A DNA stretch of 64,000 nucleotides, taken from contig CP158635.1 of assembly GCA_050273025.1 (NCBI GenBank), forward strand, positions 16,678,001 through 16,742,000, read 5' to 3'. Origin of the DNA: Cenococcum geophilum (taxonomy: Eukaryota). The notes beneath the pieces are model-generated. The model saw only the letters and a list, made by a program, of their open reading frames with translations. It had not been told where the DNA came from and did no database searches. The position numbers and the translations under genes are program-made. This document shows, one piece after another, positions 1-64,000 of the stretch. The first letter of the stretch is position 1, and each line of letters starts with the position of its first letter.

Positions 1-3000
1 GCGTCCATAATACTATCTCCCTCCTCTTTATCTTCGTCCTTAAAGATTCCTAATATTTTTAAGTTGTTTACTAGAGGTATAATATCTGTCTAATTAATTT
101 AGTTAATATCGTTACTTATAATACCTAAGGCTCCTTTATCCTCTTCTATAGTTTATTAATCTTATACTATTACTACGATACTATCTCTTAGTAAAATTAT
201 ACCGTCTCTATATTCTCGTTATTTAAAAGAGGGGTTAGTCTATATTACGCTAGCAAGTCCTTTATCTTAATAACTATCCTCTTATTTAGAGTACACTAAA
301 GCAAATATATAATTGTCCTATAATGTTTACTCTACTTCTAACGCTAAGTATGCGCGTTCTATAACTCTTAATAGTCTTTTAGTTCCCTAATTAATTTGTC
401 TTAGGGTCTTATATTTAATCTACTGCTACGCGGCTAGATAACGAGCTATTAGTCGCTTTAGCTAAACTTTATTATTTTTAGGATACTAAGAGAGAGGCCG
501 CTAATGCTTAATAATATACTCTAGACTCTCGTTTGGCTGCTTCCGCTTAGTTAATCCGTCTTAAGAAGGTGCGTAAGAAGGTGCGTTTTAAGGAGTAGAA
601 ACTTATAGAATAAGGTTTATAGGAATTAGGTAATAAAAGAACGGACTTTCCTCTAATAGAGAAGGAAATAGATCTAAGTAGTTTAGTAACTGCTCTTTTT
701 AGGTCCCCCTTAGGTAACTTATTCTTTAGCGATCCTTTTTTATTAATACTACCTAACCTAATCTCTTCTAATACTCTTATACCTTTTTTATAGCATTCTT
801 TAAATTCTCTAATAGCTTCTAGGTAGTCTTAGTGTAGCCTATCTACTTAACCTTATACTATATTTTGTTGTTAATATTCTTATAATTAACGATCTTTAAT
901 ACTTACTATTTGTCTTCTTCTTATCCTTTATACGTATCTGCTTTATAAACTAGTAGCTTAATATTCCTATATACTGGCTTTAGTATTGTAATATGCTATA
1001 TAGGGTAGATCTTTATTTTAGCTAGTAGGTTTAACTTAAACGTAACCGGTAAAATCTTCTACGTAATTTTAAAAGGTCCTAGTTTAACGTAGTCTAACTT
1101 TTTACTTAGTTGTTAACTCTTAAAATTTTTATATAGTAGCTATACTTTATCTCCCTCCTTAAGATCTAGTCCCTTAGATCTCTTAGCATTATAGTACTTT
1201 TTTATTCTTTCTTATACTTTCTTTACTAATTCCATAAGGTTTATATAAAGATTTATTAATATCTTTATTCTTTCTTTAGCTATACTACTCGTTTTCTTTA
1301 CTTGCCGTAGTAACAACAATATTCTTAGCTTATATCCGTAATTTGCCTTAAATAGTAATATACCTATTCCTTCTTAAGGTGTTATATTATATGCAAACTA
1401 TATAACTAGTAATAGTAATACCTAATTATTTTATGCGTGATTAATATAATGCCTTAGATACTGCTCTAGCGTCTAATTTAATCTTTCCGTTTAACCGTCT
1501 GTCTGCGGATAGTATGCGGTAAAAGTTACTACTTAAACTCCTTACTCTGCTAAGAATACTTTTTAGAATACTACTATAAATCTTAGATCTCTATCTAATA
1601 TAATTTTACTTAGTACTCTATATCTTATAAACACTTCTTTAATATAGATTCTAGCAATATCTTCTACTGATATTTCTTCCGTATAGGCTATAAAGTATCC
1701 CCACTTCGTAAGCTTGTCTATTATTACTAAGATTACGTTATAATCTTATCCGGTAATAGGATCTCTTAATTTTAGTAACTTAATAATAAAGTCCTATAAT
1801 ATAACCTCCTATAGTCTTTCTAGTGTTTTAATAAGTTATAGCCCTCTATACGGCTTATACCTTATTAGTTTATTCCTTTAGCAATTTAAATATTCCTTTA
1901 TAACTTTTCTAGCTATCCTTTAAATTCCGTTAATAATGTACTCCTTCTAAAGTCTTAACACTAAGCCTATAGCTCTATTATATCCTTAAGTTAGTCCCTT
2001 ATAGAAGTCTTCCATAAACTATTCTGCTATGCTTCTTAAAATATACTTCGCTTCTTAATTTTTGTATATATCCATCTATAAATCTTCTAGCTATACTTCT
2101 AGAATTCTTTATGCCTAAAAGCTTTCCAGTATCTTATAGACTTTCTCTAGTTTATTATCTTCTTAAGTTACTATAATTTTTAGATAATTATATCTAATTA
2201 ATCCGTCTATATCTTTTTGTAATAAAGCCCCCAATAGCTTTTCCTTATTTTATAGTTTAGCTTTACGGCTTAGAGCATCTGCCCGCGTATTGTCTATACC
2301 TTTAGTATACTAAATCTCGAAATAGTATTCCGTAAGTATCTCTGCCTATCTAACCTATCTTTAGTTAAGTTCCTTTATTATTAGGAATCCTATTAGGTTC
2401 TTATAATCCGTTTTAACTATAAATAGTTTCTCTATACCTTATAAGAATGCTCTCTATTCCTTTAATATTATAATTATACCTAATAACTCCTTATTATAGA
2501 TGTTATAGTTTAATTCTAGTAGTATTATCTTTCAACTATAGTATACTACTGGGTGCTATCTATTTTAATGCCTTTATATAAAGCACGTCCCTAGTATATA
2601 GTCTAATATATCTATCTTTATAACCGTCTCTAGTCCTAGTTAATAGATCTTAAGAACTGGCCCCTAGGTAAACAACTCTTTAACTTTTTTAAAGAGTTCT
2701 CTTTACTCCTCTCCCTATGCCTATAGTTCTTCTTTCTTTATTAACCTTATAAATAGCTTAATATCCTTTAACTACTACGCTATAAACCTTCTATAGTAAT
2801 TATAAAACCCTAGAAACAATCTTAACTATATAACGTTCTTTAGTTCCTACTAATTTACTATAGCCTTAATCTTCTTTAAATCTATACTAAGTTGGCCTAG
2901 TTTAATAATAAATCTAATAAAATCAGTCTTCCTAGTAAAGAACTCACATTTCTCAATTACTACTAGTATTTATTCTTCTTATAGTCTTTTTAAAACCCAT

Positions 3001-6000
3001 TTAACGTGTTCTCCGTATTCTTCCTTAGTTATTAAGTAGATAATAATATCGTTAAAATATACTATAATAAATTTATTTAAGTGTTCTTCTAATATATTAT
3101 TAATACGCTTCTAAAACGTTGCCGGTATATTTATAAGTCCAAATTATATAACTAATGGTTTATATAATCCTTCCTTTAACCTAAAGGCTGCCTTTTATTT
3201 ATTACCCTCCTTAATCCTAATCTAATAGTACGCCCATCTTAAATCTATCTTTGTGAAGATTTACGCATTACCTATCCTATCTTAGATTTTACTAATTAAG
3301 GGTAAAGGATACCTATCCTTCCTAGTAATACTGTTTAACTATCTATAGTTAATATACAGCCTTAGTTTACTATTTTTCTTTAGTATAAATAGTACTGGAT
3401 ATCCTACTAATAACTATAATAGTCTAATATATCCCTTTTATAAGTTCTCTTAGATAAACTCTTTTAATACTCTACCTTCTTCTTTGGTAAGCTTATAGAT
3501 TGGAAAAAACCTTAGACTTATCCCTAGTTCTAATTCTATCTTATAGTCCTATACTATATATTCTAACAGCTTTTTACTTTCTAATAATTATAGTTTCTTA
3601 CCATACTTATAGTATCTCTTTAGTATATAACTTAGTCCTTTTTCTATTTCTTTATAGGTTGCTCCTACTTAGTACCATACTAACTTAGCTTATTATCGCA
3701 TCTTACGGCGTTAAGTATCTCTAATATTAACCTAACCTATAATCTAATTAATCCTTAGATTATATTCCTATAACTAAGGCATACCTAATACTGCCTCGTC
3801 CTGTCCTAATAGTAGGATATTAAAAGACATCTTAATTTATCTTCCTTTAATAGTTATCTAAATAGGTCCTATTTTAAGATTAATAATCCCTCCTCTATAG
3901 GTTATTAGATCTCCTAAAATCGTAACTAATAGGTAAGGTTGCTCCTTTTATCTATAAGGTAGTCCTATTCTCTTAACTACTACTAGTAAAATATAGTTTC
4001 GCGTTACTTTACTATCTATTAGCGCTTTAAACTACTAATCTTACTAATTAATTCGTAAATTTAGGTATTGTCCTTAAATTCCTTTAAGGGTCTAAGGCTC
4101 TACCACTAGCTCCCTTTAGTTCTATAGGCCTCTACTTTTCCTAACTATTAGCTGCTTAATCCTAGTGCACTTGGCTTACTCTTTAGCTAATACCTAGTTT
4201 ACTTTTTATCTTTAATATATTATAGACACATATTCTCTAGGCATTCCCACTACTATTATCTGTCTAAGTATTCTTTTATAAGGAATCTTCCTAGTTAAAG
4301 TACTAAACTTCCTTCCTTTTAGACCTCTACTAGATGCCATCCATGTATATATTTAGCATTTTTATACTATTACTTGTCTATTATCTAGTATATCCTTATA
4401 AAGTATTTCCAATTTTTTTCCTTTGGATTCTTATATATTTTGTATATATTATCTATATACGCAATCCATAATAACGTATAATATGCTAGGTGCTTTAAGT
4501 TAACTCTTAGCTTATCTTCGTCCCTAAGTTTAAACCTTTATTATACTAATCTAAACGTTATAACTTTATTCACAGGTACTAAGATGCGTCTCTCGCTTCT
4601 CTAGTCCTCTAAACGTTCCTCTAGATCCTTTAATATTATAATTAAGGCTCCTTTAATATATATTATGGCCTTCTTTATAATTAGGTGGTTTTAGATAACT
4701 TTTTCATCTAACTATATATAGAAATCTTCCTACTTATTATTATGCCTTTATCTATACCACTTTTAGTATAGTTACTAGAGTATATACAGTCTGTCCATAA
4801 GGAAGTATCTTCTTATTACTGCGTTATAATAGCCTTTAGTATATCATTCCTTAAACCTAGTTAGAATCCCTAAATCCTCTTTATCTTCCAGTTTAGTAAG
4901 CCACTTAGCTCTTAATATGCCTGCTCTTAGTCTATTAGTAATTCTTCGTATTAGTACTCTATCCTTTATACGTCCTAATATACTAAATCTCTTATTTAGT
5001 TTCTATTCTTACTATATAATAATTCTTTACCTAAACTCTTCTATAGTTTCTTTTAGTTTACGCCTTACGCTCTAATCCTTAAAGTTATCTTACTTCTTAA
5101 TCCTAGTATTAACTTTTTAATCTTTAATCCGAACACTTTATTTAACTAGTAAATCCTCTAGGTCTATATATTCGTCTCCTAGTCTAATTACTGTTTATAC
5201 TATAGATTCTTTAATCTATAAAGAAGCTCCTTGCTTCTTATCTATAGGTATCCTAATTTATACCCCGAATTCTTAACCCCTTAGGTTCTTTAATCCCAAG
5301 CTTACTTCTAACTTAAGCTTAGCTCTAGCCTTAGTCCAACTAGGCTTACTTAGTATTCTTATCTTATCTTAAGAGTCTTAAATCTCACTTATCTCGTCTT
5401 AAGAATCTTATACCTATAGGAACTTCCGTCCTAAGCTTATTTATATATTTTTAAATTAAGCTACTACTCTACTCTATTAGTTATCGTCTATTATAGGTCC
5501 TTAAGCTTACCTTATCTCGTTTTAAGAATCTTAGTTATCTCTTATCTCGCTATAAGAATCTTAAGCCTTTAGCCTTTTACCTTTATTAAGTGCTAAAGTA
5601 GTTCGCTATCCTACTTCTCTTACATCTTATAAAGCGATAGATATTATATCTAGTGGGGTTTCAATCCCTACTAATGTTCCCTATTCTATAGTGGAATTAT
5701 CCTCTACCTTTAGTATAATATCTCTAAGGTCTACTCGCTCCTAGTAAGCGGCCCTTATTACCTTATTATTATAGAATATTTCGCCTAGGTTAAATTTATC
5801 GTCCTTAATATCCAATCTATAAACTAGTTCATTAGTTCCTCTATATCCTATAGGTACTAGCTCTTATAGCCAATAGCTTACGCCATACTTAGCGTCCTTA
5901 TAAATTTAGTATACGTTATTATAACAAAACGTAAAACTTTTAATTAAACATTCTTTTATTCCTTATAGCATATTATTGTCCCTTTATATATATATATCGT

Positions 6001-7559
6001 CTACTAGTCTTATACCTTTTACTATATAGTAACTCTACCCACTTTTATAGTCTCTAACGTAATAACCCTATTTTCCGTAATTTATATAAGCTCCTTCTTT
6101 AAACCATTTCTCTTGCTATAGAGTCTACCTAAATGTCTTCTACTATTAAGATCCCTAATTCAGCCTCTACTCCTTAAACCTTTAATTATTTAATTCTTAT
6201 CCTTTAGGTTTCTATAGTTTGCTCCATTTCTTATAGGTTTCTTTAATGCTACTTAGGTCTATTAGCTCTACGCCATACTATAGTTTCTAACTTAGCTTTT
6301 ATCATTATATACTTTACGCCTTATACAACTATAGAACTCTATCCTAGCCTCTCTTAGTTTATTCCCTTTAGTAGATCTAATTATTAATCTTAATCGCCTA
6401 ATCTATTAGTTCCCTTAGGGTATCCGTATCTTCTATTAGAATAATCGCGTCCTAGACTTTAGCCTTAAGTCCCTATTTATACTATACTATAAGCGCCCTA
6501 TTATTCCACTTTACTTATATTGCTAGTATCTAGAACTATATTATATACTTAATTACTAAAGTTCATTATATAAGGTTCTAGAGTTTTTTTTTTACTATAA
6601 TTATTTCTTCTGGGTCTTTAAATATCTGCGTAAGTCGTTTTATAAATCCTTCCTAACTTAAGAATATAAATCGCATATCTTAGTTAGTGGTCGTTATTCC
6701 GTTTACCTATATCTCCATAAGGTAAGGTTTAAACTACTTAAGTACTTTTCCTAATAAGAATAGTCCTACGTAGGCTATCCAATCCACAGATATAGGTAAC
6801 TTTACTCCCTTTTATAAGACCTTAAAGTACATCTGCGTAAGGAATCCTTTAAGCTTTAACCTCTCTTCTATAAATCTCTTAATTAATAGTAGCTTAATCT
6901 TTACTGCTCCTATCCCATTAAGTCTTTTTTTTAATACTATATTATTAGCTATTAGCTAGTTAACTATTTCCTATAGCTATTTAACCGTTACAGGTTACTA
7001 TAAGTTAGTATCTACCATACTAGTATTACCTCCTGTCCCTAAAGTAGTTGCTGCCGTTAATAGCATTATAGTAGCTGCTTTTGGTGGCATATTGTTTAAC
7101 TTCTTATATTAATACTATAACTAGGTAGTAATTATATAACGGAACCTTATAGCAAGAACTACAATGGGCTTATTATTGGGCTAGGTATATAGGAAATATA
7201 AATATAAAAGTTAACAACGTAATAATAACTGGTAGAGTAGTTGCCTAATAGATTAACTCTAATTATATTCTAAGAATTACTATAAGGAAAGGAACTATCT
7301 AGGTAGGGACTGTGGTCCTTTAAATACACATCCGTACTCCTAAGAAAGTCGTTACTCTATCTACTCTATCTGCTCTATTTACTCTGTCGTAGATTATACA
7401 GATTATATAGATTATATAGATTACATCACGTAACCTAATTACTATTCCTCATCACATGGTTCTATTGGCTCCATCCTAGACTATGCCTAAATTAACCAAC
7501 TAGCTTCTTCCGTCTCTTCTCTAAGTAGTTATAACATCGTACTTAAAGCGTCCGTAACA
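1..7559 (-). mobile_element. Ty3/Gypsy chromovirus family A, copy A1 (RIP-degenerate; 3' LTR runs off the window start)
   Basis: Last 12 bp of the 3' LTR at 1-12, PPT (rc AGAGGAGGGAGATAG) 13-27, 5' LTR 7135-7559. Gag ATG at 7090 (MPPKAAT...). PR-RT-RH-IN-chromo colinear with A3-A6. The right flank resumes inside the gag region of A2, so A1 is nested in A2. Confidence 0.95.
7135..7559 (-). repeat. 5' LTR of A1 (425 bp), U3 type with 9-bp tandem repeats
   Basis: T(G>A)TAACGGAACC...GCGTCCGTAACA termini. Four ACTCTATCT-like and four AGATTATAC-like units at ~7354-7427. Confidence 0.95.
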
Positions 7560-10500
7560 ATCTAGCGTATTGGGACGTATAAGGGATAGAGTACTAGTAC
7601 GAAGAATTACTAATAGGCCTAAAGTAGGCACACTAAGAGCTAAGTGGCTTACCGAACTGGAAAATGAAGAGGATTTAGGGATCCTAACTAGGTTTAAAGA
7701 ACGATATACTAAAGGTTATTATAACGTAGTAATAAGAAGATACTTCCTTACGGATAAGCCGTATATACTCTAGCAGCTATACTAAAAGTGATATAGGTAA
7801 AGGCATAATAATAAGTAGGAAGATTTCTATATATAGCTAGATAAAAAGGGTATCTAAGACCACCCAATTATGGAAAAGGCTATAAATCACATTAAAGGGG
7901 CCTTAATTATGACATTAAAGGATCTAAAGAAGCGAGAGACATATTTTAGTACTTATAAATAAAGTTATAACGTTCAGATTAGCACGGTAGAGGTTTAAAC
8001 TTAAGGATAAAGATAAGCTAAGAGTTGACCTAAGACACTAAGCATACTATATATTAGTATAGATTGCATACGTAGATAATACGTATAATATACACAAAGC
8101 ACCTAAGGATAAGCATTGGAAATACCCTATAAGAATATATTAGTTAGCAAAAGAATAAAAGTACCGAAATACTAAGTATATATATAGCTGGCATCTAGTA
8201 GAAGTTTAGGAGTTAGGCGACTTAATACTTTAGCTAAAAAGATTCCTTACGGAAGAATACCTAGACGGATAATAGTGGTGGGAATACCTAAAGAATATAT
8301 ATCTATAGCACATTAAAGATAAAAAGCGAACTAAGTATTGGCCTAAGTTAGACTAAGTATAAATAGGATTAAGCAGCTAATAGTTAGGAAAAGTAGAGGC
8401 CTATAAAACTAAAGGGAACCAGTAGTAGAGCCTTAGACCCTTAAAGGAATTAAAAAACAACACCTAAATTTATAAGTTAAGTAGTAAAATTAATAGTTTA
8501 AGGTATTAATAGATAGTGGAGCAATAAGGAACTATATCTCGCTAACAGCAGTTAAAAGGATAGGTTTACCGCACAGGAAAAAGGAGCATCCTTACCTATT
8601 AGTAATAATTTTAGGAGATCTAATAACCTATAGAGGAGGGATTATTAATCTAGAAATAGGACCTATTTAGTTAACTATTAAAGGGAGATAGATTAAGATA
8701 TCTTTCGATATATTACTATTAGGAAATAATAAGGCAGTATTAGGGATGCCTTAGTTACAGAAATATAATCTAAGGATTAATTAGGTTATAGGCCAGGTCG
8801 ATATTAGAGATACTTAATAATATAAAATGCAACAATAAGTTAAGTTAGTATGGTACTAAGTAGAAGCGACCTACGAGGAAACGGAAAAAGGACTAAGTTA
8901 TATACTAAAAAGATACTATAAGTATAGTAAGAAACTATAGTCACTAGAAAGTAAAAAGCTGTTAAAGTATATAGTATAGGACTATAAGATAGAATTAGAA
9001 CCAAAAATAAGTCTAAAGTTCTTTTTAATCTATAAGCTTACCGAAGAAGAAGGTAGAGTATTAAAAGAGTTTATCTAAGAAAACCTATAAAAGGGATATA
9101 TTAAACCATCGCAGTCATTAGCGGGTTATTTAGTACTATTTATACTAAAGAAAAATAGTAAGCTAAGATTATGCATTAACTATAAATAGTTAAATAGCAT
9201 TACTTAAAAGGATAGGTATTCTTTACCCTTAATTAACAAAATCTAAGATAGGATAGGCAACGCGCAAATCTTTATAAAGATAGATCTGAGATAGGTATAC
9301 TATTAGATTAGAATTAAGGAAGAAGGTAGCCTTTAGGTTAAAAGAAGGACTATATAAACTATTAGTTATACAATTTAGACTTATAAACGCACTAGCAACA
9401 TTTTAAAAGCAGATTAATAATGTATTAGGAGAACACTTAGATAAATTTATTATAGCATATTTCGATAATATTATTATCTACTTAATAACTAAGGAAGAAT
9501 ATAGAAAACACGTTAAATAGGTCTTAAAGAGACTATAGAAAGAATAGATGCTAGTAGCAATTAAGAAATACGAGTTCTTTACTAGGAAGACCAATTTTAT
9601 TAAATTTATTATTAAACTAGGCCAACTTAGTATAGATCTAAAGAAGATTAAGGCTATAGTAAATTAGCAAGAACTAGAGAATGTTATATAGTTAAGATTA
9701 TTCCTAGGGTTTTGCAACTACTATAGAAGGTTTATAGTATAATAGTTAAAGGATATTAAACTATTTACGTGATTAATAAAGAAAGAAAAACTATAGGCAT
9801 AGGGAGAGGAATAGTAAGAACTCTTTAGGAAAGTTAAGGAGTTGTTTACCTAAGAGCCAGTTCTAAAGATCTATTAACTAGGACTAGAAACGGTTATAAA
9901 GATAGACGTATTAGATTATATACTAGGAGCATACTTTATATAAAAGTATCTAGATAGATAGCATCTAGTAGTATACTATAGTTAGAAGATAACACTACTA
10001 GAGTTAAACTATAACATCTATAATAAGGAGTTATTAGGTATAGTTATAGTACTAAAGAAATAAAGAGCATTCTTATAAGGCATAGAAAAACTATTTATAG
10101 TTAAAATAGATTATAAGAACCTAATAGAATTCCTAATAATAAAAGAACTTAACCAAAGATAGGTTAGATAGGCAGAAATGCTTACGAAATACTATTTTAA
10201 GATTTAGTATACTAAAGGTATAGACAATATACAAGCAAATGCTCTAAGTTAAAAGGCTAAACTATAAAATAATAAGAAGCTATTAGGGGCTTTACTACGA
10301 AAAGATATAGACGAATTAATTAGGTATAATTATCCGAAAATCGCAGCAACTTAAGAAGATAAGGAATTAGGAAAAGTCTAAGAGACGCTAGAAAGCTTTT
10401 AGGCATAAAGAATTCTAGAAGTATAACTAGAAGATCTATAGACGGATATATACAAAAGTTAAGAAGCGATATATATCCTAAAAAGCATAGCAGAGCAATT

Positions 10501-12910
10501 TATGGAAGAATTCTATAAAGGATTAACTTAAGGATATAACGGAGCTACGGGCTTAGTATTAAGACTCCAGAAGGAATACATTATTAATGGAATCTAGGGC
10601 TTAGCGCGAAAAGTTATAAAAAAACATCTAAATTACTAAAGGAATAAACTAACAAGGTATAAGCCATATAAAGAGCTACAACCTATTAAAATACTAGAGA
10701 GACTATAGGAAGTTATATTATAGAACTTTATTATTAAATTACTAAGGTTAAGAGATCCTATTACTAGATAAGATTATAACGCAATTTTAGTAATAGTAGA
10801 TAAGCTTATAAAGTAGGGATACTTTATAGCATGCACAAAAGAAATCTTAGCGGAAGATATCGCTAGAATCTATATTAAAGAAGTATTTATAAGATATAGA
10901 GCACTAAGTAAAATTATATTAGATAGAGATCTAAGATTTATAGCAGTATTTTAGGAGGTATTCTTAGCGGAATAAGGAGTTAAAGTAGTAACTTCTACCA
11001 CATATTATCTGCAGACAGATAGTTAAATAGAAAGATTAAATTAGACACTAGAGCAATATCTAAGGTATTATATTAATTATATATAGAACAATTGGGTATT
11101 ACTATTACTAGTTATATAGCTTACATATAATATAACACTATAAGAAGAAATAGGTACGTTACTATTTAAGGCAAATTATAGATATAAGCTAAGAACATTA
11201 TTATTACTACGGTAAATAAAGAAAATAAGTAGTATAGCTAAAGAAAGAATAAAGACGTTAATAAATCTTTATATAGACCTTATAAAATTAGTAAAGAAAG
11301 TATAAAAGAGAATAAAAAAGTACTATAATGCTAGGAGATCTAAGGGACTAGATCTTAAGGAGGGAGATAAAGTATAGCTACTATATAAAAATTTTAAGAG
11401 TCGACAATTAAGTAAGAAGTTAGACTATGTTAGATTAGGACCTTTTAAAATTATATAGAAAATTTTATTAGTTATATTTAAGTTAAACCTACTAGCTAAG
11501 ATAAAGATCTACCCTATATAGTATATCGCAATATTAGAGCCAGTATATAGGAATATTAAGCTACTAGTTTATAAAGTAGACATATATAGAGGACAGGAAG
11601 AAGATAAATAGCAAGTTTTAAAGATTATTAGTTATAAGGACATTAACAATAAAATATAGTATAAAGTTAAGTAAATAGGCTATACTAAGACTACCTAGGA
11701 GCTACTAGAGAATTTAAAAAATATTATAGGAAAGGTATAGGAGTATCGGAAGAGATTAGGTTAGGTAGTATTAATAAAAAAGGATTACTAAAAAACGAGT
11801 TACCTAAGGGGGACCTAAGAAGAGTAGTTGCTGAACTACTTAGATCTATTTTCTTCTTAGTTAAAAGAGAATCCGTTCTTTTATTACCTAGTTCCTATAA
11901 ACCCTATTTTATAAGCTTCTACTCCTTAAAATAAACCTTCTTATAAACCTTCTTAAGACAAAGCAGTTAAGTAGACGCCGCAATATAAGTATTTAGGGCC
12001 TTCTGTTCCGCGTTATAAGAATATTCTAACTTAGTAAGGGCTTAAGACAGTTTACTATCTAGCCGCGTAGTAATAGATTAAATATAAGACCCTAAGACAA
12101 ATTAATTAGGGAACTAGACGACTATTAAGAGTAATAGGTCGCGTATATTTAGCATTAAAGGTAGAGCAAACATTATAAAATAAACGAATATTTACTTTAA
12201 TGCACTCTAAGTAAGAAAACGGTTATCGCGAAGATAGGTTTGCTAACGCAATATAAACTAACCCCTTTTTTAAACAGTAAGAATATAGAGACGGCATAAT
12301 CTTACTAAGAGATAATATTGCAGCAATAGTGTGAGCACAACGTTGGGCGTATAAAGAAGAAATTGCTTTAGGTATAATAAGTAATAATATTAACCAAATT
12401 AATTAGATGGATATTATACCTCTAGTAAACGACTTAGAGATATTAGGAATCTTTAAGGATAAAGATAAAGAGGAGGGAGATAGTATTACGGACGCTTTAA
12501 GTACAATATTATAACTACTTAGAGAGGAGTTGGAAGAAGCTAGTTAATTAATCTAGGTATAGTTTAGGATAGAGCTAATAGAGCTATATAACGAGGAATA
12601 ATAACTAAGGTTATATAATATGCTATATATTAAACAAGAGGAATAAAAGGAACTTACGTACCTTATATATAAGACGTATATTATATATAAAAAGGATTTT
12701 ATAGAAGTACGGGTGTGTATTTAAGGACCCTTAGTCCCTACCTAGATAGTTCCTTCCTTGTAGTAATTCTTAGAATATAATTAGAGTTAATCTATTAGGC
12801 AACCACTCCATTAGTTATTATTCCGTTATTAACTTCTTGTACTTGCATTTCCTACACACCTAGCCCAATAATAGGACCCACCGTAGTTCTTGCTACAAGG
12901 TTCCGTTACA
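7560..12910 (+). mobile_element. Gypsy family A, copy A2 (3' two-thirds; 5' part lies upstream of the window)
   Basis: Gag extension, protease LIDSGA ~8505-8525, RT YFDD-like ~9458, RH, IN, chromodomain ~11600-11760. PPT to 12483, 3' LTR 12484-12910 ending GTTCCGTTACA. An ~11-bp deletion in RT at ~9322 relative to A5. Confidence 0.95.
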
Positions 12911-15787
12911 GCTAGGTTCCCTTTAAAAACTACTAATTAGACTTATATAATAAGCTAATAATCTAGCTATAAGAAAAGATTACTATAACCTTAAATAACC
13001 TACTAACCTATAAAAAACTTATAGCTTATTGCCTATTATTAGACTTAGAACTAAAGCGGATTAACACCCACCCTAATTAGTAGAAGTAACTTTATAACGA
13101 TTAAAACTCGCTAGCTATACCTATAGAAGCTAAAGCAGGAAAATAGGTTGCAACTACTCTTATACTAAAGGCGGTTACAACTATATACTAGTAAGCCTCG
13201 CCTAACTAGTTACGTACTACACTATTAACTAGTATTTACTACAATACTTTAATTAACCCTACCTTAGCTATATACTATAACTGTAATAAGTAAAGTTATT
13301 TTACCTTATTCTACCTAGAGCTAAAGGATATAGGCAATATTAAGGAATAGAGAAAGGAGAAACGTCTAATAAGTTAGGAAAAGAAGAACCCAAGGAAAAG
13401 ACTCCCCCCTAGGGTACCCTATCGATCTTAAAGAGATTAGTCTTAGTTAGTTAATAGGTAAAAAGCATTTTACGGTTTTATATATAGTATCTTAAAATAA
13501 ATATAGAGTTAATATAACCGCCCTTATTAACACTAGAGTAAATAGCTTCACCTTTATAAATACTGCCTATATAAATAATGTTGCTAAGTTTCTAAATATA
13601 GAAGCCATCCGACTAGAGAAGCCTATTTAGGTAAAAGGCTATAATAGCTAAGCCGGTTAGCCTATTACCCACGTCTTAAAGTTATATATTGCTCTTAACG
13701 GACAACGCTAATATAGTATCCCCTTTTATATCCTAGACCTAAAGTCCTATAATATAATCCTTAGACGAAAATAGATATCTTATTTTAATATTTAGTTAAA
13801 TATATAATAAAGACGGTTTATTTAGCTAAAGGATAGACTAAGGTTACCCTCCTTTATTAGGGAGATCCGAACTAACCATAAGACACTAGCCGTAAGGGCT
13901 AACCTTACCTACTAGTAGGATGTCTAGGCCCGTAACCTAGCCTTTACCTAAGAAAACGCCAGCCGTAAAGCTAGAAAGAACTCTATATTAATAAAGATAC
14001 TCTCCTAAAGCGCTATATTTAAAGAGGACTTTATATATAGAAGCGGGATAGATAGTAATATAAACAACGTCTAAATTGCATAGATCTAACTAGTATAGAA
14101 AAGAACGTATTAATAGGATATAAGGGATAACCTTTAAAAGATATAATAGGAGCTAAAAGAAGTAATAATAACGCTAGTACCCTAGAAGTCCCTAAAGTTA
14201 TATACGCCCCTATTATTAGGCAACCCCCCTACCGTAAATATTACCGTAATTAGTACTATAGTGTTTTACTTTAATATATACCGGAAGGATAATAAAGTCT
14301 TTATAATAAGCCTATATAAGATTAACTAAATTATTAATAATAGAGAGGAAAGGCTAGTTAAGGAAACTAATAAGGAACTAGTTAAACGCCTCTTTTCTAC
14401 TATTTATATAAACTATAAGGATATATTCTTAAAGGCGGCCTTAGATAAGTTACCCCCCTACTAGATATATAATTATAAGATTTAATTAAAAGCTAATAAC
14501 TCGCTAGGCTATAGCCCCCTCTACTATTAATTAATGGATAAGCTAAAAGTAATAAAGTAGTACTTAATTAATAACCTGGATAAAGGGTTTATTAAGCTAA
14601 GTTAAGCCCCTTTTACTTCCCCTATTTTATTTATAAAAAAGCCTAATAGAGGCCTTTATTTTTATATTAACTATTAAAAGCTAAACGCTATTACTTAAAA
14701 GGACTAGTATCCTATTCCTTTAATTAACAAAACCCTTATATATCTAAGCTAGGCAAAGATCTTTACTAAACTTAATATCCGCTAAGCTTTCCACTAAATT
14801 AGGATAGACCCTACATCTAAAGATTTAATAATATTCCGTATCCGTTATAGTTCCTATAAATATAAAGTTCTTTCTTTTAAACTAATAAATAGACTAGCTA
14901 TATACTAAAGGTATATAAATAACGTTTTTTTTAATTACCTTAATAAATTCTATACGGTATACCTAGACGATATTCTTATATACTTAGATAATAAACTTAA
15001 GTATTAAGTTTATATTAAGAAGGTTTTAAAGAAACTACGGAACGCGGGCTTATAAGTTAATATTAAGAAATATAAGTTTGGGGTAAAATATATAAAATAC
15101 TTTAGGTTTATTATAACTACAGAAGGAATTAAGGTTAACCCTAAGAAGGTAAAGGCAATCTATAACTAAAAGCCCCCTTATATAGTAAAGGGAATCTAGT
15201 CCTTTCTTAGTTTTTATAACTTCTACTACCGGTTTATCCGTAACTATGGAATTATAGTAAAACCTCTTATATAACTAATTAGGAAGGACACGCCTTTTAT
15301 CTTTAATAATAGCTATATAAAAGCCTTTAAAGAGATAAAGGATCGGCTTATTTATTTTCTAATCCTTTATTACTATAACCTAGATCTTAAATTAATACTA
15401 AAAACGGATGCCTCTAATAGGGTTATAGCGGGAATCCTATTATAGTTATATCTAGACAGCGAATAGTACCCTATTGCTTTCTTCTTAAAGATAATAAACT
15501 CGGCTAAGTATAACTATAAAGTATATAATAAAGAAATACTAGCTATTATTTAATTACTCTCCTAATAATGTGTAAAGCTTAAAGGTATAAACTCTTAGAT
15601 TAAAATATATATAGATTATAAAGCCCTAAAGTACTTTATAACTATAAAGCAGCTTATTAAATAATAAGCCTAATAGGCTAAAATACTCTTCTAATTCTTT
15701 TTTATAATTATATGTTATTCTAATAAGCAAAACTTTAAGGCTAATACCTTAACCTAAAGAGAATAAAATATAAGACCCTAGGATAAG

Positions 15788-18700
15788 TGTAACGGAACCT
15801 TGTAGCAGGAACTACAATGGGTTCTGTTAATGGGCTAGGTGTATAGGAAATGCAAAGATAGTAGTTAACAACGTAATAACAACTGGTGGAGTGGTTGCCC
15901 AATAGATTAACTCTAATTATATTCTAAGAATTACTATAAGGAAGGAACTATCTAGGTAGGGATTAAAGGTCCTTAAATATATAACCGTACTCCTATAAAA
16001 TCCTTCTTATACGTAATATATGTCTTATACGTAAGGTACGTAAGTTCCCTCCATTCCTCTTGTTCCTCTTATAGCACCTTATATAACCTTAGCTACTATT
16101 CCTCATTATATAGTTCTACGGGTTCTATCCTAGACTATACTTATATTAACTAACTAGCTTCTTCTAACTCCTCTTTAAGTAGTTATAATATTATACTTAA
16201 AGCGTCCATAACACTATCTCCCTCCTCTTTATCTTTGTCCTTAAAGATACCTAGCATCTCTAAGTCGTTTACTAGAGGTATAATATCCGTTTAATTAATT
16301 TGGTTAATATTATTACTTATAATACCTAAAGCCTCTTCTTCTTTATACGCGCAACGTTGTGCTCGCACTATTGCTGTAATATTGTTACTTAGTAAAATAA
16401 TGCCATCTCTATATTCTTATTGCTTAAAGGAGGGGTTGGTGTGTATCGCGTTAGCGAGCCCTTCGTCTCGGCAACCCTCCTCTTATTTAGAGTGCACTAA
16501 AGCGAACGTTTAATTGTCTTGCGATATTCGTTCTACTTCTAACGCTAAGTATACGCGTCCTATAACTCTTAATAGTCTTTAAGTTCCCTAAGTAATTCGT
16601 TATAGGGTCTTGTGTTTAATCTGCTGCTGCGAAGCTCAATAGTGACCTAGCGTAGGCCCTTGCTAAGCTTAAGCGTTCTTAGGATGCGGAATAGAAGGCC
16701 CTAAATGCTCGCATTGCGGCGTCTGCTCGTCTGCTTCGTCTTAAAAAGGTATATAAGAAGGTTCGTTTTAAGGAGTGGAAACTTATAAAATAAGGTCTGC
16801 AGGAACTTAGTGATAAAAGAACGGATTCTCTTCTAATAGAGAAGGAAATAACTCCGAGTAGTTCGGCAGTTGCTCTTCCTAGGTCCCCCTTAGGTGGCTC
16901 GTTCTTTAGTAATTTCTCTTTATTAATGTTACCTGACCTTTTCTCTTTTAATACTCCTATACCTTTCCTATAGCGTTTTTTAGATTCTTTAGTGGCTCCT
17001 AAGTAGTCTCGTCGTAGCCTGTCTACTTTATTTTATACTATATTTTATTATTAATATCCTTATAACTAATAATCTTTAAAACTTACTATTTGTTTTCTTC
17101 CTATCTTCTATATATGTCTGCTTTATAGACCAGTGGCTTAACATTTCCGTATACTGGCTTTAGCATTGCGATATGTTATATAGGGTAGATCTTTATTCTA
17201 GCTAGTAGGTTTAACTTAAATATAACTAGTGAAATTCTCTATATAATTTTAAAAGGTCCTAGTCTAACGTGGTCTAACTTCTTGCTTAGTTATTAACTTT
17301 TAAAATTTTTGTATAGTAGCTATACTTTATCTCCCTCCTTAAGATCTAGTCCCTTAGATCTCTTAGCATTATAGTACTTTTTTATTCTTTACTGTACCAC
17401 CTTAGCTGTTTCCGTGAGGTTTATATAAAGATTTATTAAAGTCTCTATTCTCTATTTAGCTCTATTACTCGTTTTCTTTACTTAATATAGTAATAATAAT
17501 GTTCTTGGCTTATATCTATAATTCGCCTTAAATAGTAACGTACCTATTCCTTTTTATAGTGTTATATTGTATGCAAACTATATAATTAGTAATAGTGATA
17601 CCTAATTGTTCTGTGCGTAATTAATATAATGCCTTAAATACTATTCTAGTGTCTAGTTTAATCTTTCCATTTAACTATCTGTCTGTGGATAATATACGGT
17701 AGAAGTTACTGCTTAAACTTCTTATTCCGCTAAGAATACCTCCTAAAATGCTACTACGAATCTTAGATCTCTATCCAATATAATTTTATTTAATGCTCCG
17801 TGTTTTGCAAATACTTCTTTAATATAAATTCTAGCAATATCTCCTACTAAGATTTCTTCTATACAGGCTATAAAGTATCCCTACTTTATAAGCTTGTCTA
17901 CTATTACTAAGATTACGTTATAATCTTATTTAGTAATAGGATCTCTTAACTTTAGTAACTTAATAATAAAGTCCTATAATATAACCTCCTATAGTCTTTC
18001 TGGTGTTTTAATAGGTTATAGCCCTCTATATAGCTTATACCTCGTTAGTTTATTCCTTTAGCAATCTAGATATTCTTTAATAACTTTTCTGGCTATCCTC
18101 TAAATTCCGTTAATAATATACTCCTCTTAGAGTCTTAACACTAAGCCCGTGGCTCTATTATGTCCTTAAGTTAGTCCCTTATAGAAGTCCTCTATAAACT
18201 ACTTTGCTATACTTCTTAGGATATACCTTACTTTTTAATTTTTGTATATGTCCGACTGTGGATCTTCTAGCTATACTTCTAGAATTCTTTATATTTAAAA
18301 GCTTTCTGGTGTCTTATAGACTTTCTTTAACTTATTCTCTTAAGTTACTATAATCTTTGGATAATTATACCTAATTAATCCGTTTATATCTTTTTGTAGT
18401 AAAGCCCCTAATGGCTTATCGTTATTTTATAGTTTAGCCTTTTAACTTAACACATTAGCTTGCGTGTTATCTGTACCCTTGGTATACTAAATCTTAAAAT
18501 AGTATTTTATAAGCATCTCTGCCTATTTAACCTGCCTTTAGTTAAGTTCCTTTATTATTAGGAATCCTATTAGGTTCTTATAATCTATTTTAACTATAAA
18601 TAGTTTTTTTATGCCTTATAAGAATGCTCTCTATTCCTTTAGTACTGTAACTATACCTAATAACTCCTTATTATAGATATTATAGTTTAACTCTAGTGGT

Positions 18701-21700
18701 ATTATCTTTTAACTATAATATGCCACTAGATGCTATTTATCTGGATGCTTTTATATAAAGCATGCTCCTAGTGTAAAGTCTAATATATCTATTTCTATAA
18801 CCGTCTCTAGTCCTAATTAATAGATTTTAAGAACTGGCTCCTAAGTAAACAACTCTTTAACTTTCTTAAAGAGTTCTTACTATTCCTCTCCTTATACCTA
18901 TAGTTCTTCTTTCTTTATTAACCGCGTAAATGGTTTAATATTCTTTAACTATTACGCTATAAACCTTCTATAGTAATTGTAAAACCCTAGGAATGATTTT
19001 AATTGCGTAATATTCTCTAGTTTTTGCCAATTCACTATAGCCTTAATCTTCTTTAGATCTATGCTAAGTTGGCCTAGTTTAATAATAAATTTAACGAAAT
19101 TAGTCTTCCTAGTGAAGAACTCGCATTTCTTAATTGCTACTAGCATCTGTTCTTCCTATAGTCTCTTTAAGACCTACTTAACGTATTCTCCGTACTCTTC
19201 CTCGTTTATTAAGTAGATAATAATATTATTAAGGTATACTATAACAAATTTATCTAAATGTTTTCCTAATATATTGTTAATATGCTTTTAGAATGTTGCT
19301 AGTACGTTTATAAGCCTAAATTGTATAACTAATAGTTTATACAGTCCTTCCTTTAACCTAAAGGCTGCCTTTTATTTGTCGCCTTCCTTAATCCTAATCT
19401 AGTAGTACGCCTATCTTAGATCTATCTTTATAAAGATTTACGCATTGCCTATCCTATCTTAGATTTCGCTAATTAAAGGTAAAGGATACCTATCCTTCCT
19501 AGTAATGCTGTTTAACTGTCTATAGTTAATATACAGCCTTAGTTTGCTATTCTTTTTTGGTACGAATAGTACTAAATAACCTGCTAATAACTGTAATGGT
19601 CTAATATATCCTTTTTATAGATTTTTTTGGACAAACTCTTTTAATGCTCTACTTTCTTTCTTAGTAAGCTTATAGATTAGAAAGAACCTTAGATTTATTC
19701 CTAGTTCTAATTCTATTTTATAGTTTTATACTATATACTTTAATAGCTTTTCGCTCTTAAGTAACTATAGTTTCTTACTATACTTATGGTATCTTTTTAG
19801 TATATGGCTTAGCCCTTTTTCCGTTTCTTTGTAGGTCGCTCCTACTTAGTACTATACTAACTTGGCTTATTATCGCATCTTATAGCGTTATATATCTCTA
19901 ATATTAACTTAACCTATAACCTAATTGATTTTTAAATTATATTTCTATAACTAAGGCATTCCTAATACTGCCTTATTATTCCCTAATGGTAATATATTAA
20001 AAGACATCTCAACTTATTTTCCTTTAATAGTTAACTAAATAGGTCCTGTTTTAAGATTAATAATACCTCCTCCGTAGGCTATTGGATCTCCTAAAATTAT
20101 TACTAATAAGTAAGGACATTCCTTCTATCTGTGTAGTAACCCCATTCTTTTAACTGCTGCTGGTAAGATATGGTTCCTTATTGCTCTACTATCTATTAAT
20201 GCCTTAAACTATTAATCTTGCCACTTAATTCGTAAATTTAGGTGTCGTCCTTAAATTCCTTTAAGGGTCTGAGGCTCTACTACTAGCTTCCTCTGGTTCT
20301 ATAGGCCTCTACTTTTCCTAACTACTAGCTACTAGATCCTATCTATACCTAGTCTAACTTAGGCCAATACTTAGTTCGCTTTTTGTCTTCTATATACTAT
20401 AAATAGGTATTCTCTAAACATTCCCACTATTGTTGTTTATCTAGGCATTCTTCCGTAAGGAATCTTCCTGGTTAAAGTATTAAGTCCCCTTATTCTTAAA
20501 CTTCCACTAAGTGCCAACTATATATATATTTAGCGTTTTAATACTTTACCTCGTCCGTTATCTAATACATCCTTATTAGATACTTTTAATTTTTATTCTT
20601 TAGTGCTTTATATATATTGCACGTATTATCCACGTATATTATCTATAATAGTGTATAATATACTTAATATTTTAGGTTAACTCTCGGTTTGTCTTCGTCC
20701 TAGAGTTTAAACCTTTCTTATATTAATCTAAGCGTTGCAACTTCGTTCGCGGGTACTAAGATTCACCTTTCATTTCTTTAGTCCTCTAATTACTCCTTTA
20801 GATCTTTTAATATTATAATTAAGGCCCCCTTAATATAAGTTATAGCCTTTCCTATAATTGGGTGGTCTTAGACAACTTTTTCGTCCAGCTATATATAGAA
20901 ATCCTCCTACTTATCATTGTGTCGTTGCCTATACTACTTTTGGTACAGCTGCTTAAGTATATACGGCTCGTCCGTAAGGAAATATCTCTTTATTACTACA
21001 TCATAATAGCCCTTAGTATGTTGTTCCTCGAACCTAGTAGGAATCCCTAGATCCTCTTCTTATTCCAGTTTAGTAAGCCACTTAGCTCTTAGTATACCTA
21101 TTCTAGGCCTATTAGTAATCCTTTATACTAGCGCTCTATCCCTTATACGTCCCAATATACTAGATCTCTTATCTAGTTTCTGTTCTTGCCATAAGGTAAT
21201 TCTTGCCCTAAATTCCTCCATGGTTTTTTTTACGTCGCGTCTTACAAGTAGATCCTTAAAGTCTTCGTACTTCTTAATCTTAGTATTAGTTTTTTAATCT
21301 TTAGGCTAAATACTATATTCCCCTAGTAAGTCCTCTAGGTCTATATATCTGTCTCCCAATCTAATTGCTATTTACGCTACAGATTCTTTAATCTATAAAG
21401 AAGCCTCTTGCCTCTTGCTTATGGATGTCCTAATTTATACTCTAAATTCTTAACTCCTTAGATTCTTTAATCCTAAGCTTACTTCTAACTTAAGCTTAGC
21501 TCCAGCCTTTATTTAACTAGGCTTAATTAGTATCCTTATCTTATCTTAAGAGTCCTAGATCTTACTTATCTCATCTTAAGAGTCTTATGCTGTTAGGAAT
21601 TCTTATCCCAAGCTTATTTATATATCTTTAAATTAAGCTACTACTCTACTTTATCGGTTTCTGTCTATTATAGGTCTTTAAGCTTACCTTATCTTATCTT

Positions 21701-23819
21701 AAGAATCTTGGTTATCTCTTATCTTACTATAAGAATCTTAAGCCTTTAGCCTTTTACCTTTATTAAGTAGTAAGCTAGCACTAGCAGTTGTCTGCTTACT
21801 TAATTGTCTCTAAATATTACTCCTTCCGTCTTATAAAGCGATAGATGCCATATCTAATGGTGTTATAATACTCGTTACTAAACTATACTCTATGGTGGTC
21901 TTAGTCTCTACTTCTATTACGTTATTAAGGTTTAAATACCCCTAGTTAGTTTCTTTACTATCCTTATTGCTATTAATTAATAAGTACTCTAACTTTATTA
22001 TTATTATTGCTAATTATTATCCGCACGTTATTATAATATCTTAATCTAGCTTATAGAGTTGATCTTATTCTTTATCTAACTCTTTGGTTCCTCTAAGTCC
22101 TTTTAACTCTAGCTCTTATAGCTAATAGCTTACACTATACTTAGCGTCTTTATAAATTCGGTATATGTTATTATAACAAAACGTAAAACTTTTAATTAAA
22201 CACTCTTTTGTTCCTCGCAGTATACTATTATCCCTCTATACGTATATATTATGTGCTGTTAGTCTAGTTCCCTTTATTATATAGTAACTCTAACTATCTT
22301 TATAATCCCTCGCGAAGTAACCTTGTTTTCTACAATTTATATAAGCTCTATCTCTAAACCATTAACTTTATTATAGAGTCCGCCTAAACATCTTCTGCTA
22401 TTAAGATCCTTGGTTTAGCCTCTACTCTTTGGTCCTATAATTACTAGATCCTTAACCTTTGGGTTTCTATAGTTTTTTACTCCATCTCTTATAGGCTTCT
22501 TTAGTACCACTTAGGTTTATTAGCTTTACACCATACCATAGTTTCTAACTTAGCTTTAGTTGTTGCGTACTTTACGCCTTATATAACTATGGAACTCTAT
22601 CCTAGCCTCTTTTAGCCTATTCCCTTTAGAAGATCTTATTGTTAATCTTAATCGCTTAATTTATTAATTCCCTTAGGGTGTCCGCATCTTCCATTAGAAT
22701 AATTACGTCCTAGACTTTAGCCTTAAGTCCTTATTTATACTATGTTATAAGCGCCTTATTGTTCCACTCGACTTATATTATAAGTATTTAAAACTATATT
22801 ATATACTCAATTACTAAAGTTCGCTATATTAGGTCCTAAAGCTTTTTTTTTGCTATAGTTGTTGCTTTTAGGTCCCTAAATATCTATATTAATTATTCCG
22901 CGAATTTTACCTAGCTAGAAAACACAAATCGTACCTCTTAATTAGTAGTAGTTATTCTGTTAGTTTGTATTTCTATTAAGTAGGGTTTAAACCATTTAAG
23001 TGCCTAACCTATTAGGAATAGTCCTGCGTAGGCTATCTAGTCTATTATTATGGCTAACTTGGCCCCTTTTTATATAACTTTAAAATGCATTTACGTTAGA
23101 AATCCTTTAAGCTTTAATCTCTCTCCTAAGAATTGTTTAATTAAAGGTAACTTAACCTTCGCTGCTCTAATCCCGTTAAGTCTATTCTTAAGTATCGCGT
23201 TATTTTCTGTTAATTAATCCACTATTTCTTATAATTATCCTACTATTATAGGTTATTGCGAGTTAGTGTCCGCCATACTAGTATCACCCCCTAACCTTAA
23301 AGTAGTTGCCGCCGTTAATAGCGTTATAGTAGCTGCTTTTAGTGGCATGTTATTTAACTTTTTATATTTAATACTATAACTAGGTAGTAATTGTGTAACA
23401 AAACCTTATAGTAGGAACTACGATGGGTTCTGTTAATGGGCTAGGTATATAGGAAATATAAAGATAGTAGTTAACAACGTAATAACAACTAGTGGAGTAG
23501 TTGCCTAATAGATTAACTCTAATTATATTCTGAGAATTACTATAAGGAAGGAACTATCTAGGTAGGGACTAAAGGTCCTTAAATATATAACCGTACTTCT
23601 ATGAAATCCTTCTTATACGTAATGTACGTCTTATACATAAGGTACGTCAGTTCCCTCTGTTTCTCTTATTCCTCTTATAGCACCTTATGTAACCTTAGCT
23701 ACTATTCCTTATTATATAGTTCTACGGGTTCCATCCTAGACCGTGCTTATATCAACCAACTAGCTTCTTCCAACTCCTCTTTAAGTAGTCGTAACATTGT
23801 ACTTAAAGCGTCCGTAACA
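15788..23819 (-). mobile_element. Gypsy family A, copy A3, full length
   Basis: LTRs 15788-16213 and 23394-23819 (426 bp each). 5-bp TSD ATAAG at 15783-15787 and 23820-23824. The track ORF 18952-19146 is a surviving RT fragment. Confidence 0.97.
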
Positions 23820-24477
23820 ATAAGTTAAAGACCTAATATTAGACGCGCGCCCTCCTCTATTTAGAATAGCTTAACTTACAAATCCTTAAGGAGCTAGACC
23901 CCTAGTAAAACGAGCTAGTACTAATAGAGGAGTCCTTAAATAAGCTAATAGGGCTAATTAACCGCCTTCTAACTGCAAACTACATGGTTAACGCCTTAAG
24001 GGCTCTTCGTAAATAAGTAGTAAAAGGAAACCCCAATTTTAAAACGGAGGAAGGATTGCTCCTATACTAGGAGCGGCTTATAGTCCCTAATATTAATAAT
24101 CTATAGACTAAACTAATCCGTAAAGCTTATTGCTAAGTCTCTATAGTATACCCTAGTAAAAATAAGACCTATAAAATTATTAACTACTACTACTACTAGC
24201 CGAGAATAGTTGCGGATATTAATTAATATATATAGAACTGCGAAGATTACTAGAAAGCTATAATCCTATAGAATAAGACCCTAGGACTACTTAAGCCACT
24301 CCTAATACTAGAGCGCCCTTAGTAGTATATCTTTATAAACTTTTATAAACTACCTAGGGACCGTAACGGATATAATATAGTTATAGTTATAGTTAACCGC
24401 TTTAGTAAACGCCCGTTCTTAATTCCCTATTATAAAAACATTAATACTAAAGAGGCAGCCTAGCTATATATCTATTA

Positions 24478-25640
24478 TGGAAAAAGAACACTAAAATCGA
24501 GATCCGACCCATACTGTCCTATAGGGGCTCTTTTCCGTCTTATCTTGTCTGTACGGTCAAGCTAAGAGTAAGGATCTCGTCTGTTACTAATACAGCGACG
24601 TTATGTCGCAGCTATAGGGCGCTTTCGAATGCGTCGCCCTCGACGCCGTTAGAATAGCAGAGTTTTCGCAGGTCTTGGCGCCAAGACCTAGTCAACAATA
24701 CGGGTAAGACGACTCTATAAAATTGACCTTTGTACCTCCATGCGGTAGAGCCCAGGAACCTAGTATACAGCTATTGGCGTTCTATCTAGATTGTGCTAAT
24801 AGACTACTAAAGCAAACGTAGAGACGTGTATACGGCTACGTAGCGCCGGCGCTGCGACGTAGTAGTGTAAAGAAGTTTTTACTGGGAGGGTGAGCCCTAG
24901 CGGAAGCCTATAAGTTTTACTATGTCTTTACGTATTCGTTCCGGTATACCTAAAGCACGGCTTTAAATGGCGTCCCCCCTCTACCTCCTATATAAATACC
25001 TACACGACTAAACGAGCCGCATGCGGCAACCGATAAGCCGCGAACAGCGACTAAATAAGCCGTGTACGGCGACCGACCGAACCTTATACGCCCTAGGAAG
25101 TCTATAATGAGCCTCTTATTCCCCACTCTATCTAACGGCCTAGACTTACCTATATGGTATTTTGTCTCCCTCTATGTTTTAAAAACTAGCTAGGTGTAGG
25201 TAATAGGATATAGGGGACCTAGGTTGGGGCCCTAGGATAAAACACCTAGTTATATTTGTCCCGCTGTTCCTTTAAGGTGGAAATTATGCTATAAGTAGGA
25301 GGACTAAGGCGTATATATGCTAGGGTATTTGGAGAGGAGCGAAAGGGTAGGATTATACTATTTTCACGGTAATTATTATTATAAATCTATCAGGAAGCAT
25401 GGTACAAAAGGTAGATAGGGCAAGATAGGCAATCAGGACACCCCTATACGGGGGTCTCAGAGCAGCGACCTAAAGGTATTTTTCCTCCCGTTAACGTAGT
25501 ACGGGCGTGCTACTTAGAGGGGTGCACTCTGTATTACCACTTATATTCGCCTTAGAGGTTTTTTATATCTATATTACGGTAGTAGTTTATATAGACCTTA
25601 ATTAGGACCGCATCAGACGTTAAATAAGAATCAATAATAA
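24478..25640 (+). mobile_element. Non-autonomous non-LTR retroposon (SINE-like or LINE-mobilised chimera), ~1.16 kb
   Basis: Interrupts the B integrase. 13-bp TSD TATATATCTATTA at 24465-24477 and 25641-25653. 3' end CAGACGTTAAATAAGAATCAATAATAA. No LTR or TIR, no recognisable RT. More GC-rich than its flanks. Confidence 0.75.
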
Positions 25641-26664
25641 TATATATCTATTACGTTTACTAAATCTATAGACTACTAGATACTATTATATCTAATTATA
25701 GGCTATAGTTTATATCGGCCTTTTAGAATAAGTTTACCTAAATCCTAGGCATTAAGCTAAAGCTTTCTATAGCTTACTACCCCTAAATAGACGGTTAGAT
25801 AGAGATTATAAATTAGTACCTAGACTAGAGGCTTAGGCCCTTTATTAACTATTTCTAAAACAACTAGTCTAAACTACTACCCTTAATAGACTACGCGCAA
25901 GTAACCCTACCCTATAACTCTATAGGATTTGCCCCAATTTAGCTAGAAATAGGATACTTACCCCATATAAGCTTTAACTAAAAAAGGCTAGAAAAACCCT
26001 AGACTATATAAGAGAAGCTATCCTATGCTAAGGCCTAATAGTACGCTAAATAATTAGAGGAGGCCTAGACGGTAGCCCGCAAGAACCTAAAAAAAGCTTA
26101 GAGGTTAATAGAATAGCAGGCAAACAAACACTATTAAGAGCCTAATTTTGCCCCTAGCGATATAGTCTAGGTTACTATAAGAAATTAGAAAACTAAACGA
26201 CCCAGCTATAAGCTAGACTACTAGATAGTAGGACTATATAAGGTTTTAAAAAAGATAGGTAACTTATATAAGATAAAGCTCCTAGATTTAATTAGGGTTT
26301 ACCCTATTTTCTTACTAGATAAGTTACGGAAAGCTATAAATAACCTATTACCTAAACAAAAGAATAAGCCTCCCCTACCAGTTTAAGTAAACAATAATAA
26401 TAAATAGGAGGTTAATAAAAGATTAGCCTATAAGATAGTACGGGAAACGCTAAAATACCATATCTAATAAAAGGGCTATAACCCTAACCTAACCTAGTAC
26501 CCTACGTGGAACTTTATAGGCTACCCCTAGAAGCTTAAAGAATTTTATAATTAATACCCTAATACGCCTAGACCCCTAAAGTACCTAGATAAATAGATAG
26601 AATGTTAGTATAATAAAGATAATAAGTTACCGGAAGAATATAGGGATAAAAACGCCCCAAAGCC

Positions 26665-27085
26665 TGTAACGTTTCCCGCCCCAACGTCGCCATTCGGCCA
26701 AAAAGACACGGAGTGCTTGCGAACTTGTTCGCAAGCGCGGCGGGATCTAATATATGTACTCTTACAATTGCCCTCCCCTCTGCGCGTTCGTCCTCGAACG
26801 CTAAGCCGCAGGGGGTCCGCATATAAAGAGTCGCACTATATATTAGGAGTCCCCAGTAACATAAGCAATTGGAATCTTTACCGACGCCTTATCGCACAGA
26901 TGCGCGTTAGACTGTACTAGAGCAAAGTAACCGATAGGGATCGAACCCACAACACCTAGCCCCAGTAAGTTCGCAAGCATAATTGTAACGTTTCCCGCCC
27001 TAACGTCGCCATTTGGCCAAAAAGACACGGAGTGCTTGCGAACTTATTCGCAAGCGCGGCGGGATCTAATATATGTACTCTTATA
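26665..27085 (-). mobile_element. TRIM (miniature non-autonomous LTR retrotransposon) copy 1, 421 bp
   Basis: 102-bp direct repeats at 26665-26766 and 26984-27085 with TG..CA ends (one RIPed). TSD AAGCC at 26660-26664 and 27086-27090. PPT on the minus strand ~26771-26781. Confidence 0.95.
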
Positions 27086-27406
27086 AAGCCCTAATATAGC
27101 TATCTACTAAATTCTGCTATATTCTACCGTTTTCTATTAATACCATAAAATTTTAGATATTTAGGAACTTTAACCGCCGGTTAAAGTTGTCTAATTAGTT
27201 AGATCTATACTAAGACTTTTAGCGGCTACTCTTTCTAGCCTAGTACTTTTACTTAGCCTATAATCGCCCTTTATACTTAATCTAGACGTACTTATATCCC
27301 CTTTATCTCCTTATCTTATATTTTTATAATCCTATATTTATAAGCCTAGTGCTACCCTATTTCTAACTAAGCCTAAAGGTAGGCTTTCTTTTAAAGAGGG
27401 GGGTGA

Positions 27407-27616
27407 TATAATGGCGCTATCGTACGTTACCTACTAAATTCTACTATATTCTACTAATCTATAATTGGCTCGCCCAAAGCTAGCGCCTTAGCGGCTTACC
27501 CTATATATTTATTTATATCGGTTCTAGCAACCCCTTTTCCTTTTCTTTAGCTTAGTATCTTCGTAATATAGCATTCTATAAGCTTTAGTTTAGAGGTATT
27601 TATACAAGCCGTAACA
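27407..27616 (+). repeat. 3' LTR of Gypsy B (~210 bp)
   Basis: Follows the PPT. T(G>A)TAATGGC...GCCGTAACA termini. LINE sequence starts immediately after. The partner LTR is not in the window. Confidence 0.8.
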
Positions 27617-28104
27617 AATATTATATTAGTAATAAGCTTACTAAAAACTAAAGGTATAGAGTTTATCCTATTAGGAGATATAAACCTCTACTACCTATAA
27701 TAAGGAGGTATCTATATTACTATTAAATAATAGGTAGAGTACTTACTAAGAGCTATAAACACCTAGGGCCTTAAGCTAGCCACTTCCCTAAAAGCAATTA
27801 TATAGCAATAAGGCACTGCTAGAAGTATAATTAACCTTATATTTATAGATAAAGGCCTATACTAGAGACTTAAAAGGTATAACCCTAAAGAAGAATAGAT
27901 ACTTACTTTAAACTATATCCCTATCCAAATATAGCTAGATCTAGATATTAAGGCGTAATTAAATAGCAAAAGATATATAATAAGAAAGCTTAAAATAAAC
28001 AACTTCCTTAATATAGTTAAATAACAACTTTAAGACCTAGAAGAAATCTACCTAATACTAAATAAGTAAGGCTTATTAGCTACTCCTAAGGAAATTAACT
28101 AAAG
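27617..28104 (+). pseudogene. Tad-clade LINE ORF2, piece 1: AP endonuclease
   Basis: De-RIPed ILLGDMNLHHPQWGG (~27667-27710), ITWQRG...STIDLTF (~27797-27845) and a terminal DH.PI motif (~27911-27925). Confidence 0.88.
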
Positions 28105-29024
28105 TGTTACGGAACCCTACCGCAGGGGCCTCTATAGGAGAGCCCCGTGCTCTCGCGTATACCTCGCGTATAGCTTATGTCAGCTACGCGTAGGTATATT
28201 ACCTTCTTACGCCCTTAACCCTTACGATTAATCGCGTAATGTCTTATAGACTCCTTAAATATATACACTTTGTAGCCACTGCTCCCGTCTCATAACATTA
28301 CGTTACGCCTTTTTTTTTACTACTAACGCTTAGCCTACAACCAATTCTACGTCTTTATAATACTGTAGGCGCTGCTAGAAGCAGCGTGTCTATAAATTAC
28401 CTTACTTTATACTTCTAAGGAACCCACAATAGTAAGACGATATCCCTTACTAGCTACTATATTAAACCTAAAGAACAATCTAATACCTATACTTAACCTA
28501 TAACGCTAATTAATCCTAGGAGAATTTAATTTATTAGCCTTAGCCTTAACCCCCAAGGAGACGGACACTAATAATATCTTATCTTTTATTAACTATATAA
28601 CTACGGATAAGCAAATAAAAGGGCTACTACCTATTAAAATTAAAATATAAGACGCCAAGACGTTTGTAAAAATGGTAGCATAAGACCTTAATAAATACTA
28701 CTGCCTTTTATAGAACTATTACCTTAAGCTTATATAAGCCGAGATGCGTACTACTTAAGATTACGATATTATCTAAGACCTATAAGCTTATAAGGCACTC
28801 GCTAATAATATATATTAAGAAACTAAAGATAACCTCCGCGTGTTTAAACGCGACGTCTAACAGTTAAAGAAGGCTAAGATTATACTAATTACTACGGTTA
28901 CTAAAAGAGAAAGCACAATTAAATACCTATAATTTTAGCTTAATAACTATATTTATAACAACGCCAGATACGCGGCGATAATATTAAGCTTAGTATAGAT
29001 TTTGGCTTAATTAAGCCGCTTAAG

Positions 29025-32000
29025 TGTAACGGAACCTTGTAGCAAGAACTACGATGGGCTCGTTATTAGGCTAGGTGTGTAGGAAATGCAAATATAAAAG
29101 TTAACAACGTAATAACAACTGGTGGAGTGGTTGCCTAACAGATTAACTCTAATTATATTCTGAGAATTACTACAAGGAAGGAACTATCTAGGTAGGAACT
29201 ATGGTCCTTTAAATACACATCCATACTCCTAAGAAAGTCGTTATTCTATCTGCTTTATCTACTCTATTTACTCTATTATAGATTATATAGATTACATAGA
29301 TTATATAGATTATATTACGTGACCTAATTACTATTCCTTATTATATAGTTCTATTAGCTCCATCCTAAACCGTGCCTAAATTAACTAACTAGCTTTTTCC
29401 GTCCCTTCTCTAAGTAGTTATAATATCGTACTTAAAGCGTCCGTAATACTATCTCCCTCCTTTTTATCTTTATCCTTAAAGATTCCTAATATCTCTAAGT
29501 TATTTACTAGAGGTATAATATCTGTTTAATTAATTTGGTTAATATTGTTACTTATAATACCTAAGGCTCCTTTATCCTCTTTTATAGTTTATTAGTCTTA
29601 TACCATTACCGCAATACTGTCTTTTAGTAAAATTATACTATCTCCATGTTTTCGTTGTCTAAAAGAGGGGTTAGTCTATATTACGCTAGCGAGTCCTTTA
29701 TCTTAATAACCATCCTCTTATTTAAAGTGCACTAAAGCGAATATATAATCGTCCTGCAATATTTACTCTACTTCTAACACTAAGTATGCGCGTCCTATAA
29801 CTCTTAATAGTCTTTAAGTTCCCTAAGTAATTTGTTATAGGGTCTTGTGTTTAATCTGCTGCTACAAAACTTAATAATAAGCTATTAATTACTTTGGCTA
29901 AACTTTATTATTCTTAAAATGCTAAAAGAGAGGCCGCTAATGCTTAATAATGTGCTTTAGACTCTTGTTTGGCTGCTTCTACTTAGTTAATCCGTCTTAA
30001 GAAGGTACGCGAGAAGGTGTATTTTAAAAAGTAGAAACTTATAGAATAAGGTTTATAGGAACTAGGCGATAAAAGAATAGATTCTCTTTTAATAGAGAAG
30101 GAAATAGATCTAAGTAGCTTAGTAACTGCTCTTCTTAGGTTCCCCTTAGGTAACTTATTCTTTAGCGATCCTTTTTTATTAATACTACCTAACCTAATCT
30201 CTTCTAATACTCCTGTACCTTTCCTATAGTATTTTTTAAATTCTCTAGTAGCTCCTAGGTAGTCTTAGTGTAGCCTATCTACTTAACTTTATACTATATT
30301 TTATTATTAATGTCCTTATAATTAATAATCTTTAATACTTACTATTTATTTTCTTCTTATCCTCTATATATATCTACTTTATAGACTAATAGCTTAATAT
30401 TCCTATATACTAGCTCTAGCATTACAATATGCTATATAGGGTAGATCTTTATTTTGGCTAGTAGGTTTAACTTAAATATAACTAGTAAAATCCTTTACGT
30501 AATTTTAAAAGGTCCTAGTCTAATATAGTCTAACTTCTTACTTAGCTGTTAACTCTTAAAATTTTTATATAGTAACTATACTTTGTCTCCCTCCTTAAGA
30601 TCTAGTCCCTTAGATCTCTTAGTATTATAGTACTTTTTTATTCTTTCTTATACTTTCTTTACTAATTCTATAAGGTCTATATAAAGATTTATTAATATCT
30701 TTATTCTTTCTTTAGCTATACTACTTGTTTTCTTTACTTACCGTAATAATAACAATATTCTTAGCTTATATCCGTAATTTGCTTTAAATAGTAATATGCC
30801 TATTCCTTCTTAGGGTATTATATTATATATAAACTATATAACTAGTAATAGTAATACCTAATTATTCTATATATAATTAATATAATGCCTTAGATACTAC
30901 TCTAGCATCTAATTTAATTTTTCCATTTAACCATCTGTCTGCGGATGGTATGCGGTAGAAGTTACTATTTAAACTCTTTGCTCTGCTAAGAATACTTCCT
31001 AAAATACTGCTATAAATCTTAAATCTCTATCCGATATAATTTTACTTAGTGCTCTATATCTTATAAACACTTCTTTAATATAAATTCTAGTGATATCTTC
31101 TGCTGATATTTCTTCTGTATAGGCTATAAAGTATCCCTACTTTATAAGCTTATTTATTATTACTAAGATTATATTATAATTTTATCCGGTAATAGGGTCT
31201 CTTAATTTTAGTAACTTAATAATAAAGTCCTATAATATAACCTCCTATAGTCTTTCTGGTGTTTTAATAGGTTATAGCCCTCTATACGGCTTATACTTTA
31301 TTAGTTTATTTCTTTAATAATCTAGACATTCCTTTATAACTTTTCTAGCTATCCTCTAGATTCTGTTAATAATGTACTCTTTTTAAAGTCTTAATACTAA
31401 GCCCGTAGCTCTATTATGTCCTTAAGTTAGTTCCTTATAGAAGTCTTCTATAAACTACTCTACTATACTTCTTAGGATATACTTTACTTCTTAATTTTCG
31501 TATATATCCGTCTGTAAATCTTCTAGCTATATTTTTAAAATTCTTTATACCTAAAAGCTTTCTGGTATCTTATAGACTTTCTCTAGTTTATTATCTTCTT
31601 AAGTTGCTATAATTTTTGGATAATTATATCTAATTAATCCGTCTATATCTTTTCGCAATAAAGCCCCTAATGGCTTTCCCTTATTTTATAGTTTAGCTTT
31701 ACGGCTTAGAGTATCTACCCGCGTATTATCTGTACCTTTAGTATACTAAATTTTAAAATAGTATTCTGTAAGCATCTCTACCCATCTAACCTATCTTTAG
31801 TTAAGTTCCTTTATCGTTAGAAATCCTATTAGGTTCTTATAATTTATCTTAACTATAAATAGTTTCTTTATGCCTTATAAAAATGCTTTCTATTTCTTTA
31901 ATGCTGTAACTATACCTAATAACTCCTTATTATAGATGTTATAGTTTAACTCTAGTAGTATTATCTTTTAACTATAGTATACTACTAGGTGCTATCTATT

Positions 32001-35000
32001 TTAATACCTTTATATAAAGCACGCCCTTAGTATATAGTCTAATACATCCGTCTCTATAACCGTCTTTAGTCCTAGTTAATAGATCTTAAGAACTAGCTCC
32101 TAGGTAAACAACTCTTTAACTTTTTTAAAGAGTTCTCTTTACTCCTTTTCCTATGCCTATAGTTCTTTTTTCTTTATTAACCTTATAAATGGCTTAATAT
32201 CCTTTAACTACTACGCTATAAACCTTCTATAGTAATTACAAAACCCTAGGAACGATCTTAACTATATAACGTTCTCTAGTTCCTACTAATTTACTATAGC
32301 CTTAATCTTCTTTAGATCTATATTAAGTTAGCCTAGTTTAATAATAAATCTAATAAAATTAGTCTTCCTAGTAAAGAACTCGTATTTCTTAATTACTACT
32401 AGTATCTATTCTTTTTATAGTCTCTTTAAGACCTATTTAACGTGTTCTCCATATTCTTCCTTAGTTATTAAGTAGATAATAATATTATTAAGATATACTA
32501 TAATAAACTTATCTAAGTGTTCTCCTAATATATTATTAATACGCTTTTAGAACGTTACTAGTGCGTTTATAAGTCCGAATTATATAACTAATAGTTTATA
32601 TAGTCCTTCCTTTAACCTAAAGGCTGCCTTTTATTTATCGCCCTTCTTAATCCTAATTTAATAGTACGCCCATCTTAGATCTATCTTTATAAAGATTTGC
32701 GCATTACCTATCCTATTTTAGATTTCGCTAATTAAGGGTAAAGGATACCTATCCTTTCTAGTAATGCTATTTAACTATCTATAGTTAATACACAACCTTA
32801 GTTTACTATTTTTCTTTAGTATAAATAGTACTAGATATCCTACTAATAACTATAATAGTCTAATATATCCCTTTTATAAGTTCTTTTAGATAAACTCTTT
32901 TAATACTCTACCTTTTTCTTTAGTAAGCTTATAGATTAGAAAGAACCTTAAACTTATTTCTAGTTTTAATTCTATCTTATAGTCCTATACTGCATATTTT
33001 AATAGCTTTTTACTTTTTAGTAACTATAGTTTCTTACCGTATTTATAGTATCTCTTTAGTATATAACTTAGTCCTTTTTCTATTTCTTTATAGGTTGCTT
33101 CTACTTAGTACTATACCAACTTAGCTTATTATTATATCTTATGGCGTTAAGTATCTCTAATATTAACCTAACTTGTAATCTAATTAATCCTTAGATTATA
33201 TTCTTATAACTAAGGTATACCTAATACCGCCTTATCCTATCCTAATAGTAGGATATTAAAAGACATCTTAATTTATCTTCCTTTAATAGTTATCTAAATA
33301 GGTCCTATTTTAAGATTAATAATCCCTCCTCTATAGGTTATTAGATCTCCTAAAATTATAACTAATAGGTAAAGTTACTCCTTTTATCTATAAGGTAGTC
33401 CCATTCTCTTAACTACTACTAGTAAGATATAGTTTTGCGTTACTTTACTATCTATTAGCGCTTTAAACTGCTAATCTTACTAATTAATTTATAAATTTAG
33501 GTGTTGTCCTTAAATTCCTTTAAGGGTCTAAGGCTCTACTACTAGCTCCCTCTAGTCCCGTAGGCCTTTACTTTTCCTAACTATTAGCTACTTAATCCTA
33601 GTATACTTAGCTTATTCTTTAGCTAATACCTAGTTTGCTTTTTATCTTTAATATACTATAGATACATATTTTCTAGGTATTTCCACTACTATTGTCCGTC
33701 TAAGCATTCTTCTATAAGGAATCTTCCTAGTTAAAGTACTAAACTTCCTTTCTTTTAGACCTCTACTGGATGCCATCTATATATATATTTAGCATTCCTA
33801 TACTATTACTTGTCTATTATCTAGTACATCCTTATAGGGTATTTCCGATTTTTTTCCTTTAGATTCTTATACATTTCGTATATATCGTCTACGTACGTAA
33901 TCTATAATAATATATAGTATACTAGGTGCTTTAGGTTAACTCTTAGCTTATCTTTATCCCTAAGTTTAAACCTTTATTATACTAATCTAAATGTTATAAC
34001 TTTATTTATAGGTACTAAAATATATCTTTTACTTCTCTAATCCTCTAAACGTTCCTCTAGATCCTTTAATATTATAATTAAGGCTCCTTTAATATGCGTT
34101 ATAGCCTTCTCTATAATTAGGTAGTTTTAGATAACTTTTTTATTTAACTATATATAGAAATCTTCCCACTTATTATTGTGCCTTTGCCTATACTACTTTT
34201 AGTATAGCTACTAGAGTATATACGGTCTATCCGTAAGGAAGTATCTTCTTATTACTATATCGTAATAGCCCTTTATATATTATTCCTTAAACCTAGTTAG
34301 AATCCCTAAATCCTCTTTATCTTCTAGTTTAATAAGCCACTTAGCTCTTAGTATACTTACTCTTAGTCTATTAGTAATTCTTTATACTAGTACTTTATCC
34401 TTTATACGTCCTAATGTGCTAGATCTTTTATCTAGTTTCTGTTCTTGCTATATAATAATTCTTTACCTAAACTCTTCTATATTTTCTTTTAGTTTGCGCC
34501 TTACGCTCTAATCCTTAAAGTTATCTTACTTCTTAATCCTAGTATTAACTTTTTAATCTTTAGTCCAAATACTTTATTTAACTAGTAAATCCTCTAGGTC
34601 TATATATTCGTCTCTTAGTCTAATTACTGTTTATACCGTAGATTCTCTAATCTATAAAGAAGCTTCTTACCTCTTATCTATAGGTGTCCTAATTTATACC
34701 CTAAATTTTTAACCCCTTAGGCTCTTTAATCCCGAGCTTGCTTCTAACTTAAGCTTAGCTTTAGCCTTAGTCCAACTAGGCTTACTTAGTATTCTTATCT
34801 TATCTTAAGAGTCTTAAATCTTACTTATCTCGTCTTAAGAATCTTATACCTATAGGAACTTCCGTCCTAAGCTTATTTATATATTTTTAAACTAAGCTAC
34901 TGCTCTACTCTATTAGTTATCGTCCGTTATAGGTTCTTAAGCTTACCTTATCTTATTTTAAGAATCTTAGTTATCTCTTATCTCGCTATAAGAGTCTTAA

Positions 35001-36994
35001 GCCTTTAGCCTTTTGCCTTTATTAAGTACTAAAGTAGTTTACTATCCTACTTCTTTTACGTCTTATAAAGCGATAGATATCGTGTCTAGTGGGGTTTTAA
35101 TCCCTACTAATATTCCCTATTCTATAGTAGAATTATCCTTTACCTCTAGTATAACATCTTTAAGGTCTACTTACTCCTAGTAAGCGGCCCTTATTACCTC
35201 ATTATTATAGAATATTTTACCTAGGTTAAATTTATTATCCTTAATATCTAATCTATAAACTAGTTTGTTAGTTTCTCTATATCCTATAGGTGCTAGCTCT
35301 TATAGCTAATAGCTTACGCCATATTTAGCATCTTTATAAATTTAGTATATATTATTATAATAAAACGTAAAACTTCTAATTAAACACTCTTTTGTTCCTC
35401 GTAGTATATTATTATCCCTTTATATATATATATCGTCTACTAGTCTTATACCTTTTACTATATAATAACTCTACCTACTTTTATAGTCTTTAATATAATA
35501 ACCCTATTTTCCGCAATTTATATAAGCTCCTTCTTTAAACTATTTCTCTTACTATAGAGTCCACCTAAATGTCTTCTGCTATTAAGATCCCTGATTCGGC
35601 CTCTACTCCTTAAACCTTTAATTACTTAATCCTTATCCTCTGGGTTTCTATAGTTTGCTCTATCTCTTATAGGTTTCTTTAATACCGCTTAGGTCTATTA
35701 GCTCTGCACTATACTATAGTTTCTAACTTAGCTTTTATTATTGCGTACTCTATACCTTATATAACTATAGAACTCTATCCTAGCCTCTCTTAGCCTATTT
35801 CCTTTAGTAAATCTAATTATTAATCTTAATCGCCTAATCTATTAGTTCCCTTAGGGTATCCATATCTTCTATTAGGATAATTATATCCTAAACTTTAGCC
35901 TTAAGTTCCTATTTATACTATACTATAAGCGCCCTATTATTCCACTTTACTTATATTACTAGTATCTAGAACTATATCGTATACTTAATTACTAAAGTTT
36001 ATTATATAAGGTTCTAGAGTTTTCTTTCTGCTATAGTTGTTTCTTCTAGGTCTCTAAATATCTGCGTAAGTTATTCTATAAATCCTTCCTAACTTAAGAA
36101 TATAAATCGCACGTCTTAGTTAGTGGTTGTTATTCTATTTACCTATATCTCTATAAAATAAGGTTTAAACCACTTAAGTACTTTTCCTAATAAGAATAGT
36201 CCTATATAGGCTATCCGATCCACGGGTATAGGTAACTTTACTCCCTCTTATAAGACCTTAAAGTATATCTACGTAAGGAATTCTTTAAGCTTTAACCTCT
36301 CTCCTATAAATCTCTTAATTAATAGTAGCTTAATCTTTACTACTTTTATTCTATTAAGTCTTTCTTCTAATACTATATTATTAGCTATTAGCTAATTAAC
36401 TATTTCCTATAGCTATCTAACCGTTATAGGTTGCTATAAGTTAGTATCTGCTATACTGGTATTACCTCCTATCCCTAAAGTAGTTGCTGCCGTTAATGGT
36501 ATTATAGTAGCTGCTTTTAGTAGTATATTGTTTAACTTTTTATATTAATACTATAACTAGGTAGTAATTATATAACGGAACCTTGTAGTAAGAACTACGA
36601 TAGGCTTATTATTAGGCTAGGTATATAGGAAATATAAGTATAAAAGTTAATAATATAATAATAACTGGTGAAGTGGTTGCCTAATAGATTAACTCTAATT
36701 ATATTCTGAGAATTACTACAAGGAAGGAACTATCTAGGTAGGGACTATGGTCCTTTAAATATACATCCGTACTTCTAAGAAAGTCATTACTCTATCTACT
36801 CTATTTACTCTATCTACTCTATTATAGATTATATAGATTATATAGATTATATAGATTACATTACGTGACCTAATTATTATTCCTTGTTATATAGTTCTAT
36901 CGGCTCCATCCTAGACTGTGCCTAAATTAACTAACTAGCTTCTTCCGTCCCTTCTCCAAGTAGTTATAATATTGTACTTAAAGCGTCTGTAACA
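29025..36994 (-). mobile_element. Gypsy family A, copy A4, full length
   Basis: LTRs 29025-29448 and 36571-36994 (424 bp). TSD TTAAG at 29020-29024 and 36995-36999. Inserted in the RT of C. Confidence 0.97.
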
Positions 36995-38417
36995 TTAAGG
37001 GTCTTACGTATAAGCGGTACTAGGTATTAGTTTTTAATCGTAATAGCGTTAAGTCCTCTATAGTTAATATAGAATTAAATACCTCCTCCTAGCTTCTTAG
37101 CAAGAAGGATGGGGGTGGCTATTAGTAATATACTAGGACAAATAAATCCTTTATTAAGGTGCTTGTCAATATACTTTTTTATAACTAAAAGTTTATCTTT
37201 TAATATTAGGTAGGGTCTCTTATAAGGTAGCATTTTTCCTTATTTAATATTAATGTTATAGTTATTAGGTTAATATGGGGGGAGTATATCTGCGCTTTTT
37301 TATAAGCATATATTAGTAAAGTCGTGGTACCTCTTAAGGAGGAGCTTATAGAGTTCTTTGTTGGTAAGTCCTTTTTTAAGCTTTATAAACTTCTTAAAGT
37401 CTAAAGGTAAAAGTCCGTAGAGTTTTATAGGGGCGTCGTTTTCTAAAAGGTCGACTATGTCTATCCTATTACTATAGAGGACATAGTCCTATTCTTTATT
37501 AAGTTTATATAGTTATAATTAAAAAGCTATAATAACGGTTTAGCCTTTCTTATATACTATACAGTAGAAGGCTAGGGCACTTATATAATAGTAGTTAATT
37601 ATAGGTAGGGTAATAAGGGGTTCCTTAGGTTAATATCCTAGGGAGTAAATAAAGGCGGCTAGGCTATGCCCTAGGCAAGTCTCTTTACAGTATTTAGAGT
37701 TAAAGGTTACTTCTCTCTTCTTCCAGTTAATAGTAGGGTTGTATTATTTAAGCTAGTTTATTTTAAGGATAATAGGGTAGTTAGTAAGTAGTATAATATA
37801 GGCCTAGAGTTCTTCCTAGTGCCTATTTATATCTAGGTGGAGTTGTGCTATATAGGTAATCTTCTATGCGGTATAATTACTATTAGCGAGTTATAGGGCG
37901 TGGGCTTTAGTAAGGGGTAAGGTAGGTAGGTTATAAGTATACACAAATTAGGTATTTATAAATTTATTAATAGCTCCGCAATTAATTATAGAACAGCTTT
38001 TATATTATTTTTTAGCAGTAGTTCCTATTATAGGTAAAACTATCTATTTCCGTCCATTTATTTTTATAAAGTTATCTATTAAGTAAGCCAATATATAGAT
38101 CCCCCCGTTATTAGGGCGTCCTAACCCATAACTTAGGGCTAGAACTTAGCGTTTTCCGTTTTTATATCTAACTCTACTACTATTACTACGTCTTTATCTT
38201 ATACGGTAATAGTATATAGCAATATATTTAGTGTTTAGGGTATTAGGTTAGGTATTAAGCGGCGGCTACTAAACCTAGCTATTAGGCAGTTTAGGTTATT
38301 GTAATAACAGTCTTCTTAATAGTATTTATAGCAGCGTCCTAGTTTCCGGAGTAGCTTACGCTCTCTATTTAGGAGTTTTTATAGGAAAGTTAGTATAGAG
38401 AAATTAATATTAGTTCC

Positions 38418-38600
38418 TGTAAGCTTTGCAGTGTATAGGAATTGAACGAGCGACTTGATTGTAAATCTATGGAAATAAAGTGGTATAAATACATGAAAGT
38501 AGACCGAGTCGGTAAGCGAGTCAAGGGCTAGGCAACTGAAATAGGGTGGTACGCTAGTGAGACAAATGACGTTTTGACATGGTACCGGTAGTCGGTTACA
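38418..38600 (-). repeat. Solo LTR, family D copy 1 (183 bp)
   Basis: TGTAAGC...GGTTACA, TSD GTTCC at 38413-38417 and 38601-38605. Homologous to 50957-54747. Strand inferred by analogy with the family A LTR layout. Confidence 0.9.
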
Positions 38601-39531
38601 GTTCCGGTAGTACTTAAGGTAGTAGGCGTTAGTAGCTTAGTATATATGGGTTTAGTAGGCCTAGGGGGCTTCTATAAAGTGGCCTTTAGGTAAGAGTTAG
38701 TAGTAGCAATTTAATTTAGTTGTTATTTAATCTTCTATAGAGCTGCTACTATATTATAAACATCGTTATAGTTATAGCTAGCGGCTGCGTAACTAAGGCA
38801 ATAAGTAACTTTTTTAAGGAGGTCCTCTTAGTCTTTAGTATTATCTTAGGTAAGGGCTCTAGTATATTCCTAGAATTTAATATAGAATTTATTAAATAAT
38901 TTAGTAGGGCTTATCTTTAGGACACGTAGTTTAGCTTAGTTAGTAGCTAGTAGGTTATAGTTATGGTATATTAGGTTAAGATTATTAAGGACTTTTTAGT
39001 AGGACTACTACTTTTAGGGGCTACTAGTTTCCTATTAGGCGAAGAGTCTATTAAACGGTATATATTATAGACGCTTTAAGTACAATATTACAACTACTTA
39101 GAGAAGAGACGGAAGAAGCTAGTTAGTTAATTTAGGTACGGTCTAGAATAGAGCCGATAGAACTATATAACGAGAAATGGTAATTAGGTTACGTAATGTG
39201 ATCTATATAATCTATATAATCTATATAATCTATAATAGAGTAGATAGAGCAGACAGAGTAGATAGAGTAATGACTTTCTTAGGAGTATAGATGTATATTT
39301 AAAGGACCACAGTCCCTACCTAGATAGTTCCTTTCCTTATAGTAATTCTTAGAATATAATTAGAGTTAATCTATTAGGTAACCACTCCACTAGTTATTAT
39401 TACGTTATTAACTTTTATATTTATATTTCCTATATACCTAGCCTAATAATAAGCCTATCGTAGTTCTTACTATAAGGTTCCGTTATATAATTACTACCTA
39501 GTTATAGTATTAATATAAGAAGTTAAATAAC

Positions 39532-42514
39532 ATGCTACTAAAAGCAGCCACTATAATGCTATTAACGGCAGCAACTACTTTAGGGATAGGAGGTAATACT
39601 AGTATAGTAAATACTAACTTATAGCAACCTATGATAGTTAGACAGCTATAGGAAATAGTTAACTAGCTAATAGCTAATAATATAGTATTAGAAGAAAGAC
39701 TTAATAGGATAGGAGCAGTAAAGATTAAGCTACTATTAATTAAGAGATTTATAGAAGAGAGGTTAAAGCTTAAAGGATTCCTTACGTAGATATACTTTAA
39801 GGTCTTATAAAAGGGAGTAAAGTTACCTATACCCGTGGATTAGATAGCCTACGTAGAACTATTCTTATTAGGAAAAGTATTTAAGTAGTTTAAATTTTAC
39901 TTTATAGAGATATAGGTAAACGGAATAACGACTACTAACTAAGATATGCGATTTATATTCTTAAGTTAGGAAGGATTTATAGAACGACTTATATAAATAT
40001 TTAGAAACCTAGAAGAAATAACTATAGCGGAAAAAAAACTCTAGAACCTTATATAATAAACTTTAGTAATTAAGTATATAATATAGTTCTAGACACTAGT
40101 AATATAAATAGAGTAAAATAATAGGGCGCTTATAGTATAGTATAAATAAGGACTTAAGGCTAAAGTCTAGGACGTAATTATTCTAATAGAAGATGCGGAT
40201 ACCCTAAGGGAACTAATAAATTAGGTAATTAAGATTAATAATTAGATCTACTAAAGGGAATAGGCTAAGAGAGGCTAGAATAAAGTTTTATAGTTATATA
40301 AGGCGTAAAGTACGCAATAATAAAAGCTAAGTTAAAAACTATAGTATAGCGCAAAGCTAATAGACTTAAGTAGTACTAAAAAAACCTATAAGAAATAGAG
40401 CAAACTATAAAAACCTAAAAGATAAAGATTAAGTAATTAAAGGTCTAAAGAGCAGAGGCTAAATTAGGGATCTTAATAGCAAAAGATATTTAGGCGGACT
40501 CTATAGCAAGAGAAATAGTTTAAAAAAGAAGCTTATATAAATTGCGGAAAATAGGATTATTATATTAGAGACTATAGAAGTAAATAGAGTTACTATATAG
40601 TAAAAGGCATAAGACTAGTAAACAATATATACGTATAAAGGGATAATAATATACTATAAGGAATAAAAGAATGTTTAATTAAAAGTTTTGCGTTTTATTA
40701 TAATAACACATACTAAATTTATAAGGACGCTAAGTATAGCGTAAGCTATTAGCTATAAGAGCTAGCACCTATAAGATATAAAGGAACTAATAAACTAGTT
40801 TATAGATTAGATATTAAGGACGATAAATTTAACCTAGGTAAAATATTCCGTAATAATAAGGTAATAAGGGCCGCTTACTAGGAGTAAGTAGACCTTAGAG
40901 ATGTTATACTAAAGGTAGAGGATAATTCCACTATAGAATAGGGAATATTAGTAGGGATCGAAACCCTACTAGACACAATATCTATCGCTTTATAAGACGT
41001 AAAAGAAGTAGAATAGTAAACCACTTTAGCACTTAATAAAGGCAAAAGGCTAAAGGCTTAAGATTCTTATAGCAAAATAAGAGATAACTAAGATTCTTAA
41101 AATAAGATAAGGTAAGCTTAAGAACTTATAATAGATAATAACCGATAAAGTAGAGCAGTAGCTTAGTTTAAAAATATATAAATAAGCTTAGGACGGAAGT
41201 TCCTATAGGTATAAGATTCTTAAGACAAAATAAGTAAGATTTAAGACTCTTAAGATAAGATAAGAACACTAAGTAAGCCTAGTTAGACTAAGGCTAGAGC
41301 TAAGCTTAAGTTAAAAGTAAGCTTAGGATTAAAGAACCTAAGGGGTTAAGAATTTAGGGTATAAATTAGGACACCTATAAATAAAAAGCAAGGAGCTTCT
41401 TTATAGATTAGAAAATCTATAGTATAAATAGTAATTAGACTAGGAGACGAATATATAGACCTAAAGGATTTACTAGTTAAATAAAGTATTTAGACTAAAG
41501 ATTAAAAAGTTAATACTAGGATTAAGAAGTAAAACGACTTTAAGGATTAGAGCGTAAGGCGTAAACCAAAAGAAACTATAAAAGAGTTTAGGTAAAGAAT
41601 TATTATATAGCAAAAATAGAAACTAGATAAGAGATTTAGCATATTAGGACGTATAAAAGACAAAGCACTAGTATAAAGAATTACTAATAGACTAAGAGTA
41701 GGCATACTAAGAGCTAAGTAGCTTATTAAACTAGAAGATAAAGAGGATTTAGGGATTCTAACTAGGTTTAAGAAACAATATACTAAAGGCTATTATAATA
41801 TAGTAATAAGAAGATACTTCCTTACGGATAGACTATATATACTCTAGTAGCTATACTAAAAGTGGTATAAACAAAGGCATAATAATAAGTAGGAAGATTT
41901 CTATATATAGTTAGATAAAAAAGTTATTTAGGACCACCTAATTATAGAGAAGGCTATAACGTATATTAAAGGAGCCTTAATTATAATATTAAAGAATCTA
42001 GAGGAATATTTAGAGGACTAGAGAAGTAAAAGACGTATTTTAGTACCTATAAATAAAGTTATAATATTTAGATTAGCATAATAAAGGTTTAAACTTAGGG
42101 ATAAAGACGAGCTAAGAGTTAACTTAAAGCACCTAGCATACTATACGTTATTATAGATTGCGTGTGTAGACGATATATATAAAATACATAAGAATCTAAA
42201 GGAAAAAAATTGGAAATACCCTATAAGGATATACTAGATAATGGATAAGTAATAGTATAGAAATGCTAAATATATATATAGATGGCATCTAGCAGAGATC
42301 TAAGAGGAAGGAAGTTTAGTACTTTAACTAGGAAGATTCCTTATAGAAGAATACTTAGATGGATAATAGTAGTAGGAATACCTAGAGAATATATATCTAT
42401 AGTATATTAAAGATAAAAAGCAAACTAGGTATTAGCTAAAGAGTAAGCTAAGTACACTAAGATTAAGTAGCTAATAGTTAGGAAAAGTAAAGGCCTACAG
42501 GACTAGAGGGAGCT
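39532..42514 (+). pseudogene. gag: gag of A5 (~990 codons including a long post-nucleocapsid extension); representative of A1-A6
   Basis: One frame from ATG 39532, interrupted only by RIP-type stops. Retrotransposon capsid motifs (LKGFLTQM, YKQGLK.EVQD, EPMDL). CX2CX4HX4C at ~40534-40575. Confidence 0.85.
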
Positions 42515-45500
42515 AGTAGTAGAGCCTTAAACCCTTAAAAGAATTTAAGGATAATACCTAAATTTATAAATTAATTGGTAAAATTAGCAGTTTAAAGCGC
42601 TAATAGATAGTAGAGTAACGCGAAACTATATCTTACTAGTAGTAGTTAAGAGAATGGGACTACCTTATAGATAAAAGGAGCAACCTTACCTATTAGTTAT
42701 AATTTTAGGAGATCTAATAACCTATAGAGGAGGGATTATTAATCTTAAAATAGGACCTATTTAAATAACTATTAAAGGAAGATAAATCGAGATATCTTTT
42801 AATATCCTACTATTAGGATGGGATGAGGCAGTATTAGGTATATCTTAGTTATAGAAATACAATCTAAGGATTAATTAGATTACAGGTCAGGTTAATATTA
42901 GAGATACTTAACGCCATAAAATATAACAATAAGCCAAGTTAATATAGTACTAAGTAGGAGCAACCTATAAAGAAATAGAAAAAGGACTAAGTTATATACT
43001 AAAGAGATACTATAAGTATAGTAAGAAACTATGGTCACCGGAAAGTAAAAAGCTATTAGAATATATAGTATAGGACTATAAGATAGAATTAGAACCAGGG
43101 ATAAGTCTAAAGTTTTTTCTAATCTATAAGCTTACTAAAAAAGAAGGTAGAGCATTAAAAGAGTTTATCTAAAAGAACTTACGAAAAGGATATATTAGAC
43201 CATCGCAGTTATTAGCAGGATATCCAGTACTATTCGTACTAAAGAAAAATGGTAAACTAAGGCTATATATCAACTATAGATAGTTAAACAGCATTACTAA
43301 AAAGAATAGGTATCCTTTACCCTTAATTAGCGAAATCTAAGATAGGATAGGTAATGCATAAATCTTTACGAAGATAGATCTAAGATAGGTATACTATTAG
43401 ATTAGGATTAAGGAGGGCAATAAATAAAAGGCAGCCTTTAGGTTAAAGGAAGGACTATATAAACTATTAGTTATATAATTTAGATTTATAAACGCACTGG
43501 CAATATTCTAGAAGCGTATTAATAATATATTAGGAGAATACTTAGATAAATTTGTTATAGTATATCTTAACAATATTATTATCTACTTAATAACTAAGAA
43601 AGAATATAAAGAACACGTTAAATAGGTTTTAAAAAGACTATAAGAAGAACAGATACTAGTAGTAATTAAAAAATATAAGTTCTTTACTAAGAAGACTAAT
43701 TTTATTAAAATTATTATTAAACTAGGCCAACTTAGTATAGATCTAAAGAAGATTAAGGCTATAGTAAATTAGTAAGAACTAGAGAACGTTATATAGTTAA
43801 GATCATTTCTAGGGTTTTGTAATTACTGTAAAAGGTTTATAGCGTAGTAGTTAAAGGATATTAAGCTATTTATAAGGTTAATAAAGAAAGAAGAACTATA
43901 GATATAGGGAGAGGAGTAAAGAGAACTCTTTAAAAAAGTTAAAGAGTTATTTACCTAGGGGCCAGTTCTTAAGATCTATTAACTAGGACTAGAGATGGTT
44001 ATAAAGATAGATATATTAAACTATATACTAGGGGTATACTTTATATAAAGGCATTAAGATAAATAGCACCTAATAGCATACTATAGTCAAAAGATAATAC
44101 CACTAGAATTAAACTATAACATCTATAATAAGGAGTTATTAGGTATAATTACAGCATTAAAGAAATAGAGAGCATTTTTATAAGGTATAGAGAAACTATT
44201 TATAGTTAAAACGGATTATAAGAACCTAATAGGATTCCTAATAATAAAGAAACTTAACTAAAGATAGGTTAGATGGGTAGAGATGCTTACAGAATACCAT
44301 TTTAAGATTTAGTATACTAAAGGTATAGACAATACGCGGGCAGATACTCTAAGCCGTAAAACTAAACTATAAAATAAGGAAAAGCCATTAGGGGCTTTAT
44401 TACGAAAAGATATAGACAGATTAATTAGATATAATTATCTAAAAATTATAGTAACTTAAGAAGATAATAAACTAGAGAAAGTTTACAAGATACCGGAAAG
44501 CTTTTAGGTATAAAGAATTCTAAAAGCATAGCTAGAAGATCTATAAATAGATATATACAAAAATTAAGAAGTAAAGTATATCCTAAGAAGTATAGTAGAA
44601 TAGTTTATAGAAGACTTTTATAAGGGACTAACTTAAGGATATAATAGAGCTATAGGCTTAGTGTTAAGACTCTAGGAGGAGTATATTATTAATAAAATTT
44701 AGAGAATAGCTAAAAAAGTTATAAAGGAATATTTAAATTGCTAAAGAAATAAACTAATAAGGCATAAGCCGTATAGAGGGCTATAACCTATTAAAACACT
44801 AGAAAGACTATAGGAGGTTATATTATAGGACTTTATTATTAAGTTATTAAAATTAAAAGATCCTATTACCGGATAAAATTATAATACGATCTTAGTAATA
44901 ATAGATAAGCTTATAAAGTGGGGATACTTTATAACCTATACGGAAGAAATATTAGCGGAAGATATTACTAGAATCTATATTAAAGAAGTATTTATAAAAT
45001 ATAGAGCACTAAGTAAAATTATATCGGATAAAGATTTAAGATTTATAGTAGCATTCTAGGAAGTATTCTTAGCAGAGTAAGGAGTTTAAGCAGCAACTTC
45101 TACCGTATACCATTTATAGACAAACGGTTAAATAAAAAGATTAAATTAGACGCTAGAGCAGTATCTAAGGCATTATATTAATTACGTATAGAATAATTAA
45201 GTATTACTATTACTAGTTATATAGTTTACATATAATATAACACCTTAAGAAGAAATAGGTATATTACTATTTAAGGCAAATTACGGATATAAGCTAAGAA
45301 TATTATTATTACTATAGCAAGTAAAGAAAATAAGTAGTATAGCTAAAAAAAGAATAAAGATATTAATAAATCTTTATATAGACCTTATAGAATTAGTAAA
45401 GAAAGTATAAAAAAGAATAAAAAAGTACTATAATGCTAAGAGATCTAAGGGACTAGATCTTAAGGAGGGAGATAAAGTATAGCTACTATACAAAAATTTC

Positions 45501-45896
45501 AAGAGTTAATAATTAAGTAAGAAGTTAGACTACGTTAAACTAGGACCTTTTAAAATTATATAAAAGATTTCACCGGTTATATTTAAGTTAAACCTACTAG
45601 CTAAAATAAAGATTTACCCTATACAGCATATTATAATACTAGAGCTAGTATATAGGAATATTAAGCCACCGGTTTATAAAGCAGACACATATAGAGAATA
45701 AGAAGAAGATAAATAGTAAGTATTAAAGATTGTTAATTATAAGGATATCGACAACGAAATATAGTATAAGGTTAAGTAGATAGGCTATACTAAGACTACC
45801 TAGGAGCTACTAGAGAATTTAAAAAACGCTATAGGAAAGGTACAGGAGTATTAGAAGAGATTAGGTTAGGCAGTATTAATAAAAAAGAATTACTAA
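42480..45896 (+). pseudogene. pol: pol of A5 (PR-RT-RH-IN-chromodomain), in the -1 frame relative to gag
   Basis: ALIDSGA ~42597, LRLCIDYR ~43257, YLDD ~43563, IN HHCC ~44617-44742, chromodomain WQVLKI...YKVKWIGY.ETTWEPLENL ~45713-45822. Confidence 0.9.
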
Positions 45897-48800
45897 AGAA
45901 TAAGTTACCTAAGGGGGACTTAAGAAGAGTAGTTGCCGAACTACTTAGATCTATTTCCTTTTCTATTAGAAAAGAGTCCGTTTTTTTATTACCTAATTTC
46001 TATAAACCTTATTCTATAAGTTTCCACTCCTTAAAACGTACCTTCTCGCGTACCTTCTTAAGACGGATTAACTAAGCAGAAGCAGCCAAATAAGAGTCTA
46101 GAGCACGTTATTAAGTATTAGTAGCCTCTCTCTTAGCATCCTAAAAATAATAAAGTTTAGCTAGAGTAACTAACAGCTCGTCATTTAGCCGCGTAGTAGT
46201 AGATTAAATATAAGACTCTAAGATAAATTAATTAGGGAACTAAAAGACTATTAAGAGTTATAGGACGCGTATACTTAGCGTTAGAAGTAAAGTAAATATC
46301 GTAGGACGATTATATATTTACTTTAGTGCACTCTAAATAAAAGGATAGTTATTAAGATAAAGGACTCGCTAGCGCGATATAGACTAACCCCTTTTTTAAA
46401 TAATAAGAATATAGAGACAGTATGATTTTACTAAGAGATAGTATTATAGTAATAGTATAAGACTAATGAACTATAGAAGAGGATAAAGGAGCCTTAGGTA
46501 TTATAAGTAATAATATTAACTAAATTAATTAGACGGATATTACACCTCTAATAAATAACTTAGAGATATTAAGAATCTTTAAGAACAAAGATAAAAAGGA
46601 GGGAGATAGTATTACAGACGCTTTAAGTATAATATTATAACTACTTAGAGAAGAGACGGAAGAAGCTAGTTAGTTAATTTAGGCACGGTCTAAAATAGAG
46701 CCAATAGAACCATATAATAAGGAATAGTAATTAGGTTACGTAATGTAATCTATATAATCTATATAATCTATATAATTTATAATAAAGTAGATAGAGCAGA
46801 TAAAGTAGATAGAGTAACGACTTTCTTAGGAGTATGGATGTGTATTTAAAGGACCACAGTCCCTACCTAGATAGTTCCTTTCCTTGTAGTAATTCTTAGA
46901 ATATAATTAGAGTTAATCTATTAGGCAACCACTCTACCAGTTGTTATTACGTTGTTGACTTTTATACTTGCATTTCCTACACACCTAGCCCAATAACGAG
47001 CCTATCGTAGTTCTTGCTACAAGGTTCCGTTACAGTATACCCTTTATTCGCCCGATAATATAGGCAATTTTAGTATCTTCTGTAGGAAAAAGGTAGGCGC
47101 TCTAAGTTAGTTTCTTATAGATTTATATCTTTTAGTAACTATATTCCTTACGGTCTCCCTAAAAGACTAAGGGATTAGAGTAGCGTACATTAGACCCTAC
47201 GGTGGCAGTTTAGGTCCAATTATTATAACTTTCGTTATTACTGCTTTAGTAGGGGTTTCTATTAGATAAAGCTGCTTAACGCTAGCCCTCTATTAAGCAT
47301 TAAGTAGGTAAAGTTACCGGGGGCGTAGAGACTTAGATGGCGTTATATATAGTAAAGAGCTTTAACTATCTTTAAATACAGGAAGGCGACGAATAGAAAA
47401 CCGCATTCGCATTGCGCTTTAGCCGGTTTGGGTATACCGTTATGCCCTTTAGCGTATATAACGGCCCAGGCACCTTCTAAAGCTATATTAATAACGCCTT
47501 ATAGGACTACCTTAATAACTTCTGCTCTACGTACCTAGACAATATACTTATTTATAGCAATAACCCCTTTAAGTATATTAAATACATTTAAAAGGTTTTA
47601 TAGCGCCTTAGGGATATAGGACTTTATATTAATTTAAAGAAATGCGAATTCTTAGCTATAGAAGTAAAATACCTTAAACTAATTGTTACTACTAAGGGTG
47701 TCTATATAGACCCCAAGAAGGTATATATAATTACTAAATAGTAAGCCCCTAACTGCATTAAGGATATATAAGCCTTCCTTAGTTTTGTTAACTTCTATTA
47801 GAAATTTATATATAACTTCTTAGGCGTAGTAGTATTACTTATAGTAATAATACAAACAAAGGGCCTTTCTGCAAAAGAAAGAAAAACGTACTTATACTTT
47901 ACCTAGATGCCTAAATACGAGAAGGCGTTCTATAACCTTAAAAATGCCTTTACTAAAGCACCTGTCCTAGCTTACTTTATACTAAGACGATAACTCTACC
48001 TTAAAACCAACTCCTTAAACTACGTTAATACAGGCGTCCTTTTCTAGATAGGTAATAACGGTTTTCTTTACCTAGTTGTATTCTACTTATCTAAGCTTAT
48101 ACTATAAGAGTGTAACTATAAGATCTATAATAAAGAACTCCTTATAATTATATAAGCGTTTAAAGAATTTTAACTAGAACTCTCCTTAGTAAAGCTTAAC
48201 TAGCTAATTAAAGTCCTTACGGACTATCGCAACCTTAAGTATTTTATAACTATAAAGTAGCTAAACTAATGCTAAGTATATTGGAACAAGTTCCTCTCTA
48301 GTTTTAACTTTAAAATTATATATAGACTAAGAGTATAAGGTACTAAACCTAATAGCCTAATACGCTGTTTATAAGATCTTCCTTAGTCTAAAGATAACCC
48401 CTATAATTAGTTCTAATAATAGACAATCCTAAAAGTATAAAATTTGGCCTTAGGCATACTACCTATAATAGAGCCAACTATACCCTAGCTTTATACCATA
48501 GAACTAGAGTTACCTCCTAAAATTAATAAGCTTATTACTACGGTATATAACGCCTCTGTTAACCTATTACTATATTAACTTATTATTGTAAAGACTACTA
48601 GCGCCTATATACTACCTACTAACCTTTAAAGCTTAGGCTAAATTAATATAGCAGCCTTAAAAGTAAAAGAGAATAGGCTTGATTATAGAGGCCGCCTATT
48701 TATCCTTAACTTAGAAAATCTATAACGGTAACTAATCTAAATAGCCTACGACCTTTAATTAAGCGGCTACCTAGGTAGAGGAGGAACCTACAAGCTTTTT

Positions 48801-50613
48801 AGCCGATACTACTTCTGGCCAAAAATAATAGACTTAGTTAAATACTTTATAAGCGCCTATTACGGTTATAAGCGCGCTAAGGCCTTTAATATAAAGTACT
48901 AAGGACTATTATACCCTCTACTAGTACCTATATAACGATAGGCAGATATTACTATAGATTTTATTATTAACCTACCACTCTATAAATAACACGGCTATAT
49001 CTATAAGAATATCCTTATAATAATATACCGACTTATAAAAGAGCGCTACTACGTCCTAACCGAAGGCGTAGCCGTTAGCGATATTACTAATACCTTCCTT
49101 TATAAAGTCTACCGATTATATAGGTTACCTAACTTAATTACGTCTAACTAAGGTATATAATTTAACTCTAATATATAGAGATAAATCTGCTAACGCCTTA
49201 GCATCTTTATTAAAATATCTATATCCTTTTACTATAAAACTACTAGGTAACTAGAAAACGCTAATGCCAGTATAAAAGCGTACCTATAATAGGTAGTCGC
49301 CTATAGTTAAGATAACTGGGTAGATTACCTCCTATTAGGTAAATTTATAGCAAATAACTACGTCTTAACCACTATAGAACTTACCCCGTTCTTTGCGAAT
49401 AAGGGTTATTACCCCTAATCTAGTATAGAGCTACTAGAACCTATTAATAAGAAACTACTATATAAAAAACGCCTTAAGATACTACTTGCTAACTAGTATA
49501 TAGACCGTATAAAAAATCTACTCAACTACTATAAGGGAGAAATGGCCTAGGCTTAAGCAAAGTAGGCCTACTTCGCTAACTATTATAGAATGCCACCACT
49601 AGAGATATATGTTGGCAACTAGGTATAGCTAAATATACGCAATATCTCTATACAGAGGCCTATAAAGTTACTTAATTATAAAAATCTTAGGCCCTATTTA
49701 ATTAAATAAGTTATTAATAGGGGAGCTATATATAAGCTAGAACTCCTACTTACCCTAACTACCCACGGGATATGGCCCGTATTTTACCTATAGCTACTAT
49801 ACCTCTATTAGCCTAACCCCTTACTAGGGTAGATATAGCCTAAACCCCTACTAGTACTAATCTAAGATAAGAATAAAGACAAGAACTATAAGGAGTAGAC
49901 TATTAAACGAATTATTAACTCTAAATACTTTAGCAAAGGCAGAGGACAACGGCTCTACTACAGAGCTATATATATAGGATTTGATATAAATTAGCCAGAA
50001 TGGTAACTATAGGAAGACTTTAAAAATATAAAGGATTTAATTAGCGACTTTTACTACGCGAACCTATAGAAACTGGGCCTAAGTAGAGACTTTATACCTA
50101 ATTCTCTATAGGAGCCCTTATAAAGTTAAACCGTTATACATTACTACGTAAGAGTAAGTTACCGTTAAATTGCCGTTAGATTGCGGTAAAGTACGATTAC
50201 GTAACTAGAATATCGTTAAGATATTTAGGAACTTTAACCAGTAGTTAAAGTTATTTAATTAGTTAGATTCTTAAATGCCAAGCCCTATTATATAACGTTG
50301 TTTTAAGCCTTTAGTAATACCCCCTTTTTTTTCTTCTTCTTTATACCTTAAGTATCCCCTCTATATATATATAGTAACCATAACGTTACCGGAGCTCCGC
50401 CTCTATAAGAGGGGGGGTAGTATTATAGAACCCTACCGCAGGGGCCTCTATAGGAGAGCCCCGTGCTTTCGCGTATACCTTGCGTATAGCTTATGTTAGC
50501 TACGCATAGGTATATTACCTCCTTACGCCCTCAACCCTTACGATCGATCGCGTAACGTCTTGTAGACTCCTCGAATATATACGCTTTGTAGCTACTACTC
50601 CCGTCCCGTAACA

Positions 50614-50956
50614 CAAAGACTAGAAAGAATTTAGGCAGCGGTTAAAAACGGGCTGAAAAAGTACTGCCCGGTCTTAAAACCGGGCCCCTATACGTAATAC
50701 GTATAGTCCGTATAATATATAATTCTTATTACCAGCTAATAATAAGCAAAAAGAAAATATATAAATAGCTATAATCCTAAAGATAAGAGATAATATAAAT
50801 ACATAAGAAACCAGCTAAAGAATACCCTAAAAAAAGAAGGAATAGCTAGAAACGGTTTATAAATAAGCATACTACTAACCTAAGCCTTCTCTATAATAAA
50901 GGTCTTTAGAGAATAGTAAAATAGGTAAAGAGAAAGGCGGGACGTTTAGTAAAAGA
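50614..50956 (+). pseudogene. Tad-clade LINE ORF2, piece 2 (EN-RT linker)
   Basis: Joins piece 1 in frame across the C TSD (EEID|QRLERIQ) and piece 3 across the D2 TSD. Confidence 0.85.
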
Positions 50957-51256
50957 TGTAAGCTTTGCAGTGTGTGGGAATTGAACGAGCGACTTGATTA
51001 TAAATCTATGGAAATCAAGTGGTATATATACATGAAAGTAGACCCCTAACTCCGGAGCCCATACAGTCGCTTCGGAAAGAGACGATCAAATGTCAGAAAC
51101 CATGATCAAAAATAGAAATTTGCCAAATCCTCACCTGTTTAAACCCTTTTTCTATACTCGCGCATGCCACCACCCATCCTCCATGCTAATATATCGCCGT
51201 CGCCTATTTTTTGAAGCTATTTGAAGCCTATATCGTTTCCTATTTTAGTTAGCGCC

Positions 51257-52978
51257 ATAACACACAGGAGGAGAGCCAAAGCACCCAAAAATACTGCAAA
51301 GAACACTTCTAAAGCGCCTAAAGAGGTAGACCTTACTGTTAAACCTGCACCACCTATACTAACGCCTTCTACTATTGTAGAACAGCCCAAAGATTATTAA
51401 ACCTTTATTTTAAATATAATTGTATACGCCGATACCATAAAGATATTTACTAACGTTCTAGCTATCCTGTTCGGAGCCTTTAAATACCAAGAGTTTATCG
51501 CCTAAAATACGCATTAAGCCAACGAATATTACGGTCTTCGTTCTTTCCAGCTTAATTAATTAACTGCCGTTATTGCGTCATCGAATCTAAAGGATCCTAT
51601 AATACCTAAAGAGGTTAACGATATAGATAAATGGCGCGAAGTAGAGGGAATAATAGAGGCACAGTTAAAGTACGTAAGGAGGGCATAGAGGGTTAATCTT
51701 ACAGTTAAATACAAGGCCGCTACTACACCTGTTAACGCGTCTGCTAATGCTAGAGACGCTAATTTTACTGCGGCTATTAATGCGGCGCTTTAAGTAAGAG
51801 GTATTCTAATTAAAGCAGCGGCTAATAAAGAGGCAGAGTCCTCTAGCGAGGATCACGAAGGTATAGTAAAGGAAGCTGCTAGTAAAAAGAAGGCGTTAAC
51901 TACTACTAAAATGCAGAAAGAGGCTGCTGAACGGCGTGAATGTGCAGAAGCTGAAAGCAAGCATCTATATGCGCTGGTTAAACGCCATTACTGCCTTTAA
52001 CAGCACTGTAAGAACAAAAAGCACAGTACTATATACTGTCTTAAATTTGACTTAAAGCACTACCTAATATAATCTTACCACTTAACGCGCTGGTTAGAAG
52101 CAATAGAATAAAAAAAAGCCACGGTTAATATACTAGATCTGTCCTTACTGTTAAAGATTAAGTATAGTCAGCACCTATAGAATAAGGAGGATAAAAAAGA
52201 TGTAAAGGCGTCTTCGGGCAGCTATAAGCACCGTTAAGGTAACTCTTATAGTACAGACAAATCAAGCTTCCCCCCCCAACAACGGCAGCAACGAGAGGCT
52301 TATACCACAGTTATATAATTACCAGCTAATTCTATTCAACAAGATCCATCACAAACGCAATTAACGCTTTTAATGAACTAGATGCAGCAGCAGAGCCAAA
52401 TACAGCAGCAGAACCAGCTACAGAACTAGTAGACGCTATAATAGTTGCAGAGTACTATACAGGTAGTACTGCCTTTAGTATTACCAACTATCGCCAACAG
52501 TCGTTTTATAGTGGATCCTATACTAAATATAAGACCTTTAGTGCCTTCTTTACGGAGCGCTCCATCCAATTCTACTCCATTCTCTAAAACGCCTACCGGT
52601 CCTTACTATCCACTCTTAAATACGCCTTCTACTAGCCTGCTACCTAGCAGCCCCGCCCACAGTAATATTAAATAATTAGATAGTAAGCTTAGCGCCTTTA
52701 TTAAATGGCTATAAAGCCGTTATCTAGCTTTCGCCCACGCCTTTACTAAAGCGGAGTCAATTTTGGTCGACAAGTACTACACCTTTAAGATACTTAAGCA
52801 TATGCTGCTTAATAATAATATAGGCCATGCAAAGCTATATAGGATTAGCTTAACATACGGGCTCATTAATTACATAGTAGATAACTTAGAGGACTTTAGA
52901 ATAGATTAGCGACGTTATAGTGCTGCAGCAGAGGCCTTACTTAACGTCTTAGTTAATAGGCGCTCTATATAACAATAG
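51257..52978 (+). pseudogene. Transposon accessory ORF (~570 codons), unknown function; Cys/His motif, Q-rich tract
   Basis: Continuous frame from GCC-AT(G>A) at 51257 with only TAA/TAG RIP-type stops. The track ORF 52445-52675 is in this frame. The exact stop is uncertain. Confidence 0.75.
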
Positions 52979-53000
52979 ACCTTATCCTTCCCTTTATCTA

Positions 53001-54515
53001 CTACTTAATTCCTGCCCGTAAGAAATAGCCTTTTGCCCTTTTATTAAATCCTTATTGCTCTACCGCATAGTTTAAAAAGTCACTAAAGTTATTCTATAGT
53101 TTAGCTTTAAATTAATAAGTACGCAGCCACTACTTTAAGTCATAAAAAGAGGCCTTAATTGGATTAAAATTGGGTAAGTGTAAGAGTATATATATTAGGT
53201 CCCGCCGCGCTTACAACAAGTTCGCAAGCACTCTCAGTCTTTTTGGCCGTATGGCGACGTGGAGGCGGGCCACGTTACAATTGTGCTTGCGAACTTACTG
53301 GGGCCAGGTATCATAGATTCGATCCCTATCGGTTACTTCGCTCTAGTATAGTCTAACGCACATCCGTGTAATGAGGTATTAGTGAAGATTCCAATCGCTT
53401 ATGTTATTGGGGACTAACTAATATAGTAATACTTTTGGCGTTTAATCCCTGTGGCGCGAACGGGCGTATAGAGGAATCCCTGCGAGCGCTCAAGGACGAG
53501 CGCGCAGAGGAGAGGGCAATTGTAAGAGTATATATATTAGGTCCCGCCGCGCTTGCGACAAGTTCGCAAGCACTCTCAGTCTTTTTGGCCGTATGGCGAC
53601 GTGGAGGCGGGCTACGTTACAGTAAGTAAGGAGGAAGATATTTAAGTTTAACACTAGCAGCATTGCAGAGGCGTTAAACTTCCTAGATTTAAGTAAGCAG
53701 CAGCGTTAGCGCGCCTATCCTTTATGGTTACTATATACCTTATTATAATGGATTAATATATTATCTATTACTAAAACTAAACGAGGCTATAGATAAGGCT
53801 GCATATAAGTAAAAACCTCGTTCTTTATTTACTAAATAAATATTAACCCGTTAACAGAGCCTTAGTATATTAACCAACTAGGTATATAGCCCTGCTAGGT
53901 ATACGCTAGTAGTAAGCTCTATCTTTTAAATCTCTTTAATTCCGACATTCCTTTAGTAGGCTTATTAATAGGTGCCCACCTATACTTCCTATCTATTGTC
54001 TTCTTATTATAAGCTAATTCGTTAATAAAAATAAACTAATTGCGCCTATAGCTACAGGTCCAAATAATCTAGTCGTCTCTTAAGCCTAGGTTGCGTTATT
54101 GCGCAATTATCCTTATAACCTTTCTACTCCATCTCCTTTGCTTTAATCCAGCCAATAGCGTACTCCGTGCCACTATTATATTATATTTATTGTATAGAAA
54201 CCAGAGCATCTCTTTAAAATAGGCGTCTGGGCTATATAAGAGGTATTTAAGGAGGCCCTAAGGTACGCGTTAATAAATTAATATTAATAATACCTAACGT
54301 TATATATCTAGAGCCTCATCCATAAGCAGCAGCGGCCTACTACTCGCCTTAATTGGTGGATTAATCTAGCCAAATCTCCTTAAATTTACCCTCTAACGTT
54401 AAAGAGTAGGTCAAGGAACGCGGGTCTTAACTTCTATATAGAAATTGTCGTTGCCGAGGTTAATTAGAGCTTATACAATCGACTTCTGTTTAGTTAACTA
54501 GGCAGGTTTACCCAT
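53001..54515 (-). pseudogene. DD34E transposase (Tc1/IS630 superfamily), two predicted introns, interrupted by a TRIM
   Basis: ATG 54515. De-RIPed FIFIDESA...RKYGWAP, RWSLLPAY, PRSVLVMDN.SIH and LEYLPPYSPDFNPIE, with 34 residues between the second D and the E. Introns ~54305-54258 (donor RIPed) and 53738-53683 (GT..GCTAAC..AG). Confidence 0.92.
53179..53621 (+). mobile_element. TRIM copy 2, 443 bp
   Basis: 101-bp LTRs at 53179-53279 and 53521-53621. TSD GTAAG at 53174-53178 and 53622-53626. PPT AGAGGAGAGGG at 53506-53516. Homologous to copy 1. Confidence 0.96.
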
Positions 54516-54747
54516 AGCTTTAAATATAAGGTAATAATAAGGTGATGGGTGGTGGCATGCGCGAGTACAGAAAAAGGGTTCAAACAGGTGAGGATTCGGC
54601 AAATTTCTATTTTTGATCATGGTTTCTGACATTTGATCGTCTCTTTCCGAAGCGACTATAAGTCATTTGAACCATATCCGAGATATGCGAGGGTAGTGCT
54701 AATGTAGGTGAAACAGGGTAATATATAAGGTCCGGTAGTCGGTTATA

Positions 54748-56137
54748 AAAGATCTACACCTTCCGCCCCTATAAAGACTAGGTAAATTACTAGCTATAAA
54801 TAATAATAATAAGAAGGTAAAGATCCTTATAGAAAGATTTTCCCTTAACTAGCTTTAATAGACCTTAGTAATATTACGAGTAAAGCACTAGTAACTTACC
54901 TAAGGGTTAATAGCGATATAATAACCGAAGAAATAGCCAGAACTATTAGTCGCCTTTTAAATAATATAGTACTAGAACTAGATAGGATTTTAAATAAAGC
55001 CCTAAAGACCTATAGACTACTAATAGCACCTTAGCTTGCGGATATAGCTAGAGTATACTTTATAATAGGCTACTACCTAAAACTTAGAAGAGCTATAATA
55101 ACTTTTATCCTACGTAAAGAAGGTAAAGTAGACTACTTATTCCTAGGGAGCTACCGCTATATTACCTTAGAGAATACCCTAAGTAAGATCTTAGAAAGGG
55201 TAATAGCGGACTATATAGCAGATATGGCTAAGTAATACGCCCTACTACTATAAAGCTAAATAAGGGCAAGAAAAAACTGCTTAACACTATTAGCACTTAC
55301 GCTACTTACTACTATTATTAAATCTGTATAGGCGATACGAAGGGACTTTATAGTATTAATGCTTAGCCTAGATATTAGTAGCGCCTATAACAATATACCC
55401 TATAAGCGTCTCCTATATATTCTTAGGGTAAAAGGCTTTCTAAAATAGATTATATAATTTATTTAAGGGTTTATAGGTTAAAAAGAAATATTACTAATCT
55501 TTAGCGGATACTAAAGCCCCCCTATTACAGTTGCAACAGGAATACTATAAAGATTACCCCTCTCGCCTATACTCTTCCTTTTCTTTATAAGCAACCTACT
55601 TAACTCCTTTAAGGAAGGGGCAACCTAGGGAATAGGCTTTATTAATAATATAAACCTAATTATATACGGGCTAATAGTCGTAAAAAATTACAGAACACTA
55701 GAGAAAGTATATAACACCTATATAGAATAGGTAAGACAATATAGAGTCTAATTCTTACTAGAGAAATACTAGCTAATCTATTTTATAAGAAAACGTAACT
55801 AATCTATAGATCTTTAGCATATAATTTATATTTAAGGCTTTAGGGGTTAACTAGTCTAGGGCCTAAGAGTATTAGGAGTATAGGTAGATAGTAAGCTCTA
55901 GTGGAGCGTATATATAGCGTAAGCGGCCTATAAGGGTTAAGTATAGTATATTATATTATCTAGGATTATTAATTCTATATAGGGCCTATACTTTTAGAGG
56001 TTATACCTACTATATATAGTAGTTATTTAGCTAACTATAACGTATAGGTCTAGTATCTGGGCCATTAGAGAATCTAAAAAAGGCCCCCCTAAATCGCTCC
56101 TTAAACTACTTTAAAAGGTCTAAATAGCCTGCCTCTA
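54748..56137 (+). pseudogene. Tad-clade LINE ORF2, piece 3: reverse transcriptase
   Basis: De-RIPed APGPDGI, KEGK.DY..PGSYR.ITLENTLSKILE, QMGARKNRST, LSLDISGAYDNV, GIPQGSPLSPILF, GF.DD.N and LRVLGVWVDSKL.W. Confidence 0.92.
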
Positions 56138-59100
56138 TGTAACGGAACCTTGTAGCAAGAACTACGATGGGTTCGTTAATAGGCTAGGTGTATAGGAAAT
56201 GCAAGTATAAAAGTCAACAATGTAATAATAACTGGTGGAGTGGTTGCCTAACAAATTAACTTTAATTGTATTCTAAGAATTACTATAAGGAAAGGAACTA
56301 TCTAGGTAGGGACTAAGGGTCCTTAAATACACAACCGTATTCCTAAGAAATCCTTTCTTATATGTGAGGTACGTGTGGTCCGTATTAAACGTAACGTTCC
56401 TTATATTTAACATAGCTAACACGTTTAACCGTTATATGACTTACTTACTATTTCTTATTATATAGTTCTACGGGTTCTATTTTAGACTGTACCTATATTA
56501 ACTAACTAGCTTCTTCTGTCTCTTCTTTAAGTAGTTATAATATTGTACTTAAAGCGTCCGTAACACTATCTCCCTCCTCTTTATCTTTATCCTTAAAGAT
56601 TTAAAATATCTCTAAGTTATTTACTAGAGGTATAATGTTTATCTAATTAATTTGGTTAATATCGTTACTTATAATACCTAAAGCACTTTCTTCTCTTTCT
56701 TAGGTTGAGCGTCGCCTCTGTACCGTTTCCTTAATATTATCTCTAGGTAAAATAATAGCGATCCCTTACTCTTATTGTGTAAAAGAGGGGTTAAGTTACG
56801 TTATAATTGCGAATCCTTCCAGTTACTAACCCTCCTCCTATTCTAAATATACTCGCGCTAATATACGTTTATTATATAACGTTTGTTCTATATCTAATAC
56901 TAAGTATATATATTCTATTACTCTTAACAGTCTTTAAGTTCCCTAAGTAATTTGTTATAGGGTCTTATATTTAGTCTACCGCTGCCAAACTTAATAGTAA
57001 GCTAGCCTCTGCGCTACTCGCGGTTTAGCGTGCCTTAGAAGAGTCCGCATATATCCTTAAAGCTTAGCGTCTAGCTTATATTTATCTTTAGCGTCTAGAA
57101 TATATTTATAAGAAGGTTTGTTTTAAGGAGTAGAAACTTATAAAATAAGGTTTATAAGAACTTGGTAATAAAAGAACGGATTCTCCTTTAATAGAGAAGG
57201 AAACAGATCTAAGTAGTTCGGCAACTGCTCTTCTTAGGTCCCCCTTAGGTGACTTATTCTTTAGCAATCCTTCTTTATTAATACTGCCTAACCTAATCTC
57301 TTCTAATACTCCTGTACCTTTCTTATAGCGTTTTTTAAATTCTCTAGTGGCTCCTAGGTAGTCTTAGTGTAGCCTATCCACTTAACCTTATACTATATTT
57401 CGTCGTTAATGTCCTTATAACTGACGATCTTTAATACTTACTATTTATCTTCCTCTTATCCTTTATATATATCTGCTTTATAAACCAGTGGCTTAATATT
57501 TCTATATACTAGCTCTAGCATTACAATATGCTATATAGGGTAGATCTTTATTTTAGCTAGTAGGTTTAACTTAAACGTAACCAGTAAAATCCTCTATATA
57601 ATTTTAAAAGGTCCTAGTCTAACATAGTCTAATTTCTTACTTAGTCGTTAACTCTTAAAATTTTTATATAGTAGCTATACTTTATCTCCCTCCTTAAGAT
57701 CTAGTCCCTTAGATCTCTTAGCATTATAGTACTTTTTTATTCTCTTTTATACTTTCTTTACTAATTCCATAAGGTCTGTATAAAGATTTATTAATATCTT
57801 TATTCTTTCTTTAGCTATACTACTTATTTTCTTTACTTACTATAGTAATAACGATATTCTTAGCTTATATCTATAATTTGCCTTAAATAGTAATATGCCT
57901 ATTCCTTCTTAAGGTGTTATATTATATATAAACTATATAACTAGTAATAGCGATACCTAATTATTCTGTGCATAATTAATATAATGCTTTAGATACTGCT
58001 CTAGCGTCTAATTTAATCTTTTTATTTAACCGTCTATCTGCGGATAATATACGGTAGAAGTTGCTGCTTAAACTCCTTACTCCGCTAAAAATACTTCCCA
58101 AAATATTACTATAAATCTTAGATCTCTATCCAATATAATCTTACTTAGTGCTCTATATCTTATAAACACTTCTTTAATATAGATTCTAGCGACATCTTTT
58201 ACTAAGATTTCTTCTATACATGCTATAAAGTATCCCCACTTTATAAGCTTATCTACTATTACTAAAATCGCGTTATAATCTTATCTGGTAATAGGATCTT
58301 TTAATTTTAGCAACTTAATAATAAAGTCCTATAATATAACCTCCTATAGTCTCTCTAGTATTTTAATAGGTTGTAGCCCTCTATATAGCTTATGCCTTAT
58401 TAGTTTATTCCTTTAGCAATTTAGATATTCCTTTATAACCTTTCTAGCTATCCTTTAGATTCCGTTAATAATATACTCCTCCTAGAGTCTTAATACTAAG
58501 CCTATAGCTCTATTATGTCCTTAAGTTAGTCCCTTATAGAAGTCCTCTATAAACTACTTTACTATACTTCTTAGGATATACTTTACTTCTTAATTTTCGT
58601 ATATATCCGTCTATAAATCTTCTAGCTATACTTCTAGAATTCTTTATACCTAAAAGCTTTCTAGTATCTTATAGACTTTCTCTAGTCTATTATCTTCTTA
58701 AGTTGCTATAATTTTTGGATAATTATATCTAATTAATCCGTCTATATCTTTTTGTAATAAAGCCCCTAATAGCTTTTCCTTATTTTATAGTTTAGCTTTA
58801 CGGCTTAGAGTATCTACCCGCGTATTATCTGTACCTTTAGTATACTAAATCTTAAAATAGTATTCCGTAAGCATCTCTACCCATCTAACCTATCTTTAGT
58901 TAAGTTCCTTTATTATTAGGAATTCTGTTAAGTTCTTATAATCCATCTTAACTATAAATAGTTTCTCTATGCCTTATAAGAATGCTCTCTATTTCTTTAA
59001 TACTATAACTATACCTAATAACTCCTTATTATAGATATTATAGTTTAACTCCAGTAGTATTATCTTCCGACTATAATATGCCACTAGGTGCTATCTATCT

Positions 59101-62100
59101 TAATACCTTTATATAAAGTACGCCCCTAGTATATAGTCTAATATATCTATTTTTATAACTATCTCTAGTCCTAGTTAATAGATCTTAAGAACTGGCTCTT
59201 AGGTAAACAATTCTTTAACTTTTTTAAAGAGTTCTCTCTACTCCTCTCCCTATGTCTATAGTTCTCCTTTCTTTATTAACCGCGTAAATGGCTTAATATC
59301 CTTTAACTACTACGCTATAAACCTTCTATAGTAATTGCAAAACCCTAGGAATAATTTTAACTATATAACGTTCTCTAGTTCTTACTAATTTACTATAGCC
59401 TTAATCTTCTTTAGATCTATACTAAGTTAGCCTAGTTTAATAATAAATCTAATAAAATCGGTCTTCCTAGTAAAGAACTCGCATTTTTTAATTGCTACTA
59501 GTATCTGTTCTTCTTATAGTCTCTTTAAAACCCATTTACCGTATTCCCTATATTCTTCCTTAGTTATTAAGTAGATAATAATATCGTTAAGATATACTAT
59601 AATAAATTCATCCAAGTGTTCTCTTAATACGTTATTAATACGCTTTTAGAACGTTGCTAGTGCGTTTATAAGCCCGAATTATATAACTAGTAGTTTATAT
59701 AGTTCTTCCTTTAACCTAAAGGCTGCCTTTTATTTGTTGCCTTCCTTAATTCTAATCTAATAGTACGCCCATCTTAAATCTATCTTTGTAAAGATTTACG
59801 CATTGCCTATCCTATCTTAGATCTCGCTAATTAAGGGTAAAGGATACCTATCCTTCCTAGTAATGCTGTTTAACTATCTATAGTTAATATATAGCCTTAG
59901 TTTACTATTCTTCTTTAGTATAAATAGTACTGGATAACCCGCTAATAACTGCAATAGTCTAATATATCCCTTTCGTAGGTTTTCCTAGATAAACTCTTTT
60001 AACGCTCTACCTTCTTCTTCAGTAAGCTTGTAGATTAAAAAGAACTTTAGACTTATTCCTAGTTCTAACTCTATTTTATAGTCCCATGCTATATATTCTA
60101 ACAGCTTTTCACTTTCTAGTGACTATAGTTTCTTGCCGTACTTATGGTATTTCTTTAGTATATAACTTAGTCCTTTTTCTATTTCTTCATAGGTTGCTCC
60201 TACTTAGTACTATACTAACTTGGCTTATTATTACATCTTGCGGTATTAAATATCTCTAATATTAACCTAACCTATAATCCAATTAATCCTTAGATTGTAT
60301 TTCTGTAATTAAGGCATACCTAATACTACCTCGTCCCGTCCCAATAGTAGGATATTAAAAGATATCTTAATTTATCTTCCTTTAATAGTTATCTAAATAG
60401 GTCCTGTTTTAAGATTAATAATCCCTCCTCTATAGGTTATTAGATCTCCTAAAATCGTAACTAATAGGTAAGATTGCTCCTTTTATCTATAAGGTAATCC
60501 TATTCTTTTAACTGCTGCTAGTAAGATATAGTTCCGCGTTACTCCACTATTTATTAGCACTTTAAACTATTAATTTTACCAATTAATTTATAAGTTTAGG
60601 TGTCGTCTTTAAATTCCTTTAAGGGTCTAAGGTTCTACTACTGGCTCCCTCTAGTCCTATAGGCCTCTACTTTTCCTAACTATTAGCTGCTTAATCCTAG
60701 TATACTTAGCTTACTCTTTAGCTAATGCCTAGTTCGCTTTTTATCTTTAATATACCATAGATACGTGTTTTCTAGGCATTCCCACTACTATTGTTTATCT
60801 AAGCATTCTTCCATAAGGAATCTTCCTAGTTAAAGTACTAAACTTCCTTCCTCTTAGACCTCTATTGGATGCCATCTATATATATATTTAGTATTCTTAT
60901 ACTATTACTTATCTATTATCTAGTATATCCTTATAGGGTATTTCCGATTCTTTTCTTTTGGATTCTTATGCATTTTGCATATATTATCTACATATATAAT
61001 CTATAATATTATATAGTATGCTGGGTGCTTTAGGTTAACTCTTAGCTTGTCTTTATCCCTAAGTTTAAACCTTTATCGTGTTAATCTAAACGTTATAACT
61101 TTATTTGTAGGTACTAAGATACATTTCTTACTTCTCTAGTCCTTTAAATATTCCTCTAGATCCTTTAACGTTATAATTAAGGCTCCTTTAATATATATTA
61201 TAGCCTTTTCTGTAATCGGGTGGTCCTAAATAACTTTTTCATCTAACTATATATAGAAATCTTCCCACTTATTATTGTGTTGTTGTCTATACCACTTTTA
61301 GTACAGCTGCTTAAGTGTATATAGTCTGTCCATAAGGAAATATCTCTTTATTGCTACGTTGTGACAGCCTTTAGTATATCGTTCTTCGAACCTAGTAGGA
61401 ATCCCTAAATCCTCTTCTTATTCCAATTTAGTAAGCTACTTAGCTCTTAGTATACCTACTCTCGGCCTATTAGTAATTCTTTGTACTAGTGCTCTGTCCT
61501 TTATACGTCCTAATATACTAGATCTCTTATCTAGTTTCTATTCTTACTATAAGGTAATTCTTACTCTAAATTCCTCTATAGTTTCCTTTACGTCATGTCT
61601 TATAAGTAGATCCTTAAAGTCTCCTTACTTCTTAATCTTGGTATTAACTTTTTAATCTTTAATCCGAATACTTTGTTTAACTAGTAAGTCCTCTAGGTCT
61701 ATATACTTATCTCCCAGTCTAATTACTATTTATGCCGTAGATTCTCTAATCTATAAAGAAGCTCTTGGCCTCTTATCTATAGGTGTTCTAATTTGTACTC
61801 CGAATTCTTAACTCCTTAGATTCTTTAATCCTAAGCTTGCTTCTAACTTAAGCTTAGCCCCTGCCTTAGTCTAACTAGGCTTAACTAGTGTCCTCGTTTT
61901 GTCTTAAGAGTCCTAGATCTCATTTATCTCGTCTTAAGAATCTTGTGCCGTTGGGAATTCTTGTCCTAAGCTTATTCGTATATCTTTAAACTAAGCCGCT
62001 GCTCTACTTTATCGGTTTCTGTCCGTTATAGGTCCTTAAGCTTGCCTTATCTCGTCTTAAGAATCTTAGTTGTCTCTTATCTCTTCTTAAGAATCTTAAG

Positions 62101-64000
62101 CCTTTGGCCTTTTGCCTTTATTAAGTGCTAAAGTTGTTCGCTGTTCTACTTCTCTTATGTCTTATAAAGCAATAGATATCGTGTTTAGTGGGGTTTTAAT
62201 CCCTACTAATATTCCCTATTCTATAGTAGAATTATCCTCTACCTTTATTATAATATCTCTAAGGTCTGCTCGCTCCTAGTAAGCGGCCCTTATTGCCTTA
62301 TTATTACGGAATGTTTCGCCTAGGTTGAATTTATTATCTTTAATATCCGATCTGCGAACTAGTTTATTAGTTCCTCTATATCCTACAGGTGCTAGCTCTT
62401 ATAGCCAATAGCTTACGCCGTACTTAGCGTCCTTATAAATTCGGTATATGTTGTTATAACAAAACGTAAAACTTTTAATTGAATATTCCTTTGTTCTTTA
62501 CAGTATATTATTATCCCTTTATATATGTATATTGTCTGCTAATCTCGTTCCTTTTACTATATAGTAACTCTGCCTACTTCTATAGTCTCTAATATAATAA
62601 CCCTATTTTCCGCAATTTATATAAGCTCCTTTTTTGAACTATTTCTCTTGCTATAGAGTCCGCCTAAATGTCTTCTGCTGTTAAGATCCCTAATTTGGCT
62701 TCTGCTCCTTAGACCTTTAATTACTTAATCCTTATCCTCTAGGTTTCTATAGTTTGCTCCATCTCTTATAGGCTTCTTTAATACCACTTAGGTCCATTAG
62801 CTCTGCGCTATATTATAGTTTCTAACTTAGCTTTTGTCGTTGCGTACTCTGCGCCTTATACAACTATAGAACTCTATTCTAGCCTTTCTTAGCCTATTCC
62901 CTTTAGTAGATCTAATTATTAATCTTAATCGCCTAATTTATTAGTTCCCTTAGGGTATCCGCATCTTCCATTAGGATAATCGCGTCCTAGACTTTAGCCT
63001 TAAGTCCCTATTTATACTATACTATAAGCGCCCTATTATTCCACTCTACTTATATTACTAGTATCTAGAACTATATCGTATACTTAATTGCTAAAGTTTG
63101 TTGCATAAAGTTCTAGAGTTTTCTTTCCGCTATAGTTGTCTCTTCTAGGTCTCTAAATATCTACGTAAGTTGTTCTACAAATCCTTCCCAACTTAAGAAT
63201 ATAAATCGCACGTCTTAGTTAGCGGTCGTTATTCCGTTTGCCTATATCTCCATAAGGTAAGACTTAAACCACTTAAGTGCTTTTCCTAATAAGAATAGTT
63301 CTGCGTAGGCTATCCGATCCACAGGTATAGGTAACTTTACTCCCTCCTATAAAACCTTAAAGTGCATTTATATAAGGAATCCTTTAAGCTTTAACCTCTC
63401 TCCTATAAATCTCTTAATTAATAGTAGCTTAATCTTTGCTGCTTCTATTCTATTAAGTCTTTCTTCTAATACTATATTATTAGCTATTAGCTAGTTAACT
63501 ATTTCCTATAGCTGTCCGACCGTCACAGGTTACTATAAGTCAGTATCCGCCATACTGGTGTCACCTCCTGTTCTTAAAGTAGTTGCTGCCGTTAATAGCG
63601 TCGTAGTGGCTGCTTTTGGTAGCATGTTATTTAACTTCTTATATTAATACCGTAACTAGGTAGTAATTGTGTAACGGAACCTTATAGCAAGAACTATAAT
63701 AGGTTTATTAATAGGCTAGGTGTATAGGAAATGTAAGTATAAAAGTTAACAATGTAATAATAACTGGTGGAGTGGTTGCCTAATAGATTAACTCCAATTA
63801 TATTCTAAGAATTACTATAAGGAAAGGAACTATCTAGGTAGGGACTAAGGGTCCTTAAATACACAACCGTATTCCTAAGAAATCCTTTCTTATACGTGAG
63901 GTACGTGTGGTCCGTATTAAACGTAACGTTCCTTACATTCAACACAGCCAACACGTTTAACCGTCATATGACTCGCTTACCATTCCTCGTCACATGGTTC
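56138..64000 (-). mobile_element. Gypsy family A, copy A6 (5' LTR runs off the window end)
   Basis: 3' LTR 56138-56565, 5' LTR from 63670. Left flank CTCTA. Internal region colinear with A1/A4. Distinct U3 variant. Confidence 0.96.

What the first reader, a model, noticed from the sequence alone, without database searches (positions are those of the whole stretch)
53179..53621. Self-priming (tRNA-independent) TRIM family, two diverged copies
Seen: a 420-440 bp element with ~101-bp LTRs, a PPT and a 5-bp TSD, here and at 26665-27085. Just after the 5' LTR there is no TGG tRNA primer site. Instead, TGCTTGCGAACTT (53284-53296) is a perfect 13-nt complement of AAGTTCGCAAGCA inside the LTR (53218-53230), ~25 nt downstream of a TATA run. 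Both motifs are conserved in copy 1 although other parts differ (indels, LTR ends). Known: Tf1/sushi-group elements prime from their own 5' end, whereas typical TRIMs use tRNA. Inference: a minimal parasite of a self-priming chromovirus and a compact natural model of the required cis signals.
Basis: partly seen in the sequence, partly recalled or inferred. Interest (0 to 1): 0.72.

Follow-up and report, generated by a model that had tools for sequence, protein, structure and literature searches.

The report
Self-priming miniature fungal LTR retrotransposon
This is a 0.44-kb, gene-less jumping element of a fungus that most likely starts copying itself with the first 14 letters of its own RNA instead of a borrowed tRNA and borrows its enzymes from a larger element, so it is a well-supported miniature version of a known mechanism.

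Summary
The element is real. Both copies are TRIMs with 101-102-bp LTRs and 5-bp TSDs; copy 1 lies on the minus strand, and the duplex is 14 nt, not 13.

The family has at least 127 LTR-plus-PBS junctions. The proposed test passes: R and PBS change together across six haplotypes, which a fixed tRNA cannot give. Against this, 8 of 10 variant-R elements keep the common PBS, and RNA reads show no start site.

Three further results:
- Compound insertions inside one TSD preserve unprocessed cDNA ends and R/PBS snap-backs.
- Four join the TRIM to a 7.8-kb chromovirus with the same 3-nt spacer and PPT but a different 9-nt primer. It is the likely helper.
- A U3 arm hides the 3' copy of the primer. 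Scrambling it in silico lets that copy take the PBS.

A Pol III promoter is weakly supported. This scan noted the family before in this genome, and similar elements in other fungal genomes. My paper searches found no self-priming TRIM in print. Verdict: new variant of a known kind.

The parts
53179..53621 (+). TRIM copy 2 (subfamily A), 443 bp, non-coding
   Evidence: longest ORFs overlapping it are 48-64 aa
53174..53178 (+). 5-bp TSD, left copy (right copy 53622-53626)
53179..53279 (+). 5' LTR (101 bp)
53187..53197 (+). TATA run in a very short U3; kept in all subfamilies aligned
   Evidence: promoter role inferred
53209..53217 (+). U3 arm of the 5' LTR, complementary to R; two RIP-type G>A hits here, intact in the 3' LTR
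53218..53231 (+). R1-14: predicted RNA 5' end and self-primer
   Evidence: start site not shown
53246..53255 (+). small 3-bp hairpin in R/U5, overlapping an A-box-like motif (53244-53254)
53257..53275 (+). U5 stem-loop; four invariant pairs and one pair changed on both sides between subfamilies
53280..53282 (+). 3-nt spacer ATT = unprocessed right end of the cDNA, kept in end-to-end joins
53283..53296 (+). 14-nt PBS, exact complement of R1-14
53313..53329 (+). tRNA T-arm-like hairpin (B-box-like core), RIP-hit in this copy
   Evidence: not in every subfamily
53410..53436 (+). internal segment complementary to the start of U3; would close a long stem around the PPT
   Evidence: fold of copy L007; core present in 101 of 113 units
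53506..53517 (+). polypurine tract, followed by AAT (53518-53520) = unprocessed left end
   Evidence: join L254
53521..53621 (+). 3' LTR (101 bp)
53551..53573 (+). 3' U3 arm plus second copy of R1-14: hairpin that would hide the 3' copy of the primer
26665..27085 (-). TRIM copy 1 (subfamily B), 421 bp; TSD at 26660-26664 and 27086-27090
26984..27085 (-). copy 1 5' LTR; R1-14 at 27032-27045
26967..26980 (-). copy 1 PBS (first base hit by a RIP-type G>A)
26665..26781 (-). copy 1 PPT (26770-26781) and 3' LTR (26665-26766)

Best explanation
A non-autonomous LTR retrotransposon (TRIM) that primes minus-strand synthesis the way Tf1 does. Proposed cycle: (1) a TATA box in a 39-nt U3 starts an RNA at about 53218 (inferred); (2) its first 14 nt fold back on the PBS across a loop holding two small stems (pairing shown by covariation); (3) a helper RT/RNase H cuts after nt 14 and extends from the PBS edge (cut inferred from Tf1; the edge is shown by joins that keep exactly the ATT spacer); (4) the PPT primes the plus strand, leaving AAT at the left end; (5) a helper integrase trims 3 nt and inserts with a 5-bp TSD (TSD shown). 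The likely helper is chromovirus family X (L182-L185), which has the same spacer, a near-identical PPT and the same two end sequences, but its own 9-nt primer. A U3 arm folds over the 3' copy of R1-14, probably so that this copy cannot take the PBS in an RNA of only about 370 nt (inferred from folding).
For: Of 113 LTR-PBS junctions, 73 match R1-14 at 14 of 14 and 103 have no transversion mismatch. Six primer haplotypes each occur with their own PBS (common; L041 and L061; L120; L143; L188; L189 and L186). In 14 hand-picked rows, 6 of 14 pairs change on both sides, and 0 of 500 shuffles reach the covariation score. Positions 3, 4 and 11 carry transversions that RIP cannot make. No TGG; the longest PBS complement in 11 host tRNA genes is 7 nt. 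L210 and L049 each hold U3 + R1-14 + spacer + inverted LTR inside one TSD, the product expected if a PBS copy primes on R1-14. L013 keeps a 13-nt PBS copy at a cDNA end, as about 50% of Tf1 cDNA does (PMC11042837, passage). Four TRIM-X joins at U5 ends, three with a TSD around the pair, and none with the more abundant family Y (first-look candidates 2703 for X, 5014 for Y). X has RT, RNase H, integrase zinc finger, SH3_Tf2-1 and chromodomain. U3 arm: scrambling it lets the 3' R take the PBS (probability above 0.5 in 18 of 20 shuffles, against 0.0001 native). A relative is transcribed on the sense strand if the library is the usual stranded type (988 against 17).
Against: In the main variant subfamily, 8 of 10 5' LTRs with the variant R carry the common PBS, and one unit has the reverse mismatch. 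No start or end pile-up in the one raw-read run; LTR depth there was only 20-30 against about 1000 inside, and the reads come from a diverged relative. The covariation rows were chosen for diversity and are related, so the shuffle count is not a probability. Only 11 host tRNA genes were recovered. TRIM and X share no homology beyond PPT and termini, and end-joining in the nucleus does not need co-packaging. The U3-arm effect was weak in four of ten copies (median 3'R-PBS 0.01-0.10 after scrambling), and folding during transcription would favour the 5' duplex anyway. The fold shows no clear three-duplex 'pretzel' flanking the PBS.
Confidence: 0.85

Rival explanations
1. Priming in trans: the 14-nt primer can come from another co-packaged TRIM RNA (usually the common type) rather than only from the same molecule, and only its 3' ten bases must pair.
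For: 8 of 10 variant-R units carry the common PBS. Five units have 5' and 3' LTRs of different subfamilies inside one perfect TSD (L044, L048, L050, L054, L089), so two RNAs or cDNAs do contribute to single insertions.
Against: Rare haplotypes (L120, L143, L188, L189) carry their own PBS although common-type elements far outnumber them. The mixed units are also explained by plus-strand transfer between molecules with cis priming.
Confidence: 0.25
2. Same element, different helper: family Y of this window or another chromovirus supplies the enzymes, and the TRIM-X joins come from chance end-joining of free cDNAs in the nucleus.
For: Y also has a self-complementary PBS and is more abundant. One X end is joined to a non-TRIM sequence (L252). 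No sequence homology ties the TRIM to X beyond PPT and termini.
Against: No TRIM-Y join among 30 of 33 pattern hits read (the other three were not fetched by that call). Y has a 5-nt spacer and a PPT that abuts the LTR, while X matches the TRIM's 3-nt ends.
Confidence: 0.3
3. The RNA is made by Pol III from a split tRNA-type promoter (A box in U5, B box after the PBS), making this a self-priming cousin of Helenus.
For: A 5-bp-stem, 7-nt-loop T-arm shape follows the PBS; a B-box-like core is found in 103 of 113 units. It shares 17 consecutive bases with host tRNA gene L198, whose D arm also resembles the U5 motif.
Against: The invariant tRNA A14 position is T in 85 of 113 LTRs. Two amplified groups (3 copies each, L051 and L061 types) have T55>C, and L143 and L188 lack the arm. 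A run of five T lies 23 nt after the start. No tRNA or Rfam hit.
Confidence: 0.15
4. A host tRNA or tRNA fragment is the primer, and the R/PBS match is kept only by template switching between inverted repeats.
For: The common PBS dominates, also in units with a changed R. The host tRNA set was only partly sampled.
Against: Six PBS haplotypes track their own R at six positions, whereas a tRNA-primed PBS would be pulled back to one host sequence. No TGG; no tRNA match over 7 nt.
Confidence: 0.06

Closest known systems
Tf1 and Tf2 (Schizosaccharomyces pombe), Tj1, Tosmo1-3, Tcry1: Tf1/sushi group of chromoviruses
   Same: PBS complementary to the start of R instead of a tRNA; PBS copy can stay on the cDNA end (10.1101/2022.12.06.519325 section 28; PMC7175516 and PMC11042837 passages).
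   Different: No coding capacity. 14-nt primer against 11 in Tf1. R-PBS loop of 51 nt with two small stems and no clear pretzel. Primer differs from that of the likely helper.
TRIMs (Witte et al. 2001, seen only as a reference; definition from PMC6934838 and PMC10886601 passages)
   Same: Under 1 kb, 100-250-bp terminal direct repeats, PBS, PPT, no ORF, 5-bp TSD, many copies, solo LTRs and tandem units.
   Different: The published definition has a tRNA-complementary PBS; here the PBS is complementary to the element's own R.
Helenus, Cassandra and Ajax (TRIMp3; PMC10886601, results section part 1 and passages read)
   Same: Small non-autonomous LTR elements, fungal members, 5-bp TSD, tRNA-like sequence present.
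   Different: There the tRNA-like boxes lie within the LTR and the primer is a tRNA end or anticodon loop; the paper found no LTR-PBS complementarity for the tRNA-like part. Here only a T-arm-like hairpin lies inside, the A box is not conserved, and the primer is R.
biv-TRIM of bivalves and fungal GalEa Copia elements (PMC6934838 passages)
   Same: No canonical tRNA PBS.
   Different: Their hairpins lie within the inner domain and no mechanism was assigned; here the PBS pairs with the LTR and covaries with it.

Membership tests
TRIM | Under 1 kb with two 100-250-bp direct repeats | tested here: met
   105 two-LTR units, 325-473 bp, LTR 98-104 bp
TRIM | No protein-coding capacity | tested here: met
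   Only 48-64-aa ORFs overlap copy 2
TRIM | PPT before the 3' LTR | tested here: met
TRIM | Integrase-type TSD | tested here: met
   87 of 105 perfect 5-bp TSDs, 6 with RIP-type change, 12 none, mostly tandem or compound units
TRIM | PBS complementary to a tRNA (as worded in PMC6934838) | tested here: not met
   No TGG; at most 7 nt against 11 host tRNA genes (partial set); PBS follows own R. Filed as TRIM-type by structure, with a non-canonical PBS.
Tf1/sushi self-priming group | PBS within a few nt of the 5' LTR, complementary over 10 nt or more to an LTR segment | tested here: met
   14 bp, 3 nt from the LTR; criterion from PMC6317226 methods
Tf1/sushi self-priming group | The complementary segment is the RNA 5' end | tested here: inconclusive
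   No start pile-up; low LTR depth; U3 reads mostly carry the PPT, so come from 3' LTRs
Tf1/sushi self-priming group | Three-duplex pretzel around the primer duplex | tested here: inconclusive
   Folds give the central duplex and two local stems, not the two flanking long-range duplexes
Tf1/sushi self-priming group | RNase H cleavage releases the primer | not testable with these tools
   Needs biochemistry
Tf1/sushi self-priming group | Own Gypsy-order pol with chromodomain | tested here: not met
   The TRIM has none. Family X has RT, RNase H, integrase zinc finger, SH3_Tf2-1 and Chromo; no tree was built for X. So it works like Tf1 but is not a member.
Helenus / TRIMp3 | tRNA-like A and B boxes inside the LTR | tested here: not met
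   B-box-like arm is internal; A14 is T in 85 of 113; no tRNA call
Helenus / TRIMp3 | tRNA-primed PBS | tested here: not met

The most novel reading that the evidence does not exclude
A roughly 370-nt RNA is a complete, sequence-flexible self-priming replicon. It hijacks a chromovirus RT/RNase H that normally cuts a different, shorter primer, so the enzyme reads shape and not sequence. It also carries a dedicated U3 guard hairpin that hides the 3' copy of the primer from the PBS, a design rule that may hold for self-priming elements generally (families X and Y show U3/R hairpins too). The genome's compound insertions record its reverse-transcription intermediates.
Probability: 0.35. Interest if true: 0.7.

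Novelty: new variant of a known kind. Interest (0 to 1): 0.5.

Why it matters
Self-priming is proven by experiment for Tf1 and inferred elsewhere from one complementary stretch per element, as far as the papers I saw go. Here a natural series of primer/PBS double changes, and integrated cDNA joins that fix both cDNA ends, give independent in-vivo support. A 370-nt RNA is a convenient substrate for probing and priming assays. It also shows that annotation pipelines that demand a tRNA PBS will miss or misjudge such TRIMs. It does not reveal a new mechanism.

Tried and rejected
Same-strand alignment of the two copies failed; copy 1 is inverted.

Rfam (E up to 5) and ARAGORN found nothing in the element.

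An autonomous element with the same LTR and PBS was not found. Of 116 distinct LTR-PBS sites held, 109 run through TRIM internal sequence to a 3' LTR. The other 7 are two snap-backs and five interrupted or truncated TRIMs. One search listed only 100 of its 127 hits, so some sites were never read.

The loose junction pattern is not enriched as a count (9 hits, 26 in the control); only the individual loci read afterwards are used.

A supposed third LTR family 'Z' at L266 and L221 is the end of an unrelated repeat inserted into TRIM copies; dropped.

Mapping the minus-strand transfer point from chimeric LTRs was not decisive; only a handful of chimeras among 238 LTRs.

Perfect U3-arm/R covariation is not true: 10 of 47 variant-R LTRs keep the old arm, all without a neighbouring PBS or PPT. 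The new arm never occurs with the old R, which fits compensation after the R change.

The sequence look-up of earlier findings gave nothing. Contig depths of runs X1, X3 and X5 show presence in RNA libraries only, not level, strand or ends.

Full report
OBSERVATION. The element is at the stated place. Copy 2 (53179-53621, +) is 443 bp with two 101-bp LTRs, a PPT at 53506-53517 and the TSD GTAAG. Copy 1 (26665-27085) is 421 bp, lies on the minus strand and is 79% identical. After the 5' LTR come three bases (ATT) and then 14 bases (53283-53296) that are the exact complement of 53218-53231. Shuffled LTRs gave at most 10 (2000 shuffles), and the fold has z = -4.6. The surrounding DNA is AT-rich with the TpA excess and CpA/TpG loss typical of RIP, so the host is inferred to be a RIP-competent filamentous ascomycete. 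Copy 2 sits in a decayed DDE transposon and copy 1 next to decayed Gypsy pol sequence.

FAMILY. G000 (178 Mb, 7 contigs) gave about 400 first-look candidates and 127 LTR-spacer-PBS hits (100 listed). 87 have a perfect 5-bp TSD, 6 one with a RIP-type change and 12 none; most of the 12 are tandem or compound units. The junction pattern required the ATT spacer, so its presence in all 113 is by construction. Nearly all differences between paired LTRs are transitions (351 of 354), so RIP, not age, drives them.

COVARIATION. 73 of 113 junctions pair at 14 of 14 positions and 103 have no transversion mismatch. Six primer haplotypes each occur with their own PBS: the common one, the L041/L061 type, L120, L143, L188 and L189/L186. 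On 14 rows picked for diversity, 6 of the 14 pairs change on both sides, and neither shuffles nor slid partners come near. One of these six (position 12) is a double RIP-type change and carries little weight, and the rows are related. Positions 3, 4 and 11 are transversions that RIP does not make. A PBS that follows the element's own R at several positions cannot be the imprint of one host tRNA. None of the 11 host tRNA genes recovered matches it over more than 7 nt. Against: in the L041 subfamily 8 of 10 5' LTRs with the variant R carry the common PBS, and L063 has the reverse mismatch. So the 5' four bases of the primer need not pair, or primers and templates mix between molecules. Five units with LTRs of two subfamilies inside one TSD show that such mixing happens.

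FOSSIL INTERMEDIATES. Several insertions are two molecules joined end to end with one TSD outside and none at the join. A double insertion at one site would leave the TSD in the join (PMC5932611, passages). L043 joins two right ends as CA-ATT plus AAT-TG, and L254 joins a right end to a left end. The cDNA therefore ends three bases beyond each LTR, and the minus strand starts at the PBS edge. L013 joins a right end to an LTR carrying 13 bases of PBS and nothing further. Tf1 keeps a PBS copy on about half of its cDNA (PMC11042837, passage). L210 and the left end of L049 read U3, R1-14, spacer, inverted LTR, each within a TSD. That is what results if a plus strand ending in the PBS copy folds onto R1-14 and is extended. 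Loose ends at the same position in runs X1 and X3 look like the L049 join, which argues against an assembly error. These products show that R and PBS pair during cDNA synthesis; they do not prove that R is the normal primer.

HELPER. No long element shares the TRIM's LTR and PBS among the 116 sites held. Four TRIM copies are joined at their U5 end to the U5 end of family X: L024 and L212/L247 (solo X LTR, TSD around the pair), L003 (full-length X, TSD ATACC) and L030 (far end not found). X is about 7.8 kb. Read with X at stops, it shows RT, RNase H, integrase zinc finger, SH3_Tf2-1 and a chromodomain. It has its own 9-nt R/PBS pair after the same ATT spacer, and a near-identical PPT. Its two end sequences are the TRIM's two ends swapped. 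Family Y, the 8-kb element that fills this window, also has a self-complementary PBS but a 5-nt spacer, has more candidates (5014 against 2703) and gave no TRIM join among 30 of 33 hits read. I put X as helper at about 0.65. Homology is limited to PPT and termini, and nuclear end-joining is a fair rival.

U3 ARM. Just upstream of R lies an arm complementary to it. It forms a hairpin in the best-kept copy of every haplotype group with more than two members. It is transcribed only at the 3' end. In the predicted 372-nt RNA of copy L007 the 5' R takes the PBS (0.95) and the arm holds the 3' R (0.99). With the arm scrambled, the 3' R takes the PBS in 18 of 20 shuffles. Across ten copies, nine have native 3'R-PBS pairing of 0.000. 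Scrambling raises it to medians of 0.01-0.60, control scrambles do not, and L119, whose arm is RIP-damaged, already shows 0.64. 37 of 47 variant-R LTRs carry a compensating arm change, and the changed arm never occurs with the old R. A guard role is my inference (about 0.45); these are equilibrium folds with an assumed 3' end. An internal segment complementary to the start of U3 would also close a stem around the PPT; similar stems are described for Sire and HIV (PMC3601003, passage).

PROMOTER AND RNA. A TATA run starts 31 nt before the predicted start. A T-arm-like hairpin after the PBS shares 17 bases with host tRNA gene L198. But the A-box position A14 is T in 85 of 113 LTRs, two amplified groups change T55, two copies lack the arm, and five T lie at +23. 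Pol II is more likely. In the one raw-read run (X21, 12% read), 1074 reads were laid, nearly all from a relative at 90-95% identity. They are stranded 988 to 17, which means sense RNA in the usual protocol. No start or end pile-up appeared and LTR depth was 20-30. 25 reads with PPT overhangs account for most U3 depth, so U3 coverage comes from 3' LTRs. The start site and a unit-length RNA remain unshown.

COMPARISON. It works like Tf1, whose first 11 bases pair with the PBS and are cut off by RNase H (PMC7175516, passage), but it is not a member of the Tf1/sushi group because it has no pol. It meets the structural TRIM definition except for the tRNA-type PBS (PMC6934838, passages). It is not Helenus (PMC10886601: abstract, passages and the first part of the results). 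Fungal TRIMs are reported without PBS analysis in the two papers I checked (PMC4112212 and PMC4646964, passages). Searches found no paper describing a self-priming TRIM; one search was seen as a listing only. The library lacks most subscription papers, and I did not read Repbase or any supplement. Levin 1995 and 1996, Lin and Levin 1997, Butler 2001, Witte 2001 and Atwood-Moore 2006 were seen only as references or through other papers' words. Other papers seen: 10.1101/2022.12.06.519325 (passages and section 28 part 2), PMC6317226, PMC4600332 and PMC5341516 (passages).

EARLIER NOTES. This scan has noted the same family at other places in this genome, and similar elements in other fungal genomes. 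They are leads, not support. I had the Pol III idea before seeing them (note) and reached the same low estimate by my own counts. No note matched the end-join words I searched.

VERDICT. A real, multi-copy, self-priming TRIM: a new variant of a known kind. Self-priming 0.85, helper X 0.65, guard hairpin 0.45, Pol III 0.15. Interest 0.5.

Noticed in passing
window 29026-36995 (-), 39063-47034 (+), 15788-23817 (-), 56138-64000 (-), 1-7557 (-), 7560-12910 (+): Six copies of an 8-kb RIP-degraded Gypsy family (Y) with 421-bp LTRs. It has RT, RNase H and SH3_Tf2-1 and its own self-complementary PBS, with a palindrome at the predicted U3/R border.
   Followed up: partly
window 51062-54660: Decayed DNA transposon with 117-bp terminal inverted repeats (97% alike) and a DDE_3 remnant; copy 2 is inserted in it.
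   Followed up: partly
window 23830-26659: Decayed Gypsy integrase region (zinc finger and SH3_Tf2-1) with about 1 kb of other sequence between the two domains; copy 1 lies just after it.
   Followed up: no
L059:1499-2139: Head-to-head TRIM dimer with no 5' LTRs, joined at the two spacers, both PBS of the variant type, inside one TSD CATAA. Origin unexplained.
   Followed up: partly
L017/L058, L046, L232: Three-LTR tandem TRIMs sharing a middle LTR, some mixing subfamilies.
   Followed up: no
L122-L151: An older LTR group with a self-complementary hexamer on both hairpin arms, mostly solo LTRs; its outer U3/R pairs also change together.
   Followed up: partly
L188:1389-1615: Shortest two-LTR unit (325 bp, 127-bp internal region). 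It keeps PBS, the next 12 bases, the anti-U3 segment and PPT, a hint at the minimal signals.
   Followed up: partly
L252:1500: An X-type LTR end joined through the same double spacer to a non-TRIM sequence.
   Followed up: no
L266, L221, L314-L319: End of an unrelated repeat (57 candidates), probably a DNA transposon terminus, inserted in two TRIM copies.
   Followed up: partly
L192:1501-1571: AT-rich tRNA gene called with anticodon TTA; looks like a RIP-hit or organelle-derived copy.
   Followed up: no
L063:1750-1877: 3' LTR with a short duplication of U3 that ends inside the U3 arm.
   Followed up: no
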